DNA from: an uncultured Planctomycetia bacterium | GTDB lineage: Bacteria > Omnitrophota > Gorgyraeia > Tantalellales > Tantalellaceae | DNA: 64,000 nt | Assembly: GCA_964527765.1 (NCBI GenBank) | Contig: CAZGQR010000008.1 | Span: 14,264 to 78,263, forward strand | Direction of reading: 5' to 3' | Shown here: in pieces, positions 1-64,000 of the stretch | How positions within the stretch are numbered: the first letter of the stretch is position 1 | How the letters are laid out: every line of letters starts with the position of its first letter | The notes under the pieces: model-generated | The model's database searches: none | The model's input: only the letters and a program-made list of their open reading frames with translations | Told to the model about the DNA's origin: nothing | Made by a program: the position numbers and the translations under genes

Positions 1-1274
1 CCTACCAAAAAGGCGGATCTGCCGGACGGGATTTTCTCTATGACCCTGCCGAACGGATCGATGATCTGAGTAACGCCGGTCTGGGTCGTCCTTGCCAGGT
101 ATCTCATGCTTTCAGCGGCTCTCGCCCTTGAGAAGAACGAGGCATATCTTTTAAACCAGGAATAATCAAGGTCCGTATTACTCGACAGGGAAATAAAATA
201 TTCCGCTCCGTCCAGCACGTAATTCCTGAATATCCTTTCGCTGGTCTCCTCCCAGCATAAAGTTATTCCCGCCTTACCCAGGTACAGCTTGCCGTTATTC
301 TCCCTCGAGCGGATACCCCGGTTGAATATCGCCGGCTCCTGCGAATAGTAAATATCCTCAATGGCCCCATCCCTTCCGAAAATAAGGGCGGTATTATAAT
401 TATATTCCTTATTATCCGGATCCGTTAACATGGACCCTATGACAAATCCGGTCCCTGATTTCTTTATTTCATCGGTGATCGGTTTCATCTTCTCGGGAAA
501 CCTGTTCATCACGTCCACGGGAAGAGTGAATTCAGGCCATACCACAAGATCGGCTTTTTGCTTTACGGCTTTTTCGCTTATGTTGACATATTTATTTATT
601 CTCTCGGTTAATCTCTCCGTATAGCCGAATATGGACTTTCTGGGAACGTCGCCCTGGATAAGAGCGATCTTTCTGGATCCTTCCGAAGCATACAGATGCT
701 CCGGGCTGCGAGTTATCGAATAGAGGTACGAGACAAGAAAGACGGAAAGAAGCAAAACCGCTATCGTCAGCGAAAATCCATCCCTCTTTGCCAGGTACCG
801 TGCCGCCGCGGAATTGAATAGAATGATCAACGTGGTTAATCCAATACTGCCCGTAACCCAGATCAGCGGGGCCGATATGGGGAACAATATCCCCACATCA
901 AAAGCGCTGACCGCCAGTGACCTGAAATTCAACAGATAAAGAAGCAGCGTCCAGATAACACAGGGAATGAATGTCGAAAAAGCGGTATCTTTGAAGCGGG
1001 TGATGAGTTTGGCGCTGCCTATTAAAAAAGTCGAGACAAAAACGGTCACGATCAAAATGCCCAGTACATACGCGCTCGCATCGTATGCTGCTACCGGAAA
1101 TAAAACGGCGCAGGCAAGAAAAAACACAAAAAGAACAAGGTGGATATTTTTAATCCCGGTTCCCGTATAGAGCATGTATAGCGCCGGCACAAGAAATACG
1201 AATACCAGATAATTGCTTATCACGTACGGACTGATCAAAAATATTCCTGCTATGGCGAGTTTTTTGATATTCAT
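1..1274 (-). CDS. lnt: Apolipoprotein N-acyltransferase (Lnt)-like membrane CN-hydrolase; the C-terminus runs off the window edge
   Basis: My own minus-strand translation begins MNIKKLAIAGIFLISPYVISNYLVFVFLVPALYMLYTG. It has a multi-TM N-terminus followed by a nitrilase/CN-hydrolase region (GITLCWEETSERIF, YFISLSSNTDLDYSW). The frame stays open to position 1. It is absent from the ORF track because it is truncated. Confidence 0.7.
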   Translation of the reverse strand, partial: MNIKKLAIAGIFLISPYVISNYLVFVFLVPALYMLYTGTGIKNIHLVLFVFFLACAVLFPVAAYDASAYVLGILIVTVFVSTFLIGSAKLITRFKDTAFSTFIPCVIWTLLLYLLNFRSLAVSAFDVGILFPISAPLIWVTGSIGLTTLIILFNSAAARYLAKRDGFSLTIAVLLLSVFLVSYLYSITRSPEHLYASEGSRKIALIQGDVPRKSIFGYTERLTERINKYVNISEKAVKQKADLVVWPEFTLPVDVMNRFPEKMKPITDEIKKSGTGFVIGSMLTDPDNKEYNYNTALIFGRDGAIEDIYYSQEPAIFNRGIRSRENNGKLYLGKAGITLCWEETSERIFRNYVLDGAEYFISLSSNTDLDYSWFKRYASFFSRARAAESMRYLARTTQTGVTQIIDPFGRVIEKIPSGRSAFLV

Positions 1275-1679
1275 ACCGGAACCTTTGATTGCAAGAACCA
1301 TACCTCTTAAAATAGCATCTTTTTGCTTTTTTGTCAACAAATTTTTTATTTTTTATCAAACTACCCCGCTTTAAAAAATCACCCTTAAGGTGATCTTTGT
1401 TTATGCTCGCCCTCTGCCTAAAACCCCCGACAAACGGGCTGTTCCTACAACAGCTAAATATCCCGCCCTCTTTAAAATGGTGAACGTCGACACCGCATTC
1501 ACCTCCCTGTTCAAGAAAAAGAGCCTTAAGACTTCCCCCACTTAGGTATATTTTACTACTTTAAAATCATGAGCTCAACAAGTATCATCCAGCTTTTTTA
1601 AATGTTAACATCGACATATTAACAATACCGTTTTTAAAATTGATCCTGAACAGGTTCGGCTTTGTTTCTAAAAACGGTT

Positions 1680-2686
1680 TTAGATATCGGAGGGTTGTTT
1701 GGCGCCCAGGAGGATGTTTATGTCTTCCATGGTGTGGAGGGTGGTGACGTTCAGGGAACCGTCGATCTTCTTCAAGAGCCCCTTTAACACGCTTCCCGGC
1801 CCGATCTCCAGGTAATCCGTAACGCCGAGCGAGGCGGCTTTCTTCACGGAAGCTTCCCATAGCGTCCTGTTATCAAGCTGATCGGCAAGGTTCTCTTTTA
1901 TTTTTTCCGGGTCTTTCGTCACTTCCGCGCTGATATTGCTTATAAAATCTATTACCGGTTCTTTCAGTTCCATGCCGTCGAGAACGGTTTTAAGCTTTTC
2001 CTTCGCGGGCGCCATGAGCTCCGAGTGAAAAGCGCCGCTGACCTTCAGCATGATAGCGCGTTTCGCCCCCGCGGTTTTTGCCAGGTCCGCCGCGAGTTCC
2101 ACCCTGTTTGCCGGGCCCGATATGACCACCTGACCGGGCGAGTTGAGGTTCGCTACCTGGCACCCGACCCCCTTGCAGAGCTCTTCCACCTTTTCCAGCT
2201 CCAGCCCCATGATGGAAGCCATCTTCCCTTCTTTTTTCTGGGAAGCTTCCTCCATGAACTCGCCCCTCTTCTCGACGAACCTGAGGCCGTCCTCGAAGCT
2301 CAGCGCCCCGGAAGCTACCAGCGCCGTCGGTTCCCCCAGGCTGAGCCCCATAGCAAGAAGACCGACGGACCTTATATCTTCAGGGGAAAATATCTCTCTT
2401 GTCTCTTCCCCGACGGGGCCGCCTTTGATCTTCTCTACCAGGACATTTAACGTGGCTATGCTCGTGGTGAATATCGCGGGCTGTGAGTTCGCCGTGGTCT
2501 GGAGTTCGTTCTCCGGACCTTCGAAACAGAGCTTGGCGATGTCTCTTTTCAGCACCTCGCCTGCGCGGTCGAACACCCACCTGGCCGCGGCCTGGGCCCG
2601 GTAAAGCTCCTTGCCCATGCCCACCGCCTGAGCTCCCTGTCCCGGAAATAACAATCCGAATCTTCTGTCCGACCCGCTTTCTACCA
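1680..2686 (-). CDS. fabD: Malonyl-CoA:ACP transacylase
   Basis: It contains GLLFPGQGAQ and the GLSLGE active-site Ser motif. The 529-aa track ORF is an upstream in-frame artefact. The true start is MVESGSD at 2686, which overlaps the fabH stop. Confidence 0.9.
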
Positions 2687-3661
2687 TTCTATCAACAGAG
2701 CTCCCCAGGTCAGCCCTCCGCCAAAGGCGTCCATCAGAATAGTATCGCCCTTCTTGATCCTTCCTTCTTCTACGGCCTCGGTAAGAGCAACTGCGCTTGA
2801 AGCCGCTGACATATTGCCGTATTTTTTTATGTTGAGGTATACCTTTTTTTCCGGGTCGACCCCCATTTTTTTTGCCAGGGCATTGAGAATGCGCACGTTC
2901 GCCTGGTGAGGAATGATTATATCGATGTCGTCGCCCTTGAGGCCGAGGGGCTCTGTCACGGATAGCGCGGCGTCCGCCATGATCTTCACCGCATGTTTGA
3001 AAAGAACGTTGCCCTCCATCTTTATGGTGTGGAGTTTGTTCTCCACCGTTTTTATGGAGGCCGGCATGCGCGATCCGCCGGCGGGAAGCTGCAAAAGATC
3101 GCCCTTGCTCCCGTCCGCGCCGAGGCTTGCCCCCAGGATACCGCCTTTGTTCACCGGCCCGAGAACGGCAGCTCCTGCCCCGTCGCCGAAGAGCACGCAC
3201 GTGGAGCGGTCCTCCCAATCCGTGACCGCTGACAGTTTCTCGGCGGCTATGACAAGCGCGTACCTGCACGCGCCGTCTTTTATGAACTTGTCCGCTATCG
3301 TAAGGCCGTAAACGTATCCCGAACAGGCGACGGCTATATCGAAAGCCGGGACATGCCTGGCGCCAAGTTTATGCTGGACGAGACAGGCGGTTGAGGGGAA
3401 AAACATGTCCGGCGTTATCGTCGCAACGATTATAAGGTCGATGTCCTTGGGTTCGAGATTCGCTCTCTTTAAAGCGTCCTTTGCGGCTTTCACGGCCATA
3501 TCGCTGGTGGCCTCGTTCTCTGCCGCGATACGTCTTTCCTTGATGCCGGTCCGTGTGGTGATCCATTCATCGGTGGTATCGACCATTCTTTCCAGATCGG
3601 CGTTCGTCAGGACGTTTTCCGGAAGATATTTACCGACTCCCAATATTCCCGTTTTCTTCAA
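2681..3661 (-). CDS. fabH: 3-oxoacyl-ACP synthase III
   Basis: It shows the KAS III fold motifs ACSGYVYGL and HQANVRIL, and has the typical length of 326 aa. Confidence 0.92.
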   Translation of the reverse strand: MKKTGILGVGKYLPENVLTNADLERMVDTTDEWITTRTGIKERRIAAENEATSDMAVKAAKDALKRANLEPKDIDLIIVATITPDMFFPSTACLVQHKLGARHVPAFDIAVACSGYVYGLTIADKFIKDGACRYALVIAAEKLSAVTDWEDRSTCVLFGDGAGAAVLGPVNKGGILGASLGADGSKGDLLQLPAGGSRMPASIKTVENKLHTIKMEGNVLFKHAVKIMADAALSVTEPLGLKGDDIDIIIPHQANVRILNALAKKMGVDPEKKVYLNIKKYGNMSAASSAVALTEAVEEGRIKKGDTILMDAFGGGLTWGALLIEW

Positions 3662-3729
3662 TTTTGCTCCTCATTTGTTCGCTATATGCCGCTACCCTGC
3701 AGGGCGGCGTCAAAAAAAGTCCTTCTCCT

Positions 3730-4722
3730 TTAATAGCTCTGCAGCTCTTCGACGACATGCGTGTTCACCTTACGGCTGACATTCTCGGCCGCGGCCCGTA
3801 TGGCGTTCTTTATGGCCTTGTCGTTAGAGGATCCGTGAGCTATTATTACATTCCCGTCAACTCCTATAAGCGGTGCGCCGCCGTACTCCGAGGCGTCTAT
3901 CTCCTTCTTTATGGCCTTGAACGCCGGGAGGGTCAGCAGTGCCCCTAACTTTGTCACGACATTGCTTTGTTTAAGTTCTCTTCGTATGAGTTCGCCTGCC
4001 GCGTCCGCGAATCCTTCGGTAACCTTGAGAAAGACGTTCCCCACGAATCCGTCGCACAGGACCACGTCGGCCCTGCCCGAGTACACTTCCTTGGGCTCGA
4101 CATTACCTATAAAATTAAGACTGCTTTCACTAAGCATCATATGGGCTTCTCTTATGAAATCGGGACCTTTGCTCGCTTCCTCGCCGATATTCAAAAGCGC
4201 CACGGTAGGGTTCTCCTTGGAGAGTATGTGTTTGGAGTAGGCGTCCCCCATTATAGCGTACTGCAGAAGATGAAATGGCTTGGGATCGATATTGGCCCCG
4301 ACGTCGATGACCAGGGTCGGTTTGATCAGCGTCGGAAAGATCACCGCGATACCCGGCCTGTCGACGCCCGGCAAAAGCCGCAGGCTTAACGTGGCCGCGC
4401 ATACCACGGCACCGGTGTTGCCGGCGCTGACAAAAGCGTCAAATGCCCCTCTCTTCAAAAGGTCGATCCCCTTCACGATGGAAGAATCTCTTTTTTTCCT
4501 CACGGAAAGAGCCGCGGGCTCATGCATCTCTATTGCCTGCGAAGTATTGACAATATCTATCTTATCGCCGGAGTAGCCGAGATCCTGAAACTGTTTTCGT
4601 ATCTCGTTCTCATAACCTATAAGGGTCACGTGATACCCGAACTCCGCGGCAGCCATCACGGCGCCGCTTACCGTGCTTTCAGGAGCTTTATCTCCCCCCA
4701 TTGCGTCCAAACCGATCCTCAT
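3730..4722 (-). CDS. plsX: Phosphate acyltransferase PlsX
   Basis: It begins MRIGLDAMGGDKAP and contains GNTGA, which is the typical PlsX signature. It lies between rpmF and fabH. Confidence 0.92.
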   Translation of the reverse strand: MRIGLDAMGGDKAPESTVSGAVMAAAEFGYHVTLIGYENEIRKQFQDLGYSGDKIDIVNTSQAIEMHEPAALSVRKKRDSSIVKGIDLLKRGAFDAFVSAGNTGAVVCAATLSLRLLPGVDRPGIAVIFPTLIKPTLVIDVGANIDPKPFHLLQYAIMGDAYSKHILSKENPTVALLNIGEEASKGPDFIREAHMMLSESSLNFIGNVEPKEVYSGRADVVLCDGFVGNVFLKVTEGFADAAGELIRRELKQSNVVTKLGALLTLPAFKAIKKEIDASEYGGAPLIGVDGNVIIAHGSSNDKAIKNAIRAAAENVSRKVNTHVVEELQSY

Positions 4723-4736
4723 TCATGTCCTCCGGT

Positions 4737-4961
4737 CTAGGTTTTTTTCTTTTTCTTTTCTCTTCTGGCTTTTCGCTCTTCGATGGTCTCTATATATTTG
4801 ACCTGCCTGCCTCCGTAATAACCGCAATAAGGGCAGACATGATGAGACTTTTTGGCCTTGCCGCATTGCGGGCATTTTGAAAGAACCGGCGCTTCGGCCT
4901 TGTAATGAGTCCGTCTTTTCCGTCCGCGTGATTTCGAATGTCTGTGTTTTACCTTTGGCAT
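4737..4961 (-). CDS. rpmF: 50S ribosomal protein L32 with a Lys-rich C-terminal extension
   Basis: It begins MPKVKHRHSKSRGRKRR and contains the CPQCG...CPYCGYY zinc ribbon. It heads the rpmF-plsX-fabH-fabD cluster. Confidence 0.85.
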   Translation of the reverse strand: MPKVKHRHSKSRGRKRRTHYKAEAPVLSKCPQCGKAKKSHHVCPYCGYYGGRQVKYIETIEERKARREKKKKKT

Positions 4962-5011
4962 ATTCCTGCTCTCCTTTGATCTATCCTGAAAAAACGGCGT
5001 TTCCGCCGCGA

Positions 5012-6160
5012 TTATTTATTCACCGTCTCCGTAACGATCTTATACGTATCTTTCGCGATCAAAAGCTCCTCGTTAGTGCTGATAGTAAGAAATTCTGTCC
5101 CGATCCCCAGCAGGGGGCGCAGATGCTCCCTGATCGAGTCTTTTATCTGCGGGACGTGCTCGCCTATGCCGGCCGTGAAAACCACCGCGTCTACTTTTCC
5201 CAGAACGGCGGCATAAGAACCGATGTACTTCTTTATGCGGTACACGAAAATATCATATGCCAGTTTCGCGCGCTTGTTCTCTTCGCTCATCGCCTTAAGG
5301 ATATCCCTCATGTCGTTGCTTACTCCCGACACCCCCAAAAGTCCGCTCTTCTTGTTCAAGAGATCATTGACCTCTTCGGCGCTGAGCCCTTCTTTATTCA
5401 TGAGAAATGTCACCACAGCCGGGTCAAGATCACCCGAGCGCGTTCCCATGAGAAGCCCTTCAAGCGGCGTGAACCCCATCGACGTGTCCACGCTCTTCCC
5501 CCCGGAAACCGCCGCAATGCTGCATCCGTTCCCCAGATGCACTGTGATCATGTTGAGATCTTCGATCGGTCTTCCCAACAGCTCGGCTGCCTTGCCGGAA
5601 ACATACCTGTGGCTCGTGCCGTGGAACCCGTACTTCCTTATCCCGTACTTCTCGTAAAGCTCGTATGGAACTCCGTAGCAAAACGCGTGTTCGACCATGG
5701 ACTGGTGAAACGCCGTATCGAACACCGCCACCTGCGGAACGCCGCGGAATATCTTCAGGCACCCTCTTATCCCCTCCAGGGACGGCGGATTATGAAGAGG
5801 GGCAAGTTCGGAAAACTTCTCCACGCTCTTCAGGACCCTGTCGTCTATCAGCGTGCTTTTATTGAATTCCTCGCCGCCATGAACGACCCGGTGCCCGACC
5901 CCCGTAACCTCATCAACGCTTGAAAGCACGCCTTTTTTCGCGTCGGTCAGCACATCCCTTATTATCTCGATAGCCCTGTGGTGATCCGGACAATCGACCT
6001 TTTCCCGGACCTTGTCCTTTCCGGTCACCTCATGAGTAAGTTCGGGGGAAGTCTCACCTATACGCTCAACTATGCCCCTGCATAAAGAGGACTCCTCTTC
6101 TACGTTAAAAAGGTCGTACTTTGCCGAAGATGACCCGCAATTTATAACTAATATCAACAT
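5012..6160 (-). CDS. ackA: Acetate kinase
   Basis: It begins LVINCGSSSAKY and contains FDTAFHQSM and HLGNGCS, which are ASKHA-family acetate kinase motifs. Confidence 0.92.
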   Translation of the reverse strand: MLILVINCGSSSAKYDLFNVEEESSLCRGIVERIGETSPELTHEVTGKDKVREKVDCPDHHRAIEIIRDVLTDAKKGVLSSVDEVTGVGHRVVHGGEEFNKSTLIDDRVLKSVEKFSELAPLHNPPSLEGIRGCLKIFRGVPQVAVFDTAFHQSMVEHAFCYGVPYELYEKYGIRKYGFHGTSHRYVSGKAAELLGRPIEDLNMITVHLGNGCSIAAVSGGKSVDTSMGFTPLEGLLMGTRSGDLDPAVVTFLMNKEGLSAEEVNDLLNKKSGLLGVSGVSNDMRDILKAMSEENKRAKLAYDIFVYRIKKYIGSYAAVLGKVDAVVFTAGIGEHVPQIKDSIREHLRPLLGIGTEFLTISTNEELLIAKDTYKIVTETVNK

Positions 6161-6222
6161 TGTATTTTTGCGTTCCGCCCCAATCTATCCTGCCTTCGCG
6201 GGGATGAAAAGCCCCGCCGCCA

Positions 6223-7224
6223 TCACAACCCCTGGGCTCTCACAGCCGTAACTGCCGTCGTATCGACAACATCCTCCCAGCTGCATCCCCGGGACAGATC
6301 GCTGCACGGCTTGTCAAGCCCCTGTATCAGGGGGCCGACGGCCCTGGCGTTCCCGAGACGCTGGCTCAGCTTGTATGAGATGTTCCCCGCGTCGAGGTTG
6401 GGAAATATCAGGACATTCGCCCTGCCTCCCACATCGCTGTCAGGGCATTTACGACGCGCGACATCCGGGACTATTGCGGCGTCGAGCTGTAATTCACCGT
6501 CAATAATAAGATCCGGCCTCTTCTGCTTTATCCGGGTCAGCGCTTCACGGATGGAATCGACCGATTCGCCCTTGGCGCTGCCTTTGGTGGAATAGCTCAG
6601 CATGGCCACGCGGGGCTCGACACCGAACAGTTTATGGAACAGATCGCTCGTGGCTATCGCTATCCCCACAAGCTGCCTTGTGGAAGGATAAGGAATGATG
6701 CCGCAATCCCCGTAAGCAAAAAGCCCGTTCTCGCCGAACGGGCAATTTTCCATTTCCATGATAAACGCACTGGACACCGTCCCTATACTCTTGTCCAGTT
6801 TCAGGCAATGCAGGGCCGCTCTGGCCACGTCTGATGTTTTATGGCTCGCTCCCGCCACGAAACCGTCCGCGATCTCCATTTTTGTCATCACGGCCGCATA
6901 AAACACCGAATTTTCCATCACGGTCTTTTCCGCTTCTTCCGGCGTGATGCCCTTGCGCTCCCTCAGCTTGAAATACGCATTTATAACCTCGCCGCGCTTA
7001 TCATCAGTTGAAGGATCAATAAGGTTGACCCCATCCAGGGACACGCTGTTTTGTTCAGCCAGTTTGCGCATCTCATCTTTACTGCCAAGAACATATATAT
7101 CGGCGATACCTTCGGACGCTATGAACGACGCCGCCTTGATCACCCTGTTATCATTCCCTTCGGGCAGAATGATCTTCTTTTTCTGCTGTTTAGCTTTTTT
7201 TCTTAACGCCAGTATTCTGTCCAT
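6223..7224 (-). CDS. pta: Phosphate acetyltransferase
   Basis: It has the PTA_PTB domain, with the IILPEGNDNRVIKAA start and the downstream catalytic region. It is adjacent to ackA. Confidence 0.88.
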   Translation of the reverse strand: MDRILALRKKAKQQKKKIILPEGNDNRVIKAASFIASEGIADIYVLGSKDEMRKLAEQNSVSLDGVNLIDPSTDDKRGEVINAYFKLRERKGITPEEAEKTVMENSVFYAAVMTKMEIADGFVAGASHKTSDVARAALHCLKLDKSIGTVSSAFIMEMENCPFGENGLFAYGDCGIIPYPSTRQLVGIAIATSDLFHKLFGVEPRVAMLSYSTKGSAKGESVDSIREALTRIKQKRPDLIIDGELQLDAAIVPDVARRKCPDSDVGGRANVLIFPNLDAGNISYKLSQRLGNARAVGPLIQGLDKPCSDLSRGCSWEDVVDTTAVTAVRAQGL

Positions 7225-7225
7225 G

Positions 7226-7702
7226 TCACAACTTTTCTTTCAGTTTCTTTTCGGCATTTTTCGGGACAAAACTTGAGACATCCGCCCCCAAGCGAGCGAC
7301 TTCCTTTATCAATTTACTCGACAGGTACGAGTATGATTCGTTCGGCATCATGAACACCGTCTCGATCTCCGGGTTCAATTTCCTGTTAGTGAGAGCCATC
7401 TGGAATTCATACTCAAAATCCGATATCATCCTGAGGCCCCTGACGACTATCCTGGCGCCTTTCGCGACGGCATAGTCCACCACCAGGCCGTCAAAATCCT
7501 CTACTTCGACATTATCATATTCCGCGACTGCTTCAGCCAGCATCTCCGTGCGTTCCTCGACCGAAAAAAAAGTGGATTTCTCCGGGCTATGCGCCACCGC
7601 GACAAAGACCTTGTCATAGATGACAGAAGCTCTTTTTATCACGTCGAGATGGCCATATGTGACGGGATCGAACGTCCCGGGATAAACGGCTGTTCTGGTC
7701 AT
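7226..7702 (-). CDS. coaD: Phosphopantetheine adenylyltransferase
   Basis: It contains AVYPGTFDPVTYGHLD, the (H/T)xGH nucleotidyltransferase motif. It is 158 aa. Confidence 0.92.
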   Translation of the reverse strand: MTRTAVYPGTFDPVTYGHLDVIKRASVIYDKVFVAVAHSPEKSTFFSVEERTEMLAEAVAEYDNVEVEDFDGLVVDYAVAKGARIVVRGLRMISDFEYEFQMALTNRKLNPEIETVFMMPNESYSYLSSKLIKEVARLGADVSSFVPKNAEKKLKEKL

Positions 7703-8253
7703 TTTTTAAGGAAAACGGATATAGTGGTATCTCCGTAAGTCTTTTGTTTAAAAATAGAAACATCCCTTTCTATTCCGGGGATATTCTCGTCCTTATGGTG
7801 CTCGATGATCAAGAGTCCAGCGGGCTTTAATATATCATAATGACTTACCATAATCAAGGTTTTTTTGCCCATACCCCTGTTATATGGAGGGTCAGAAAAG
7901 ACCAGATCGAACCTTTCCCTGTTCCTTCCGAAGAGTTCCAGCGACCTGAACGCGTCTTCTGTCGTCACTCTCGCGCGGCCCCCTACACCGAGCAGCCGGA
8001 TATTTTCCGTTATGATCCTCCCGCATTCCTCCTTTTCCTCCACGAATGCGCATCTTTGGGCCCCGCGGGACAGCGCCTCCAGGCCGTAGGCTCCGCTCCC
8101 GGCAAATATATCCAGGACATCCGAACCCGGCACTTTTTCCGCGATAATATTAAAGACGGCCTCGCGTATCCGGTCTTTCGTCGGCCTGACCGCTTCGGAG
8201 GCGGGCTGCTTTATCTTCCGCCCCCTGAACTCACCGCCTATTATCCTCATCAT
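7699..8253 (-). CDS. rsmD: 16S rRNA (guanine966-N2)-methyltransferase RsmD
   Basis: It contains RIIGGEFRGRKI, DIFAGSGAYGLEALSRGA and DPPY. The start was chosen at MMRIIGG (8253). The track ORF extends to 8310. Confidence 0.85.
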   Translation of the reverse strand: MMRIIGGEFRGRKIKQPASEAVRPTKDRIREAVFNIIAEKVPGSDVLDIFAGSGAYGLEALSRGAQRCAFVEEKEECGRIITENIRLLGVGGRARVTTEDAFRSLELFGRNRERFDLVFSDPPYNRGMGKKTLIMVSHYDILKPAGLLIIEHHKDENIPGIERDVSIFKQKTYGDTTISVFLKK

Positions 8254-8254
8254 G

Positions 8255-10345
8255 CTATATCCCCAGTTTTCCCTTGAATCTTCCCGAAATGCTTCTTCTG
8301 ATGCCGGCATTATGCGGGTCCCTCAGCCCGGGATCCTCCCCGACCAGGTCAAACGCTTCTTTCCGCGCTTCTTCCATGATCCCAAAATCCCTGGCGATAT
8401 TGCCGAACCTGAGTTCAGGAAGACCGCTTTGCCTGGTCCCCAAAAACTCACCGGGCCCCCTGATATCCAGATCTTTTTCGGATATCTCAAAACCATCGTC
8501 CGTGCCGGTCATGATGGAAAGCCGTTCGTGCGAGGCCTCCGTCCTCGGTTCGCCCATAAGGATACAATAAGAGGCGTACTTGCCCCGCCCTATGCGCCCC
8601 CTCAACTGGTGAAGCTGCGCCAATCCGTACCGTTCAGCGTGTTCTACCAGCATGACGGTAACATTCGGGATATCCATTCCCACTTCGATCACGGTGGTGG
8701 CAACGAGGATATCGTATTTGCCGCGCCGGAAATCATCCATCACTTTTTTCTTCTCCTCGGATTTCATCCGTCCATGGACAAGCGCCAGGCGCAGATCGGC
8801 AAACACCTCCCCCCGCAGACGGGAGAACATCTCTTCTGCGGATCTAAGATCGGAGCGGCCGGTCTTCTTTATCCTTGGATATACTATAAAGACCTGCCTT
8901 CCCCCGGCGACCTCATCGCGCAAAAAAGCGTAAACGGCGCTTCTATGGTCTTCGCCGACCCAGTACGTGGTCACCTTTTCACGACCGGCCGGTTTTTCCT
9001 TCAGCAGGGAAATATCCATGTCCCCGTAGACCGTAAGCGCCAGGCTTCTCGGTATGGGCGTAGCCGTCATGACAAGAGTATCCGGCATGCTTCCTTTGCG
9101 GCGCAGCATGTCCCTCTGTGTGACACCGAATTTATGCTGCTCGTCTATAATGATCAGCCCCGGGTTATGGTAGTCGATGTCCTCCTGTATCAGGGCATGA
9201 GTGCCGATAACTATGTCCGCTTCCCCTTCGGCCAGCTCTTTTTTCACCATATCCTTATCTGCCTCATCGATCCCCCCTATCAGGAGCCTGACGTTCAGCC
9301 CGAGAGGCATGAACGTCTTGCTTACCGTCACGTAATGCTGACGCGCCAGCACCTCGGTGGGGACCATCATCGCGGCCTGGTAGCCGTTCATGACCGTCAA
9401 TAAGAGAGCGTACATGGAGACCACTGTCTTGCCGCTGCCTACATCGCCCTGCAAAAGACGGTACATCGGCTTATCACCGGACATGTCATTCTCTATTTCC
9501 CTTATGCATTTTTTTTGTTCGTCGGTGAACTCGAAAGCGAACAGCTTCCCAAAATCAGCCAGAAGCCCCTCTCCCACCTTGTGCCTGATGCCCTTTTTTC
9601 TGATCTCTTTCCGCCTGAGCGCCATGACCGCCTGCAGGATAAAAAACTCTTCAAAGACCAGTCTCTTGTAGGCCCTTTCAAGGTTCTGAAAAGAATAGGG
9701 AAAATGTATGTTCTCTATGGCGAACCTGGAATCGACCAGTTTCCGCCTGGCCCTTATGCGCGTGGGCAACGGATCCCGCACTTCGCCCGCATGAGAACGT
9801 ATAGCCTCGTGAACGACCTTGCGCACGTATCTCTGGCTGAGATTCTCGGTCAGAGGATAAATGGGGACTATCCTTCCGACATCAAGCGAGGTCTTGAGCT
9901 TGTCGGGAGACAGTTCTTTCTGGTCTTTCTCGGCCAGGATCTCGAAAGTCGGATGGTTTATCTGAAGATGCTTCCCGAGTTCGATCTTTCCGTAAAGCAC
10001 CACGGTCTGTCCCGCTGAAAAGACCTTTTTCATGAACGGCTGGTTATACCATACGGCGAACACCCTGCCGGTCTTACCCCCCACTGCCATCTCAAATATA
10101 CGTGTCCCCGTCCCGGCGGTAAAGATGCTGGTGCTCAGGACTTTCCCGATAACGGCCTGTGTCCGCCCCGGTTCGAGGTCTTTCACTTCCACGATGCGGC
10201 TTCTGTCCTCATACCGGCGCGGCAGGTAGTAAAACAGGTCGGATATGCTTTCGATGCCCACCTTCGCGAACAGGCTCGCCTTCCTGGGGCCTACACCTTT
10301 TATATATCTTATTGGAGTGCTCTGGAGGGGGTTTTTCCCTTGCAT
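8255..10345 (-). CDS. recG: ATP-dependent DNA helicase RecG
   Basis: It has a wedge domain plus the SF2 helicase motifs GDVGSGKT and DEQHKFGV. The start was chosen at MQGKNPLQ, because the upstream 23 codons are probably not translated. Confidence 0.9.
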   Translation of the reverse strand: MQGKNPLQSTPIRYIKGVGPRKASLFAKVGIESISDLFYYLPRRYEDRSRIVEVKDLEPGRTQAVIGKVLSTSIFTAGTGTRIFEMAVGGKTGRVFAVWYNQPFMKKVFSAGQTVVLYGKIELGKHLQINHPTFEILAEKDQKELSPDKLKTSLDVGRIVPIYPLTENLSQRYVRKVVHEAIRSHAGEVRDPLPTRIRARRKLVDSRFAIENIHFPYSFQNLERAYKRLVFEEFFILQAVMALRRKEIRKKGIRHKVGEGLLADFGKLFAFEFTDEQKKCIREIENDMSGDKPMYRLLQGDVGSGKTVVSMYALLLTVMNGYQAAMMVPTEVLARQHYVTVSKTFMPLGLNVRLLIGGIDEADKDMVKKELAEGEADIVIGTHALIQEDIDYHNPGLIIIDEQHKFGVTQRDMLRRKGSMPDTLVMTATPIPRSLALTVYGDMDISLLKEKPAGREKVTTYWVGEDHRSAVYAFLRDEVAGGRQVFIVYPRIKKTGRSDLRSAEEMFSRLRGEVFADLRLALVHGRMKSEEKKKVMDDFRRGKYDILVATTVIEVGMDIPNVTVMLVEHAERYGLAQLHQLRGRIGRGKYASYCILMGEPRTEASHERLSIMTGTDDGFEISEKDLDIRGPGEFLGTRQSGLPELRFGNIARDFGIMEEARKEAFDLVGEDPGLRDPHNAGIRRSISGRFKGKLGI

Positions 10346-10415
10346 AATATCCCCTATTATGATATTATCTCGTACTGTTTTACCCCACCAGAGATTATAA
10401 GAGAAAGGTTCCAAG

Positions 10416-10646
10416 ATGGCAAGAGAATGTTATATATGCGGGAAAAAACCGGCCAGCGGCAGATCGATAAGCCGCAGAGGTATGGCGAAAAGTAAAGGGG
10501 GCGTCGGCCAGAGGATCACCGGGAAGACCCTCCGCCGGTTCACTCCCAATATCCAGACCGTTAGCGTATTGATCGGTGGAAAGAAAAAAAAGATAAAGGT
10601 CTGCGCTAAATGCATCAAGGCCGGCAAGGTCAAAAAAGTGCTCTGA
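10416..10646 (+). CDS. rpmB: 50S ribosomal protein L28
   Basis: It begins MARECYICGKKP, has the L28 fold, and is 76 aa. It is the only plus-strand gene in the window. Confidence 0.85.
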   Translation: MARECYICGKKPASGRSISRRGMAKSKGGVGQRITGKTLRRFTPNIQTVSVLIGGKKKKIKVCAKCIKAGKVKKVL

Positions 10647-10649
10647 AGA

Positions 10650-12359
10650 TCAGATGACAACCTGAAGATCCTTGATATTGAGCTGGATTGAATCGACCCC
10701 CGCCCAGCTGTTGATCGAGGGAGTATAAGCAAGGTTTATAATATCCCCCGACCTGGGCTTTTCAATATCCTTCTTTCTGAACGTTACCGCCTCGCAGGTA
10801 AGGTTCCCGCAGGTCGCCAGGAACTTAAAACCGTTCTTACCTATATCGCGCGGTGAATTCTTCACCTTTATGCCGCCCGTGCAAAAAATCGGTTCGCTGT
10901 TATCGGGACCGTGCGGCATAAGCATCTTGAGCTCATCGATAAGCTTCACGCCTATGTGCGAGAACGGCAGGCGAAGGTCTATCTTGAGTTCCGGGACCAC
11001 GGCCTCGCTTTGCACGGAATACTTTGCAGCCGCCTTATTCAGATCCTTCCTGAACGGCTCGATGTTTTGCTTTGCTATTTTTATACCGCACGCCTGTTCA
11101 TGCCCGCCGAAATCCACCAGATGGGCCCTGGCCTCGCTGATAGCGCCAAAAAGGTTGAATCCTTCCACGCTCCTGCCGGAACCTTTTCCCCTGTCGCCTT
11201 CGGTGGCTATCAGGATCACGGGCTTGCAGTACTCCTCCGTCAGCCGGGAGGCGACTATTCCGATAACGCCCGGATGCCAGTTTTCATCCGCCAAAACGAT
11301 GACCTTCTCCTTCTCCGGGTCCATCTCCTCTTTTACCCGCTGGAAAGCCTGTTTCAATATGTTTTTCTCGATATTCTGACGGTTCCTGTTTTCGCTGTCA
11401 AGAAGACGGGCGATCTCGCGGGCCCTGACGCTATCCCCGCACCTCAAAAGATCAAGGGCCACATTAGCGGATCCGACACGGCCCATCGCGTTTATCCGCG
11501 GCGCGAGGGCAAAACCTATATGCCTGCAAGTCAGCTTCTCGGGATTTACCCTTGCCACGTCCATAAGAGCTCTCAATCCGACCTTGTCGGTCTTCCTGAG
11601 TTCCTTTAGCCCGTTCTTTGCCAGTATCCGGTTCTCTCCCTTAAGCGGAACGATATCCGCTATGGTGCCGAGAGCCACAAGATCGAGATGCCTGTCCGCG
11701 AGCTCTTCCCGCCCTTTCATGAGAGCCCGGGCCAGTTTATACGCCACGCCGACACCCGCCAGGTAGTTGAAAGGATAAGAACAATCCGGCTGATGCGGGT
11801 CGATTATGGCGTACGCCGGCGGATGACTGCCCCCTTTTACGACATGATGGTCCGTAACGATCACGTCTATACCGTAATTATTCGCGCATTTTATTTCCTC
11901 CATGGAATTGATACCGCAATCCACGGTAACGATCAGCTTGACCCCGCGGTCCCTGGCCAGCGCCACGGCCCTTATATTAAGCCCGTACCCTTCTTCCAGC
12001 CGGTTCGGTATGAACGTGTCGTATTCCGCGCCTAAATGATCGAATATATCGGCGAGAAGCGCCGTGGAGGTCACCCCGTCCACATCATAATCGCCGTAGA
12101 TCAATATTTTTTCTTTATTGTCTATCGCTTTCTTTATCCTTTCCACGCCCCTGGCCATGTCCTTCATGAGGAACGGGTCGCTGCAGGAGGAAAACTCGCC
12201 GAAAAGGAATTCCTGGGCCTGCTCGGGGGTCCTGATATTGCGGTTCAGCAAAAGCTGCGCGAAAAGGGGTGATATACCCAGAGCATCACTGAGCACTTTT
12301 TGCAGCCGCGGGTTGGCTTCGTATAATTTCCAGTTCATTCCCATGTCAGACTGATTCAA
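10650..12359 (-). CDS. recJ: Single-stranded-DNA-specific exonuclease RecJ
   Basis: It has a DHH domain (DHH at VTDHH), DHHA1 and a C-terminal OB-like region. It is 569 aa. Confidence 0.88.
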   Translation of the reverse strand: MNQSDMGMNWKLYEANPRLQKVLSDALGISPLFAQLLLNRNIRTPEQAQEFLFGEFSSCSDPFLMKDMARGVERIKKAIDNKEKILIYGDYDVDGVTSTALLADIFDHLGAEYDTFIPNRLEEGYGLNIRAVALARDRGVKLIVTVDCGINSMEEIKCANNYGIDVIVTDHHVVKGGSHPPAYAIIDPHQPDCSYPFNYLAGVGVAYKLARALMKGREELADRHLDLVALGTIADIVPLKGENRILAKNGLKELRKTDKVGLRALMDVARVNPEKLTCRHIGFALAPRINAMGRVGSANVALDLLRCGDSVRAREIARLLDSENRNRQNIEKNILKQAFQRVKEEMDPEKEKVIVLADENWHPGVIGIVASRLTEEYCKPVILIATEGDRGKGSGRSVEGFNLFGAISEARAHLVDFGGHEQACGIKIAKQNIEPFRKDLNKAAAKYSVQSEAVVPELKIDLRLPFSHIGVKLIDELKMLMPHGPDNSEPIFCTGGIKVKNSPRDIGKNGFKFLATCGNLTCEAVTFRKKDIEKPRSGDIINLAYTPSINSWAGVDSIQLNIKDLQVVI

Positions 12360-13243
12360 TCAATATCCCCTGAAGGTTCGACGTGAACGATGACGTCTTT
12401 CACGTTCGGCATCGCCCTGAATATTTCTCTCCTGATCTTCATCGTCACCAGATGCCCTTCCTTAACGGTCTTGCTGCCGTCCACCCCTACGGTAACCTCA
12501 ACGAAAAACTCTATTCCGGTCTTCCTTGCCATTATTTTTTTCACCTCTTCGACCCCATCCACGCTGCTTATCGTATCTTTTATCCTGTTTCTCAATTCAC
12601 TGGGTGGAGCCGCGTCCATTAATTCATCGTAAGCCATGTGAAAAGTTTCAACGCCCATCTTGATTATGAAGCCGGCCACGATGATACCGGCAAGGGGATC
12701 CATGAATGTCCTGCCGAGCTTGGCCCCGGTGATACCTATGATCGCCGCGACCGATGACAGGACATCGCTTCTATGGTGCCGCGCGTCAGCTTTCAGCGAA
12801 GTGCTGTTTATCTTATTGCCCGCGGACATGACACGCCGATAAGTGATCTCTTTTACGATAATGGAAATAAGGGCCGCGATAAAAGCGATACTTCCGGGTT
12901 CGGTCATGTTCCCGGCTATCAGTATCCTCGCGGAATCATAAGCTATCCCCAGGCCGACCGCTATCAGGATAAGCGAGACGATCTTTGCCGCGATGGATTC
13001 TGCCCGGCCGTGCCCGAAAGGATGGTGTTCATCGGCGGGTTTTCGCGCGATCTTGAATCCGATAAAAACACCTATCGAGGTCAGGGCGTCGCTTGCCGTA
13101 TGGAACGCGTCGGCGATAATGGCCTGGGACCTGCCGAAAATGCCGGCGAAAAGTTTCATCACGAAAAGCAGGATATTACTGAGAATGCCCAGCCAGGCAC
13201 CTTTTTCGCCTATCTTGTAACCATATTCGTAACTGTGCGGCAT
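12356..13243 (-). CDS. Cation diffusion facilitator family transporter
   Basis: It has six TM segments, HxxxD motifs (ADAFHTASD, HHRSD) and a C-terminal cytoplasmic domain. Confidence 0.85.
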   Translation of the reverse strand: MPHSYEYGYKIGEKGAWLGILSNILLFVMKLFAGIFGRSQAIIADAFHTASDALTSIGVFIGFKIARKPADEHHPFGHGRAESIAAKIVSLILIAVGLGIAYDSARILIAGNMTEPGSIAFIAALISIIVKEITYRRVMSAGNKINSTSLKADARHHRSDVLSSVAAIIGITGAKLGRTFMDPLAGIIVAGFIIKMGVETFHMAYDELMDAAPPSELRNRIKDTISSVDGVEEVKKIMARKTGIEFFVEVTVGVDGSKTVKEGHLVTMKIRREIFRAMPNVKDVIVHVEPSGDID

Positions 13244-13283
13244 TATTGGACCATAAGGAATGGCACTGCGTTACCCGTGCGCC

Positions 13284-15512
13284 CTATCGCTTTGCTAGCT
13301 TTCTTCCCGGCCAGTCGATCAAGAGCGGGCTGGCAATGAATATGGAAGAATATGTGCCCACTATCACGCCGACGAGGAGCACAAAAGAAAAGTCGTTGAT
13401 CACCGTGCCCCCGAAGATGAACAGCGCAAGGACGACGACCAGGGTTGTCAGAGACGTCAATACCGTGCGTGAAAGCGTCTGATTTATACTGGTGTTTATT
13501 ATTTCTTCCTGTCCGGCTTTACGCATGAATTTCCTGTCCTCCCTTATGCGGTCAAAAAGCACTATCGTGTCGTTTATTGAATAACCGACGATGGTCAAAA
13601 GCGCTGCTATGACGGGCAGTGATATCTCGCGGCCCGTAAGCGCGATCATGCCGAGGGAGACCAGAACATCATGAATGAGCGCTATTATGGCGGTTACGGC
13701 GAACCTGAACTCGAACCGGAAAGAGATATACAGGCACATGCCTATCATGGCGAAGATCAGCGCCTTGATCGCCGCTCTTCTGAGATCCTCCCCGACCGCG
13801 GGACCGACTGTTTCCACCCTCATCACCTCAAAGGACTCCGGGCCGAACCTTTCGCGAAGACCGGAAATTATTTCCTCGGTCTTTCCGCTGAAAGACCTGA
13901 TTATGATCTCCTTGCCTTCCCCGAACTGCTGGATCGCGGATTCACCGAGCCCGGCACTGGAAAGAACGTTCCTTACCTCCGTAACAGGCACGACTTCGGT
14001 AAACTTGAACTGCTGCAGTGTCCCGCCGGTAAAATCCACACCGTAATTCTTCTCTCCGCGCTGCATGAAAAGGACCATTCCGCCCGCGATCACCAGGATC
14101 GAAAGCGCGTACGCTATCTTGCGTATTTTGACGAACGGGATGTTCGGCTGGCTGAAAAACTGCAGCATGGGAAGCTTCTGCATCTGAGGTTTATTTATGG
14201 TAATAACGTCGAATACGAGACGCGTTACCACCAGCGCGGTGAACATGCTGGCGATAATACCTATGCTGAGGACCGTGGCGAACCCCCTGACGGGGCCGGT
14301 ACCGAACTGAAAAAGTATGAGCGCGGTGATCAACGTCGTCACGTTGGCGTCCAGAATGGTCCAGAACGCCTTGTCATAACCGGCGTGAATGGCCGCCCTG
14401 AGGGACTTGCCGAGCCTGGACTCCTCGCGTATGCGTTCGAATATAAGCACGTTAGCGTCAACGGCCATGCCGATCGTAAGAACGAGACCGGCTATGCCCG
14501 GAAGAGTGAGCGTGGCGCCGAAATACGACAGCGCGCCGGTTATGATCAGTATGTTCAAAACAAGGGCAAAATCCGCTATCACGCCGGCGAGAAGATAATA
14601 TATCGCCATGAACGCAAGAACACATATCCCGCCGATGATGATGGCGTTGATGCCTCTCTCCACCGAATCCTTGCCGAGGCCCGGCCCCACGCTGCGTTCC
14701 TCTATGATCTCAACGGGAGCCGGCAATGCGCCGGCCCTCAATACCAGCGCGATATCCTTGGCTTCCTGAACCGAAAAATTGCCGGTTATCTGCGCTCTCC
14801 CGGAAGGTATCCTCTCGCGTATGACCGGGGCCGTATAGGGCTCTCCGTCAAGGACGACGGCCAGCCTGCGGCCGACGTTGGCGCCGGTCGTGTCGGCGAA
14901 GACAGCCCCGCCCTTATCGTTCAGCGTAAGAGAAACGTAAGGCTGGCCGAATCCCTGCTGGCTGAACTCGGTGGTAGCATCTACCAGCATATCTCCTGTC
15001 AGTACGACGTCCGTCTCGATAAGAAGCGTTTCCGTCTTGTCGTCCCTGGTCTTCATCTCCTCAAGTTCATACCCTTCGATCTTCTCTCCCGCCAGGGCCT
15101 TCTTGAGAAGCTCCGGATTGTCGCTCACGAGCCGGAATTCCAGATGAGCGGTCCGGCCTATGATCTCTTTGGCCCTTTCTCTGTCGGTAACGCCGGGGAG
15201 CTGGACAAGTATCCGGTCCTTGCCCTGAAGCTGTATGACGGGTTCAAGGACGCCGAACTGGTCTATTCTGTTCCGTATGATCTCAAGGGCGCGCGCGGGA
15301 GCATCTTTCGCTTCATTGGGAGACAATTTGGAAAGATCCACCCGAAGCACCAGGTGCATGCCGCCCTGCAGGTCAAGCCCGAGATTCAATTTCCCTTCCT
15401 GGGCGACATTTCCTTCCTTGTCGTAAATATCCAGCGGCGGATATGAAAACCATATCGCCAGGGCCGCGATCAGGACCACCAAGGCACTTTTCCACTTAAG
15501 TCTTTTCCACAT
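13284..15512 (-). CDS. secDF: Protein-export membrane protein SecDF (fused)
   Basis: It is 742 aa. The N-terminal SecD periplasmic domain and the C-terminal SecF TM bundle are in a single frame. Confidence 0.88.
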   Translation of the reverse strand: MWKRLKWKSALVVLIAALAIWFSYPPLDIYDKEGNVAQEGKLNLGLDLQGGMHLVLRVDLSKLSPNEAKDAPARALEIIRNRIDQFGVLEPVIQLQGKDRILVQLPGVTDRERAKEIIGRTAHLEFRLVSDNPELLKKALAGEKIEGYELEEMKTRDDKTETLLIETDVVLTGDMLVDATTEFSQQGFGQPYVSLTLNDKGGAVFADTTGANVGRRLAVVLDGEPYTAPVIRERIPSGRAQITGNFSVQEAKDIALVLRAGALPAPVEIIEERSVGPGLGKDSVERGINAIIIGGICVLAFMAIYYLLAGVIADFALVLNILIITGALSYFGATLTLPGIAGLVLTIGMAVDANVLIFERIREESRLGKSLRAAIHAGYDKAFWTILDANVTTLITALILFQFGTGPVRGFATVLSIGIIASMFTALVVTRLVFDVITINKPQMQKLPMLQFFSQPNIPFVKIRKIAYALSILVIAGGMVLFMQRGEKNYGVDFTGGTLQQFKFTEVVPVTEVRNVLSSAGLGESAIQQFGEGKEIIIRSFSGKTEEIISGLRERFGPESFEVMRVETVGPAVGEDLRRAAIKALIFAMIGMCLYISFRFEFRFAVTAIIALIHDVLVSLGMIALTGREISLPVIAALLTIVGYSINDTIVLFDRIREDRKFMRKAGQEEIINTSINQTLSRTVLTSLTTLVVVLALFIFGGTVINDFSFVLLVGVIVGTYSSIFIASPLLIDWPGRKLAKR

Positions 15513-15532
15513 ATTTTCGTGACCTTCCCTTT

Positions 15533-15856
15533 TTATTCCGTCCTGGGCTTCTTGAGCCTGGATATGGAGTTTTTCTGGATCTTCATCCTGGTATTGTCAT
15601 CGATACGAAGAGTCACCACATCATCCTGTATGTTGACTATGGTGCCGTGAATGCCGCCGGAGGTGACGACCTCGTCGTTCTTGGCCAGCGCCTCAAGCAT
15701 TTTTGCGTGTTCCCGCTGGGCTTTTTTCTGCGGCCGGATGAGCAAAAAATAAAAAATGACAAAAATAAGCGCTATCGGCATCAGACTCACCAGCGGACTC
15801 TGCTGGGCCGGACCCGGCCCGGCCGAAGCGCCTTGCGCGAATGCTAAAGTCAGCAT
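15533..15856 (-). CDS. yajC: Preprotein translocase subunit YajC
   Basis: It is 107 aa with a single TM segment and contains LIRPQKK. It lies next to secDF. Confidence 0.85.
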   Translation of the reverse strand: MLTLAFAQGASAGPGPAQQSPLVSLMPIALIFVIFYFLLIRPQKKAQREHAKMLEALAKNDEVVTSGGIHGTIVNIQDDVVTLRIDDNTRMKIQKNSISRLKKPRTE

Positions 15857-15950
15857 AACGGTATCCTTTCCTTTTTATTGTGATTTTCTCACGGGGTAAA
15901 AACAAACCCAATTATACCTATATATACGGAAAAAAACAATACGCCCCGCA

Positions 15951-17093
<1,143 letters not shown>

Positions 17094-17121
17094 TCACGCT
17101 TGAAAACATTTGCGGAATGAC

Positions 17122-17478
17122 TCATGAAAGTTCTTCGACAGCCCTGACAAGATTGTCCACACTGCCGCTTTTGACCAGGAACCGGTCCGCCGTCCGGGCA
17201 TAAACGCTGTTCTCGTATTCATGATAACCGGTATAGATAATGATCCGGGAATACGGAGAGATCTGTTTAAGAGTGGAAAAAATGGACAGTCCGTCCTTTC
17301 CGGGCATCATCAGGTCCAGGATGATAACGGCCGGGGTATTGTCCTCCAGATATGCAAGAAGTTCATAACCGTTGTAAACCGAATCTGCCTCATACCCTGA
17401 TCTTACCAGTATATCGACTACCAGTTCACACAGTGTCCTATTATCGTCGGCTATGACTATCTTTCCCCGCTGCTGCAT
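17122..17478 (-). CDS. Stand-alone response regulator receiver (CheY-like)
   Basis: It contains IADDN, ILDLMMPGKDG (the phospho-Asp) and T/K motifs. The ATG at 17478 has a GGGGTGG Shine-Dalgarno sequence. The track start at 17493 is a TTG. Confidence 0.75.
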   Translation of the reverse strand: MQQRGKIVIADDNRTLCELVVDILVRSGYEADSVYNGYELLAYLEDNTPAVIILDLMMPGKDGLSIFSTLKQISPYSRIIIYTGYHEYENSVYARTADRFLVKSGSVDNLVRAVEELS

Positions 17479-17511
17479 AGTCCCACCCCGCAAGCATGGC
17501 CTTAGCGTCCC

Positions 17512-17541
17512 ATTGTATCACCACTGTCGCCGGGTTGTCAA
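17512..17541 (-). promoter_or_regulatory. Predicted sigma70 promoter for the response regulator
   Basis: On the minus strand the -35 is TTGACA (perfect) and the spacer is 18 nt. An extended -10 TGaTACAAT follows, about 34 nt upstream of the ATG. Confidence 0.45.
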
Positions 17542-17587
17542 TCAAGCGATACCCCGGACAGCGTAAAAAATCCTGCTGATTTTATGT

Positions 17588-17670
17588 TCAAGAGCACAGT
17601 GCGTTCCCTATCAGGGCCCCTCCGCCCGGTGTGGATCCTCCCTGTACGGGAACACACTGTGCTCTTTGAT
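17588..17670. repeat. Long imperfect inverted repeat (19-bp arms, one mismatch) with a structured 45-nt loop
   Basis: The arms are aagagcacagtgcgttccc and gggaacacactgtgctctt. The loop has an inner caggg/ccctg stem and a ggatcc palindrome. The element sits between the VanZ-like stop and the response-regulator promoter. Confidence 0.6.
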
Positions 17671-17676
17671 CAAATT

Positions 17677-18225
17677 TCAAGGTTTTTGAGGTTCCTTTAA
17701 AATGTTAAATCTTATTACCATCAAAGCTATTACACTGCCCGCGGCATTCAGGACGGCATCCCTCCAGTCAAAGACCCTGTTCGGCAGTAACAGCTGAATG
17801 ATCTCATCCAGAAAACCCGCACTCAGGCAGAACAGGGAACCGAAAAGATAGAGTTTTTTATCGAACCTGTCGATGTCTATTTTCAGCGCGTTATAAACAA
17901 AAACCCCCAGAAGCGCGTATTCGATCAGATGTATCTTCTCCACGGGGAATCTCGACAGTCTGTTCAGCGCCAGGAATATCCAGACGAACAGAAAGAATAA
18001 AAGGTAACTGTTCGGGGACCTTTCTTTTTTCACAAAGATCATATAAGCAAAGAGGCAGACAGCCGCGATGAAAAAGACGATGTACACCGGGATAGTGCCT
18101 TTACCGCCTAAAGATGCGTTAAACCCGTCCCAGATCCGCGGAGCGACCCCGAGAGTGGAATAAACAACCATCAGGTATAACGCGGTTATCGCCCACCAGA
18201 CTTTTCTCAGGTATTTCTTTCTCAT
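17677..18225 (-). CDS. VanZ-like family membrane protein
   Basis: It has 4-5 TM segments and contains EKIHLIEYALLGVF and GFLDEIIQLLLPNRVFDWRDAVLNAAG, matching the VanZ-family conserved core. The start was chosen at MRKKYL to avoid a long overlap with the upstream gene. Confidence 0.65.
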   Translation of the reverse strand: MRKKYLRKVWWAITALYLMVVYSTLGVAPRIWDGFNASLGGKGTIPVYIVFFIAAVCLFAYMIFVKKERSPNSYLLFFLFVWIFLALNRLSRFPVEKIHLIEYALLGVFVYNALKIDIDRFDKKLYLFGSLFCLSAGFLDEIIQLLLPNRVFDWRDAVLNAAGSVIALMVIRFNILKEPQKP

Positions 18226-18248
18226 AAGACCCTTCTTTAAACCGCGGT

Positions 18249-19430
18249 TTACTCCGCAGGCGCGGCCACTGCGGACCTTCTGCGGGTACATACGGTTTTG
18301 AGCGTTTTACCGAAAATTATAAGAAAATGCCTTATCAAATAGGGGTACACCATAAAACTCAACAGGACAAATTTCACCGTATCCCATATGCTGTCGAACA
18401 TGACCAGTTCGGCAATGTAACCCGTGCTTGTGCCGGCATTTCTTATCTTACGGAAGAACCAGCGGTCGCTTTTTTTTGCCGACCGCCCCAGGTCCTCGAA
18501 CACCGCCCCGGGCACAGGCGTGCCGAACATATTCTTCGTGAAAAGAAGCGCGTAATAAAGCGGTTTTCTTATCCTGTACTTCCCGGCGGCGCCTGTCACC
18601 TCTTCCCAGCTTATCTCCCCCTCATGCTTCCGGATAAACTCATTGATATCGACATACCATCTGACACCCGAGAAGCTGTGCTGCATGGATACGTGCAGGC
18701 ACTGATAAAGAAGCGTGTGGACGATATCCAGCGTGCGTAACCTCACACCGCCCGCGCTGAGCACTCTCGCACGCTCCAGGATCCCGTTCACATCCATATT
18801 GAGGATCCTGTTGTGCAGCATGCGCCCGATAAAACTCCTGTGAACATCCAGGCATATCCCGTCGTCCCGGACATACAGTTTCTGGGCCCTGTAATCATCG
18901 GGGTCCCCCTTGCCGTCAGAGGGCGTAAATCCCTGCGCCTTCAATATCCCGTGGACCTTCCGCGCGTCTTCCGGCCGCACCAGCAGGTCGATATCAGCCA
19001 TCTCCCTGAGGCCGATATCGCCGTACACATCCATCAGATAGGAAACCCCTTTCGTGAAGATCACGTCCACCCTTTCCTTCCGGAAAAGATCCGACAGCGA
19101 TCCGGCGGCATCGAGGTTCCTGACATTGTAAGCAAAGATCTCGGCGGTCCATTCCCTCAAACGGGCATTCACCCTTTCGGGGATACCGCCGAAACCCTGC
19201 AGGGACCTGTAAGCGAGCGGGGACACCTGATATACATTGGCGAGTTCCAGGAAGCGGTCCCAGTCCACTTTTCCCGAGCGAAGTATCGACCCCGCTTCCG
19301 ACCGCTCCTTTTCGCCTAGAGACGTCCTGGAAAAGAGGATGACGAGCTTTTCCTCGACAGCCCTCGGTCCGGAAGGGCCGAGATCAATGGCCGGAAAAAT
19401 ATCTATCTGCTGCGTGATCATTCTGGGCAT
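18249..19430 (-). CDS. Uncharacterised nucleotidyltransferase family protein (NTP_transf_5 / PF14907-like)
   Basis: It contains ADIDLLV and a surrounding GS...D.D-type Pol-beta-like nucleotidyltransferase core. It is about 390 aa with an alpha-helical C-terminus. This architecture is typical of the family that recurs in RiPP neighbourhoods. Confidence 0.65.
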   Translation of the reverse strand: MPRMITQQIDIFPAIDLGPSGPRAVEEKLVILFSRTSLGEKERSEAGSILRSGKVDWDRFLELANVYQVSPLAYRSLQGFGGIPERVNARLREWTAEIFAYNVRNLDAAGSLSDLFRKERVDVIFTKGVSYLMDVYGDIGLREMADIDLLVRPEDARKVHGILKAQGFTPSDGKGDPDDYRAQKLYVRDDGICLDVHRSFIGRMLHNRILNMDVNGILERARVLSAGGVRLRTLDIVHTLLYQCLHVSMQHSFSGVRWYVDINEFIRKHEGEISWEEVTGAAGKYRIRKPLYYALLFTKNMFGTPVPGAVFEDLGRSAKKSDRWFFRKIRNAGTSTGYIAELVMFDSIWDTVKFVLLSFMVYPYLIRHFLIIFGKTLKTVCTRRRSAVAAPAE

Positions 19431-20138
19431 TTAAAAAAGGTCTATAAAGCTGCTGCCGGTCACGTGGATATCGGACCCGGGACCGTACCGCCTTTCCGCT
19501 GTTTCGATGATCCTCTCAAGAAACCTGCCGGCAAACTCAGCGTTCCTGTCCCTGTGCCTGACATGTATATCGACGATAACACCGTGTTCCTTTTCCATCC
19601 TAACCGCGGCATTCGCGCTCCTGGATCCTCCCACAAAAGCATAGACCTTAAATCCGCCCCTGCTCTTGTGGACGGTGAAAAACATGCCTCTATAAAAAAG
19701 CTTTCTGGTGTTCCTATAAAGCGCGCCTTTGGAAAAAACCAAAAGGACCGGATCGAGGAATCTCCTCTTAATAAGAAGAGGTGTCAGGTTATGGCGTGAA
19801 AGAACGGCGATGACCCTGCCTGCCCGGCGCCGGAGGAAGGAATCCAGGGCAAAGACCCTGTCGCCTCTTTTTACGGTTACCACTTTCCCTCTGACCCCTG
19901 AAAAAGGGACCATCTCGCCTGAACCGGCAAGGGTATTATCGCCCTTGGTAACCAAATATTCCTCTTTCTTATTGACACTGAGAACACGATGGATAGCGGT
20001 CGTCCCGTTCCCGGAGATACTGTAAGTTATTATATCGCCTGACCCGATCAAACAGGGGTCGAATTCCTGACATATACATTCGTCCAGGGTTTTGATAAAA
20101 GGATACATGCTCTGGCCGTGAACAATGATCTTGCTCAT
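19431..20138 (-). CDS. Signal peptidase I-like (S26/S24 Ser-Lys) domain fused to a C-terminal domain of unknown function, possibly GNAT-like
   Basis: The N-terminus contains IVHGQSMYPF (Ser nucleophile box) and YLVTKGDNTLAGSGE (Lys / box-E-like). The C-terminal ~110 aa have no clear motif. It lies immediately downstream of the candidate precursor gene. Confidence 0.6.
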   Translation of the reverse strand: MSKIIVHGQSMYPFIKTLDECICQEFDPCLIGSGDIITYSISGNGTTAIHRVLSVNKKEEYLVTKGDNTLAGSGEMVPFSGVRGKVVTVKRGDRVFALDSFLRRRAGRVIAVLSRHNLTPLLIKRRFLDPVLLVFSKGALYRNTRKLFYRGMFFTVHKSRGGFKVYAFVGGSRSANAAVRMEKEHGVIVDIHVRHRDRNAEFAGRFLERIIETAERRYGPGSDIHVTGSSFIDLF

Positions 20139-20154
20139 AAAAAAATCAAGGTTA

Positions 20155-20454
20155 TTAAATGACGCCTAACCCGCTCTTGCACGTGTTAAAAGCGGCGTTG
20201 CCGTCTTTACAGGAAATAGTAGCCATCATGCCGTCCTTGCAGTGTTTCGGGGTCGGAGAATACTGGGATCCGGTAGAGCACCCCAGCGTGGCCGTACCCC
20301 CGTCCCTACATTGCCCGCCGGCCACCGCGCCGAAATCACAGAGCTGGCCCGCGCTGTGCCCGCTTTTGCAGTTGAACGCCTGGGCCCCCTTGATCGTCGC
20401 GCTGCTCAGATCGTGTGCGAGGGGCGGTGTGTATTTCTTCTTTTTCCTTTTCAT
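20155..20454 (-). CDS. Candidate RiPP/cofactor precursor peptide: 99 aa, Gly-rich, 7 Cys, seven C-x-x-G repeats
   Basis: It has a strong GAGGTGA Shine-Dalgarno sequence 6 nt upstream of the ATG. The sequence is MKRKKKKYTPPLAHDLSSATIKGAQAFN-CKSG-...-CDFG-...-CRDG-...-CSTG-...-CKDG-...-CKDG-...-CKSG-LGVI. It has no hydrophobic signal peptide. It is flanked by PqqD, peptidase, rSAM/SPASM and ABC exporter genes. Confidence 0.6.
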   Translation of the reverse strand: MKRKKKKYTPPLAHDLSSATIKGAQAFNCKSGHSAGQLCDFGAVAGGQCRDGGTATLGCSTGSQYSPTPKHCKDGMMATISCKDGNAAFNTCKSGLGVI

Positions 20455-20465
20455 GCATCACCTCT

Positions 20466-20738
20466 TCAGGTTTTATATCCGATAAATCCGGTCTTTTTCA
20501 TGTCTTTGATAAAAGCACTATAGTCCCCGGCGGCTTTATCGAGAGTGACATCATAGGCCTCTGTCATCTTTTCGACAATGCCGGGGGCCGCATTACCGCC
20601 GTCGCACAGGTCCCAGACGAACATGCCTGTCTCATTTATGCACAGCATATGCCCGTCCGAGGGATTGAAAAGAAGCGCTTCTTTCTGTTCTTTCCGCGCT
20701 ACAATATCAGGATTTCTCACGGGATATTTCTTTTTCAT
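20466..20738 (-). CDS. PqqD-family peptide chaperone (stand-alone RiPP recognition element)
   Basis: It reads MKKKYPVRNPDIVARKEQKEALLFNPSDGHMLCINETGMFVWDLCDGGN...IVEKMTEAYDV...FIKDMKKTGFI. It has a PqqD-like length and motif order. The start was chosen at MKKKY; the track ORF starts at 20810. Confidence 0.7.
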   Translation of the reverse strand: MKKKYPVRNPDIVARKEQKEALLFNPSDGHMLCINETGMFVWDLCDGGNAAPGIVEKMTEAYDVTLDKAAGDYSAFIKDMKKTGFIGYKT

Positions 20739-22452
20739 GGCCGGTCCTCTCTTTTTCAAGTTCGAACACCTTATCAGTGAACCACTCCGCGGTATCTCTA
20801 TGGGTAACAAAAAGAACGGTCATCTCCGGGAAACACGTCCTTATGCCTCTTAGGATATCGTCCTCCATCCCGGGGTCCAGAAAGGAGGTCGCCTCGTCCA
20901 TTATGAGTATCTTTGGTCTTCTCACCAGCGCTCTTGCGATCGCGACACGCTGCTTCTGCCCTCCCGAGAGAGACGACCCCAGCTCCCCTATGTCTGTATT
21001 ATAGCCGATGGACATCTCATCGGCAAGTTCGTCAAGCTTTGCCAGGCGCATGATATCCCGGACAAAACCTTCGGGCTTCTTTTCCCCCAAAAGCACATTT
21101 CTGATAATAGTATCATTGAATATGTACGGTTCCTGATGAACACAGGAGATATGCCTGGAAAAAGAGCTCATATTCATATCACGTATATCTATTCCCCCGA
21201 TCGAGATCCCCCCGCTCCAGGGTTTAAAAAGCCTGAGCAACAGGCCCAGAAGCGTCGTTTTACCCGCGCCGGAAGGCCCGGTTATCAGAGTCCATTTTCC
21301 GGCCGGCGCCACCAGATCCAATCCCCGGAAAAGAGCTTTGTCCCTGCTGTAGCCGAATGTAATATCGCTGGCCTCTATGTCCCCGCTGAACAAGGATACA
21401 TCCGGTACCCGTAAAGCTGGCCGGATCCCCTGGGGCTGCGTGATATCCCTGATGAAAACGGCATTTCTCTCTATTGACCGCCTTTCTTCGCTCAGGTTCT
21501 GGGCTATAGCTCCCAGGTTGTAAAACTCCGACAATATCATGGCGGAATACATGCTTACCGCGCTGAAAGAGCCGAGACTCAGTTTTCCGGTTATGATAAA
21601 ATATCCCCCTAAAAGCCAAAAAACCGCGGTACTCGCCTTCGAGAGGATATCGAATGCGATCCGTTCGTTCTGCCTGAAGACAGAAGACTTTCGCTCCATC
21701 CGGACCTTCCGCCGGAAAAGCTTCATTATCCTGTCCACTGCCCAGTCTTCCTTGAAAAAGCTCTTCACCAGTTTGATGTTTATAAGAAGATCATTGAACA
21801 GCGCGCCGTACCTGCTCGAAAAAAAGATATAACCGCTCTTTAGCCGCTGACGGCCCCGTGCCGCCCAGACCGTATGGATCGCCACCAGCGGCAGCGATAA
21901 AAGCACGAGCAGGCTCAGCTGCCAGGAAAGCAGGAACGAGAGGATAAAAAATACGGGTATCTTGACAAAGGAAAAGAAAGCCGGCAGTTCATAGAACACC
22001 AGGTTTTCGATGACTCCGCAGTCGTAATTCGCGAAAAAAGCGTTCTCCGCGGAACTCAGCTTTTTTATTTTCAGGTAATCGAGCCCGAAAAGCCTCCTCG
22101 CAAGATCATAGTTAACTTCAATGGAAAACTCTGTCCTGGCGCCGAGCATCAACCTCTCCGCCGCTATCTGCAATGCCTTCATCAACAGGAACACCAGAAG
22201 CCCGAGCACGGTGAACTTCACAAAAGCGCTAAGATCCCCGGCCATTATACCCTTATCCAGCGTGATCTTGGTTATGTAGATGATCAGAAGCCCGAGCGGA
22301 AAACTCAAAAGCTTCAGGATAAAGGCACGGGTCAATGAATTTCGGAACTTTCTCAGGATACCGAAAGCATAGACCAGAATGGTCCTGATATCCCCGAGAA
22401 CGGAAGTACCTCTCCCCAGCAGCGGATCCAGACTAAGTTTCAGGTCAAACAT
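20707..22452 (-). CDS. ABC exporter, fused permease/ATPase (type I exporter; no N-terminal C39 peptidase domain)
   Basis: It has six N-terminal TM segments, then Walker A GPSGAGKTTL, the signature LSGGQKQR and Walker B ILIMDEATS. Confidence 0.85.
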   Translation of the reverse strand: MFDLKLSLDPLLGRGTSVLGDIRTILVYAFGILRKFRNSLTRAFILKLLSFPLGLLIIYITKITLDKGIMAGDLSAFVKFTVLGLLVFLLMKALQIAAERLMLGARTEFSIEVNYDLARRLFGLDYLKIKKLSSAENAFFANYDCGVIENLVFYELPAFFSFVKIPVFFILSFLLSWQLSLLVLLSLPLVAIHTVWAARGRQRLKSGYIFFSSRYGALFNDLLINIKLVKSFFKEDWAVDRIMKLFRRKVRMERKSSVFRQNERIAFDILSKASTAVFWLLGGYFIITGKLSLGSFSAVSMYSAMILSEFYNLGAIAQNLSEERRSIERNAVFIRDITQPQGIRPALRVPDVSLFSGDIEASDITFGYSRDKALFRGLDLVAPAGKWTLITGPSGAGKTTLLGLLLRLFKPWSGGISIGGIDIRDMNMSSFSRHISCVHQEPYIFNDTIIRNVLLGEKKPEGFVRDIMRLAKLDELADEMSIGYNTDIGELGSSLSGGQKQRVAIARALVRRPKILIMDEATSFLDPGMEDDILRGIRTCFPEMTVLFVTHRDTAEWFTDKVFELEKERTGHEKEISREKS

Positions 22453-23246
22453 GAAAAAACGCTTTCGTGTTTTTTAAAATCCAGCATTCGAAACCCGACA
22501 CGTTCAACGATGTCGTTCATTATATCAAAAACATTCCTCAAGTATTCTCCCCTGTCCACAGCTCCCACGTTTTCGCGGAAAAAAGAGGCCGATTCGGGCA
22601 GGGCCCTGCGCAGGGCCTCGATCCCGGAAACGGAGCTTACCCCGTTCTTATCGGACTTGTTGAGCAGAAAAACGCCGCCTATCTCCCATTCCTCGGGATG
22701 GCCCCACAGAGGTAGAAAACACGGAAAACGCGCCGCGAAAAACCTCTCGCCGGACCTTTTTACCACGCAGAAATCATCATGTATCACATGCAGGCCTTTT
22801 TTCCCGGCCAGGGAACATATCGTGCTTTTTCCGCCCCCGCTCGGAGCGATGAAAAGATGGGCTTTACCGTTCATCACCACGGAAGCCGAATGTATAAAAA
22901 CTATATCCAGGACGCTTTGAAGATCCATGACCGAAAGATTAAGAAGCCTGTCCACCAAAAAATCGACAGATAGTCCCCTTTCGAAAAAACAGAATATTCT
23001 CCTTCTTTCGGCGTCATAAAGCTGCGCGACCCTTTTCCCGTGAACCGTTTTAATGTCGGCTCTCAGGGAACTTTTTTGTATCCTGACCGATATATCCGTC
23101 CTCCCGCACCTGTACAGGAATATATCAAGATCCGCTTGTTCCGCCTCGGACGGACCGGCTGGCTTGAATATCACCGGCCTTTCCTGAAAATTAAGAAAAT
23201 TCAGCCGTATGTTCGTTCCCAGAGCTTTATAACAGATCTTTTCCAT
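22440..23246 (-). CDS. HPr kinase/phosphorylase C-terminal-domain-like P-loop kinase (HprK-related)
   Basis: It contains FIHSASVVMNGKAHLFIAPSGGGKSTICSLA (P-loop) and HDDFCVV. It is 268 aa and has no HprK N-terminal domain. This type tailors peptides in RiPP clusters. Confidence 0.65.
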   Translation of the reverse strand: MEKICYKALGTNIRLNFLNFQERPVIFKPAGPSEAEQADLDIFLYRCGRTDISVRIQKSSLRADIKTVHGKRVAQLYDAERRRIFCFFERGLSVDFLVDRLLNLSVMDLQSVLDIVFIHSASVVMNGKAHLFIAPSGGGKSTICSLAGKKGLHVIHDDFCVVKRSGERFFAARFPCFLPLWGHPEEWEIGGVFLLNKSDKNGVSSVSGIEALRRALPESASFFRENVGAVDRGEYLRNVFDIMNDIVERVGFRMLDFKKHESVFSCLT

Positions 23247-24369
23247 ATCCCGCTCTCAGGGCTTCAGGCACGAGCCTGGTCGAAGGGAAAAAACCGTTAT
23301 CATAGGCTTCCTGACAGAACCAGTATGGAGCGAAAAGGTTCCCGGTGTTATGGTAGACCTCGGCTCTGCAGCTCCCCAGACATCTGTTCCTGAAAACACA
23401 GATACCGCAAACGCCCTCCAGGTTGAACGGTATTTCCTTCTTTATCCTGTTAAGAAGGGCGTTCTCGCGCCATATATGCCCCAATTTGGAAGGGTCTTTC
23501 CTGACCGTTCCGAAAACCAGTTTTTCATCAATATGGCCTATTCCGCATATAGATACGCTCCCGTCGGGCAGGATGCCGAGTATGTTCTTGATATTGCACA
23601 CCCCGCAGATCCCCGTGCGCACTTCCTCGACGCTCTTAAAAGCCACCGGTATGTCCAGATACAACAATCCACGGTATGATCTCCTGATGCCTTCAAGCTT
23701 CTCGGCGAATTCCAGGAGCTCTCTGACGGAAGGCACTTCCCCTCTTTCATGCAGTTCGGCTCCCCTGCCCAGGGGTGATATCGTATTCAATTTGATATTG
23801 TTCACCCCCAGTTCCCACATCGACTCTATAAACCCGATAATATCGGCAAAATTCTCCCTGTACATGCTTATTATCACCTGCGGGAACACGCCTTCCGCGA
23901 CCAGCGCCCTGATCCCTGCCAATGCCCTTTTGAACGCCCCCTTCCTTCCTCTGAAATGGTCGTTCATTTCCTCCAGGTGGCTGTCAAGGCTTACGGATAT
24001 ATAAAACGCCTTGTATTTTTTTATGGCGGAGGCCATCTTGCCGTCAATGAGGGTACCGTTCGTTTCTATGCCCACTTTTATATCCTCATCATGGCAAAAC
24101 CGTAATAGTTCTCCGATATCTTTCCGCAGCAACGGTTCGCCTCCGGTAAACTTCACATCCTTAAGCCCCAGTTCTTTCGCCGCTTTAATAATGGCGACTA
24201 TCTCCCCTGTCGATAGCTCCTCGTCATCATCCAGGCTTTCTTTCAAGGGAGGGGATATCCAACAATGCCTGCACCTCAGGTTACAATACCTGGTGGGATT
24301 TATATATAAACTTGTGAGATCTTTCCCGGGTATCCCGCTATCCGTGTTCCTCTTGTCACATAACCCCAT
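23227..24369 (-). CDS. Radical SAM/SPASM-domain enzyme 1
   Basis: It has a CNLRCRHC (CxxxCxxC) site near the N-terminus. The C-terminus has Cys clusters CGVCNIKN...SICGIG and CGICVFRNRCLGSCRAEVY (SPASM). The start was chosen at MGLCDK (24369), directly after the upstream stop. The track ORF is extended 5-prime. Confidence 0.8.
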   Translation of the reverse strand: MGLCDKRNTDSGIPGKDLTSLYINPTRYCNLRCRHCWISPPLKESLDDDEELSTGEIVAIIKAAKELGLKDVKFTGGEPLLRKDIGELLRFCHDEDIKVGIETNGTLIDGKMASAIKKYKAFYISVSLDSHLEEMNDHFRGRKGAFKRALAGIRALVAEGVFPQVIISMYRENFADIIGFIESMWELGVNNIKLNTISPLGRGAELHERGEVPSVRELLEFAEKLEGIRRSYRGLLYLDIPVAFKSVEEVRTGICGVCNIKNILGILPDGSVSICGIGHIDEKLVFGTVRKDPSKLGHIWRENALLNRIKKEIPFNLEGVCGICVFRNRCLGSCRAEVYHNTGNLFAPYWFCQEAYDNGFFPSTRLVPEALRAGYGKDLL

Positions 24370-24374
24370 ATAGC

Positions 24375-25472
24375 TTACCTCTGTTTTGACAAAACAATAT
24401 CCTCTTGCACCCTGAAGCCGTACAGATCCGAGAAAACAAGACAGGTCGACATGTTGATACCTCTCAAGTTCTCTCCGGCCGAATAATAAGCCGCCGCCCG
24501 GCATCCTCCGTTGCAATACGTGAGATAATCGCACCTGCTGCATTCTTTCCCGTATTTGACGAGAGGCTCATCCGCAAGCGACCTTATCTCGTTAAGGACT
24601 CCGGAATTCTCCCAGATATCCCTGAGCGACTGCTTCCTTGTGTCGCCGCAGACCAGCGTCCAGAACGCCGAACACGGGACCACCTTTCCGTCGGAACGTA
24701 TGGCCAGCATGGTATGTCCCGCGGGACAGGTAGAAAACGTCCCCCTGGCCCCCTTATCGCGGCCTTTCGCATAAAAGTCGCAAAGCATGTTTGTTTTCTG
24801 GCCGAGCGTCCCGCCCAGGCTGAAACCGGGATATTTCTCTTTCAACCGGAACATGGTCTCCATTATCCGGCGGTGCATCCCGCCCTCAAAGGTCAGTTCA
24901 TTGGCATAAACGGAAGCTCTGCCGCATGTCACGGCATCGCCGAAATCCATGCCCGAAAGGCCGAGGTCCATGGCCAGACGGACCATGTTCTCGATATCGT
25001 CCAGATTGTGTCTGTTGACTATGGCCTTGATGGAAACCGGAAGCTTTTCTTTTATGAGAAGTCTGACGCCGTTCAACGCTTTCTCGAATGAACCTTCCCC
25101 CCGCTGCCAGTCGTGGGCGGAAGCGCTGGAACCGTCGATGCTCACCTGCGTCCCGGCCAGGAACCTCATGCCTCTCATCCACTCCACGGCTTCCTCTCCG
25201 ATAAGGGTACCGTTGGTAAGGATGGTGACCCTCATCGGATAATTGTTAAGTATGCCCAGAAGTTCACGGATCCTCGGATAAATGAACGGCTCTCCGCCGA
25301 AGAGGTTCAGGCTAAAAACCTTCTCTGCCTTAAGCTGGTCCAGCACCTTTATTAATTCATCAAAGGAAAGCTGGTCTTTAAGATGCCAGGTGTCGGAAGT
25401 ATTGCAGTGCTTGCACCTCAGATTGCACCTGCCGGTAATGGCCAGGTCCACTATGGTGGGAAAAGGTCTCAT
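24375..25472 (-). CDS. Radical SAM/SPASM-domain enzyme 2
   Basis: It contains ITGRCNLRCKHC at residues 13-23. The C-terminus has CPAGHT...VVPCSAF...CGDT...CSRCDYLTYCNGGCRAAAY (twitch/SPASM). It has no N-terminal RRE. Confidence 0.85.
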   Translation of the reverse strand: MRPFPTIVDLAITGRCNLRCKHCNTSDTWHLKDQLSFDELIKVLDQLKAEKVFSLNLFGGEPFIYPRIRELLGILNNYPMRVTILTNGTLIGEEAVEWMRGMRFLAGTQVSIDGSSASAHDWQRGEGSFEKALNGVRLLIKEKLPVSIKAIVNRHNLDDIENMVRLAMDLGLSGMDFGDAVTCGRASVYANELTFEGGMHRRIMETMFRLKEKYPGFSLGGTLGQKTNMLCDFYAKGRDKGARGTFSTCPAGHTMLAIRSDGKVVPCSAFWTLVCGDTRKQSLRDIWENSGVLNEIRSLADEPLVKYGKECSRCDYLTYCNGGCRAAAYYSAGENLRGINMSTCLVFSDLYGFRVQEDIVLSKQR

Positions 25473-25491
25473 TTCAGGTTTTTCAATGTGT

Positions 25492-26269
25492 TTAATATTT
25501 TTCTCCGAATACCGACGCGCAGTGCTTAAATATTATCAGGCCCTCGGAATTAAAAAGCCATATTATCCTGTAAAAATCCTCTTTGGACAACGCGGTTGCC
25601 AATTTCTTGTTCACATCCCGCCGGACGGCTTTCAGGTCTCTTGTGCCGTCAAAAAATTTTACAAGATCCATAAGGGCTTTATCATCAAGACCGGGATTCG
25701 CAAAATCACGGCGAGAGGTAACCAGGCCGCATTTGCTCGTAACGTCCTTTACGAAATGAAGTTCCCTTTTTTCCCTGGAATAAAAAAGCGTCTTCAACCT
25801 GGTAAGAGGATTTGAAACGAACTTCATATCCTCCTTAAGCATTTCCATGATATACTCGTCAAGGCCTTTTTTCCTTTCCTTTTCGGGCTTCCGGCCCCTG
25901 GGCAGGTAGGCAAAGGATATTTGCCAGCCGTCCCTGCAGTAAAATTTTCTGCACGCCCCCGGCCTGTCCGGATAGATCGAGCATCTGTTGTCCTTGCCCA
26001 GGTACACGCAGGACCTGTCAGGTCTCCTCTCAAGCCACCACTCCCTGTTAACGCAGCTGGAGTCCTTGTTTTCGCATTCCTTCCTGGTCAGCCTGCATAC
26101 CTCCCTGGCCTTGTATTTTCCGGACCGGAACTCCTTCTCGCTGAGATTTACGTCATACGTCCTGCAGCAGATCGCCTCGCACAGGTCGCGGACCTCATCG
26201 CAGTTCCCGTTGCCGAAGAAAAGCCTTTTGTTTTTCGCGTCCAGTTTTAATTTTTGAGATCTCTTCATG
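25492..26269 (-). CDS. YkgJ-family (UPF0153, CxxCxxCC-type) putative Fe-S/Zn-binding protein with a C-terminal PqqD-like tail
   Basis: It contains CDEVRDLCEAICC and CVYLGKDNRCSIYPDRPGACRKFYC, matching the YkgJ pattern. The C-terminal ~100 aa (LMDLVKFFDGTRDLKAVRRDV...YRIIWLFNSEGLI) resemble a PqqD/RRE fold. The start is MKRSQK, with a GGGGGC Shine-Dalgarno sequence. The track ORF is over-extended. Confidence 0.6.
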
Positions 26270-26308
26270 ACGCCCCCGGGTGCTTGTGTAAGATGTGTGA
26301 CTCTTTGC

Positions 26309-26336
26309 TGAAACGTTATTATAACAGATTTTCCCT
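26309..26336 (-). promoter_or_regulatory. Predicted strong sigma70 promoter heading the rSAM/precursor operon
   Basis: On the minus strand the -35 is TTGATG and the spacer is 16 nt. An extended -10 TGTTATAAT follows. It lies in the 72-nt gap between the aminotransferase stop and the YkgJ start. Confidence 0.5.
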
Positions 26337-26341
26337 TATCA

Positions 26342-27403
26342 TCAAAGGTATGCCTTGACCGCGTCGATGACCCTTTCCTGTTCTTGCGCGCTGAGGGAAG
26401 GGTAGATAGGTATGGACAAACAGCCGGAATAGGCCTCGTCCGTGCTCCGGAAACCGGACCTGAGCTCCAGGTACCGGTGCAGCGGTTTATACACGGGCCT
26501 TTTGCAGATAATGCCCTTTTCACCCATCCGTGAGATCGCCGCCGATATATCCTTTTTTGTCCTTACTACGTACCGGTAATAAACATGGTCGAATTCGCCC
26601 TTCGGCAACACCAGGTCCAGGTCCTTGAAAGCTTTATCATAACGCACGGCTATTTCTTTTCTCCGTCGGATAAATCCGGGGAGTTTTTCAAGCTGCGCCA
26701 CTCCCATGGCGGCCTGCACGTCCGTCATCTTGTAATTGAAGCGGACCCTGTAGTCCTCTTTCTCGTCATAATCGCGGAGGTCCCGCGCGAGGCGAAGGAT
26801 CTCCTCGTCATCGGAAAGAAGCGCCCCGCCTTCGCCGCAGGCCAGCATCTTATTGGCGTAAAAGGAAAGGATGCCGAAACGCCCGATACTTCCCGCCCGC
26901 CTGTCCCCGTACATCGCCCCGATAGACTGGGCGCAATCCTCAACAACGGGAACACCCGCCTCCTTGATCCTCCCGATGTCAGCGGGATTTCCGAACATGT
27001 GCGGCACGATAACGGCACCGGCGGCATCCGTTATATTATCTTTAACGCTCTCCGGGGAAATATTAAAACTTTCCGGTTCTATATCGCAGAGGCGGGGCCC
27101 GGCACCTGTCTGATATACGGCATTCAACGGCGCGCTGCACACATAGGACGGAAGCAGCACATCATCACCCGGACCCACTCCCAGGGCCGCAAGGCCCAGA
27201 TGCAGGGCTGATGTGCCTGAACTGGTCACGACCGCCGCCCTGACGCCCGCGAACCGGGCCAGGCGCTCCTCAAGCTCCCTTACCCTGTCCCCCTGGGTAA
27301 TATGTCCTGACTTTATTACTTCCGAAACTGCCTTTAACTCTTCATCTCCCAGAGTAGGCCTCGAATGCGGAATGATCTTTTCGGCCATATATGATCCTTT
27401 CAT
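26342..27403 (-). CDS. DegT/DnrJ/EryC1/StrS-family PLP-dependent sugar aminotransferase
   Basis: It contains a TSSGTSALHL...ED.AQS...G region and the catalytic-Lys region SFYANKML. Confidence 0.85.
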   Translation of the reverse strand: MKGSYMAEKIIPHSRPTLGDEELKAVSEVIKSGHITQGDRVRELEERLARFAGVRAAVVTSSGTSALHLGLAALGVGPGDDVLLPSYVCSAPLNAVYQTGAGPRLCDIEPESFNISPESVKDNITDAAGAVIVPHMFGNPADIGRIKEAGVPVVEDCAQSIGAMYGDRRAGSIGRFGILSFYANKMLACGEGGALLSDDEEILRLARDLRDYDEKEDYRVRFNYKMTDVQAAMGVAQLEKLPGFIRRRKEIAVRYDKAFKDLDLVLPKGEFDHVYYRYVVRTKKDISAAISRMGEKGIICKRPVYKPLHRYLELRSGFRSTDEAYSGCLSIPIYPSLSAQEQERVIDAVKAYL

Positions 27404-27408
27404 TCTTG

Positions 27409-28029
27409 CTACTCGATATCCAGCAGATACCTTAGCGCCCGGAATCCCTCGGCATATTTGACCTTGGCCTGGAATCCGCGAAAATTGGCAACCGCAATAA
27501 CACTCTCGACCATATCCAGACTGGTAGGGTATTCCCTTTCCACCTGCGACCTGTGAAGCTTTAGAAGTTTGCCCTTTTCATGCAGTTCTTCCCCGATATC
27601 CACGAAGATATCCGGCTCGAAGTTCCTGGACGTGTAATCCTCGTAAAAGATGACCTTCTTGTGATATCGCGCGGCGACGATGGTGCTTTCGGTAAGATAC
27701 CTGTGATCCTGGTGAGTGTCGTCGGGGTAATTGACGAAGATCAGGTCAGGATCGCATTCCTTTATGGCTTCTTCTATCTTCTCTATAAGTTCTTTACTGG
27801 CCGTGAGGCGCGTATCCATGAACCCGCCCCAGTAGACCTTTTTCACCCCCAGAAATTCAGCGGCTTTTTCCTGCTCCTTTATCCTGACCTCCGCTCCCCC
27901 GCTGAAATCACCATGGGTCGCTATGAAAAAACGTATATCCGCCTTTCGCCGTTTTTTCAGCTTCAAAAGCGTCCCCCCGCATCCGTACTCTATGTCATCC
28001 GGGTGCGCGCCTATCGCTAATATATTCAT
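27409..28029 (-). CDS. PIG-L/LmbE-family N-acetyl-sugar deacetylase
   Basis: It contains LAIGAHPDDIEYGCGGT and HQDH, which are zinc-dependent LmbE-like motifs. Confidence 0.8.
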   Translation of the reverse strand: MNILAIGAHPDDIEYGCGGTLLKLKKRRKADIRFFIATHGDFSGGAEVRIKEQEKAAEFLGVKKVYWGGFMDTRLTASKELIEKIEEAIKECDPDLIFVNYPDDTHQDHRYLTESTIVAARYHKKVIFYEDYTSRNFEPDIFVDIGEELHEKGKLLKLHRSQVEREYPTSLDMVESVIAVANFRGFQAKVKYAEGFRALRYLLDIE

Positions 28030-28712
28030 TGCTTTCTCCCTTCTCTTATAATGTCAAGACTTTTCCCGCCGCAGCAGAACAGTAGGTCCACGACCGACAT
28101 GTGCGGATAGAATCCGTTGAATATCTGGCTGTAACCGGGGTGCGAATAAGCCTGGAATTCAAGCGCGATCCCGCTTTTCCGGAACCGTTCTTTATCAAGG
28201 TAGTCGTCCCCGCCCGCTCCGGACACATACGTATCGGCTTTCAATTTTTCACAAATATCGACCAGTCTCTCCGTCTTGCCCGTTCCAACCCCTAAAGAAG
28301 AACTCCTGATGAGCTCCGCGCCTATTCCCAGCGTCTCTTTCAAATAACGGATGAAATGAATGTTAACATCCGCCAGGAACTCCCATTCCCTGTTAAAAGT
28401 ATCACTGAAAAACGGAAGATATTCCTTGAAATAAGGCGCGCGCGAGTAATTGAGCTCCAGCCCCTTGAGATGCTTGTTTCGCCAGGGCTGACGGCCATCT
28501 ATCCTGACGTCCTTGAGCAGCTGGCCGAACTCATACAGGACCGGCACCGTGAGCCACTGCCATCCTTCGGCATTGCGGATCTTGTTCCGGTTCTGCCACT
28601 CGTTCTTCTTGTACTGCACGTCATCCAGCAGGACAAAAACATCCGCCCGGTCCATTTTATCAAAATATCCCAGCCAGGGCAAATATTGCGGTTGATGAAT
28701 GGCTACTTTCAT
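28026..28712 (-). CDS. WbqC-like family protein
   Basis: It contains MKVAIHQPQYLPWLGYFDKM...DDVQY, the characteristic N-terminus of the WbqC-like family found in O-antigen loci. Confidence 0.65.
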   Translation of the reverse strand: MKVAIHQPQYLPWLGYFDKMDRADVFVLLDDVQYKKNEWQNRNKIRNAEGWQWLTVPVLYEFGQLLKDVRIDGRQPWRNKHLKGLELNYSRAPYFKEYLPFFSDTFNREWEFLADVNIHFIRYLKETLGIGAELIRSSSLGVGTGKTERLVDICEKLKADTYVSGAGGDDYLDKERFRKSGIALEFQAYSHPGYSQIFNGFYPHMSVVDLLFCCGGKSLDIIREGRKQ

Positions 28713-29734
28713 GTTCTCAGAAAATACCCCTTGTTTTGAACGACCCAGTCAATGAGGGCCTGCACGCCCTCTTCGACCTTGACTTTCGGCTTCCAGCCGA
28801 GGTCCTTGCGGGCTTTTTCGATATCACAGACAAACGTTTTCTGGTCTCCCGGGCGCCAATCGTCGAAACCGTACCGGACTTTCCTGTCCAGGGACCGCTC
28901 CAGCATGGAGATCAGCTCAAGCAGAGACAGGACATTTCCCGCCCCCCCGCCTATATTGTAAGCATTCCCGCCGGCTTTACCGATCTTATCGATCGCCTTC
29001 AGATAACAATCAACAAGATCACCTATCCAAAGGATATCTCTGGTCTGTTTGCCGTCGCCGTAAATAGTGATGGGGCTTCCCAGAACGGAGCATATCGTAA
29101 AGTGCGCCACCCAGCCCTGGTCCTCCACGCCAAACTGGCGCGGCCCATAAATGCATGACTGGCGGAAATCCACAGTCCTTAAACCGTATATCCTGGCGTA
29201 ATCCACTACATATTGATCCGCGGCGCCCTTGGAACAGCCATACGGAGAATGAAAATCCAGGGTCCTGTCCTCCGGGATGCCGCGAGGCAAGGACTTATAC
29301 CGATATTTTCCCTCTTTCTCGACCACTTCCAGATCATCCATGGCCCCGTAGACCTTGTTGGTCGAAGCGTTAAGAAGGACCGCCTCCGGCCGGAACCTCC
29401 TTACGCCCTCGCATATGTTAAACGTTCCCAGGGCATTGATCTCAAAATCTTCCCTCGGGTCCGACACGGAGAGGGTCACCGCGACCTGTGCCGCCATGTG
29501 CAGGACAACATCAATGCCCTTGCAATCAGTAAAACATGCCTTGACCTGCCTAAAATCCCTTATATCCCCTTTTAAAAAAGTGAATTTCGCCCGCTGTTCC
29601 AGCCATTCAAGGTTTTTTCCGGCGCCTTTACGGGACAAGTTATCAAAAATAATGACCTCATGACCTTCTTTAAGGAACCGTTCCGCGGAGTTTATCCCTA
29701 TAAAACCGGCCCCGCCGGTGATCAAGACTTTCAT
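28709..29734 (-). CDS. NAD-dependent sugar epimerase/dehydratase (CDP-paratose 2-epimerase-like SDR)
   Basis: It contains a TGGAGFIG Rossmann motif, a YxxxK site (YGCSKGAADQY) and a PRQFGVEDQGWVAHF region. Confidence 0.85.
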   Translation of the reverse strand: MKVLITGGAGFIGINSAERFLKEGHEVIIFDNLSRKGAGKNLEWLEQRAKFTFLKGDIRDFRQVKACFTDCKGIDVVLHMAAQVAVTLSVSDPREDFEINALGTFNICEGVRRFRPEAVLLNASTNKVYGAMDDLEVVEKEGKYRYKSLPRGIPEDRTLDFHSPYGCSKGAADQYVVDYARIYGLRTVDFRQSCIYGPRQFGVEDQGWVAHFTICSVLGSPITIYGDGKQTRDILWIGDLVDCYLKAIDKIGKAGGNAYNIGGGAGNVLSLLELISMLERSLDRKVRYGFDDWRPGDQKTFVCDIEKARKDLGWKPKVKVEEGVQALIDWVVQNKGYFLRT

Positions 29735-30912
29735 TTCCTTACCTCGCTTCCTGTTCTCGCGCTGAGCAACTCCCTGTATAACGCGTCCAGTGCGTCCACC
29801 ATTTTTTCCGCGGAATAATCGGCAAGCGCTTTTTTCCTTTCCTTCTCCCCCATGTGACGGGCCTCTTCAGTGTTGTCAAGAAGCTCATCCAGCGCTTTCG
29901 ATATGGCATCGGAAGAAGCCGACTCTATCAGAATACCGGCATTATCAAAAACAAGGGAAGAGACGCCGCCGACACGCGTCGCTATTACAGGTTTTCCCAA
30001 AAACATGGCTCCGACCAGCGTCCGCCCCATACCTTCGTTTAGCGAAGGCAGGACAAAAATATCAAGCGCGTTAAGCACGGCTCCGGTATTCTCCTGCCAC
30101 GGAATTATGTGAAATCTGTCCGTGATATCCGCGGCTGTCAGCATTTTCAGATATTTCCCGCGAAGCGGGCCATCGCCGGCTAAAAGAAAATGTATGTCTC
30201 TCTTCTTTTCCAGCTGTTTTACCGCCGCTTCTATAAAATACTCATATCCTTTTATTTCTATGAAACGCCCTATGGACCCTACCAGAACCTTGTCCGGCGG
30301 TATCCCGAGTTTTTTTCTCCAATCGACGCCGCTATTCACTTCACGTTCCAGATTTTCAAACTCTATGCCGCTGGGGATAGCGGTATAAAGATCTTCACCG
30401 CCGATCTCGTAACACAACCATTCATAACACTCCGCGCCGGTAAGGCCGATGATCTTGTCCGTTATCCGCGCGGCCATCCTCTCGGCCGATAATATCAGGT
30501 CGGTCAATATTCTTCCGAAATATTCGTAAAACACGTGCCCGTGAGGCGTAAAAACTATTTTTTCAATTCCCGCGCACCTGGCCGCGACACGGCATATGAA
30601 TCCCGCTTTATGCGAATGAGCGTGCATTATATCATATTTATTCCGGCGCATGAAACGCAGTATCTTAAAGAAAGCTATAATATCCCTTACCGGATGAACA
30701 TTTCTCACAAGGTCTTTTTGCGAAATAAAACGAACGCCCGCTTTTTTAGCCCTTTCAATAAGATCTTCATAAGGGTTTTCCGTATACCCGAATAAAAGAT
30801 CTACCGCGTATCCTTTTTGCGCGAGCCCGATAACGCTCAAAAGCGTATTCTCCGAAGAACCGCCTTTATCAAGCCTGGTAATCGCGTGTAATATTTTAAT
30901 TTTCTTTCTCAT
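29731..30912 (-). CDS. Glycosyltransferase family 4 (GT-B)
   Basis: It has a C-terminal EGMGRTLVGAMFLGKPVIATRVGG EX7E-like motif. Confidence 0.8.
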   Translation of the reverse strand: MRKKIKILHAITRLDKGGSSENTLLSVIGLAQKGYAVDLLFGYTENPYEDLIERAKKAGVRFISQKDLVRNVHPVRDIIAFFKILRFMRRNKYDIMHAHSHKAGFICRVAARCAGIEKIVFTPHGHVFYEYFGRILTDLILSAERMAARITDKIIGLTGAECYEWLCYEIGGEDLYTAIPSGIEFENLEREVNSGVDWRKKLGIPPDKVLVGSIGRFIEIKGYEYFIEAAVKQLEKKRDIHFLLAGDGPLRGKYLKMLTAADITDRFHIIPWQENTGAVLNALDIFVLPSLNEGMGRTLVGAMFLGKPVIATRVGGVSSLVFDNAGILIESASSDAISKALDELLDNTEEARHMGEKERKKALADYSAEKMVDALDALYRELLSARTGSEVRK

Positions 30913-30915
30913 ATA

Positions 30916-33063
30916 TTATTTCCGCAGGCGTCCTGTTTCAGCCAGCGATCCCTTTATTTCCATGAACACATCCCCGGGATCAATAAGGGAAAAACAGTCA
31001 AATTTTTTGCATTTTACCCTGCCGTTCCTGTAACAGGGGCTGCACTTGAGGTCCTTGCGGACGATCTTTGCGTGTTTTGATAAGGGACGTGTTTTCCTGT
31101 AATCCGTCGGACCGAATATCGCGACAACAGGAACATCCAGGGAAGCGGCAAAATGCATGATCCCGGAATCGTTGCCGACAACAACATCACATTTCCTTAT
31201 CAGGGAAGCCAATTGATGAAAATCGGTCTTTCCGACGGAAGAGGCAAATTTTACATCCGTCTCAGCGGCCAATTGTTCTTCCAGGCCCCTTTCGTTGCTC
31301 CCCCCGAGCAATATGACCTGGGCGTTCAGTTCTTTATGCGCCAGATCTACAAGCGCCGCAAATCCGGCTATCGGCCATCTCCTGAAATATGCCTGTTTCT
31401 CCCCGGACCCCGCATGCATGCCGATTATAATATTGCCGGTATTCATTTCGTTCTCTCTAAAAAATTCTTCAGCAAACCTTTCGTCACCTTCAATATCTAT
31501 CCTGGGATACGGCGGTAATTTCAACCCGAAATATTCGGCAAATCTCTTATGAACGTCATATTCATGAAGCGAAGGATCGGATACGCCTTTATCGGCAAGA
31601 AAAGAAAATGCCCCGGGGAGGGAAAACACCTTGCGTTTTACCGCCGCCGCGCTGAAAAAAAGCCAGCTTTTTAACCAGTCGGTATACGCGGCAGCTATGC
31701 CGATGTCGAACTTTTCCTTTCTGATATTCAGTATTTCTCTTGCCGGGCCGATAGCCCGCGGTTCCAGCAGAAGCATTTCTTCATCGGAAAAACCCAGGGC
31801 CGTTAATAATCCATAAACGACTTTCTCGCTGACAATGATCTTCACTTCACATTTTTCCTGTTCTTTCAATGCCCTGATCAGGGGATAGATAAGAATGGTG
31901 TTTCCGACCCCGCCCAGATCAAGAATAAGGGCTTTCGCGCCGGAAGCGCTTTCTCCGGCGCCTTCAAGGATGTCCAGCATCCTTTGCGCCATATCTTCAG
32001 GGTTAAACAGTGCCGCTCTTTCATGGCCGCGTTCCGCACATTGTTTCCTGGTATCTTCCTCCTCGAGCAGTTTAAGGACGGTTTCGGAGATGTTGTCCAC
32101 GTTATAAGGATCAAAGAACACGGCGGCTTCACCGAGCACTTCGGGCATCGGCCCGGCATTTGAAGCCGCCACGGGCACGCCTGCGGCCATCGCTTCTATC
32201 AGCGGTATCCCGAAACCTTCGGCCAGTGAAGGAAAAACAAGGACGGAAGCGTTTTTCAGGAAGATATATATATCGTCGTGACTGAGATTCATAACGGGTA
32301 TGATCTTCCCGCCCAACTGCTTCTCTTCGATAACCGACTTGATATTTACCGTCTCGTTCCTGGAACCGCCGACCAGCATCAGCCTGTGGGTTTCCTTTAC
32401 ATGCTCCGGCAGCAGATCAAAGGCCGAGATCAATCTCGATAAATTCTTATGCGGTTTAAAATTCCCGAGATATAGGATATACGGCTTGTGCAGATCGTAT
32501 CGCGCCGTAAGCTCCGTGATCCTTTTATCCGGTTTTTCCGGCGCCGCCGGCATTTTCACCGACGGATAGACCACCTCCAGTTTGTCCCGCTTTATCCTGA
32601 ATATCCTCGACACCCTGTCTTTTGCGTCCTCGGAAAGGGTAATGACCTTCGCCGCCCGGCGGCTGCAAAAAAAGGAATAAAATGAAAAATGCGCCTTTTC
32701 CAGTATGGCCTTGGCGCCTTTATATTTTGAGACGGTCAGCGGTATAACGTCGCACACGGTATTTACATACGGGCACACGCGCCGGAAAGGCGTTTTAATG
32801 TACGGGGAGAAAAAAACATCTATTTTTTCTCTCCCGAGCGCCGCCGGGAGCCGGAACTGATCCCACAAAAAAGTATTTTTCTCCGGGATGATGACCTTTT
32901 TGCATCCATCCGGTAAAAAAGCCGTGTCGGTGAACTGATTGCAGAACAGGACGAACTCGTGCTTCCAGGATATCCTGGCATACGTGAGAAAGTTCTCAAG
33001 GATACTGCGTATTCCCGTAAAGGTATTTTTCCGGAATTCCCGGACATCGATCCCGATTTTCAT
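30916..33063 (-). CDS. Bifunctional glycosyltransferase: N-terminal GT4 domain fused to C-terminal GT9 (heptosyltransferase-like) domain
   Basis: Residues 1-360 are GT4 (FPSLAEGFGIPLIEAMAAGVPV). Residues ~370-715 are GT9 (MHAGSGEKQAYFRRWP, GNDSGIMHFAASLDVPVVAIFGPTD). Confidence 0.75.
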   Translation of the reverse strand: MKIGIDVREFRKNTFTGIRSILENFLTYARISWKHEFVLFCNQFTDTAFLPDGCKKVIIPEKNTFLWDQFRLPAALGREKIDVFFSPYIKTPFRRVCPYVNTVCDVIPLTVSKYKGAKAILEKAHFSFYSFFCSRRAAKVITLSEDAKDRVSRIFRIKRDKLEVVYPSVKMPAAPEKPDKRITELTARYDLHKPYILYLGNFKPHKNLSRLISAFDLLPEHVKETHRLMLVGGSRNETVNIKSVIEEKQLGGKIIPVMNLSHDDIYIFLKNASVLVFPSLAEGFGIPLIEAMAAGVPVAASNAGPMPEVLGEAAVFFDPYNVDNISETVLKLLEEEDTRKQCAERGHERAALFNPEDMAQRMLDILEGAGESASGAKALILDLGGVGNTILIYPLIRALKEQEKCEVKIIVSEKVVYGLLTALGFSDEEMLLLEPRAIGPAREILNIRKEKFDIGIAAAYTDWLKSWLFFSAAAVKRKVFSLPGAFSFLADKGVSDPSLHEYDVHKRFAEYFGLKLPPYPRIDIEGDERFAEEFFRENEMNTGNIIIGMHAGSGEKQAYFRRWPIAGFAALVDLAHKELNAQVILLGGSNERGLEEQLAAETDVKFASSVGKTDFHQLASLIRKCDVVVGNDSGIMHFAASLDVPVVAIFGPTDYRKTRPLSKHAKIVRKDLKCSPCYRNGRVKCKKFDCFSLIDPGDVFMEIKGSLAETGRLRK

Positions 33064-33068
33064 CTCTA

Positions 33069-33920
33069 TTATGAAGGTAAATATTTACGGCGCTTTCCCA
33101 GTTTCTTTTTTGCGCCGTCCGTAATTCCGTCCAGTATGGCAATCGCCCTTTTTATCTTACCACCGGTAATATGAAAACAAAAGTTCTTTACGCCGTGAAG
33201 GAACAGTTTTAATGCCTTAAAATACTCCCTGTACTTGATATGCACCCATAATTCATTCCTGTATGCATAGTATATGCGAAAAGGCTGGGTATATGATTCC
33301 GTTCTGACCGTTCCGATCTTCCCCTGGATTTTTCCGGAAAAATCCAGGGAATCTATCCTGCTGGAAAAAATCAGATACATCCGATATCCCGCTTTCCTGA
33401 TCCGCAGGCCGTATTCCATGTCCCCGCCGTAAAGGAAGAGGGTTTTTTCGGGAAGTCCCGTTTTCTTTACGACTTCGGAAGAGACAAGCGTCCCCCGCCA
33501 GGCGAACAGGTCCTCGATCTCAAGGATGGGTGAATCTTTTTCGCTATCCCAGGACCGCGCGCTTCTTACGGCTCCCACTTTACCCTCTTTGCCGAGCATT
33601 ATCGCCCACTTGAGCAGTTCAGCAAGAGCGTTCTTCTCGGAAACACAGTCATCATCAAGCAACCAGACATAATCGCTGTCTTCATATGCAAGTTTTATGC
33701 CTTCGCAATACCCGCCCTCGCTTCCGATGTTATCCGGAAAATGTTCGTACTTCACGAAACTAAAATATGTTTCTATCATGCTCCTTGTATCGGTTCCCGG
33801 GCTGTTGTCGATCACGTATATCCGCTCCGGCACTACTGTCTGGGCCAGCATGCTCTCCAGGCATTTTTTCAAAATATGCGGGCGGTTATACGTCACCACG
33901 ACCGCGGCGATCTTTTCCAT
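33069..33920 (-). CDS. Glycosyltransferase family 2
   Basis: It contains VVVTYNRP, DNSPGTD, LLDDDC (DxD) and a GT-A fold. The start was chosen at MEKIAAV. Confidence 0.8.
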   Translation of the reverse strand: MEKIAAVVVTYNRPHILKKCLESMLAQTVVPERIYVIDNSPGTDTRSMIETYFSFVKYEHFPDNIGSEGGYCEGIKLAYEDSDYVWLLDDDCVSEKNALAELLKWAIMLGKEGKVGAVRSARSWDSEKDSPILEIEDLFAWRGTLVSSEVVKKTGLPEKTLFLYGGDMEYGLRIRKAGYRMYLIFSSRIDSLDFSGKIQGKIGTVRTESYTQPFRIYYAYRNELWVHIKYREYFKALKLFLHGVKNFCFHITGGKIKRAIAILDGITDGAKKKLGKRRKYLPS

Positions 33921-33924
33921 CTTT

Positions 33925-34935
33925 CTACCCCTTCCCCGCATAAACGAGTATTTCGCTGCTTTGCCCGATAATTTTCAGGAGAAAACCCAACGGAAGAAAA
34001 ATCCCCCGAAGCACTTTGTTCTCTATGTTAAAAAATCCAGTTATCCAAAGAGGGGCCCCTCTTTCCTCCAGGATACGTCCAATGCCCGAGATCATGTAGT
34101 TGATATACAGGGCCTGACTGATCTTAAGCGGTTTTAACCCGCTTTTTAATACTAGTTTACTGATGGTCCTGCGATCAAAATGAAAACGGTGTCTCGGCAG
34201 GTCGTAAGCGCGCCAGCGCTTTCCGAATACAGCCATCTCTATCCTGCTTTGATTGGGGACCCTTATAACCAGCAGGCCCCCGGGTTTCAAGATCTCGCGT
34301 ATTTTTTTAAGGTCGACCAGAGGATTTATAAGGTGCTCCAGCACATGACGCAGGCTAATTACGTCGAAGAAATCACTTTTATACTCGATATCCTTAAAAT
34401 CGCCGGTGATGACGTTGAGATCTCTCACCTCGCGCGCGTAAGAAGCCTTTTTCTCCTCCAGCTCGACCCCATAGACCTCCCATCCAAGCCTTTTCTCAAG
34501 GGATAACAGTTTACCGCTGCCGCACCCTATATCCAATAATCTGCCCGGCTTATCCCTGTACGGAAAACATCTGTTCCGGTAGCGGTAAAAAGGAAAGGAA
34601 AGAATATTTTCGAAAAAATCGATCATCTGAGGCAAAAAATTCCTGTCCTCTCCGGCCAGCATTCTCCATAACAGCCTGCTATATCGCTTTGAAAGCCAGG
34701 ATTCAAAGCTGCTTACCGCCGCAACGGGTCCAGCGCTTTCAATGCCGCAGCGCTCATCCGGATAAAACTCCCGTATATCCCCGATGTCCGCGTCCGGCAA
34801 AGTATAGACCAAGCCGCAACCCCGGCATTTTACCACGCTGAACTCACCTTTTGCCTGGCCCGATCTGTCCCGGTCTTTAAAAAGCAACTCGGGATCCGAC
34901 GAACCGCACAATATACAGCTTCCTTTGACCGTCAC
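33925..34935 (-). CDS. Class I SAM-dependent methyltransferase with N-terminal Cys4 zinc ribbon
   Basis: It contains CILCG...CRGCG, then LLDIGCGSGKL (motif I) and LKPGGLLVI. Confidence 0.8.
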   Translation of the reverse strand: MTVKGSCILCGSSDPELLFKDRDRSGQAKGEFSVVKCRGCGLVYTLPDADIGDIREFYPDERCGIESAGPVAAVSSFESWLSKRYSRLLWRMLAGEDRNFLPQMIDFFENILSFPFYRYRNRCFPYRDKPGRLLDIGCGSGKLLSLEKRLGWEVYGVELEEKKASYAREVRDLNVITGDFKDIEYKSDFFDVISLRHVLEHLINPLVDLKKIREILKPGGLLVIRVPNQSRIEMAVFGKRWRAYDLPRHRFHFDRRTISKLVLKSGLKPLKISQALYINYMISGIGRILEERGAPLWITGFFNIENKVLRGIFLPLGFLLKIIGQSSEILVYAGKG

Positions 34936-34959
34936 AAATAGCCCTCTCTGTAAGCTCTT

Positions 34960-36084
34960 TTATGCCAGTTCCAGATATACCCGCTCCGTTTCCCCGGCAT
35001 TTCTTTTCACGTCAAAAAGCTCTTCCGCGCGCGCTCTTGCCTTCTGTCCCATCCTGATCCTCTTCGCATCATCATTCAATAGATCCAATACGGCAGCGGC
35101 AAAGCCGTTTATATCATCCGGTTCTACCAGTATCCCCGTAACTCCGCTCTCCACTAATTCGGGGTTACCCCCGTCATCCATGGCGACAACCGGTTTTCCC
35201 GCGGCCATGGATTCGATTATCGCTCTTGAACACGCTTCCCTTTCAGTAACGTGAGCGGATATGTCAAAGGACGCTAAAAATCCGGTGACATCTCTTTTGA
35301 AACCGGTAAAGATCACATGACTGCCCAGCCCTGATTTATCCGCTATCTTTTTCAGCTCTTCCATCCTGCCGTTTTCACTGTCCGAGAATTCACCGCCTAC
35401 CACCAGAAACAGCACATCACCGGATTTTCTTAAAATAAGGGGAGCCGCTTCCAAAAAGTATTCGACCCGCTTCCTTTTGCTTAAATTAGTAAGCACGCCG
35501 ACGATTTTCCTGCTGCCCGCGTTCAATTCCTTCTTTACCTCGCCTCCATCTGTCGCGGGATTGAACCGGTCCAGATCGACCCCGTTCAATATCGTCCTGA
35601 CCTTGGAAGGGGCCTTTCCGTTCTTTTCAAACCTTTCCGCGACCGCACGGGAGTTGCATATGACCCTGTCCGGGAGAAATAAGAATCTCTTCGTTAGATC
35701 GGCTTCTCCGCCAAATATCAGATTTCTCTCATGCCACACAACGGGCACTCCCGAGATCTTCCCTGCAAGCGCGCTCAGAATATTATTCCTGGGCGTATAA
35801 GAATGGATGATATTAATCCTGTTTTTCCTGATGTATTTTATCAAAATGGACAAAACTTTCAGAATTTCAAACAGATTCCCGACATTCACCCCGGGGACTT
35901 CAAGGAACAGGACATTTACGCCCAGCTTTCTTGCTTCTCTTTCAAACTCTCCTCCGCCCGGTACGGCCAGATAGGGCTTGAACCTGGAGCCATCCAGGTT
36001 CTCCCACAGGTTAAGCAGGCTTCTCTCCCCTCCGCTCACCCCTGTCTTGTTATGGAGATATAAAATATTGAGTCTTTCGGACAT
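34960..36084 (-). CDS. Glycosyltransferase family 4
   Basis: It has a GT-B fold and contains TEREACSRAIIESMAAGKPVVAMDDGG. Confidence 0.8.
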   Translation of the reverse strand: MSERLNILYLHNKTGVSGGERSLLNLWENLDGSRFKPYLAVPGGGEFEREARKLGVNVLFLEVPGVNVGNLFEILKVLSILIKYIRKNRINIIHSYTPRNNILSALAGKISGVPVVWHERNLIFGGEADLTKRFLFLPDRVICNSRAVAERFEKNGKAPSKVRTILNGVDLDRFNPATDGGEVKKELNAGSRKIVGVLTNLSKRKRVEYFLEAAPLILRKSGDVLFLVVGGEFSDSENGRMEELKKIADKSGLGSHVIFTGFKRDVTGFLASFDISAHVTEREACSRAIIESMAAGKPVVAMDDGGNPELVESGVTGILVEPDDINGFAAAVLDLLNDDAKRIRMGQKARARAEELFDVKRNAGETERVYLELA

Positions 36085-36102
36085 GGCTTTACAAAACCCT
36101 AT

Positions 36103-37236
36103 TTACTTCTTTTGCAAACCTTTCGCATCCAGTAAAGTGTTGTATAGTTTTTCTATTTCTTCAAGCATTATCTCAGAAGAAAATCTTTGCTTGCTGATGT
36201 TTTGTCCTTCTTTCCCCATCTGTTTTGCCATCTGTTTATCTTTTAACAAAGCTATTATGGCCTCGGATAACGCTTTGGGATCTTTAGGCGGCACCAGGAT
36301 ACCGTTCACTCCATGCTTAACAACCTCGGGTATCCCTCCGATACTATTCGCTATAACCGGCTTGCCCGCAGCCATGGCCTCAATAACAGATATGCCCAGT
36401 CCTTCCCTTTCACAAGAAGTGAGTACGAATATATCCATCATCGAGAGTACCTCGGGAATGTCTCTTCTTGCGCCGGCAAAAATAACTTGAGGGGTGATCC
36501 CCAACTTCCGTGCTTCTTTTTGAAGTTCTTCTTTGAAATAACCATTGCCTATGATCAGCAATTTGGTTTTAGGAAAGAGGGGCAATAGCCTGGCTGCCGC
36601 TGAAAAAAGGTACTTATGTCCTTTGTTCGGGGTCAAAGAAGCAACTATCCCGATGATCGAATCATCCGGTTTTATCTTAAGCTGTTCTTTTTCTTCTGAA
36701 ATGTCTCCAACATTAAAAAATCTATCTGTATCCACGCCGTTATAAATGACCACCGTCTTCAGGGGGTCGATCTTTTCGTGCTCTCTTATAAAACCCTCCA
36801 CTGCTTTCGAGCAAGATATGATCTTATCGGTAAAGGTGCTTAAAAACTTTTCCATCAACACATGTCTTTTTCTATATTCAAAATAAGTGCTGTGTACATG
36901 ATTAATGATAATTTTGACCCCAGCTATTTTAGCGGCGATCCTTCCGATAACGGAGGAAAAATAACCATGGGTTTGGATCATATCTATCCCGGCTTTTCTC
37001 AGCAAAAAGACCAGCTTTAAAATATTTAAAGGGTTATGATAAGTTGAAATGTTCAAAATGCGTACTGTAATTCCTTCCTTTTCCAATTCATCGGCGATCT
37101 CCCCTCCTCGAGCGACACACCAGACTTCAAGATCATACTTTTCGCGATCCAGGCCGCGGGCTATCGCAGCAACAACATTCTCCATCCCCCCCACTTTCAA
37201 GTCTTCTGCTAACTGTAAAACTTTTATCTTTTTCAT
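36103..37236 (-). CDS. Glycosyltransferase family 4
   Basis: It has a GT-B fold and contains SCEREGLGISVIEAMAAGKPVIANSIGG. Confidence 0.8.
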   Translation of the reverse strand: MKKIKVLQLAEDLKVGGMENVVAAIARGLDREKYDLEVWCVARGGEIADELEKEGITVRILNISTYHNPLNILKLVFLLRKAGIDMIQTHGYFSSVIGRIAAKIAGVKIIINHVHSTYFEYRKRHVLMEKFLSTFTDKIISCSKAVEGFIREHEKIDPLKTVVIYNGVDTDRFFNVGDISEEKEQLKIKPDDSIIGIVASLTPNKGHKYLFSAAARLLPLFPKTKLLIIGNGYFKEELQKEARKLGITPQVIFAGARRDIPEVLSMMDIFVLTSCEREGLGISVIEAMAAGKPVIANSIGGIPEVVKHGVNGILVPPKDPKALSEAIIALLKDKQMAKQMGKEGQNISKQRFSSEIMLEEIEKLYNTLLDAKGLQKK

Positions 37237-38819
37237 TCTCTCCCGCCATCTACCATGGTATAAACGGCATTTGATCCATTTTCGTATAAAAATAGAAACT
37301 TATCGTGCCTTCTCTCCACTAAGGGTCGCAAATTCCTACGTGTTTCAGCGCTAATGCTGTCAACGAGCACATAATCGGGCTTACTTCTTTCTATAAAAGC
37401 AAGTAACTCCTCTTTATCGACTGCAACAGCTAAAAAGTCGGGTGAGCGCCTAAGCGAGTACAGGTAAAGTGTCCGGGGCACAAGACTCACAACCGCAGCA
37501 TCGGATGGGGTGTTTTCTTTCATCCAACTGCACGTTTCTAAAAAAGCTCTGTAAGAAACCTCTGCCTGATTATCCGCTTTTGGTTTTACGATAAAACGAG
37601 CATAACGGCTCGAGAAATGTCCCAGATTAAGAATAAACAGTAAAGCAATCGCTAAAGCAAAAATATTATTCCCTACTTTTGATTTTATTCGCAATAAAAG
37701 CAAAAGATCCCTTACGCCGATAATAAAATAATAAAAGATGAATGGAGCTAGGGGTGTAATAAATCGAAAACCGGACGTCTGGGTCCATGGCCAGAAAAAC
37801 AAACATATAAGATACAGAACAACATAACAATCTACGGTTCGGCGTTCTTTTATCAATGAGGATATCAACCCATAACCGAAAACGAAAGCAAGTAAAAAGG
37901 CAAAGGCAGTGCGATGTGTAAAGTGGACATTGACCAGGGTTTCCGGGATAGAATAAAAAATACAGGCATACATGCCCTTAATGCCTCTCATAATAAAATC
38001 AAAAACAGTAAAATCTTTAAGAATGGGATTAAACGGATCATTAATCCTGAAATATGCAGCAAAATAATCAAATCCTCTTGCCCCCCTTAAAAGATAGTTT
38101 CTCAAAGACCATAACCCGATAGGAACAAATGAAAATAATGCGACGGAGTTTATTTTTTTATACAACAGAGCTTTTTGAGCAAAGTTTTTTCTATTTAAAA
38201 ATAAACTTATCAAAAAAGCTAAAACTAAACACAAACCCATATATCTTGTAAAATAAGAAAGCAGCAAGAAAAGAATGGTTCCAAAAGATAATCCGAATGA
38301 ATTTTTATCTTCCCTGGCATACTCAGTGGCACACAATAAAGCAATAAACGAAAAAAGCATGTATGGTATCTCTCTCATGACGCTATGGGAAAGTGCGATC
38401 ACCTGAGAGCATATCCCTGTTAAAACCGCCACCAAAAGAGCTGTTTCTTTATCAATAAAACGCCTGACTAAAATATATGTAAAGATCAAAACAAAAATCC
38501 CGAGAATCGTAACGAATAATTTTAAAATCAGAAAATTATAACCCGCGAAATAAATTATTGCAGCCAAAAGTAAGGGAAATAAAAATGGCACCATGGTGTG
38601 AGGCGGCACCCCAACAAGCCAGAGCGAACGATAGCCCTGACCAGAGGTAATGGATTTACCGAGCAAAATATAGGCAGATGCATCTTCTCCTATAATGGGT
38701 TGCCGATTTAGCAACGATAGATAAAAAACGGTAATTGCGGCAAAAAAGCAAAGGACCAAAAAGCTGAACAGCCGTCTCCTCTTATCACTCACATACTTTC
38801 CACTATAAGTAAATTCCAT
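37233..38819 (-). CDS. ArnT/PMT-like (GT39/GT83) polytopic membrane glycosyltransferase
   Basis: It is 528 aa with more than 10 TM segments. An N-terminal loop, GEDASAYILLGKSITSGQGY, is typical of the PMT_2 family. Confidence 0.65.
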   Translation of the reverse strand: MEFTYSGKYVSDKRRRLFSFLVLCFFAAITVFYLSLLNRQPIIGEDASAYILLGKSITSGQGYRSLWLVGVPPHTMVPFLFPLLLAAIIYFAGYNFLILKLFVTILGIFVLIFTYILVRRFIDKETALLVAVLTGICSQVIALSHSVMREIPYMLFSFIALLCATEYAREDKNSFGLSFGTILFLLLSYFTRYMGLCLVLAFLISLFLNRKNFAQKALLYKKINSVALFSFVPIGLWSLRNYLLRGARGFDYFAAYFRINDPFNPILKDFTVFDFIMRGIKGMYACIFYSIPETLVNVHFTHRTAFAFLLAFVFGYGLISSLIKERRTVDCYVVLYLICLFFWPWTQTSGFRFITPLAPFIFYYFIIGVRDLLLLLRIKSKVGNNIFALAIALLFILNLGHFSSRYARFIVKPKADNQAEVSYRAFLETCSWMKENTPSDAAVVSLVPRTLYLYSLRRSPDFLAVAVDKEELLAFIERSKPDYVLVDSISAETRRNLRPLVERRHDKFLFLYENGSNAVYTMVDGGRE

Positions 38820-38842
38820 TTATAGAACTCCAATGCTTCTTA

Positions 38843-39547
38843 TTACTGTTTTTTCGCAACGTAATATGGCGATATTTCAAAAAATATCATCGAAAAACCC
38901 TTATTATATTTTCTCCCTACGGCCTCGAGAACCCTGAATCCCATCTTTTCCAGATTGTTTTTCTCGATGAACGGAATGCCGTGATACGTGCAGATCACGC
39001 CGCTGGGAGAAACTTCCATTCTGTATTTGGTAAAGAGTTTCAGATTAATTAAATTTCTTATAAAGACTTTCATCAGTTCCCTGTTCTTGGGAACGCATAA
39101 AGCGTTGTGGGATGAAAATACAAAGAGCCCGCCTTTTTTCAGAACCCTGCGTGCTTCATTTATACATTTAATTCTTTTCTTGTAGGGATGAATGTAGTCT
39201 ATACCATTGAAGGAAAAGAAAATATAATCAAAACTCGCATCCTTAAAATCCAGATCGCACGCATCCATTACCCTGAAATCGATACCTTCATGCTTCTTTC
39301 TGGCGAAATCTATCATCTCTTTAGACAGATCTATGCCTGTGACCTCAAAACCTCTTTGCTTAAAAGGCATCGTGGTGCGGCCCGTTCCGCATCCCAGATC
39401 CAGAATCTTCCCCTTTTTCCTGAAATACTTTTCAACAATATATCCTTCTGGCCCCTGAAAACCTTCTTTATTATATGTTTCTTTCACGGCATAAATATTC
39501 GAAAAGGTCTCAAGATTAATTTTTTCCTGCGGTGTTAATTTGTCCAC
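38843..39547 (-). CDS. Class I SAM-dependent methyltransferase
   Basis: It contains ILDLGCGTGRTT and LKKGGLFVFSSHN. Confidence 0.8.
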   Translation of the reverse strand: MDKLTPQEKINLETFSNIYAVKETYNKEGFQGPEGYIVEKYFRKKGKILDLGCGTGRTTMPFKQRGFEVTGIDLSKEMIDFARKKHEGIDFRVMDACDLDFKDASFDYIFFSFNGIDYIHPYKKRIKCINEARRVLKKGGLFVFSSHNALCVPKNRELMKVFIRNLINLKLFTKYRMEVSPSGVICTYHGIPFIEKNNLEKMGFRVLEAVGRKYNKGFSMIFFEISPYYVAKKQ

Positions 39548-39553
39548 GATCCC

Positions 39554-40588
39554 CTATGCCTTCCGGCTGATGATCGACAAAATCTCCTCGATCCTGTGCC
39601 TGTAAGTATGCTTTTTTAAGACTTCCGTCCTGCCTTCCCCGGCGACCATCTTCCTTTGCCCGGGATCGGCCAGATAGGACTTTATCAGATCTATCAACTC
39701 ATCGGCATTCCTATAACATACCAAATGTTTCTTATCCTCAAACAGGGTCATTACGTCCGCTTTCGCGTCCACAAGCTGAAAAGCGCCACAACCCAATATC
39801 TCAAAAACCTTTGTATTGGTCATGCGAAAATCTTTCTCGTCAACATAAGGCTCCATAACATCGCACCTGTGCCCTATAATGTTCAATACCATCTTTGAGG
39901 CGCTGAATATCTTCACCCATTCATCAGGCGTTACTACGCCTCCGCGGATAGAACTTCCCAGGGGCGAGTTTTTGGGTATCCTCTTCCACCCGATACCCCA
40001 TATGCCCAGATCAAAATCTGTCAATTTTTCCAGTATCTCCACGCGCTCGGTATAATTCGATCCCACGAAGCATATATCACAGGCGTACTTTTTTTTCTCT
40101 TCCGCGCTTAAATCTATCGGTTTGTGGATAGCGGGATCGCAGGCAAAAGGCAGCCAATATCCGTTCTTATTGCCTGCCTCCCTGTATTTATTCAGAGCAT
40201 CAGTTCCGCAGGTAAAGAAATAATCGTAATAGGGCCCGTTCCGCAAATAATCATTAAACATCAGAGGGAAATCAGCTATCCAGTTGACCGTTATTACCTT
40301 GAAAGAGCTTCGTATCTCGGAAACGGTTTCAGGGAATATGGTCCAGCCGCCATTTACTATCAACAGATCCGGCCTGAACTTTTCGACTCGCCGGATCAAA
40401 TCCCTGTTGATCCTTCTCATATCCCGGGAATGCAGAGCAGGAACACATTGTCTTATTCTTGCGGGTATACGCCAGTCGCGAAAATCAAAAACTTCGAGAG
40501 TATGACCTAGGCTTGTTATCGCCCGCTCGATATACTCTGTAAAACTTATAAACCGCGGATTGTGATACCCGACAAAAAGAATCTTCAT
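39554..40588 (-). CDS. CgeB-like glycosyltransferase (DUF3880 + Glyco_trans_1_2)
   Basis: The N-terminus is DUF3880-like and the C-terminus is a GT-B half (FEILGCGAFQLVD). The start is at MKILFVGYH. Confidence 0.6.
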   Translation of the reverse strand: MKILFVGYHNPRFISFTEYIERAITSLGHTLEVFDFRDWRIPARIRQCVPALHSRDMRRINRDLIRRVEKFRPDLLIVNGGWTIFPETVSEIRSSFKVITVNWIADFPLMFNDYLRNGPYYDYFFTCGTDALNKYREAGNKNGYWLPFACDPAIHKPIDLSAEEKKKYACDICFVGSNYTERVEILEKLTDFDLGIWGIGWKRIPKNSPLGSSIRGGVVTPDEWVKIFSASKMVLNIIGHRCDVMEPYVDEKDFRMTNTKVFEILGCGAFQLVDAKADVMTLFEDKKHLVCYRNADELIDLIKSYLADPGQRKMVAGEGRTEVLKKHTYRHRIEEILSIISRKA

Positions 40589-40589
40589 A

Positions 40590-41942
40590 TTACTTTCCCG
40601 ATAGAACTCTATCAAGCACCCCGGACAATTTTTCCGTTAATGTTTTTCTGTCATATTTGCTTATCTCTCCCCGATCAGGTTCGATCCTCAGCATGCCCTC
40701 ATTGTGCCTCTGATAGAGCCTGTATAATAAGTCTTTCACGGCGCTGACATTATTGGGCTCAACGACAAAACCTGTTCCGGTCTTCTCTATCAGATCCGCT
40801 TCAAATCCCGGAGGCGTGATAGCCAGGATAGGAACACCTGTATAAATATATTCAAAGATTTTTGCCGGAACTGAACCTGAAAATTCATAGGAAAACTTTT
40901 TGCCTTTATGAGATTCGATGATCAAAAGTAAAATGTCCGAGTCCATCAAATACTTTATACATTCTTTATGGCTCACGAAACCCGTAAAATTTATCACGCG
41001 CTCCAGATCTAACTTTCGCACCAAATCCCGTAATCGAATTTGATAGTCCAAGGATACCGTTCCGGCGAATATAACCTGGATCTCGCCCTTTAAGATTTTC
41101 TTTTCCCCGATCAGCTGCCCCAGGGCATGAAGAAAACTTTCCGGTGAATAGCAAAACCTTTCCGACAATCTGCCCGTATAAGTAATTACAAGTTTCGACC
41201 GTTTTTTCTTCTCTAAATTCAGAAAATCCTCCGCGTCATACCCGTTGGGGATCAAGTCAAATTTATTTTCACTTATACCGGGAAAATTTTCTCTTATCCC
41301 TCTGATGGTTTCCTTCTTAACGGAAATCACCCTGTCGGCGATCTCAAGTATTTTATGTTCCAGAGATCTGCGGATTCGCTGCTTGACCCCCTTTGCGTTT
41401 TTTGCATAGACAGAAGTCGTCCAGGAGTCGTCATAATCGATCACCAGGGGTTTACCGGTAAACTTTTTCAGCAAAAAACCGATCACAAATGAGGAAAAAG
41501 GCTGTCCATGTACATAGATCAAATCCGTATTTTCCTTATTTATGATCTCTATTCCCTTTTTGAAACCGAACGGGATCCACCCGTCGTACCAGTCGACGAT
41601 CACTATCCTGTAATAGATCACGCTATAGATCTTCAAGATCATCTTAAGGAACCCGCGGCTGATTTTGCCTATATTCTTCCGCTCAAGACTTTCCTGCAAG
41701 ATCAGATCCAAACTTATCGGATCCAGCGAGAAAACGCCATTGACCGAAATCCCCTCCGGCACTTCCTTAACAAGTGAATGATCAAGAGGTTCGCTTTTTC
41801 TCCCGATAGTGACCACATAGGGCTTCCATCCATAAACAGGAAGCAATTTTGCAAATTTTAAGGGCCTTTGAACCGCGCTGCCCCCGGCAGGCGGAAAGGA
41901 ATAAGAAACCATTAAAATCTTTTTCTGTTTAAAATCCGACAT
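40590..41942 (-). CDS. Glycosyltransferase family 4
   Basis: It has a GT-B fold and is 450 aa. It contains PPAGGSAVQ and a C-terminal GT1 domain. Confidence 0.75.
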   Translation of the reverse strand: MSDFKQKKILMVSYSFPPAGGSAVQRPLKFAKLLPVYGWKPYVVTIGRKSEPLDHSLVKEVPEGISVNGVFSLDPISLDLILQESLERKNIGKISRGFLKMILKIYSVIYYRIVIVDWYDGWIPFGFKKGIEIINKENTDLIYVHGQPFSSFVIGFLLKKFTGKPLVIDYDDSWTTSVYAKNAKGVKQRIRRSLEHKILEIADRVISVKKETIRGIRENFPGISENKFDLIPNGYDAEDFLNLEKKKRSKLVITYTGRLSERFCYSPESFLHALGQLIGEKKILKGEIQVIFAGTVSLDYQIRLRDLVRKLDLERVINFTGFVSHKECIKYLMDSDILLLIIESHKGKKFSYEFSGSVPAKIFEYIYTGVPILAITPPGFEADLIEKTGTGFVVEPNNVSAVKDLLYRLYQRHNEGMLRIEPDRGEISKYDRKTLTEKLSGVLDRVLSGK

Positions 41943-42935
41943 TTAGCGCGGGAACTCCTTAAACAGCTCGCCGGATCGACGTTTTATAGGCAATATCCGG
42001 CGCACTAAAAGCTTAAAAAACAAGATCCAGCTCCTTCTGGCGAACAGGTCCGTGCAAATGGATCTCAGAAGCCATTCTTTCGCCCTGGTATAATTGCCGA
42101 CGCAATATGAAACCTCTGCCAAATAGAGACAGTTGGAGGCCAGGATCCTTTTTTCATTGCGCTTAGTTTTCGGCATTATATCATCCAGGAGCTCATCAAT
42201 GCCTTCCTCCGTCAGGTCATTAAGCCTGTCCCGTCCGTTGGCCCTTCTCTCCTTAGCCAACATTCTTACAAGCGAATAGCGCCTATTCTGATCAAATCTA
42301 TTGCGCGCACAGATAGAATCCGGATTGATCCTAACCTTATAAAGCGGTTCTGCGATGTTGGCAACATCAAAAGCTTCCGAAACGCGAAATAATAGATCAT
42401 AATCTTCCACGAATTTAAGCTTTTCCCGATAAAGTCCCGCCTTTTCCATGCATACCTTCCTGCACATGATCGAAGCATGGCAAACCGGGACATCATGCCA
42501 TAAGGCATCCTTTATATCTCTGTTTTCGGTGCTTGACTTATAGATCTTTACCTCTTTACCATCTTCATCTATTTGAACAACGAAAGTCCCGACCAGGGCA
42601 ATGTCTTTATGCTCTTCCAGAAAATCTACCTGCTTTTTAAATCTTTCGGGAAGCGATATATCATCCGCGTCGTGGCGGGCAATGTATTCACCTTTTGCCA
42701 TTCTAATTGCTTTGTTCAGCGATTTTATCAGGCCCAGATTTTCCTGTTGGACCAGACGTATTCTGACATCGCTGAATGTCTCCAGAATTTCCTGAGTTCT
42801 ATCTGTTGATCCGTCATTGATAATAATAAGTTCAAAATTCTTATAGGTCTGATTTAAAATACTGCACACAGCTTCCCTGACGTATTTTTCCCCGTTATAA
42901 ACACTCATTATCACGCTTACTTTGGGATTATTCAT
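41943..42935 (-). CDS. Glycosyltransferase family 2
   Basis: It contains VSVIMSVYNGEKYV and HDADD (DxD) and has a helical C-terminal tail. Confidence 0.8.
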   Translation of the reverse strand: MNNPKVSVIMSVYNGEKYVREAVCSILNQTYKNFELIIINDGSTDRTQEILETFSDVRIRLVQQENLGLIKSLNKAIRMAKGEYIARHDADDISLPERFKKQVDFLEEHKDIALVGTFVVQIDEDGKEVKIYKSSTENRDIKDALWHDVPVCHASIMCRKVCMEKAGLYREKLKFVEDYDLLFRVSEAFDVANIAEPLYKVRINPDSICARNRFDQNRRYSLVRMLAKERRANGRDRLNDLTEEGIDELLDDIMPKTKRNEKRILASNCLYLAEVSYCVGNYTRAKEWLLRSICTDLFARRSWILFFKLLVRRILPIKRRSGELFKEFPR

Positions 42936-42972
42936 TCAGATCTCTTTTTTAAAACTCCCGCATATTCAAGCA

Positions 42973-43851
42973 CTATCGCCCTCTCGGGATCTTCCCCTTG
43001 AGATCCCTGATCTTCGTCACTATCAAAGGGTCCAGAAAAAGCAGGGTTAGCAGTCTTAAGACATTAAGATTAAACGGATTGGACAGGAAGGATCTTGTTA
43101 ACAGTCTTTTAGCGCTTTGATGATCTCCCCCGTAAAAAGCTTTTGCGCCGTGCTGATAATACCTTAAAGCCGCGGGGATATATTTATCCCTTACCTTTTG
43201 CGCCTGTTTTTCCACCTCTCCGGCATCATGCCGGCCGGTCAAGCTGTCTTTGTGCACTCTGAAATAATACAGATACTCGTTTAATTTTTGCATGCGAAAC
43301 CTGTTGTAATATATCCGTAACCAATATTCATAATCTTCGACCAGAAAAGCCTCGGGATCATAGCCGCCTAACCGTTCATAAACTTTCTTCCTGTACAGGA
43401 AGCAAAGCCCTAAACGATTTACCCTGCGTAAACTCCCGGGAGGCCCCACGCTGACGGATTGTAATATTTTCCCCGTCTCATCGATCTCATGGTAATTAGC
43501 ATATACATAGTCTGTTTTTTTGTTTTTTTCCAGCGCTTCGACCATGGACCCTATCGCCTGGGGGGAATAGATATTATCGTCTGACGTCCAGGTCAGATAC
43601 TCGCCCGAGGCATTTGAAAAACCGGTATTAAGCGCACGGGCCTGCCCTAAATTCCTTTCATGCCTTAAATATCTTACCCTTTTATCATGATAAGATGTAA
43701 TGATCTTGGAAATATTATCAGAAGAGCCGTCGTCAACGACGATCAACTCGATATTTTTATAGATCTGCTCCAGACAGCTATCGATCGCTTCGCGGATATA
43801 CCTGTCGCCGTTATGCGTCGGCAGGATAATACTCACTTTTTTGGGGATCAT
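42973..43851 (-). CDS. Glycosyltransferase family 2
   Basis: It contains VSIILPTHNGDRYI and TSDDN and has a GT-A fold. Confidence 0.8.
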   Translation of the reverse strand: MIPKKVSIILPTHNGDRYIREAIDSCLEQIYKNIELIVVDDGSSDNISKIITSYHDKRVRYLRHERNLGQARALNTGFSNASGEYLTWTSDDNIYSPQAIGSMVEALEKNKKTDYVYANYHEIDETGKILQSVSVGPPGSLRRVNRLGLCFLYRKKVYERLGGYDPEAFLVEDYEYWLRIYYNRFRMQKLNEYLYYFRVHKDSLTGRHDAGEVEKQAQKVRDKYIPAALRYYQHGAKAFYGGDHQSAKRLLTRSFLSNPFNLNVLRLLTLLFLDPLIVTKIRDLKGKIPRGR

Positions 43852-43863
43852 TTTTTATATCGC

Positions 43864-44640
43864 CTAAACTGTTCTTGCGGGCTTTTTGCCCACCGTGACA
43901 AGCAACCATCCCTGGTTAAGCGCTTTTAACGCCTTTAAGGGTATTCTGTAAAGTAATCGCAATATCATCTTTCCGATAGCGTTGCCGCTTAACATGGCCA
44001 AGAATTCAAACGAATGACGGGGATCTATGGAATATTCGACAATATTCTCTAACCCGGCTTTTTTAAAATAACCCCGAAGCGTATATTCCGGGGTTTCTCT
44101 GCCGTATGGCCAGGCCCCCTTTAACTGCTGATACCATTTTCCGATCCTGTACGAGACAGAAGCGGCATTTGGGATCATGGCAATAACTACGCCATTAGAA
44201 ACTCTTGCTGATTCACTCATAATAAAGTCTATCTCATCATCAGTAAAATGCTCAAGGAGCCCCTGACTCCACACACAATCAAAAACACTGTCACAAAAAG
44301 GAAACGGCTTAAGAATATCGCCGCGAACAAACTTTCCGTTAAGTCCTGCGTGCTGAAAAACAGTTTTGCTGAATTCCAGATTTTCAGAACTCAAATCCAG
44401 AAGAACCGCCTCTCTTTTATTTTTCGCCAGCACTCCGGATAATAATCCTGTCCCGCTGCCTATCTCCAATATTGTTTGGCCGGAAAGCGTATGCTCTTCC
44501 ACGGGTTTATACCATTGTTTCACGCGCCCGGAAGCTATATCAGCCGCCGCCTCCTCGGCATCGGTGTTCCCCACTATTACCCGATGCCACTGGTTGCTGT
44601 TCAAAGGCTCGTATCCCGCAGTATCTTTATCGGCCCCCAT
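43864..44640 (-). CDS. Class I SAM-dependent methyltransferase
   Basis: It contains ILEIGSGTGLLSG and a VWSQGLLEHF region. Confidence 0.75.
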   Translation of the reverse strand: MGADKDTAGYEPLNSNQWHRVIVGNTDAEEAAADIASGRVKQWYKPVEEHTLSGQTILEIGSGTGLLSGVLAKNKREAVLLDLSSENLEFSKTVFQHAGLNGKFVRGDILKPFPFCDSVFDCVWSQGLLEHFTDDEIDFIMSESARVSNGVVIAMIPNAASVSYRIGKWYQQLKGAWPYGRETPEYTLRGYFKKAGLENIVEYSIDPRHSFEFLAMLSGNAIGKMILRLLYRIPLKALKALNQGWLLVTVGKKPARTV

Positions 44641-45724
44641 AAAAGACCCTTCTCAAGAACGAGATCTTAAATTCATTATTTTGATTCATCGCCAGTATCT
44701 TTTTGTAATAATCAACTTCCATCTTGTCAATTCTGTCCTTCTCAAAACGCTCAACACTTTTTCTCGCGTTATTCTTTAAAGCGTCTCTTATCCCACGGTC
44801 ATTGCAAGCGGACCTGATGGCTTCAGCAAGCGCCCGGGGATCCTCATGATCTTTAACAAGAAGACCGTTTTTCATGTGCATAATATACTCATTCATGGGC
44901 GCAATATCGGAAGTTACGACCACGCCCCCACAGGCAAGAGCCTCAATAAATACTATGCCGAATCCTTCCCACCTGCTTGGAACGCATACGCAGTCCGCCC
45001 AGGAATAATAACGCGCCAGATCCTCATTTTCTATCGATTCAATAAAATAACACCGTTCTATGACCCCCTGTTCCCGGGCCAATTCTTCATACCTATGCAC
45101 ATTTCCCCTCCCGACCGCCACCAGGCAATAGTCTTCAGCCAACACTTTTAAAGCCCTGATAAGCGTATCGAGATTCTTTTGCTTTTCTTTTCTTCCTATA
45201 TGCAATATTTTATGCTTGGAAGGATATTTTCTGTTCAGATCCTCAAACTTATCCCCAGCTGCCGGACGCATCACCTTAAAATCCACTCTATTGGGAAGCA
45301 CCCAGACCCTATCCGGCTTTCTGAATTTCGCTAACGCGTGTTTTCTGACCGCCTCTGAGACGCAAAAAACAATATCAGCTTTTTTTATTGAATTATGCAA
45401 TAATTCCGGATTTGTATCATGGACCGAAACGACAGTTGGAACCCCTTCTGTCTTATAATTGCATGCCATATCGCACGCCCAGTCAGCGCCATACGCCCGG
45501 ACTATATCTATGCCTAATTCTTTAACGCGATTCCCAAGCTGCCTCGGACCGGTAGGTATTATTTTCATGCCAAACTCAAATTTTTTTTCTTTTTCCAGGG
45601 GAGACAAAAGATAAACACCATCGAAAAAATGCAAGGGAGTGTAGTAATCCTTCAATCTTACCGATATCCCCTTGCTTTTATAGGCTTCAATTGAATCGCT
45701 TGGTATAACCGCTAATCTGGGCAT
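44627..45724 (-). CDS. Glycosyltransferase family 4
   Basis: It has a GT-B fold and contains SRWEGFGIVFIEALACGGVVVTSD. Confidence 0.8.
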   Translation of the reverse strand: MPRLAVIPSDSIEAYKSKGISVRLKDYYTPLHFFDGVYLLSPLEKEKKFEFGMKIIPTGPRQLGNRVKELGIDIVRAYGADWACDMACNYKTEGVPTVVSVHDTNPELLHNSIKKADIVFCVSEAVRKHALAKFRKPDRVWVLPNRVDFKVMRPAAGDKFEDLNRKYPSKHKILHIGRKEKQKNLDTLIRALKVLAEDYCLVAVGRGNVHRYEELAREQGVIERCYFIESIENEDLARYYSWADCVCVPSRWEGFGIVFIEALACGGVVVTSDIAPMNEYIMHMKNGLLVKDHEDPRALAEAIRSACNDRGIRDALKNNARKSVERFEKDRIDKMEVDYYKKILAMNQNNEFKISFLRRVFYGGR

Positions 45725-45745
45725 TTTTTACCTGTTAATAACCTG

Positions 45746-46522
45746 TCATTCATATACGAAACAATCAAACTTGCCGTCCCAGAGAAAGATCGTTTCCATT
45801 ACCGGAGAATGGGAATACCATATCTTTCTTAGAAGTTTTGAAAGGCGGGGCATTTTTTGCTTTCTCCTGTACCACCCCCCGTCGTTTAAAAGAATATCAA
45901 AAGGGTTTGTATTTCCTTCAACTATCCATCCCGTCCCGCTACTTTGCTTAGGGTGTTCCCCGAAAGGTTTATTCTCGAGAGGTCTTTTTTTAAAGAAAAA
46001 TATAGCACCGCCGCGTTCTATCACCAGCCACCTGTGATAAGATCTGCCGAACATCAATTCCGCGAATATTGAGGGCGTGATAATCACCCCGGACCTGGCA
46101 ACCCGCATCATCTCCCCGCAAGCTGCAGCGGGGTTTTCTAAATGCTCGAATACGTGATTACTGTACGCGAAATCAAATTCTTTATCCCCGAACGGAAGGA
46201 CAGCGTCGATCCTTGAATTTACGAAGGTTATGCCTTTTTCCTTCATCTTTTCAACATCTATCTTAGGGCCGGACCCGAGCAGCCTTTCTTTGGGCTCTAT
46301 ATATAGATCAACCCCGACTCTGGCGCCTTTAACGGGGTTATTGCCGCATCCGAGGTCGATTATATTTTTTGACTCCGATAGCTTCTTTTGAACGGCTATC
46401 CATTTTTGATCTAATTCGATTTTCGGCTGGACTCCCCTCATCCTGTGATATATCGGCTTCAGGATCCGTTTTACCTCCCCGGGCATCAACATGCTGACAG
46501 CTTCTTTCACTGAACGCTTCAT
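45746..46522 (-). CDS. Class I SAM-dependent methyltransferase
   Basis: It contains IIDLGCGNNP and a YSNHVFEHLENP region. The start was chosen at MKRSVK. Confidence 0.7.
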   Translation of the reverse strand: MKRSVKEAVSMLMPGEVKRILKPIYHRMRGVQPKIELDQKWIAVQKKLSESKNIIDLGCGNNPVKGARVGVDLYIEPKERLLGSGPKIDVEKMKEKGITFVNSRIDAVLPFGDKEFDFAYSNHVFEHLENPAAACGEMMRVARSGVIITPSIFAELMFGRSYHRWLVIERGGAIFFFKKRPLENKPFGEHPKQSSGTGWIVEGNTNPFDILLNDGGWYRRKQKMPRLSKLLRKIWYSHSPVMETIFLWDGKFDCFVYE

Positions 46523-47766
46523 TAAACCTCCGCTTCCCATTTAGTAGGCAGCTTCACCGAGCCCCTGGCATTTTTAGCTCTCCCGACCACAAACCTGTAA
46601 ACCATATTATGCCAATCCAATAGATTGTTCACATCTCCTTCCGCCACTATTGCGGAACAGAGATAATTATCGGCGGGGATATGAAAACGCGGAATATTAA
46701 TTCTCACCCTCACCTTCCCCGGGGGAAGGTCTTTGAAATCCACATTCTCGTAATCGCTGTTCGCGCAGTACATAAAACCGCTGTCAGCGTAAAAATTGAC
46801 CCCAAAAATAGGATTTTTAATTTTCTCGCGTATAATGCATTCAAGCATTATGTTAAGCTCACCGCCTGATTCAATAAAAGATATTTCGTTGAAATCTTTA
46901 TCAAAAAATTTTACAGGCAAAAGCTCGGCTTTTTCCTTTAAGCCTTCTCCCGCGGCTAAACCTCTTCCGGCCGTGTCCCTGTCGCTTCTTTCCTGGAGCC
47001 CCTCTTTTATATACAGACTTATTCCCTCTTCGCTCGGCCCCAGAAAGCGCGCTCTGCCGTCCTTAAGATATAAGCAATTTAAAGTCTGTTCCCGGATCAC
47101 ATATTCATTATGAGATACAAGAACTATGGAAACACCGCTTTTGCGTATCTGGTGCATCTTCTGATAACATTTTATATTAAATTCTCTATCTCCCACGGCC
47201 AGTATTTCATCTATCAATAAAATGTCGGGCTGGCAGTGCACGGCTACGGCAAACCCCAATCTTACGTACATCCCGGAAGAATAATGTTTGACCGGCGCGT
47301 CAAGGAAATCCCCTATATCGGCAAAATCAACAATAGAATCAAATTTTCTGTCGATCTCTTTCCTGCCCATACCAAGGATCGCGCCGTTCACGTAAATATT
47401 TTCCCGTCCGGTAAGCATCGGGTGAAAACCCGCGCCGATCTGAATGAGAGCGCCGACCCTACCCCTTATCTTGATCTTTCCTTTGTCGGGCATAAAAATA
47501 CCGTTTAACATTTTTAAGAGAGTGGTTTTGCCCGAGCCGTTAGGTCCGATGATCCCGAGAGTTTCCCCTCTTTTCAATTCGAAAGAGATGTTATCCACTG
47601 CTTTGAATTCACCCTCTCTTAATCTGCCGGTAGCCGCCTCCATGCCAAGAACATTTCTGGTAATATCCTGCATACCGTACAGCATCATATGCTTCAGGCT
47701 CTTGCTGAATTTTTTATCCGCATTTTCAACTTTTATCACTGTCTCGGGCATTCTGTTTTTCTCCAA
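46522..47766 (-). CDS. wzt: Polysaccharide ABC transporter ATP-binding protein Wzt with C-terminal glycan-binding domain
   Basis: It has Walker A GPNGSGKTTLLK, the signature YSSGMYVRLGFA and Walker B ILLIDEILAVGD. A further ~170 aa form a beta-rich C-terminal extension. Confidence 0.85.
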   Translation of the reverse strand: MEKNRMPETVIKVENADKKFSKSLKHMMLYGMQDITRNVLGMEAATGRLREGEFKAVDNISFELKRGETLGIIGPNGSGKTTLLKMLNGIFMPDKGKIKIRGRVGALIQIGAGFHPMLTGRENIYVNGAILGMGRKEIDRKFDSIVDFADIGDFLDAPVKHYSSGMYVRLGFAVAVHCQPDILLIDEILAVGDREFNIKCYQKMHQIRKSGVSIVLVSHNEYVIREQTLNCLYLKDGRARFLGPSEEGISLYIKEGLQERSDRDTAGRGLAAGEGLKEKAELLPVKFFDKDFNEISFIESGGELNIMLECIIREKIKNPIFGVNFYADSGFMYCANSDYENVDFKDLPPGKVRVRINIPRFHIPADNYLCSAIVAEGDVNNLLDWHNMVYRFVVGRAKNARGSVKLPTKWEAEV

Positions 47767-47778
47767 TCCGTTAATTAA

Positions 47779-48609
47779 TTACAATCTCTCCGGTATTTTG
47801 GTTTTCGCGAGATAAAACACCCGCCAGGAAACAAAAAACAACAAAAATGATAATACAGATACGATAAAAAAGTCGATGGGCTCTTTAATATGCCCGTATA
47901 CGATCAGGTCCCTGGGAGCGGTTATCAGCGGGGACAAGGGATTTAATTTGAAAAAAACACTTTTTCCGGCGGATATAGGATACAGCACCGGGGTTAAAAA
48001 CATCAGAAATGTCGTAAGCAGCGACACTATATTCACGGTATCCCTCAGAACGCCGTTGACCAGGGACAAGATCAGGGATAACCCCAGTGTCAGGATCAGA
48101 ACAGGTATAAGCGCCAGGGGGAAAAATATGATGCCCCATGAAGGCACGAACTTGAATACAAAAAAGAATACTATGATCAAGCCGAATTTTATTAAAAATT
48201 CGAATATCGATTGGGCCACCGACGAAAACACTAAAGCCTCCAACGGAAAATTGATCTTGGAGATCATGCCGCCGGCAGATACGATGCTGTTGCAGCCGGA
48301 AATGATGCCCGTTGAAAACAATTGCCATACGGCAAGACCTATCAACGCAAACAAGGGATACGGGATGCCCGTAGAAGCAATGTTCAAAATCCCGGCTTTA
48401 TTCAGGAACATGAACGTTCCTATGGCGACAAAAGGCATTATCAATGCCCATAAATACCCCAAGGCCGCCTGTTTGTATCTCGCTGACCAATTCCGTATAA
48501 AAAGCCGCCAGATAAGTTCCCTGCTTTGAACAAGCTCTTTAAACATCTTGGGCCAGATCCTGATACCGAGCTTCAGGTACCTGTCAGGTTCATAAACGAT
48601 ATAATCCAT
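47779..48609 (-). CDS. wzm: ABC-2 type polysaccharide export permease Wzm
   Basis: It has 6 TM segments, an ABC-2 fold and is 276 aa. It is adjacent to wzt. Confidence 0.85.
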   Translation of the reverse strand: MDYIVYEPDRYLKLGIRIWPKMFKELVQSRELIWRLFIRNWSARYKQAALGYLWALIMPFVAIGTFMFLNKAGILNIASTGIPYPLFALIGLAVWQLFSTGIISGCNSIVSAGGMISKINFPLEALVFSSVAQSIFEFLIKFGLIIVFFFVFKFVPSWGIIFFPLALIPVLILTLGLSLILSLVNGVLRDTVNIVSLLTTFLMFLTPVLYPISAGKSVFFKLNPLSPLITAPRDLIVYGHIKEPIDFFIVSVLSFLLFFVSWRVFYLAKTKIPERL

Positions 48610-48624
48610 ATTCCGGTGCCCCTC

Positions 48625-49920
48625 CTATCGCATTCTGCGCTCCTTTATCGCTGCTTTTCCTGTCTCTATATCAACGAGTTTTATGACGATCGCCGTAAAG
48701 AACCAGAAGGGTTCCGCTATCCTTATGATGACAAAAGTATTAGACCCTATGGCATGGAATAACAGCCCGGCAAACCCGGCTATGTACCCCAGGGTCAACC
48801 CCTTGAACTCGGGCTTCTCCACCGTATAATACGTATGATACGCGGTTCTCCATATCCTCCACATGATCCATAAAAATAAAAATAGACCTATAAAACCGGT
48901 TTCCCCTAAAGCCAGAATATATTGACTGTCCAGAAACCCTATTCCGGTCACGCCGCCGCCAAAAAAAGGCTTTCTCGGAACCTTTGTCGTCAAAACACGA
49001 TGCCACGATTCCACCCTTGCCGCGGGCGAAGGGCCGAGAGCGACGGGACCCACTCGCTTAAGGGCCTGGGCCTCTTCCGGCTGGAAGGTTCCCAGCACCC
49101 TGTCTTTTAACACCTGTGGCCCAAAAGCGACCGCCAGGACAAATGCCAAAGCCAGGATCGAGATACCGGCTATGACTTTCCTGCTCTTTGAAATCGCCGT
49201 AAATGCGACCAGCGACGCAAACATGCCGAGATAAGAAGCCCGGGAGAGCGTGAACAAAAATGTCGGTATCAGGAAAAGGAATACCAGGATCAGAATGTGG
49301 CGTCTTTTACCGTAACAATAGATCAACCCTCCCAGTATCGATAATATGAAAAGAATATAACCCCCGAGGGTATTCGGCTCCCCTTCGCCCTCAAAGGGGG
49401 CGGATATCCGCTCGACCGCCCCGATATGGGTGTTGCCGTATATCCCCACCACGATGCTTGTCAGAAAAAGCACGGTCAGGAACATCTTCACCTGTTTTTC
49501 AGTGGTGGTCTGGTTGAGAACTATGAAAAACAGGACAAAATATTCAACAAGTTTCAAGACATAGAACGTGCCTTTTACGGGCGTAATGTCACCGGCGGCC
49601 ATTCCGCGTATGGTGGAGAAAGCCATAACAGCGATATAAAGGCCGATGGGAACATTCAGCGGACTTTGTCTTATCAGGGGAGCCTTTCTTACGGCCATCC
49701 TGGCCAGCCATGTGATCGAAACTATGATCAAAAGCAGGTCCTCGGCCCTGACAACAATGGCACGATCGGCTGCAGCTCCCGCTTCCAGCTCCGGAGAAAG
49801 CAGCATCGATAACAGAATAGCAATAAGCCCGATGTTCGTATTGATGAATGTCGCGATCGCAAAGATAATAGCGGCAATTATTATAACAGCTCTGGGGATA
49901 TCCGGCGTTCCGGCTATCAA
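48625..49920 (-). CDS. O-antigen ligase/polymerase-like (Wzy_C) membrane protein
   Basis: It is 431 aa with more than 10 TM segments. A large periplasmic loop includes an FTLSRASYLG-type motif. Confidence 0.65.
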   Translation of the reverse strand: MIAGTPDIPRAVIIIAAIIFAIATFINTNIGLIAILLSMLLSPELEAGAAADRAIVVRAEDLLLIIVSITWLARMAVRKAPLIRQSPLNVPIGLYIAVMAFSTIRGMAAGDITPVKGTFYVLKLVEYFVLFFIVLNQTTTEKQVKMFLTVLFLTSIVVGIYGNTHIGAVERISAPFEGEGEPNTLGGYILFILSILGGLIYCYGKRRHILILVFLFLIPTFLFTLSRASYLGMFASLVAFTAISKSRKVIAGISILALAFVLAVAFGPQVLKDRVLGTFQPEEAQALKRVGPVALGPSPAARVESWHRVLTTKVPRKPFFGGGVTGIGFLDSQYILALGETGFIGLFLFLWIMWRIWRTAYHTYYTVEKPEFKGLTLGYIAGFAGLLFHAIGSNTFVIIRIAEPFWFFTAIVIKLVDIETGKAAIKERRMR

Positions 49921-50037
49921 ACGAGCAGAAATAATGACCGCGAGGAAGGTAAAAAGGACTGTTATGTATATTTTATAATTCGGATTTTGGAAACTGAAAA
50001 AGCTGATGGTGCCCTCCCCCCGCTTCGCGGAAAGGCG

Positions 50038-51972
50038 TTATGTCTTTTTTTCTTCCTGTTCCCCGTAATATTTCTGGTAATAGTAATAAGATGGAGAACC
50101 GAACCTCATATCCGAAGCCCTCATGCTGTTCAGGACAACACCGATAGGCTTACCTTTAGCGTTTTCTATTTGCAGCTTGCATCTCCGAAGAGCAAGCCGT
50201 GAAGTGCGCCCCGCCTTATAGACTATGATAATACCGTCCATTTTGGATCCCAGTATGGTTGAATCGGGTACAGGCAGAACCGGCGCCGAATCAAATAAGA
50301 CGACCTGAAACCCGGCTTTTACTTCCTTGATGAATTCCGACATGCTCTCTGAGCCAAGCACCTCGGACGGATTAGCCGGCAGATGCCCGGCCGTTATAAT
50401 ATGCAGGTTCTCTATGCCCGGCGTTTTCATGAGCACGCTTGATTTGATGTTACCCATCATCATATCATTGATAGACTTGATTACATCGTCCAGCTTGAAA
50501 GTCCCGAGCACGATCTCTGTCAGCCCCATCTCTCTCCCTATGCCGAAAACCTCGTGCACGGCAGGCCTCCTAAGGTCTGCATCGACAAGCAGCACTTTAT
50601 ACCCCATCTGAGCCATGCTGAGAGCAGAGTTAACAGCGGTTATTGTCTTTCCTTCCTGGATACCTGCGCTTGTGAACATGAGACAATTACCCACTTTATT
50701 TAAGCCGGAAAATTTTATGTAAGTCTGGAGATTTTTATATGCCTCCGCCATGGAAGATTTGGGCTGATAAAGCACTACCAGGCGCCTCATTATCTCTGCG
50801 TATCTTTTCTCTTCTTCGGGCGGAAGCGGTTTTTTCCAATAGTCTGCCTGCTCCTTCTTGTCTATCTCGATCTGAGGAATAACGCCGAGTACCGGTACTT
50901 CGAGGTATTCCTCGACATCCTCGATCGTCCCGATGGAGGTATCCAGGCTCTCGACGACGAACGCCGCTACAAGCCCAAGAACAAGCCCAATAGCGGCTGC
51001 CAGAAGAACGTTAGAGCCTCTCTGCGCGTTAACCGGGGACTTTGGCACAACGGCAGGATTTACAATTTGTGTGTCTTTGGCTTTTGACGCTTCCATGATC
51101 AGGGCTTTTTCATACCGTTCTTTCAGGAGAGCATACAATTTCTTATTTATCTCAAGTTCGTTTTCAAGATCATCCACGTTGAGAGTCTCTACATCAAGTT
51201 CGCCTTCCTCGGGAGGAGATTGCTTCAAATGTTTCTTAATGTTCCTTATTTCGGCCAGCCTGTTGATGATCCCCGGATAATTGTCAGTATAACGTTCCCG
51301 AAGGTTGCTGAGTTCAAGCTCTAATTGTGCCAGTCGCACTCTCAAATCGACCTCGCCGGCGGGCATCTTACCGCCCGTCGAATCGACCCCCAGGCTTTTT
51401 AATTTTTTTCTTATGTCGGCAATCGTCTGCGACATTTTTCTAAGCTGCTTCTCCACGAATTCTTTAGTGGCTTTGGCGTCTTTTACCTGCTCATCCCAGC
51501 GTTTCTGCATGAAAACTTCAGCAACGACATCCACGATCTTTTTGGCCCTAAACGGATCAGTATCTATAACGCTTATCGTAACTAACTCGGTAGCAGTCTG
51601 CTCCTCGACCGAAATCTTGCCCCTCAAAGATGCGACAATTGCCTGGACCTTTTCACTATCCATGTCGGGTGTTATATATCCCAGCCGGAGCGCAACATCC
51701 TGCAGGATATTAAAACTGCGGATAAGCTCAAGTTGCGTGGAAAGATCTTCGCCCCCTCCTCCCCAGAATGTCACGCCGGTCCCGGTAACCTCGGCTACGG
51801 GTGTCCTTCGCGTATTTATATATATTGTCACGCTGGCCTTATAGATCGGCACAACTTTCTCAACGAATAAATATGAACTTGCAACGGAAACCAGAAAAAC
51901 GGATATTATGATCCATTTCCGTTTATAGATAATGCGCCAGTAATCCCACAGGTTTAATGCATATTCAGGCAT
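50038..51972 (-). CDS. wzc: Polysaccharide co-polymerase with C-terminal BY-kinase domain (Wzc-like)
   Basis: It has two TM segments flanking a coiled-coil periplasmic domain. The C-terminus has a Walker A (GKTITAVNSALSMAQ) and a DADLRRP region. Confidence 0.85.
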   Translation of the reverse strand: MPEYALNLWDYWRIIYKRKWIIISVFLVSVASSYLFVEKVVPIYKASVTIYINTRRTPVAEVTGTGVTFWGGGGEDLSTQLELIRSFNILQDVALRLGYITPDMDSEKVQAIVASLRGKISVEEQTATELVTISVIDTDPFRAKKIVDVVAEVFMQKRWDEQVKDAKATKEFVEKQLRKMSQTIADIRKKLKSLGVDSTGGKMPAGEVDLRVRLAQLELELSNLRERYTDNYPGIINRLAEIRNIKKHLKQSPPEEGELDVETLNVDDLENELEINKKLYALLKERYEKALIMEASKAKDTQIVNPAVVPKSPVNAQRGSNVLLAAAIGLVLGLVAAFVVESLDTSIGTIEDVEEYLEVPVLGVIPQIEIDKKEQADYWKKPLPPEEEKRYAEIMRRLVVLYQPKSSMAEAYKNLQTYIKFSGLNKVGNCLMFTSAGIQEGKTITAVNSALSMAQMGYKVLLVDADLRRPAVHEVFGIGREMGLTEIVLGTFKLDDVIKSINDMMMGNIKSSVLMKTPGIENLHIITAGHLPANPSEVLGSESMSEFIKEVKAGFQVVLFDSAPVLPVPDSTILGSKMDGIIIVYKAGRTSRLALRRCKLQIENAKGKPIGVVLNSMRASDMRFGSPSYYYYQKYYGEQEEKKT

Positions 51973-52003
51973 GGTTTATGATTCTCATAATATTATGATC
52001 TTT

Positions 52004-52786
52004 TTATTCCCAGAACCCGCGTTTCCTAAAGACATCTTTCCAGTCATATCCACCGTCCACGATATCCCTCTTAAGAGTGACGAGTCTTTCCGCAAAATAG
52101 AGCGACGGGAACACTTTGCCTAATGCGGCATTATAATTCGTTATTTCCGATTCGGGGACATAGACAATATCTCCTTCCATGAGATACACGTTCTGTGAAA
52201 TATCCCCTTGATGGATCAGCCGGGCAAGGTTGATCCTTACCATCTGGGGATCGTCGTATCCACCCCTTATTATGTATGTGCAGGAAGGAGTAGCATCATC
52301 CGTAAACCCGCCGGCCCTTGTGATCAGATCGATGATCCTGTCTTCTTTTTCCAGGCGGTATGTTCCCTGAGCGGGCACTTCCCCCAGGATGAAAACCTTT
52401 TTTTCGCCGAATTTTTTCACTCCGACAGCGATCCGGGGTTCCTTGACATAAAGTGCTATCTTATTGCTTATGGACTCCGCGAGCTCCTTGGGGGTCAATC
52501 CATCCGCTTTGACGTCTCCTACCAACGGCAATGTGATACTCCCGTCCTCCGGCCTTACGGTCACGATGCTGTCCAGCTCCGGACACCTCCATACAACCAC
52601 TTCCAGCTCGTCCCGAACACCTATGATATATTGTCCTCTGGCCGCTATTGAACTTTCGGGAGAATATAAAGAGTACTCCAGCTTTGACTGTGGCGCCGCA
52701 AAACGGCTACACCCCGCAGTACCTGCCAACAATACAGCTGTCAATGCAAGTAATAAAGATTTTTGTAATTTGTTATTTTTGAACAT
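52004..52786 (-). CDS. wza: Polysaccharide export lipoprotein (Wza / Poly_export + SLBB)
   Basis: It has a lipobox (LAGTAGC), a Poly_export motif (PEDGSITLPLVGDVKADGLT) and an SLBB domain. Confidence 0.8.
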   Translation of the reverse strand: MFKNNKLQKSLLLALTAVLLAGTAGCSRFAAPQSKLEYSLYSPESSIAARGQYIIGVRDELEVVVWRCPELDSIVTVRPEDGSITLPLVGDVKADGLTPKELAESISNKIALYVKEPRIAVGVKKFGEKKVFILGEVPAQGTYRLEKEDRIIDLITRAGGFTDDATPSCTYIIRGGYDDPQMVRINLARLIHQGDISQNVYLMEGDIVYVPESEITNYNAALGKVFPSLYFAERLVTLKRDIVDGGYDWKDVFRKRGFWE

Positions 52787-52829
52787 CTTCCGCTCCCGCA
52801 TTAAGTTGTAATGATCAAAAATAAAAAAC

Positions 52830-53882
52830 CTAAAGACCCTGCAGTTCTTCCGGATTAACGCACCGTTCCACGTATATCAAAAGTTGCTTTGACAGGTCCA
52901 GTGTACGGCTTTTTTCCAAACGCCTTTTTTCTCTGTCAAAAACAACATCAATAACGGGGCGCATGGGTGTTTTCTCGTTTATCCGCACTACATTGCCGAT
53001 CTCGCCGGAACTTACCTTGACCCATGACCCTGCCGGAAACATCGATATCTGGCGCAGCATGGCCTTCATGAAATGCGGATCATAGGTATTGGCTTCATTA
53101 TCAAGGATCTGTTGCATCGTCTCATCCGGCAGAAAACGCGGCCTCCATAACCGGCTGTGAGTCTGGGCCTCATATCTGTCAACAAGCGATATAAGGCGTG
53201 CCAGGTAATGAATATCGTCCCTTTTTAAATGCCCGGGGTATCCGGTCCCGTCCGACCTCTCGTGATGCTGGCCTATTACCACGGGGACCACTTCCCAAAG
53301 GTCGGTAAAGTTCTTGAATATCTGCTCCCCGTAAAGAGCATGTTTCTGGACTTCCCCATATTCGGCGCTGTTCAATCTGCCGTTCTTATTCCATATGTTT
53401 ATCGGCACCTTCATCATGCCCGTATCGTGGAACAGAGATGCCGCCAGCAACTCAGACAGCCTGTCCCTGGAAAAATTAAGCTTGCAGGCTATATGGAGCG
53501 ACAGAAAACACACGTTGACGGAATGAGTATAAAGGTAATTGTCCTTGTACTCATCTTTCTGAAAAACGAGACGCGCAAGATCATTGGAATCTATAAACTT
53601 GAGAAAATGATCACAGGACGCTTCCGTCCATTTGCGTATGTCTTTGCCGTGGATCTGGGCCTCCTTGCCCTCGGCGACCTTATTCAGGATAGCCGTAACG
53701 AACTCCAGAGCGTTCCCGTAAAAATCCTCAGCCCTGTCCAGATCCGATTTCGATTCCAATTGCTTGGCTTCATCAGCGGTCTTGTCAGCCTGCTTTGATA
53801 AAGACAGATCCGGGGGTTTTTCTTCCCGCCTGCGGGGACCCAGCTTCCCATAACCTTCCAGCCCGTCACTTAATTCCACCAT
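52830..53882 (-). CDS. HD-GYP domain protein (putative c-di-GMP phosphodiesterase)
   Basis: It contains HSVNV and LFHDTGM, and HHERSDGTGYPG (the HD-GYP signature). Confidence 0.8.
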   Translation of the reverse strand: MVELSDGLEGYGKLGPRRREEKPPDLSLSKQADKTADEAKQLESKSDLDRAEDFYGNALEFVTAILNKVAEGKEAQIHGKDIRKWTEASCDHFLKFIDSNDLARLVFQKDEYKDNYLYTHSVNVCFLSLHIACKLNFSRDRLSELLAASLFHDTGMMKVPINIWNKNGRLNSAEYGEVQKHALYGEQIFKNFTDLWEVVPVVIGQHHERSDGTGYPGHLKRDDIHYLARLISLVDRYEAQTHSRLWRPRFLPDETMQQILDNEANTYDPHFMKAMLRQISMFPAGSWVKVSSGEIGNVVRINEKTPMRPVIDVVFDREKRRLEKSRTLDLSKQLLIYVERCVNPEELQGL

Positions 53883-53883
53883 G

Positions 53884-54696
53884 TTATATCTCTTCCCCTA
53901 AATCTTTGATAACGTCACGGACTATGTTCTCATCGATCCGATCGGCTCTCTTTATAAACCCCACAAGAAAAGACATATCACAAATATTATTTATCTGCCT
54001 CGGCATTCCGCGGGACGCCTGATATATCATGGTATTTGCCTCCGGGGCAAAGATCTCCCGCTCCGTGCCCGCGATCCTCAGCCTGTGCCGGATATATTTG
54101 GCGGTCTCTTCCCTGTCCAGATGTTTCAGTACATAAAATATCGCGAATCTTTGCTTGAATTGCGGCACAGTGTTTATTATGTCCCGCATCTCAAGCTGCC
54201 CCATCAGGATCAATGTTGCCAGGAACCGGTTCTTGAACTGAAGGTTCATCAAGAGCCTCAATTCTTCCAGAACATCATTACGCGACAAAAGATGCGCTTC
54301 GTCGACGATAACAACAGTATGACGGTTTTCGAACATGACCCTTCGAAAGTTCTCCTCGATGAAATGGCGTAATTCCAGCCGGGAATGTTCCTTCTCTTTT
54401 AGCCCCAGTTGATAAGCTATCTCCTGCAATAACTCGCCCGGATCCAGTAAAGGGTTACTTATGTAAATACTCTGGTAATCTTCGCTCTCTCTGATCTCCA
54501 GCATCAGCTCGTTGGCGATCGTCGTCTTTCCGGTTCCGTAATCACCGGCCAGTAAAGCCCCCGCCTTGTTCTCGCTTATAACATAAGTGAGCCGCACCAG
54601 CGCCTCTTTGTGGCTCGGTGAATAATAAAAAAACCTCGGGTCCCCGGTATTTTCGAACGGTTTCTCGTCCAGATTCCAGTAATCTAAAAAATCCAT
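53884..54696 (-). CDS. ExeA-like AAA ATPase (secretion ATPase type found in EPS/PEP-CTERM loci)
   Basis: It has Walker A GDYGTGKTT and Walker B VVIVDEAHLL. It is 270 aa. Confidence 0.7.
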   Translation of the reverse strand: MDFLDYWNLDEKPFENTGDPRFFYYSPSHKEALVRLTYVISENKAGALLAGDYGTGKTTIANELMLEIRESEDYQSIYISNPLLDPGELLQEIAYQLGLKEKEHSRLELRHFIEENFRRVMFENRHTVVIVDEAHLLSRNDVLEELRLLMNLQFKNRFLATLILMGQLEMRDIINTVPQFKQRFAIFYVLKHLDREETAKYIRHRLRIAGTEREIFAPEANTMIYQASRGMPRQINNICDMSFLVGFIKRADRIDENIVRDVIKDLGEEI

Positions 54697-54733
54697 GATA
54701 TCAGCGAGTCCTTTTCCGAAGATGAATTGTTTT

Positions 54734-55789
54734 CTATTCTTTCAGCCGGTTTTTGAAAAAATGGTTCTTTTCAAGATACCCCCGGCCCGCGATCATAAGC
54801 ACTGCCACTATAACAAGAATAAGACCGCCCTGGAACAGCAGTAATACGGCTTGGAATGTTGTCGCTTTTTTTAATACAAGCGCCCCCAGGGCAAAAACCA
54901 TGCTGACCAGATAGATAAACAGCACTGTCTGGACCTGACTCAATCCCATTCCCATCAGGCGGTGATGCAGGTGATCCCTATCGACATACTCTATCCATTC
55001 CTTGAAAGTTTTTACCTTTCCCCGGGCAATACGCGAAACGGAAATGTAAGTTATATCAAAGATCAGGACGGCAAGGATCAATAGAGGGATGCTGAGCGCC
55101 ACGATGGGCCTGTTCTCGGCCCATTCTCCCATTACCGCCAGAACTGCCAGGCTGAAACCGAGAAAACTGCTCCCGGCGTCACCCAGGAAGATCTTAGCCG
55201 GGTAAAAATTGAACACCAGAAACCCCAGGCACGCGCCTGCCAGAGCGACATTCAAGAACACAAAATACGGCTGTCCCGTCTGATACGCAATAGCAGCGAA
55301 CGTCCCCGATGCGATGAAGGCAAATCCGGCCGCCAGGCCGTCAATACCGTCCATGAAATTCATGGCATTGGTGATCCCCACTATCCAGATAACAGTTATT
55401 ATTACTTCGAGAAAATAGGCAAAAGGGAGTCTATCGGAAATAATGTTAAGATGCATGCCGAACGATATAACCAACAGCGAACAAAGTACCTGTATGACCA
55501 ATCTGGCGCCCGCCGAAAGTTTTTTTACATCATCGATCAGTCCGGAGATCATGATAAAGAACGAAGCTATTATTATCCCTTTGAGCTTCCAGGAAAAATG
55601 AAAATTCAGCAAAAGTGCGATAATATACGCGCTAAAAACCGCCACCCCGCCCAGAAGCGGTACGGGTCTAATGTGCATTTTTCTCTCTGTATCGGGATAA
55701 TCCAGAACGCGGAATTTGTTAGCTATTTTAATGGCTAACCAGGTAAAAACAAGGGACCCAGCAAAAGCAGAAACAAAGATTTTAAGCAT
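54734..55789 (-). CDS. Polyprenyl-phosphate N-acetylhexosamine-1-phosphate transferase (WecA/MraY family; initiating enzyme)
   Basis: It has 10-11 TM segments and contains LIDDVKKL, NAMNFMDGIDGLAAG and a DDxxD-like loop. Confidence 0.85.
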   Translation of the reverse strand: MLKIFVSAFAGSLVFTWLAIKIANKFRVLDYPDTERKMHIRPVPLLGGVAVFSAYIIALLLNFHFSWKLKGIIIASFFIMISGLIDDVKKLSAGARLVIQVLCSLLVISFGMHLNIISDRLPFAYFLEVIITVIWIVGITNAMNFMDGIDGLAAGFAFIASGTFAAIAYQTGQPYFVFLNVALAGACLGFLVFNFYPAKIFLGDAGSSFLGFSLAVLAVMGEWAENRPIVALSIPLLILAVLIFDITYISVSRIARGKVKTFKEWIEYVDRDHLHHRLMGMGLSQVQTVLFIYLVSMVFALGALVLKKATTFQAVLLLFQGGLILVIVAVLMIAGRGYLEKNHFFKNRLKE

Positions 55790-55953
55790 GCATGTCCTTT
55801 TCTTCGACTATTCCCTCGAAATAGTCTCCGTCACAGCCTTTATTGCTACGGCTTTATATATTATTGTGCCATAAATTATTGTGTTTTTCTTCACTCTTAA
55901 GTATAAGTATTATGGGAAAAAAAACAAGTTTCCGGTTATTTTTTCTTCCGGAT

Positions 55954-56400
55954 CTATTGATCATTTATACTTTCTTGTTTTTTAACAGGTCCGGATACCC
56001 CCCAGATAATACTTTTTGGCACCTCTATCGGTGCCTCCTCCGTTGGTGTTTCCTCTGCCGGCAGCTCATAAAATATATGATCTTTTATCTCCTTCGTCTT
56101 TACCCCGGCCCCTTTTCCCGTTTCGGGGAGTTTAAATTTGGGAAATACCAGAAACTTGTCCCCTACCATGGGCCCGTATTTGGTATTTTCATAAGGTTCA
56201 CGATATTCTGCGGGAAGAAGAACCTCATACTCTCCATGTCCCTTGGGCATGACTTCGTACCCCCCTCCCAGGTCAATGCCCAGATCTCCGTCCGGGTATT
56301 CCACTATTCCATTACCCCTTTCCCTTGCAAGACCAGGACAGGATATTAAGAACATTGACGCGAATAGCACGAGAAATATGCTCCCTCGCCTTATATCCAT
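55954..56400 (-). CDS. Hypothetical lipoprotein
   Basis: It has a signal peptide with an LISC lipobox. It is acidic with a Pro/Glu-rich segment. Confidence 0.5.
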   Translation of the reverse strand: MDIRRGSIFLVLFASMFLISCPGLARERGNGIVEYPDGDLGIDLGGGYEVMPKGHGEYEVLLPAEYREPYENTKYGPMVGDKFLVFPKFKLPETGKGAGVKTKEIKDHIFYELPAEETPTEEAPIEVPKSIIWGVSGPVKKQESINDQ

Positions 56401-56459
56401 GTGTTACCCCTTTGTTTGCGCTCCTTTTGAAATGTCCCCGGGCCGGAACATCTATTGTC

Positions 56460-56918
56460 TTATAACCTGCCCTGCTTCACTTCACCGTATTCCAGATAGA
56501 ACTTGCCGTTGGACGCGCGGCAGTATTCATAAAAATCATTGCCGAAGATGATAATTTCGGATGCGCCCAAACCCGCTTCGCGCACGGCCGTAATTATCTT
56601 CTGCCCTTTCTTATTTTTAGAAACAAGTAAAGCGGATATTCCCTCGCTGACAAGGGTATTGGTTATTTCATACAGCGCGCCTTCTTCTACCCTGCCTTCC
56701 CGGTTACTCTCAATAACTTTCTCCAATTTAACGGTTCCTTCTGCCTCGTCGATAACATATGTCGCTTCAAGGCCGTCTTCGCCCGGCGTAAACTTTCCAT
56801 CCTCGTATACTCCGCTGGAAACCGGTTTAGCTGTGACCGTCAACGCAAAAACGTCTGTACCGGCAAAACCGGTCATAATCATCAGTGTTAAAATAAAAAT
56901 TATCCTTTTCATTATCAC
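56460..56918 (-). CDS. Hypothetical secreted protein
   Basis: It has an N-terminal signal peptide. No recognisable domain. Confidence 0.45.
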   Translation of the reverse strand: MIMKRIIFILTLMIMTGFAGTDVFALTVTAKPVSSGVYEDGKFTPGEDGLEATYVIDEAEGTVKLEKVIESNREGRVEEGALYEITNTLVSEGISALLVSKNKKGQKIITAVREAGLGASEIIIFGNDFYEYCRASNGKFYLEYGEVKQGRL

Positions 56919-56934
56919 ACCCCTTTGCCGTTGT

Positions 56935-57975
56935 TTAAATTATCAGCATTGCGTCCCCGTACGAAAAAAATCTAAAACCCGACCTCATCGCTTTCCTGTA
57001 GGCCTTGAAAATAAGATCCCTGCCGGCAAAAGCACACACCAGCATGAGAAGCGTTGATCCCGGCAGATGAAAATTAGTGATAACAGCATCTGTCATTTTG
57101 AACTCATACCCGGGGTAAATAAAAAGATCTGTTTCCCCTGCTAGCGGCAAAACCCTGCCCGTCTTCCCGGCAGCTGTTTCTATCGCCCGCGTCGAAGTTG
57201 TCCCCACGGCAAATACCTTGCCGCCTGAAGCTTTCGTATCGTTAATCACATGCGCGGCCTCCTCGCTTATCTCGTAATGTTCCGCATGTATAACATGTTC
57301 TTCGATATTTTCGGCCGTAACGGGCGCAAAGGTCCCGTAACTGGTATGTAAAGTGATATAAGCGGTTTTTATGCCTTTTTCGTCAAGTTTCTCCAGCAAC
57401 TCGCCCGTAAAGTGCAGTCCCGCCGTAGGAGAAGCTGTCGCACCGTCCTTGCGCGCAAACACTGTCTGGTAATCATCCTTATCTTCCGGACGTTCTTCAC
57501 GTGATACGTAAGGCGGCAAGGGCACGTGTCCTCCTCTTAAAACTTCTTCGAGAGACGCGTCAAACTGCACGAAACGCCCGGCATCTGCCGGGCCGAGAAT
57601 AGTAGCGCGCACGCCGCTTTCAAGCTCGATCTCCTCTCCTTCCCTGACACGTTTTGAGGGCCGGATAAGCGCCCGGCATGCAGGGAAACTTTTTTCCGGC
57701 ATGGCAGGCATCTTTGGATCGAGATCAAGAAGAAATATCTCGACTTTTCCGCCTGTCTTTCTCCTGCCGTAAAGCCGGGCGGGAATCACACGCGTGTCAT
57801 TCAGGACCAGACAATCTCCCTTCTTTACATAATCGGTTATGTCACTAAAAACTTTTTCCGTAATGGTCCTTTCAGTCCGGTCAAGAACCATCAAACGCGC
57901 CGCATCTCTCTTCTCCAGAGGTTCCTGGGCTATCAGTTCCCTGGACAGATCGTAATAAAATTCACTGAGCTTCAT
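56935..57975 (-). CDS. queA: S-adenosylmethionine:tRNA ribosyltransferase-isomerase
   Basis: It begins MKLSEFYYDLSRELIAQEP and contains VLNDTRVIPARL. It is 346 aa. Confidence 0.9.
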   Translation of the reverse strand: MKLSEFYYDLSRELIAQEPLEKRDAARLMVLDRTERTITEKVFSDITDYVKKGDCLVLNDTRVIPARLYGRRKTGGKVEIFLLDLDPKMPAMPEKSFPACRALIRPSKRVREGEEIELESGVRATILGPADAGRFVQFDASLEEVLRGGHVPLPPYVSREERPEDKDDYQTVFARKDGATASPTAGLHFTGELLEKLDEKGIKTAYITLHTSYGTFAPVTAENIEEHVIHAEHYEISEEAAHVINDTKASGGKVFAVGTTSTRAIETAAGKTGRVLPLAGETDLFIYPGYEFKMTDAVITNFHLPGSTLLMLVCAFAGRDLIFKAYRKAMRSGFRFFSYGDAMLII

Positions 57976-58008
57976 AATGACTTCTGCACAAACATTTTCT
58001 CTGAGCTT

Positions 58009-59220
58009 TTATTTCTTTAAGACCTTTAATAGATCAGCGATCTCCGCGCCCGGATAATAATATTCCAGGATCCTCTCGGTACTCCACCTCCTGAGCCCCA
58101 GACCGAACGCGCCCCACTGGCACATCCCTACCCCATGCCCCCAGCCATACCCGCTGAAAAGGTAAAAAAGCGGGTACCTCTTTACTTTAAAATTGGCGCT
58201 TTTCAGGATCCTTCTGCCGATGACAGACCTGAAATCTTCAGTCGTTATTTCAAACCATTTGTTTTTTGATTTTATCCTCACATATTCCAGGCGCCCCGAG
58301 TTATCCCGTTTTCCGCCCCTGATATCGTCGATCTTTTTTATCTGATAGCCCCTGTCGTTGAGTCTTTCAAGAATAAGGCGGGTCGGCACGCGCACCTGCC
58401 AGCGAAAATGAGGTGACCACCTGCACCAGGAACATTTCACGCTTTTGAGGGGGCCGGCATTTTCTCCCGCAACAGACCATTCCGGGTTCTTTCCCCATAT
58501 ACGTGAAACATCCTGGGTATGTCCGCCGCAACAGGAATGAAAATACGCCGGCAGGATCTTCCCCCTATATTCCAGGACTTTGCTCCCCGTAGCTTCAACC
58601 GCCTTGGTTGTCCGCCATCTCTCGCTGGACTTCCCGCCATAAACCTGCGAAGACGTATCGGCGGTCAGGTCATATTCTTTGTCCCCTCGGCGCAGCGCCT
58701 GATATACCGCGAAACTGCGCGAGGCGATCGCCTGCGCTTTTATTACCGCGAACGGCCAGAAACGGTGCACCTCCCGCGGTACTACACCTTTCAGATAATC
58801 TTCCAGCTCCACCCTGTTGACCGCATCAAACCCTTTGTCCGTTCTCACAATATCCATCTGCCCCCTGTAGATCACGCCGTTCAGCATAATGCCATCACCC
58901 GGGACAGAAGAGATCCGGATACGCGGAACGTTAAATACTTTCCCGCCGAGATCTATGCCTCCGCCGGCAGGCATGACTTTCGTGGCGCCGGGGATCACGA
59001 TCCCGCTTTCCAGCAGGTTTCCCGTTTCAGCATCACGCACTTCGCATTTCTTTTTTTCGCTTCCGAGCTTCAACTCGCCCGCATCATGGACAAGACGGAC
59101 GCGTATAACAAAAGGGCGCTTTTTTACGGGGAATGGTTCCAGGGGGATAAAAAGGAATTTAAAAACTGCAAGGGCCAGTACAAGAATTATACCCAGCCGG
59201 ATCATTCTTTTATTCAGCAT
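58009..59220 (-). CDS. SpoIID/LytB domain protein
   Basis: It has an N-terminal TM segment and contains FHSCCGGHTQ and GHGVGMCQWGA, which are SpoIID motifs. Confidence 0.85.
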   Translation of the reverse strand: MLNKRMIRLGIILVLALAVFKFLFIPLEPFPVKKRPFVIRVRLVHDAGELKLGSEKKKCEVRDAETGNLLESGIVIPGATKVMPAGGGIDLGGKVFNVPRIRISSVPGDGIMLNGVIYRGQMDIVRTDKGFDAVNRVELEDYLKGVVPREVHRFWPFAVIKAQAIASRSFAVYQALRRGDKEYDLTADTSSQVYGGKSSERWRTTKAVEATGSKVLEYRGKILPAYFHSCCGGHTQDVSRIWGKNPEWSVAGENAGPLKSVKCSWCRWSPHFRWQVRVPTRLILERLNDRGYQIKKIDDIRGGKRDNSGRLEYVRIKSKNKWFEITTEDFRSVIGRRILKSANFKVKRYPLFYLFSGYGWGHGVGMCQWGAFGLGLRRWSTERILEYYYPGAEIADLLKVLKK

Positions 59221-59322
59221 AATTATTTACTTTGACGATCTGCGATTCGCCGTCATGAGCGGAGAAGCAAAAATATCAGGATTGGTTCAAGTCAGCGCCG
59301 CGTCATCCTGGCGGCACCGGGA

Positions 59323-59550
59323 TTATCTTCTGAAAAACAGAAAAAACAACAGAGACAACAATATGCTTACCAGGATACAGGTAGCCAGGGGAAAATAAAA
59401 CGTAAAGTTTCCGCGCCTGAGAATGATATCTCCCGGCAATCTCCCCAACCACGGCAATTTCGATGCCAGAAGAACTATTCCTCCTACCAAAACCAATAAC
59501 AAACCAAACGCAATAAGATATTTCCCGATAATCTGCACCAAGGAGCTCAA
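59323..59550 (-). CDS. DUF2905 small membrane protein
   Basis: It is 75 aa and contains LPGDIILRRGNFTFYFPLATCILVS. It overlaps the ruvB stop by 4 nt. Confidence 0.6.
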   Translation of the reverse strand: MSSLVQIIGKYLIAFGLLLVLVGGIVLLASKLPWLGRLPGDIILRRGNFTFYFPLATCILVSILLSLLFFLFFRR

Positions 59551-60593
59551 AACAATTCTTTCTGGCGGTTACCCCTCTTGTCCATGTACTTATACGCTTC
59601 TTCCGTCAGCTCGCGCCCGCGCGGTGTTCTTCTTAAAAACCCTATTTTTAAAAGATACGGTTCGACAATATCCTCTATGGTATCCGTCTCTTCGTTAAGC
59701 GACGAAGCAATGGCATCTATGCCTACCGGGCCGCCTTTGTAAGACGTGTACATCACATCAAGCATTTTGCGGTCTATCCTGTCCAGCCCCTTTTCATCTA
59801 TACCATGGCCGCTTAAAGCGTTGATGGTGGCTTCACGGGTAATACGTCCGTCCGCCTTGACCTCCGCCCAATCCCTGACCCTTCTTAACAGACGGTTAGC
59901 TATGCGGGGCGTACCTCTTGAACGTTTCGCGATATCCGTAGCTCCCTCATCATCGATAAAGATGCCCAGAAGCTTGGCGGAACGCTTGAGGATCATTTCC
60001 AGTTCTTTCGGGGAATAAAAGTCAAGATGAAAGAACATGCCGAATCTGTCCCTGAGAGGAGAGCTCAAAAGGCCCGCGCGTGTAGTGGCCCCGACAAGAG
60101 TGAAACGTTTGAGATTGAACTTTATCGTTTTTGCGTAAGGCCCTTTATCCACCAGAAAGTCTATCTGAAAGTTCTCCATGGCAGGGTAAATGAACTCCTC
60201 CACGACCTTGGACAGGCGATGGATCTCATCGATAAAAAGGATATCCCCTTCCGACAGATTGGTCAATATGCCTATAAGATCACCCGCTCTCTCAATAGCC
60301 GGACCGCTCGTGGCTGTTATCTTGCTGCCTTTCTCATTCGCGATTATATGCGCCAGTGATGTCTTCCCGAGGCCCGGAGGCCCGGAAAGAAGTATATGCT
60401 CTATCGGTTCGTTCCTTTTCTTGGCCGCCTGAAGTCCCACGCTGAGGGGCTCTACCACTGCGCTCTGCCCGATGAAATCCTTGATCAGGCTCGGCCTGAG
60501 CGTAAGGTTCATGATAACATCGTCTTCGGTCTCGCCCTGGCGGACTATTTGCTCGCTTTTATCAATAAATTTTTCGCGTTCATCCCCTGACAT
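59547..60593 (-). CDS. ruvB: Holliday junction branch migration helicase RuvB
   Basis: It has the AAA+ motifs GPPGLGKTSLA (Walker A) and LFIDEIHRL (Walker B). Confidence 0.93.
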   Translation of the reverse strand: MSGDEREKFIDKSEQIVRQGETEDDVIMNLTLRPSLIKDFIGQSAVVEPLSVGLQAAKKRNEPIEHILLSGPPGLGKTSLAHIIANEKGSKITATSGPAIERAGDLIGILTNLSEGDILFIDEIHRLSKVVEEFIYPAMENFQIDFLVDKGPYAKTIKFNLKRFTLVGATTRAGLLSSPLRDRFGMFFHLDFYSPKELEMILKRSAKLLGIFIDDEGATDIAKRSRGTPRIANRLLRRVRDWAEVKADGRITREATINALSGHGIDEKGLDRIDRKMLDVMYTSYKGGPVGIDAIASSLNEETDTIEDIVEPYLLKIGFLRRTPRGRELTEEAYKYMDKRGNRQKELF

Positions 60594-60595
60594 GT

Positions 60596-61219
60596 TTAGG
60601 GCGCCTTTCTCTCTCTGTAAACCTCGTTCAATAATTCCCCGCTTGTCTTGACATCCGGGGCCCTTTCCAGGGCTTTCCGGACCATATCCTCCGCCTCGCT
60701 CTTTTTATATTGCAACTGAAGCAGGATATCAAGGGCCTCGCTCCCGATATCCTCGTGCCCTTCCATTTTGCCGACAAACTCATCCCGTATAAGCCCGTAC
60801 TTGCCTACCTTGCCCTGAAGCTTTGCCACGATCTGCCGGGCCCTTTGTTCCCCTATGCCGGGCAGTTTCTTAAGAAAAGAGATATCGCCGCTGTCAATGG
60901 CCCCGGCTATTACCGAGAACGGTTCCACGAGGGCCTTGCAAGCTGCCTTGGGACCTACTCCGGAGACCGAAATGAATTTCTCAAAAAACTCTCTTTCAAC
61001 TTCGTTCTGAAAACCGATAAGCACCGGAACGGTGCGTGAAGGTTCAACTTGGTGGTAATGATAAGTTATGAGCCCAAGCTGCCCCTTAAACCCGTTCTCC
61101 TTTTCTATCGCCTTCATGACGGTAAACGGGATAAGGATCTCGTAGCATATGCCGCCGGTATCTACAAGGATCGCTCCTTCTTTTTCGCCTACAACAGTAC
61201 CGGATATTCGCGATATCAT
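60596..61219 (-). CDS. ruvA: Holliday junction DNA helicase RuvA
   Basis: It has an OB fold, 2x HhH (LPGIGEQRARQIV) and a C-terminal domain. It lies between ruvC and ruvB. Confidence 0.9.
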   Translation of the reverse strand: MISRISGTVVGEKEGAILVDTGGICYEILIPFTVMKAIEKENGFKGQLGLITYHYHQVEPSRTVPVLIGFQNEVEREFFEKFISVSGVGPKAACKALVEPFSVIAGAIDSGDISFLKKLPGIGEQRARQIVAKLQGKVGKYGLIRDEFVGKMEGHEDIGSEALDILLQLQYKKSEAEDMVRKALERAPDVKTSGELLNEVYRERKAP

Positions 61220-61731
61220 GATGCCTTCCCTTTTGTCACGGATCTTTTCTGCTCCACACCTTCAATATACACGTAACTGATCGCCATAGCAAGAGCATCA
61301 CTGACATCAGGAGGCTCGGGAAGCGTATTAAGTTTTAGAAGCGACTTGACCATCCTTTGTACCTGGTGCTTGCCTGCTCTGCCGTTGCCGGTAACGGCTT
61401 TCTTGATACGCGTTGCCGGGTAATTTATAAGCTCCACATTGTTCACTCCGCATGCCAAGCAGACAACCCCCCTGGCATGCCCCATGAGTATCGACGTAGT
61501 GGGATGCTTGTAATGAGAGTAAAGTTTCTCCAGGACAAGGACCCGGGGCTTATGCTCCGCTATTATATCCGTCAGATTCTTATATATACCGGCAACGCGC
61601 TCGGAGATACCGTCCTCAGGAGAAGTCCTGATGATCCCGGCTTCTAATAACCTCACCCGGTCCGGCCCGTCCGCTTCGATCAGGCCGTATCCGGTCCTCA
61701 ACAATCCTGGGTCAACTCCTAAAATCCTCAC
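61216..61731 (-). CDS. ruvC: Crossover junction endodeoxyribonuclease RuvC
   Basis: It begins MRILGVDPGL and contains the acidic catalytic residues. It is 171 aa. Confidence 0.9.
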   Translation of the reverse strand: MRILGVDPGLLRTGYGLIEADGPDRVRLLEAGIIRTSPEDGISERVAGIYKNLTDIIAEHKPRVLVLEKLYSHYKHPTTSILMGHARGVVCLACGVNNVELINYPATRIKKAVTGNGRAGKHQVQRMVKSLLKLNTLPEPPDVSDALAMAISYVYIEGVEQKRSVTKGKAS

Positions 61732-61735
61732 AAAA

Positions 61736-62494
61736 TCAGCCGCTATCTTCTACTTTCTTTAAAATCTCATCCGGGATATCAAAATTGGAATAGACATTCT
61801 GAACGTCATCATTATCTTCAAGATCCTCCACGAGAGCCAGGACTTTTTTCGCGGTTTCCATGTCTTCGACCCTGATGGTATTCTTTGGGACCATGCTCAG
61901 CTCCCCGGATTCGATCGGCACGTTCTTTTTATTAAGCCCTGACCGAACTTTATCAAAATCCGTGGGCGCGCAGACGATCTGATAAAAATCCTCATCAAAA
62001 GTAAGGTCTTCAGCGCCCGCCTCCAGTGCTATGTTCAAAAGCTCATCCTCATCCGCATCCCCTCTCTTCACCATGAAGACGCCTTTCTTATCGAACTGAA
62101 ACGTGACTGACCCGGCTCCCGCCATGTTCCCTCCGCGCTTTGTAAAGATATTGCGGACTTCGCTGGTCGTGCGGTTCTTATTATCCGTCAGGCCTTCCAC
62201 TATCACAGCCACGCCGCCGGGCGCGTATCCTTCGAAGGACACGGTTTCATAAGAAACGCCCCCCAACTCACCGGTACCCTTTTTTATCCCGCGCTCGATA
62301 TTATCCGCCGGCATGTTGGCGTCTTTGGCTTTCTGGATCGCCAGGCGTAACCTGGGGTTGGAATCCACTCCTCCTCCGCCTTCCCTCGCCGCCACGGTTA
62401 TTTCCCGGATCAGTTTTGTGAATATCTTGCCGCGCTTGGCATCCGCTGCCCCTTTTTTGTGCTTGATGCTTGCCCATTTGGAATGTCCGGACAT
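61736..62494 (-). CDS. yebC: YebC/PmpR-family transcriptional regulator
   Basis: It begins MSGHSKWASIKHKKGAADAKRGKIFTKL, the classic YebC N-terminus. Confidence 0.9.
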   Translation of the reverse strand: MSGHSKWASIKHKKGAADAKRGKIFTKLIREITVAAREGGGGVDSNPRLRLAIQKAKDANMPADNIERGIKKGTGELGGVSYETVSFEGYAPGGVAVIVEGLTDNKNRTTSEVRNIFTKRGGNMAGAGSVTFQFDKKGVFMVKRGDADEDELLNIALEAGAEDLTFDEDFYQIVCAPTDFDKVRSGLNKKNVPIESGELSMVPKNTIRVEDMETAKKVLALVEDLEDNDDVQNVYSNFDIPDEILKKVEDSG

Positions 62495-62497
62495 GTA

Positions 62498-64000
62498 TTA
62501 CTCCTCTTCTTTTTTCCCTTTCTTGCTCTGTTCGATGATCTTCTGCGCCAGATTGGAGGGAACCTGCTCGTAATGAGAAAATGACATCGTGTAAGTCGCC
62601 CTCCCCGCGGTAAGCGATTTCAATTCGTTGGCGTACTTATACATCTCCTCCAGAGGTATCTGGGCTTTCACGACCTGCATGCCGCCCTCGGGATTCATTC
62701 CCTGAACCCGGCCGCGACGGGAACTTAAACTCCCTGTTATGTCGCCCATATTCTCCTCGGGAACCGTAAGCTCCACGTTCATGATGGGTTCCAGGAGCGC
62801 CGGCTTGGCTTTTCCGCAGGCTTCGCGAAACGCATGCGCGGCGGCTATCTGAAAAGCGATGTCCTTGGAATCCACGGGGTGGGTCTTGCCGTCATAGACG
62901 ACCACCCTTATATCGATCACCGGATACCCCGCTACCGCCCCTTCTTCCAACGCGTTCTTTATGCCCTTTTCACAGCTCCCGACAAACTGCCTGGGTATGG
63001 CCCCGCCGACAACCTCATCGACAAACTGGAATCCCTCGCCGCGGGCAAGCGGCTCGACCCGCATCCAGACTTCGGCAAACTGCCCGGCTCCGCCTGTCTG
63101 CTTCTTGTGTCTGTACTTGGAATCACCGTTAGCAGTTATGGTCTCCTTATAGGCCACTTTCGGGGTCCCTATCTCCACATCCACTCCGTAACGGTTCTTC
63201 ATCCTTCCGATCATCGCTTTGAGATGAAGATCCCCCATGCCGGAAACGATGAGCTCGTGGGTCTGCTTGTCCCTGGTCATCTGAAACGTCGGATTCTCAG
63301 CCGTAAGCTTCATAAGAACATTGGATATTTTATCCTCGTCAGACCGGCTCTTGGGTTTTATCGAAAAGCTTATGGCCGGTTCGGGAAAACTGATATTCTT
63401 GAATCTTACCGGCGCCTTATCGTCAGAAAGAGAGTCGCCTGTATCGGTATCTTTCAGTTTTGCCACTGCCGCGATATCCCCGGCAATCGCGGAATCAGCC
63501 TGCACCTGCTCCTTTCCCTTCAGGTACATTAGCTGCCCGATTTTTTCGACACTGTCCTTCGTGGAGTTTTTAATCGATTGGTTTGAAACGGCTTTTCCGG
63601 ACCTCACACGGAACACCGATATCTGCCCGGCATAAGGATCCGATATCGTCTTGAACACCTGGGCGGAAAAAGTGCCTTCGGCTTTCGGCTCCACGATTGC
63701 CGCGCTTTCGCCTTCGGTTTCCCCGCCGGGAGATTCCAGCTCAGCCCCGGGACGATCTTCGGGAGAAGGCATATAATCGCTTATTATTTTCATGATCTCA
63801 TCGACACCTATATCCTTTTCTACCGATGCCGGAATGACCGGAATGATCTTGCCCGACACGACACCGGCCCTGAACGCTTTTCTGAAATCTTCCGGCGAAA
63901 GCTCCCCCTCCTCCAGATATTTCTCAAGAAGAGCGTCGTCAGACTCGGCTACCCCTTCGGTCATCTCGTTGGAAAGCTTGTCCGCTTTTTCTTTGTCAGT
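62498..64000 (-). CDS. Elongation factor G-family GTPase, partial (G domain beyond the window end)
   Basis: EF-G domains II-V are present (GDLHLKAMIGRM, YRHKKQTGGAGQFA, PVIDIRVVVYDGKTHPVDS). The frame is open to position 64000. Confidence 0.85.
   Translation of the reverse strand, partial: TDKEKADKLSNEMTEGVAESDDALLEKYLEEGELSPEDFRKAFRAGVVSGKIIPVIPASVEKDIGVDEIMKIISDYMPSPEDRPGAELESPGGETEGESAAIVEPKAEGTFSAQVFKTISDPYAGQISVFRVRSGKAVSNQSIKNSTKDSVEKIGQLMYLKGKEQVQADSAIAGDIAAVAKLKDTDTGDSLSDDKAPVRFKNISFPEPAISFSIKPKSRSDEDKISNVLMKLTAENPTFQMTRDKQTHELIVSGMGDLHLKAMIGRMKNRYGVDVEIGTPKVAYKETITANGDSKYRHKKQTGGAGQFAEVWMRVEPLARGEGFQFVDEVVGGAIPRQFVGSCEKGIKNALEEGAVAGYPVIDIRVVVYDGKTHPVDSKDIAFQIAAAHAFREACGKAKPALLEPIMNVELTVPEENMGDITGSLSSRRGRVQGMNPEGGMQVVKAQIPLEEMYKYANELKSLTAGRATYTMSFSHYEQVPSNLAQKIIEQSKKGKKEEE

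Follow-up and report, generated by a model that had tools for sequence, protein, structure and literature searches.

Which product is encoded by the short, cysteine-rich open reading frame (ORF) that lies between genes for a PqqD-like protein and an S26-type peptidase in this Omnitrophota genome, and is that ORF a gene at all? We refer to the complete stretch of 64 kb that was analysed as the window. A preliminary description, made from its sequence alone, had put the ORF forward as the precursor of a peptide that is crosslinked by two radical SAM (rSAM)/SPASM enzymes. The translation was reproduced exactly (minus strand, 99 codons), as were the count of 14 Gly and all seven of the listed tetrads (CKSG, CDFG, CRDG, CSTG, CKDG, CKDG and CKSG). 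Every Cys had been said to be followed by two polar residues and Gly: the Gly is found after 7 out of 7 Cys, and the polarity does not hold for CDFG. The repeats had also been described as spaced 8-15 residues apart, but with Cys at residues 29, 39, 49, 59, 72, 82 and 92 the actual Cys-Cys spacing is regular (10, 10, 10, 13, 10, 10). The strong Shine-Dalgarno sequence was found where it had been claimed, and the gene is indeed enclosed by its two neighbours, with PqqD 11 nt upstream and the S26-like peptidase 16 nt downstream.

The peptide ORF is a real gene. Conservation of the frame and its cysteines in related loci had been named as the point to check: all seven Cys are kept in four homologues (55-88% identity), in which the Gly at position +3 is mostly invariant as well, and gene callers predicted an identical peptide on 20 metagenome contigs. 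In the window the other strand, too, carries an open frame, of 108 codons, as would suit a chance or antisense frame. Comparison of five orthologues, however, showed the sense frame to be the only one that is always open, the opposite-strand and alternative frames being interrupted by stops; the dN/dS of about 0.19 indicates purifying selection, and homologues of the peptide occur in several phyla. The strength of the Shine-Dalgarno sequence and the close packing of the operon likewise speak for a gene. We thus rejected the reading as a spurious ORF, to which we attach practically no probability, the conservation of the sense frame being sufficient to refute it. The peptide itself had no match in NCBIfam or Pfam. 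In the 64-kb window no second ScmA-like ORF was found, nor any tRNA or Rfam element; the terminator scan gave a signal no higher than background and the promoter scan one that was weakly above it, with the best predicted operon promoter at 26345-26318(-).

Table 1. Positions of the peptide gene, its signals and its neighbours within the window
Feature	Position	Strand	Basis or remark
VanZ-like membrane protein, possible accessory or immunity function	17677..18291	-	PF04892 and NF037970
NTP_transf_5 nucleotidyltransferase-fold protein, possible tailoring enzyme	18249..19430	-	PF14907, 172 bits
Soluble S26-family peptidase (Sec11/SipW-type, Ser/His), presumed leader peptidase	19431..20138	-	TIGR02228, 52.2 bits (cut-off 51.85)
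Putative ScmA-like precursor peptide gene	20155..20454	-	99 aa; leader about residues 1-26 (20377-20454), core residues 27-99 (20158-20376)
Leader motif Y-T-P-P-L-A-H-D-L (residues 8-16)	20407..20433	-	Counterpart of the family motif Y-E-P-P-x-[IV]-Y-[DE]-L
Shine-Dalgarno sequence GAGGTGA	20458..20464	-	3 nt before the ATG; read from the sequence
PqqD-family peptide chaperone (RRE), ScmD-like	20466..20738	-	90 aa as gene-called; PF05402, 56 bits; best NCBIfam match ScmD TIGR04248, 44.9 bits (cut-off 100)
ABC exporter, fused permease and ATPase, without peptidase domain	20707..22452	-	ABC_membrane and ABC_tran
ScmC-like P-loop protein, HprK/PEPCK kinase fold	22440..23246	-	Walker A APSGGGKST; weak HprK_rel_A and ScmC matches
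Radical SAM/SPASM enzyme, ScmF-like	23227..24543	-	Best match TIGR04251 ScmF, 316 bits (cut-off 400); Radical_SAM and SPASM Pfam domains
Radical SAM/SPASM enzyme, ScmE-like	24375..25472	-	Best match TIGR04250 ScmE, 221 bits (cut-off 400); Radical_SAM and SPASM Pfam domains
Accessory 258-aa protein, clade-specific	25492..26268	-	Weak CxxCxxCC (putative Zn/Fe-chelating) domain, PF03692, 20.6 bits (cut-off 23)

We then considered to what family the peptide belongs. A profile made of Omnitrophota members only was run against 1.84 billion representatives and recovered 47 proteins (E<=1e-3), which with few exceptions are 66-123 aa long and alike in leader and repeat. Common to the family peptides are a basic N-terminus and a leader with the motif Y-E-P-P-x-[IV]-Y-[DE]-L, followed by C-x-x-G-x-x-(A/P)-x-x-x units in tandem, 4-9 in number, of which the core of the window peptide contains seven, in the form C-x-x-G-x-x-A. 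In the leader, Y8 and P11 are invariant (45 sequences). Position frequencies were taken from 78 peptides: 427 of their 442 Cys are followed by xxG, a Cys-Cys spacing of 10 occurs 242 times and one of 11 occurs 74 times, and Ala occupies position +6 in 80% (Pro in 15%). Besides Cys, only Gly(+3) and Ala/Pro(+6) are conserved in the core; the peptides differ in their number of repeats (4 to 9 or more), and there is free variation at the residues that separate Cys, Gly and Ala. The invariance of Cys and Gly in the homologues, together with the 427/442 in the family at large, implies that the C-x-x-G pattern is not due to chance. The strict decapeptide C-x-x-G-x-x-A/P-x-x-x had been overlooked in the preliminary description, and so had the SynChlorMet entry of NCBIfam/TIGRFAMs with its ScmA model. 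The leader motif is presumed to be the recognition site for the PqqD/RRE protein. The peptide has no signal peptide, and its AF2 model is of low confidence (pLDDT 42.6, below 50 in the core), which fits a substrate that would be unfolded. A leader/core junction after A-Q-A (residue 26) would agree with the -3/-1 rule for the S26 peptidase (Sec11/SipW-type) encoded alongside.

The genomic context of the family was likewise conserved. We compared 13 distinct contexts, i.e. the window and 12 other loci, which come from several phyla and include Omnitrophota, Desulfobacterota and a groundwater MAG. A search for homologues next to rSAM/SPASM genes had been proposed as a check, and in 12 of these 13 contexts the peptide gene is adjoined by genes for two rSAM/SPASM enzymes, a PqqD and a ScmC (full cassettes: the window, L001, L002, L008, L009, L010, L013, L015, L016, L017, L019 and L020); in the thirteenth, from Syntrophus (L014), no maturase gene lies closer than 8 kb to the peptide. 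Together with the purifying selection and the leader and Cys-repeat family, this strongly supports the earlier proposal that the peptide is the precursor on which the two adjacent radical SAM/SPASM enzymes would act. A scan of genome contigs with the ScmF-like protein recovered six loci only, the single-protein patterns being too specific, and for the ScmC-like protein a word-indexed search yielded 11 proteins only. Within the Omnitrophota the locus shows vertical conservation, with housekeeping genes (tgt, yajC, secDF) and genes related to cell-envelope sugars on its borders.

The genes around the peptide recur to varying extent. In most cassettes an S26-like gene adjoins that of the peptide or of ScmC, and a gene encoding an NTP_transf_5 protein is present in nearly all cassettes examined, in L020 fused to an S26 domain. 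The S26-like protein of the window reaches the TIGR02228 cut-off and carries the catalytic Ser, His and GDN boxes of signal peptidase I; these boxes (GxSMxP, HR and KGDN) are conserved in seven cassette homologues (alignment A3), and the protein has no N-terminal membrane anchor, its Ser box beginning at residue 8. The homologues of the ScmC-like protein carry the PF27840 ScmC domain with an invariant P-loop, and its AF2 model (pLDDT 84.6) was matched by Foldseek to structures of PEPCK and HPr kinase (E 1.6e-6 to 5e-5). Both SPASM enzymes contain PF04055 and PF13186. The ScmF-like gene probably starts at an internal Met around position 24369, to judge by the resulting length of about 380 aa, which is that of the orthologues. 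The ABC exporter is conserved in the Omnitrophota loci, L013 and L020, and the VanZ-like gene occurs in the Omnitrophota loci and in L013 as well. The gene encoding the 258-aa protein is present at the equivalent position in L001 and L002 and absent from L008; an RRE that was suggested by eye in its C-terminal half was dropped as there was no Pfam match.

The combination of a PqqD homologue, two PqqE-like rSAM/SPASM enzymes, a HprK-like protein and a small peptide is the gene content of the SynChlorMet system, which has been catalogued in NCBIfam/TIGRFAMs (ScmA, TIGR04252, the precursor; ScmD, TIGR04248; ScmC, TIGR04249; ScmE, TIGR04250; ScmF, TIGR04251). The Scm models were the best NCBIfam match for each of the window enzymes, all of them scoring below the cut-off (ScmE 221/400, ScmF 316/400, ScmC 21/125 and ScmD 45/100), and at the level of the system the assignment as equivalog failed. 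The window peptide did not match the ScmA model even at E<=10 (cut-off 35 bits). That model weakly matches 30 of the 45 family members, with alignments that run from YEPP through the first repeats; the best relative (P0056) reached 25.7 bits and every relative tested was below the cut-off. The connection is provided by L016, a bona fide SynChlorMet cassette (ScmE 540 versus 400, ScmF 479 versus 400, ScmC 163 versus 125). Its peptide, P0062, matches the family profile at E=6e-15 and closely resembles P0034, which was found by the Omnitrophota-only profile (A1) at 6.4e-6. The window peptide is thereby homologous to a peptide inside a cassette that passes the cut-offs, and it has the leader, YTPPLAHDL, followed by seven CxxG units. 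On these sequence similarities, the peptide is a divergent relative of the database-predicted SynChlorMet system; since it lacks a match to ScmA and the window enzymes score below the Scm cut-offs, the locus appears to be a divergent Omnitrophota variant of that predicted RiPP system.

We therefore put the probability at roughly 0.8 that the ORF encodes the ribosomal, ScmA-like precursor from which a divergent SynChlorMet-type cassette of Candidatus Omnitrophota makes a RiPP; this figure covers the role as precursor or substrate, the specific chemistry being much less certain. In the mechanism that we propose, the stand-alone PqqD (RRE) would bind the leader motif and hand over the disordered core to the two radical SAM/SPASM enzymes (ScmE- and ScmF-like), which would work iteratively, once per decapeptide unit. 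The ScmC-like and NTP_transf_5 proteins could add phosphate, a nucleotide or a sugar-phosphate, or have a non-catalytic, ATP-dependent role; the earlier suggestion that the Ser/Thr-rich spacers may be phosphorylated or nucleotidylated seems reasonable. The soluble S26 peptidase would cut off the leader, plausibly after A-Q-A (residue 26), and the ABC transporter would export the product. The S26 signal-peptidase-type family goes unmentioned in a 2023 review on the leader peptidases of RiPPs.

For the radical chemistry itself, we hold it nearly an even bet that each Cys sulfur is joined to a carbon of a nearby residue, in a thioether of the sactionine or ranthionine type. The partner residue cannot be named, because the repeat lacks a conserved acceptor (Asp, Asn or Thr) such as the known ranthipeptides have. 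The nearest PDB sequence to the ScmE-like enzyme is the thioether-forming sactisynthase SkfB (8e-21), followed by 5wgg, and the nearest ones to the ScmF-like enzyme are BlsE, PqqE and SkfB. Somewhat less probable, yet a serious contender, is that the peptide is a precursor on which the rSAM enzymes do something else: formylglycine-like oxidation of Cys, epimerisation, C-C or C-N crosslinks, or a use of the Cys as no more than ligands or handles. It would then be at the invariant Gly and Ala/Pro that the peptide is modified or its conformation set. The absence of a conserved acceptor side chain from the repeat would suit such chemistry, and so would the constant presence of two different rSAM/SPASM enzymes, which suggests two reactions. 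Both enzymes, moreover, score as well against models of heme and cofactor enzymes (AhbD, NirJ, MftC, PqqE) and WgkB as against those of the sacti- and ranthi-synthases StsB, PapB and AlbA, and anSME, which oxidises Cys to formylglycine, is among the PDB sequence matches. Against it, Cys is the sole invariant side chain in every unit, among solved structures SkfB is the closest to the ScmE-like enzyme, and the characterised Cys-rich substrates of rSAM/SPASM enzymes form Cys thioethers (subtilosin, SKF, SCIFF, freyrasin and QhpC). We consider it possible but rather doubtful that the ScmA-like peptides constitute a chemically new RiPP class, in which ScmE and ScmF would turn each C-x-x-G-x-x-A/P decapeptide into an undescribed small ring or modification, yielding a seven-unit "ladder" that is phosphorylated or nucleotidylated by the HprK-fold and NTP_transf_5 enzymes and freed by the soluble S26 protease; this may involve, for instance, a radical transformation in two steps, or a link from Cys to the alpha-carbon of a Gly or Ala at a fixed distance (i+3 or i+6).

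Two other explanations concern the fate of the peptide rather than its chemistry. The product might be retained by the producing cell, as a crosslinked structural or cofactor-bearing polypeptide (like QhpC) or as the precursor of a redox cofactor like PQQ or mycofactocin. The set of leader, rSAM/SPASM enzymes, serine peptidase and ABC exporter parallels the maturation of the gamma subunit of quinohemoprotein amine dehydrogenase, the PqqD- and PqqE-like components would be in keeping with this, and so would the vertical conservation among housekeeping and envelope-sugar genes. Still, the cassettes examined show no conserved dehydrogenase or oxidoreductase that could be the partner, and the variable number of repeats with free intervening residues is unlike a cofactor precursor, in which the reacting residues are fixed, so that we regard own use as improbable. 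It is even harder to maintain that the peptide is an ordinary metal-binding or disulfide-rich protein that is never crosslinked and resides next to rSAM genes incidentally. Seven regularly spaced Cys, the many Gly and the orphan Syntrophus copy are what could be expected of such a protein; the retention of the peptide within the cassette in all other contexts, across Omnitrophota, Desulfobacterota and the groundwater MAG, the conserved leader-like N-terminal motif, the absence of a signal peptide, and the lack of any predicted fold speak against it, and we give it a very small chance.

A substrate of the SynChlorMet type would be relevant beyond this locus. The system has been present in protein-family databases for more than ten years, and our literature search recovered no paper on its product or chemistry, nor anything relevant on the leader-motif strings, the CxxG motif or repeat, or HPr kinase in connection with SPASM. 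The definition of the substrate is now both wider and sharper (the leader motif and a strict decapeptide Cys-Gly-Ala repeat), where the window peptide escapes the ScmA model as it stands and such genes are labelled "hypothetical" by genome annotators. In addition, two extra components were found to recur in most cassettes: the soluble S26-type peptidase and the NTP_transf_5 protein. Should the chemistry be new, the RiPPs would gain a class with a wide distribution among uncultured, anaerobic lineages (Omnitrophota, Desulfobacterota); should the product be a plain sacti- or ranthipeptide, it would be a useful yet incremental extension of a family.

Finally, the system was compared with those already known. 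If one ring is made in each repeat, the closest functional parallel is freyrasin (PapA/PapB), which likewise consists of tandem short units with one Cys each and is processed iteratively by a rSAM/SPASM enzyme; its units are reportedly C-x-x-x-D with Asp as acceptor (work attributed to Hudson et al. 2019), handled by one rSAM/SPASM enzyme with a fused RRE, whereas here the unit is C-x-x-G-x-x-A/P without a conserved acidic or polar acceptor and the PqqD is a separate protein that accompanies two rSAMs. The sactipeptides and SCIFF (SkfB, AlbA, CteB) share Cys-rich precursors and rSAM/SPASM maturases, and both window enzymes carry the radical SAM core and SPASM auxiliary-cluster domain of sacti- and ranthipeptide maturases; their scores are nevertheless far below the cut-offs of all the specific models (PapB 68-91/340, StsB 102-114/625, AlbA 77-84/850, SkfB 79/300), and the peptide does not have the nested hairpin of N-terminal Cys and C-terminal acceptors. 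The mismatch with the CxxxC spacing of SCIFF that had been noted earlier was borne out: at 99 aa, with a regular 10-residue spacing and no match to the NCBIfam SCIFF model, the peptide differs from SCIFF (about 45 aa with six C-terminal Cys) in both spacing and length, and this candidate was rejected. The ACGX system (rSAM_ACGX, TIGR04340), itself only predicted, also pairs a rSAM/SPASM enzyme with a peptide of repeated Cys-Gly motifs, but there the motif is A-C-G-x instead of C-x-x-G; the rSAM_ACGX model gave 82 bits (cut-off 400) and the ACGX peptide model was not among the NCBIfam matches.

Other systems resemble the cassette in its accessory genes. The Firmicutes clusters for phosphorylated and glycosyl-phosphorylated lasso peptides (paeninodin, pseudomycoidin) encode a HprK-like kinase, NTP_transf_5 and a PqqD-type RRE, and provide a precedent for phosphorylation of a precursor Ser. 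These three components (PF14907 being the NTP_transf_5 domain) are all that is shared, the core here being a Cys repeat that is accompanied by rSAM enzymes; a lasso cluster was rejected, as no cyclase (Asn-synthetase-like) or B2 protease occurs among the ten cluster proteins. The Qhp system (QhpC/QhpD/QhpE/QhpF, said to be described by Nakai et al.), which is reported to mature the gamma subunit of quinohemoprotein amine dehydrogenase with a subtilisin-type protease, has in common a leader-bearing, Cys-rich polypeptide of about 100 aa, a rSAM/SPASM enzyme (thioether-forming in Qhp), a dedicated serine leader protease and an ABC-type exporter; here the dehydrogenase subunits are absent, the protease is of the S26 type and the quino_hemo_SAM model scored 71 bits against a cut-off of 453. 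With SynChlorMet, the cassette shares the PqqD, two rSAM/SPASM enzymes, a HprK-fold protein and a small Cys-repeat peptide, and with L016 in particular the YEPP leader and CxxG repeats. Compared with it, the window peptide has a core of 71 aa with seven repeats, versus about 50 aa in many Desulfobacterota members, and the Omnitrophota version lacks the B12-rSAM of several Desulfobacterota cassettes and adds an ABC exporter, a VanZ and a CxxCxxCC protein.

Translation of the peptide gene agreed exactly with the product given in the preliminary description, and its count of seven Cys residues, each followed by x-x-Gly, and of 14 Gly was borne out, as were the strong Shine-Dalgarno sequence (GAGGTGA, 3 nt upstream of the ATG) and the location between the genes for PqqD (stop codon 11 nt upstream) and the S26-like peptidase (16 nt downstream). 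Two details had to be corrected: the repeats are not spaced 8-15 residues apart, as the Cys residues (positions 29, 39, 49, 59, 72, 82 and 92) follow a regular decapeptide period (10, 10, 10, 13, 10, 10), with Ala at +6 in five of the seven units, and the Cys of CDFG is not followed by two polar residues. The same description had proposed a search for homologues beside radical SAM/SPASM genes and had made its reading depend on conservation in related loci; such homologues and such conservation were both found. All seven Cys, and most of the Gly at +3, are retained in four homologues of 55-88% identity. These come from MAGs of Candidatus Omnitrophota (some records carry the label 'Planctomycetia'), where the loci are syntenic and the same cassette surrounds the gene. 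In comparison with a 69%-identical orthologue the gene has a dN/dS of 0.19 (dS = 1.29), the sense frame is the only one that is always open in the five orthologues, and gene callers predicted the identical peptide on 20 contigs belonging to several metagenomes. A second ScmA-like ORF is absent from the 64-kb window. For the peptide, structure prediction gave no fold (pLDDT 42.6, core <50), as would be expected for a RiPP substrate.

A family profile built from the five Omnitrophota sequences only was searched against 1.84 billion representative proteins and retrieved 47 matches (E≤1e-3), nearly all of 66-123 aa. The family peptides share: a Lys/Arg-rich N-terminus (mean 3.7 K/R before the leader motif), a leader motif Y-E-P-P-x-[IV]-Y-[DE]-L in which Y and the second P are invariant in the alignment, usually 11 further residues up to the first Cys, and 4-9 tandem repeat units. 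Among 78 peptides, x-x-Gly follows 427 of the 442 Cys residues, successive Cys lie 10 residues apart in 242 cases and 11 apart in 74, and position +6 is Ala (80%) or Pro (15%), the remaining positions being freely variable.

Genes of the cassette region (all ten on the minus strand), its upstream neighbours and related features of compared loci
Feature	Position	Strand	Remark
Cell-envelope sugar cluster	26342-33063 and beyond	-	immediately upstream of cassette
258-aa protein, weak CxxCxxCC domain	25492-26268	-	sub-threshold PF03692 match
Radical SAM/SPASM enzyme, ScmE-like	24375-25472	-	best NCBIfam match ScmE, 221 bits (cut-off 400)
Second radical SAM/SPASM enzyme, ScmF-like	23227-24543	-	best match ScmF, 316 bits (cut-off 400)
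P-loop protein, ScmC-like	22440-23246	-	weak HprK_rel_A and ScmC matches
ABC exporter	20707-22452	-	
PqqD	20466-20738	-	best match ScmD
Peptide	20155-20454	-	between PqqD and S26 peptidase
S26 peptidase	19431-20138	-	TIGR02228, 52.2 bits (cut-off 51.85)
NTP_transf_5 protein	18249-19430	-	
VanZ-like protein	17677-18291	-	
Orphan ScmA-like gene	L014:8001-8351		116 aa
S26/SipW-type peptidase-NTP_transf_5 fusion	L020:10280-11959		559 aa; peptidase residues 38-117 (TIGR02228, 44 bits)
B12-binding radical SAM enzyme	L010:6867-8333; L015:2907-4319; L019:5280-6689; L020:177-1601		extra enzyme in Desulfobacterota cassettes

The longest ScmF-like ORF, of 438 aa, shares 169 nt with the ScmE-like gene; since its orthologues measure 376-381 aa, the true start is probably an internal Met near 24369. 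Among solved structures the ScmE-like enzyme is closest to the thioether-forming SkfB, with 5wgg also matching, and the ScmF-like enzyme to BlsE, PqqE and SkfB. The ScmC-like protein, with its invariant APSGGGKST loop, was modelled with confidence (pLDDT 84.6) as a P-loop protein of PEPCK/HPr-kinase fold. In the S26-like cassette proteins the boxes of Sec11/SipW-type signal peptidases (GxSMxP, HR and KGDN) are conserved, and the chain starts straight at the Ser box, without a membrane anchor. The 258-aa protein is encoded directly upstream of the ScmE-like gene, with an equal-length gene at the same place in the Omnitrophota loci L001 and L002, and is absent from L008 and the Desulfobacterota cassettes. 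The sugar cluster (DegT aminotransferase, PIG-L deacetylase, WbqC, an NAD-epimerase-like protein and several GT4/GT9 glycosyltransferases), the cassette and the genes downstream (a response regulator, tgt, yajC, secDF, a cation efflux gene, recJ and recG) are syntenic in L001 and L002. No tRNA, tmRNA or Rfam family reached the gathering threshold across window positions 1-64000.

Thirteen contexts were compared, the window and twelve further distinct loci, and in 12 of them (the window, L001, L002, L008, L009, L010, L013, L015, L016, L017, L019 and L020) the peptide lies inside a cassette with 1-3 PqqD, two radical SAM/SPASM enzymes and one ScmC (PF27840), usually adjoining ScmC and usually accompanied by the S26-like peptidase and NTP_transf_5. 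Among the hosts are Omnitrophota, several Desulfobacterota/Thermodesulfobacteriota MAGs and one groundwater MAG. The exception is the orphan copy of a Syntrophus MAG (L014), whose neighbours are PAS/histidine-kinase genes and small ORFs without annotation; no gene for a radical SAM enzyme lies within 8 kb of it. The fusion in L020, whose window counterparts are two adjacent genes, suggests that the S26 peptidase and the NTP_transf_5 protein act together. Desulfobacterota cassettes also carry extra PqqD copies; these and the B12-binding radical SAM enzyme, both lacking in the Omnitrophota version, hint at additional chemistry (methylation?) in those lineages.

The conserved cassette, the leader-plus-repeat family and the selection data support the earlier proposal, made from sequence, that the peptide is the precursor of the two SPASM enzymes. 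Of the mechanism, what is observed is the conservation of the architecture and the identity of the domains; beyond these, PqqD would bind the YxPP...DL leader, each decapeptide would be acted on once by the two SPASM enzymes, and ScmC and NTP_transf_5 may decorate the peptide, by analogy with phosphorylated lasso peptides, which have pairs of an HprK-like kinase and PF14907. The soluble S26 peptidase would then cut after a small-x-small site (A-Q-A|F at residue 26 in the window peptide) and the ABC transporter would export the product.

Formation of S-C thioethers by the SPASM enzymes is the most likely chemistry, at roughly 45%, because Cys is the sole invariant reactive side chain, yet the acceptor residue is not conserved; a different radical chemistry on the same precursor is a serious, if lesser, candidate. 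It is improbable that the peptide is a QhpC-like crosslinked subunit or a cofactor precursor. An unmodified Cys-rich metal-binding protein is more doubtful still, being at odds with the leader motif, the selection data and the conservation of the cassette context. The same observations conflict with a spurious ORF, a reading of negligible probability that we rejected because of the syntenic homologues with their retained Cys, the dN/dS, the open sense frame and the metagenome gene calls.

In an NCBIfam scan, TIGR04252 ('SynChlorMet cassette protein ScmA'), a model of 49 positions only whose alignment starts at the YEPP motif and reaches the first repeats, weakly matched 30 of 45 family members; no peptide individually tested reached its cut-off of 35 bits (best 25.7 bits), and the window peptide gave no match even at E≤10. 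L016 is a bona fide SynChlorMet (SCM) cassette, with ScmE (540 bits), ScmF (479 bits) and ScmC (163 bits) all above cut-off and ScmD at 99.3 bits (cut-off 100). Its peptide, P0062, is likewise a member of the peptide family; judged by these relationships, the window cassette is a divergent variant, specific to Omnitrophota, of the SynChlorMet system. Searches of the full-text literature yielded nothing on this type of system, its proteins or its motif, the family-wide decapeptide rule and the S26 peptidase and NTP_transf_5 link occur in no paper found, and a 2023 review on leader peptidases of RiPPs nowhere mentions S26 or signal peptidases. The finding is less novel than first appeared, since systems of this type have already been catalogued, in silico only; the window member nevertheless lies outside every curated model. 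Compared with the Desulfobacterota versions, the window cassette has gained the ABC exporter, VanZ and the CxxCxxCC protein and is without the B12-dependent radical SAM enzyme of several of them.

Follow-up and report, generated by a model that had tools for sequence, protein, structure and literature searches.

A SynChlorMet-like peptide cluster from an uncultured Omnitrophota with an optional Cys-cluster protein that probably ends in a divergent PqqD-like domain

The 64,000-nucleotide stretch of DNA analysed here (hereafter the window) covers the maturase end of a peptide natural-product (RiPP) cluster in an uncultured Omnitrophota, as assigned with Pfam and NCBIfam, and the data support reading it as a peptide-modifying cluster that has a discrete PqqD. 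Our preferred reading, to which we give a probability of roughly 55%, is that of a SynChlorMet-like RiPP cluster in which the free PqqD serves both radical-SAM (rSAM) maturases, and in which a YkgJ-type protein (here YkgJx), composed of a Cys-cluster domain and a divergent PqqD-like RRE, is an optional component responsible for an extra step. The cluster type as such has already been catalogued, and the fusion of a YkgJ domain to an RRE-like domain is its mildly new part.

The gene order YkgJx, rSAM-1, rSAM-2, ScmC, ABC exporter, PqqD, precursor, S26-type protein and NTP_transf_5 is common to six loci from Omnitrophota and related MAGs (L001-L003, L024, L027 and L028), and all of these genes lie on the minus strand of the window. 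The ScmC-like, HprK-related P-loop protein (268 aa, 22440-23246), with the P-loop 'APSGGGKST' in its sequence, matches the NCBIfam models HprK_rel_A (E 5e-6) and ScmC (E 1.5e-4), both far under their cut-offs, and its orthologues in L001-L003 carry the precomputed Pfam assignment PF27840 ScmC. The ABC exporter (581 aa, 20707-22452), comprising permease and ATPase (Pfam ABC_membrane and ABC_tran), keeps the same position in all sister clusters. Conserved in position among the clusters are also an S26-type, signal-peptidase-I-like protein (235 aa, 19431-20138; NCBIfam sigpep_I_arch, 52.2 bits over residues 3-89, cut-off 51.85), which is a candidate leader peptidase, and a protein of the NTP_transf_5 nucleotidyltransferase family (393 aa, 18249-19430; Pfam PF14907, E 2e-50).

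As the original prediction had it, two SPASM rSAM genes stand in tandem, adjacent to each other, and both are recognised by Pfam Radical_SAM and SPASM. The first, rSAM-1 (365 aa, 24375-25472; Radical_SAM E 5e-22, SPASM 43.2 bits, Fer4_12), carries CNLRCKHC at residues 15-22 and has ScmE as its best NCBIfam model, and the second, rSAM-2 (380 aa, 23227-24369; Radical_SAM E 2e-30, SPASM 22.5 bits with a cut-off of 21.5), carries the cluster motif CNLRCRHC and is best matched by ScmF. Although the longest ORF of rSAM-2 extends to 24543, its true start is the ATG at 24369, because homologues are 368-381 aa long and the public gene call for the exact sequence is 380 aa. The SPASM arrays of both enzymes are complete, with seven Cys. 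Neither has room ahead of CxxxCxxC for the built-in N-terminal RRE that had likewise been predicted to be missing. The accompanying idea that this absence is unusual did not hold, because the alignment offsets agree with PqqE and not with RRE-bearing enzymes (rSAM-1 residue 5 aligns to residue 108 of SkfB, 101 of CteB and 134 of SuiB, but to residue 27 of PqqE), and the PqqE, MftC and ScmE/ScmF families all have a separate PqqD-type partner.

Such a partner is encoded downstream as a discrete, ScmD-like RRE of the PqqD family (90 aa, 20466-20738). The earlier reading of this ORF as PqqD was confirmed by the Pfam PF05402 HMM, which scores 57 bits over its full length (cut-off 23.4), and the family profile of the protein also matches the solved lasso B1 RREs (TfuB1 2e-4, TbiB1 4e-4, 9x8z 7e-7). 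Immediately downstream of PqqD lies the gene for the precursor peptide (99 aa, 20155-20454), which is kept in 10 other distinct loci and matches no Pfam or NCBIfam model significantly. Its K-rich leader, 'MKRKKKKYTPPLAHDL', contains the pattern 'KKY.PP...DL', and its core consists of seven CxxG units that recur with a period of 10 residues (Cys spacings of 10, 10, 10, 13, 10 and 10).

The gene for YkgJx (258 aa, 25492-26268) is real and conserved, as had been claimed, but ends one base earlier than the 26269 originally given. Conservation of the protein extends over its full length in 8 close homologues and in 59 representative clusters drawn from a library of 1.84 billion proteins; nearly all of these are 240-280 aa long and end in the tail domain. 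The N-terminal Cys-cluster domain (about residues 1-115, 25924-26268) corresponds over residues 25-109 to Pfam PF03692 (CxxCxxCC), with which the window protein scores 20.6 bits, under the cut-off of 23, and which matches all 45 family members tested (best E 2.9e-7). Ten Cys do not vary across these 45 sequences and an eleventh hardly does, and the domain opens with Cx6Cx3CC before continuing into the YkgJ-like pattern 'C.YL....C.IY..RP..C..F.C'. The AF2 model of this domain is unreliable (pLDDT < 50). The Cys-rich domain resembles YkgJ, UPF0153 and PF03692, including the N-terminal domain of the flagellin lysine-N-methylase FliB, which the window protein matches weakly (E 0.058), and it differs from them in opening with Cx6Cx3CC instead of CxxCxxCC and in being followed by an RRE-like tail that lies outside the family model. 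Apart from FliB, we know of no established function for YkgJ-family domains.

The tail of YkgJx (about residues 147-250, 25519-25830), which is preceded by a linker helix at residues 126-143, probably is a divergent PqqD/RRE-like domain. Its AF2 model (pLDDT 84.8, pTM 0.77) has predicted strands at residues 149-152, 156-164, 169-176 and 182-188, helices at 196-203, 212-222 and 229-241, and a final strand at 245-248, and this topology of beta-strands followed by three helices matches PqqD in register; RREs as defined by RRE-Finder are likewise beta-beta-beta followed by alpha-alpha-alpha (PMC12710340, PMC7470986). Compared with PqqD families using hhalign, the tail gave probabilities of 65-69% and E-values of 4-9e-5 over 48 columns spanning helices 1-3 and the last strand, with an identical register against three different PqqD profiles. 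A relaxed alignment of 87 columns has the motif 'F..NP' in common, and 'F..NP' and '(F/C)DG' occur in the same order in the tail and in PqqD. The score of 27.7 compares with 10.5 +/- 1.7 for 60 column shuffles (about 10 SD), and controls with the reversed sequence and with the N-domain of YkgJx stayed at noise level. Further, the tail HMM matched 15 of the 122 PqqD proteins searched with E-values under 0.01, whereas on reversed or shuffled decoy sets no E-value was better than 0.6. Favourable as well are the weak single Pfam matches among relatives of YkgJx, which are to the winged-helix families Cdc6_C, MarR_2 and PqqD.

Other comparisons count against the PqqD reading. The window protein has no Pfam PqqD match at E <= 10, and one of 45 relatives has such a match (E 0.075). 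A Foldseek search of the tail model against 350,542 PDB chains found nothing under E 0.05 and no PqqD or B1 chain in the top 50, TbtB (6ec7) being the only RiPP-related match (probability 0.84, TM 0.38). When the tail profile was run with HMMER against the 1.84 billion proteins, it recovered only proteins, for the most part 240-280 aa long, that seem to belong to its own family, and no end-to-end match as expected for a discrete PqqD of about 90 aa. The PqqD-like C-terminus of the original prediction is therefore upheld by remote homology and by the AF2 topology, but not by Pfam PqqD or by Foldseek against the PDB, which places the support at the level of remote homology only.

We regard it as unlikely that the tail is instead a generic winged-helix module for DNA or protein contact and no leader-binding RRE, which would make YkgJx a redox- or metal-sensing regulator or an Fe-S accessory that is merely adjacent to the cluster. 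Such a role would suit the relatives that reside in non-RiPP neighbourhoods, namely two of the remoter family members, in L012, among response regulators and PilZ, and in L015, among ribosomal and housekeeping genes, both away from any rSAM gene, and the member in L014, which adjoins sugar genes (epimerase, glycosyltransferase); the Cdc6_C and MarR_2 matches and the Foldseek result without PqqD point the same way. However, among the profiles compared PqqD gave the only specific collinear similarity, including both motifs, the L014 member retains as a neighbour NTP_transf_5, which is a cluster component, and YkgJx is tightly coupled to rSAM-1, beside which it is conserved in seven distinct clusters. 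In the window, 19 nt separate its stop codon from the start of rSAM-1 downstream; the gap is 1 nt in L002, where YkgJx adjoins rSAM-1 even with different genes upstream, and gives way to an overlap of 4 nt in L003. The coupling extends to the high-GC locus L011, where a distant member (33% identity) lies between rSAM genes, beside a PqqD gene and an rSAM::ScmC fusion. The link of YkgJx to RiPP chemistry is frequent, not obligatory.

From two RREs and two maturases, the original prediction had surmised two sequential, separately directed rSAM steps, with the free PqqD acting for one maturase and the YkgJ-fused RRE for the other. This would agree with rSAM genes and PqqD-like modules each being present twice in the window and with the position of YkgJx directly upstream of rSAM-1, but it was not borne out, and we consider it improbable. 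The YkgJ gene is absent from the sister clusters L016/L021/L023 and L017, which show the same order with both rSAMs, ScmC, the ABC exporter, one PqqD, precursor, peptidase and NTP_transf_5; YkgJx is thus an optional component of the cluster type, the notion of one RRE per maturase is unsupported, and one free PqqD suffices for both maturases. Additionally, a single PqqD and a single YkgJx accompany three rSAMs in L011, and the four matched SynChlorMet models of NCBIfam cover ScmC, a PqqD-related protein and two rSAMs but no second RRE. The second RRE-like domain occurs only together with its fused Cys-cluster domain, and fused RREs usually act for the domain to which they are fused (PMC12710340). 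Most likely, the tail of YkgJx serves its own Cys-cluster domain, in an additional step of tailoring or redox chemistry that the cluster type can do without.

Least probable of all is that YkgJx is no part of the peptide pathway but a gene of the sugar-modification operon upstream (WbqC, PIG-L, DegT, glycosyltransferases), a reading that could draw on its position between DegT and rSAM-1 with all genes on the same strand and on the sugar genes beside the L014 relative, but that is opposed by the gap of 73 nt to DegT compared with 19 nt to rSAM-1, by L002, where two other genes separate DegT from a YkgJx that abuts rSAM-1, by L016, which has WbqC, PIG-L and DegT without YkgJx, and by L011, where YkgJx stands among rSAM genes on a 15.6-kb contig with no called gene that has a sugar-related Pfam match.

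In the pathway that we propose for a SynChlorMet-like cluster with a shared PqqD, the free PqqD would bind the precursor leader and present the peptide to both PqqE-like rSAM/SPASM enzymes, which most likely install Cys-based cross-links. Tailoring, cleavage and export of the product would then fall to the ScmC/HprK-like protein, NTP_transf_5, the S26-like peptidase and the ABC exporter. The N-domain of YkgJx may bind a metal or an Fe-S cluster, and its tail could either tether this domain to the same leader or dock on the rSAM enzymes as PqqD does on PqqE. YkgJx would thereby contribute a single additional step, of tailoring or of electron transfer, and would not direct the second maturase.

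Among known systems, the closest counterpart is the SynChlorMet cassette, a bioinformatic definition of NCBIfam/TIGRFAMs (ScmC TIGR04249, ScmD TIGR04248, ScmE TIGR04250, ScmF TIGR04251) that was mentioned in no paper found in our literature search and appears to have no experimental characterisation so far. Both feature a tandem pair of PqqE-like rSAM/SPASM enzymes, a discrete PqqD-related protein and a ScmC/HprK-like protein, and Scm models are the best or near-best NCBIfam matches of four window proteins, all under the cut-offs (ScmE 220.9 bits with a cut-off of 400, ScmF 317 with 400, ScmD 45.9 with 100, ScmC 21.2 with 125). Beyond these models, the lineage of the window has the CxxG-repeat precursor, the S26-like peptidase, NTP_transf_5 and the ABC exporter. 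A majority of its clusters, though not every one, also encode the YkgJ-RRE protein.

With PqqE/PqqD and MftC/MftB, the window maturases share a start near CxxxCxxC and a separately encoded PqqD-family partner, but one PqqD is paired with two maturases, a Cys-repeat peptide takes the place of PqqA or MftA as precursor, and similarity to the PqqE and MftC models is well under the NCBIfam family cut-offs. The Cys-rich, repetitive substrate recalls PapB/freyrasin-type systems, and the closest solved chain to rSAM-1 is the thioether-forming SkfB (E 8e-21); however, SkfB, CteB, AlbA and the PapB family carry built-in RREs, which the window maturases lack at their N-termini, and scores against the NCBIfam models of PapB, StsB, AlbA and SkfB are far under the cut-offs.

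RREs fused to many enzyme domains are documented (PMC12710340), and YkgJx resembles such fusion proteins in joining an enzyme-like to a PqqD-like domain beside a precursor and rSAM maturases. It differs in having YkgJ/CxxCxxCC (PF03692) as the partner domain, a name absent from the main texts of PMC12710340 and PMC7470986 and from one supplementary file, and in a tail that has diverged beyond recognition by Pfam PF05402 and by a Foldseek search of the PDB. In another cluster of the same type as that of the window (L018), a 268-aa P-loop enzyme has at its C-terminus a PqqD domain that Pfam does recognise.

RRE domains, which bind peptide leaders, are the main class-independent handle for the discovery of RiPP pathways, and an RRE fused to another protein flags its partner domain as an enzyme that modifies peptides. 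A YkgJ (CxxCxxCC) domain that carries an RRE-like tail and is encoded beside a likely substrate would make a widespread, essentially uncharacterised domain directly testable. Every gene of the 64-kb window lies on the minus strand and, read in that direction, the cluster runs from a DegT-type aminotransferase (26342-27403, 353 aa) through YkgJx (25492-26268, 258 aa), a YkgJ-type Cys-rich protein whose RRE-like tail spans residues ~147-250, the two tandem radical-SAM/SPASM maturases rSAM-1 (24375-25472, 365 aa) and rSAM-2 (23227-24369, 380 aa), a ScmC/HprK-like P-loop protein (22440-23246, 268 aa), an ABC exporter (20707-22452, 581 aa), a PqqD protein (20466-20738, 90 aa) and a Cys-rich peptide, the candidate precursor (20155-20454, 99 aa), to an S26-type peptidase-like protein (19431-20138, 235 aa), an NTP_transf_5 protein (18249-19430, 393 aa) and a VanZ-like protein (17677-18291, 204 aa). 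Public assemblies call identical 380-aa, 365-aa, 258-aa, 90-aa and 99-aa products as genes. An end of YkgJx at 26269, as originally given, is one base out of frame and leads to 14 stops; 26268 is correct.

Both maturases match Radical_SAM above the Pfam cut-off (79.2 bits for rSAM-1 and 106.7 bits for rSAM-2) as well as SPASM (43.2 and 22.5 bits, respectively, against a Pfam cut-off of 21.5), and Cx2Cx5Cx3C arrays are readable in both translations: CSRCDYLTYCNGGC and CGICVFRNRCLGSC. The CxxxCxxC cluster begins at residue 15 in rSAM-1 and at residue 27 in rSAM-2, so neither enzyme has space for an N-terminal RRE. In alignments to PDB entries, residue 5 of rSAM-1 corresponds to residue 27 of PqqE, which has no N-terminal RRE, whereas in SkfB, CteB and SuiB, which do carry one, it corresponds to residues 108, 101 and 134, respectively. 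A longer rSAM-2 starting at 24543, the longest ORF, would place ~84 aa before the cluster and thereby offer space for an RRE; we used the ATG at 24369 instead, because the additional codons would be read in a different frame across the 3' end of rSAM-1 and because lengths are 368-381 aa in homologues and 380 aa in the public gene call. The free 90-aa ORF is, as judged by its sequence, a bona fide PqqD, matching PF05402 across the complete profile (positions 1-67 of 67) at E 2.4e-15, with a score of 57 bits where the cut-off is 23.4. The profile of its family (A2) also matches the solved RREs 9x8z (7e-7), 9x90 (6e-5), TfuB1 6jx3 (2e-4) and TbiB1 5v1u (4e-4). The original prediction, which described two maturases starting close to CxxxCxxC, ending in SPASM Cys arrays and lacking built-in RREs, together with a 90-aa PqqD, is thus borne out by the motif positions, the Pfam and PDB comparisons and the HMM check of the short ORF.

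The precursor gene begins 12 nt downstream of the free PqqD gene, and this pair is kept in all sister loci. Its 99-aa product (20155-20454, -) combines the K-rich leader MKRKKKKYTPPLAHDL with a core of seven CxxG units, the Cys residues being spaced by 10, 10, 10, 13, 10 and 10. All related loci examined encode a peptide of this design, with a 'KY.PP' leader, more fully a K-rich 'KY.PP(L/I/V)..DL', followed by 5-10 CxxG units with a strict period of 10-11 residues; homologues are encoded in L001 (15854-16147), L002 (12630-12875), L003 (15805-16101), L016 (10284-10586), L017 (10287-10544) and L018 (12797-13072), and in the further loci L024, L027, L028 and L030, all of these handles denoting related loci. 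A search of the precursor against Pfam and NCBIfam models gave no significant match, and by sequence these CxxG-repeat peptides look like an unmodelled RiPP precursor class. Lasso B1 RREs recognise a YxxPxL motif, which the 'Y..P' of the present leader presumably recalls.

The tail of YkgJx was suggested to be PqqD-like in the original prediction. An RRE is defined by three beta-strands followed by three alpha-helices in N-to-C order (PMC12710340). The AlphaFold check of the YkgJ C-terminus, run as an AF2 model of the tail only (pLDDT 84.8, pTM 0.77), places a linker helix before four beta-strands and the helices 196-203, 212-222 and 229-241, helices 1 and 2 being separated by a short additional strand and helix 3 being followed by a last one, so that the modelled strands and helices follow the order expected of an RRE. 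Searches for a known family were less responsive: PF05402 gave nothing at E <= 10 with the window protein and matched a single one of 45 relatives (E 0.075), further single weak Pfam matches among the tail relatives were to Cdc6_C and MarR_2, both winged-helix families, and a Foldseek search of the PDB with the tail model returned nothing below E 0.05, the sole suggestive match being the RiPP dehydratase TbtB (probability 0.84, TM 0.38). A HMMER profile of the tail retrieved 59 clusters from 1.84 billion representative proteins, apparently of its own family only and nearly all 240-280 aa long with the domain at the C-terminus; none of the matches in these 1.84 billion proteins was of the end-to-end kind expected of a discrete PqqD of ~90 aa.

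Profile-profile comparison was more informative. With a 9-sequence tail alignment, hhalign gave weak values (E 0.013-0.029), and the gain came only when the alignment was enlarged to 45 sequences from the 1.84-billion-protein search. The enlarged alignment reached E 8.5e-5 (Prob 60%) against the cluster's own PqqD family, E 4.4e-5 (Prob 69%) after four solved RRE sequences were added to the PqqD profile and E 6e-5 against a 120-sequence PqqD profile, with a probability that stays at ~65-69% at most and thus lies under the usual 90% HH level, which makes it moderate evidence. The register was identical for the three PqqD profiles; it pairs helices 2 and 3, the last strand and, ahead of these, the end of helix 1, where the (F/C)DG motif lies. 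A relaxed alignment covers nearly the whole PqqD, with 'F..NP' aligned near the start of both domains. The real score of 27.7 compares with 10.5 +/- 1.7 (maximum 14.1) for 60 column shuffles, and with 12.6 for the reversed alignment and 12.8 for the N-domain as controls. Among 122 PqqD proteins, the tail HMM matches 15 with E < 0.01 (best 4.6e-4), the best value on reversed or shuffled PqqD sets being E 0.6. The predicted topology, the hhalign scores above shuffles and the HMM cross-matches all favour the PqqD-like tail, while Pfam and Foldseek failed to recover it; on balance, and at the level of remote homology and prediction, we consider it probable, at roughly 70%, that the tail is a very divergent PqqD/RRE homologue. 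As the tail was missed both by PF05402 and by Foldseek against the PDB, RRE detection may overlook related domains.

The main competing explanation is that the tail is a generic winged-helix module and YkgJx a regulator. It draws on distant family members (29-41% identity) that occur outside recognisable RiPP clusters (L012, L014 and L015), one of which, in L014, adjoins an NTP_transf_5 gene; these members could either act in trans or belong to a family with broader roles. We regard the regulator explanation as unlikely. The close linkage of YkgJx to the maturase genes is a recurrent feature: its stop codon lies 19 nt from the start of rSAM-1 in the window and 1 nt in L002, in L003 there is an overlap of 4 nt, and in L002, where two unrelated genes separate DegT from YkgJx, the latter still abuts rSAM-1. 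Seven clusters (the window, L001, L002, L003, L024, L027 and L028) share the order YkgJx, rSAM1, rSAM2, ScmC, ABC, PqqD, precursor, S26, NTP_transf_5, and in L011, an unrelated high-GC locus, a YkgJx that is 33% identical sits between rSAM genes, beside a PqqD gene and an rSAM::ScmC fusion. A family-locus search with the 9-member YkgJx alignment returned only known loci and fragments.

Returning to the tail as a probable divergent RRE, sister clusters suggest which partner it would serve. The L016/L021/L023 cluster type and L017 have the same layout minus YkgJx, and the rSAM-1 of L016, 66% identical to that of the window, is as close to it as those of several YkgJx-positive clusters. YkgJx is thus an accessory component, and one free PqqD would be enough for the two maturases. 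This speaks against an assignment of one RRE to each maturase, and with it the earlier proposal that two RREs and two maturases stand for two separately directed steps. The fused RRE-like tail is most naturally read as serving the N-domain of the same protein. Such an arrangement has a direct precedent in the related cluster L018, where a 268-aa protein (14317-15123) joins an N-terminal P-loop domain, apparently sulfotransferase-like by its GPQRSGT motif, to a C-terminal PqqD domain recognised by Pfam. Fusions of RREs to many enzyme domains are known, and RRE-Finder retrieved 1,158 Pfam domains (PMC12710340).

The number of RREs differs greatly across the cluster family. In L018, the first PqqD gene (10001-10522, 173 aa) apparently holds two tandem PqqD-like repeats, and three PqqD-like genes are present in L031/L032 (7430-12711) and two in L029, near one or two rSAMs and NTP_transf_5. 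The high-GC cluster L011 encodes a 702-aa fusion of a radical-SAM maturase and a ScmC-like P-loop domain (3762-5870), and also a PqqD gene, two more rSAM genes, the YkgJ-RRE gene and a candidate precursor (9325-9552) whose leader reads 'W.AP.L' and whose core differs, with 4 Cys. YkgJx evolves far more quickly than the adjoining maturase: in L001, L024, L027 and L028 its identity to the window protein is 32-55%, compared with 64-68% for rSAM-1, and it seems to be less tightly constrained than the core enzymes.

The N-domain of YkgJx was assigned to the YkgJ family in the original prediction. The window protein itself scores just under the Pfam cut-off on PF03692 (20.6 bits against 23) and the literal CxxCxxCC motif is absent from it, the opening reading C23-x6-C30-x3-C34-C35 (Cx6Cx3CC). 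All 45 full-length family members match PF03692 at E <= 10 (best 2.9e-7), the homologues P0006 and P0008 carry a precomputed PF03692 annotation, the second half keeps the typical YkgJ pattern C.YL....C.IY..RP..C..F.C, and an alignment of the 45 sequences shows ten invariant Cys and one that is almost invariant. Structural comparison added little: pLDDT of the N-domain was below 50 in the full-length AF2 model built on the 9-sequence alignment, Foldseek with this model gave noise only, the N-domain matched none of the solved structures by sequence, and PDB sequence searches with full YkgJx, the tail profile and the 45-member profile gave chance matches only. A YkgJ-type N-domain is also present in FliB, a lysine methylase by its NCBIfam name; to our knowledge, FliB is the sole characterised protein with this domain type, and it modifies lysine.

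Several roles for the N-domain can be envisaged. It could carry out a metal-dependent tailoring of the core peptide, it could protect or chaperone the Cys-rich core, or it could pass electrons to the SPASM enzymes or accept electrons from them, the tail docking on an rSAM as PqqD docks on PqqE (HDX-MS study PMC10906245). That the YkgJ-RRE protein is a new leader-guided metallo-enzyme or Fe-S tailoring enzyme acting on the CxxG-repeat peptide is a speculative proposal, to which we give a low probability. Such an enzyme might act on the Lys that follows a repeat Cys ('CK'). 'CK' units number four in the precursor of the window, three in L001, L002 and L028, two in L003, one in L024 and four in L027, all YkgJx-positive, versus none in L016 and L017 and one in L018, all YkgJx-negative; with seven positive and three negative clusters this is a tiny and phylogenetically non-independent sample, and the counts may hint at this Lys as a possible target residue. 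If the proposal is true, the very large, function-unknown YkgJ/UPF0153 family gains its first defined peptide substrate, and the RRE family reaches past present Pfam and Foldseek detection.

The cluster closes, on the 3' side, a long series of sugar-modification and glycosyltransferase genes that share one strand (window 26342-60600, -), in which GC drops from ~0.51 to 0.40-0.45 between 36 and 48 kb. The genes immediately upstream, WbqC, PIG-L and DegT, adjoin the cluster in most sister loci as well; L017 differs in that WbqC and PIG-L are located downstream of the cluster and DegT was not found. The S26 candidate leader peptidase (19431-20138, -) has a 'GQSMYPF' motif and an unassigned C-terminal region of ~145 aa, its L011 equivalent being 370 aa long. 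The roles of this protein, the ScmC-like protein and the NTP_transf_5 protein are those we infer, for the latter two by analogy with the possibly related kinase and nucleotidyltransferase that phosphorylate and glycosylate the lasso peptide pseudomycoidin (PMC9266682). The HPr-kinase link of the ScmC-like protein comes from an NCBIfam HprK_rel_A match. With NTP_transf_5 and kinase-like genes beside sugar genes, peptide glycosylation is conceivable.

Our literature search found no experimental work on SynChlorMet, the names ScmC-F matching unrelated papers only, and nothing on YkgJ combined with PqqD or radical SAM, the general YkgJ papers being without functional information; PF03692 or YkgJ was likewise not mentioned in the main text and one supplementary file of two RRE papers (PMC12710340, PMC7470986). 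The closest known system is the SynChlorMet (SCM) cassette as defined in NCBIfam, whose models are the best or near-best matches of the four core proteins: ScmE (220.9 against a curated cut-off of 400), ScmF (317 against 400), ScmD (45.9 against 100) and ScmC (21.2 against 125). The gene content of these four models is the same as that of the window cluster, but all four window proteins lie under the curated cut-offs, so that the cluster is 'SCM-like' and by definition outside the Scm equivalog families. By sequence resemblance, it would work like a PqqE/PqqD-type or SynChlorMet-type RiPP pathway. Since Scm models are the best or near-best matches, the combination of a pair of PqqE-like SPASM enzymes and a single discrete PqqD is already catalogued in NCBIfam, and this core arrangement is known and ordinary. 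The precursor type, with its CxxG units and 10-residue period, comes from the poorly explored Omnitrophota and from a SynChlorMet-like cassette, and it is the YkgJ-RRE fusion and this CxxG-repeat precursor family that are the notable parts and worth a targeted experiment.
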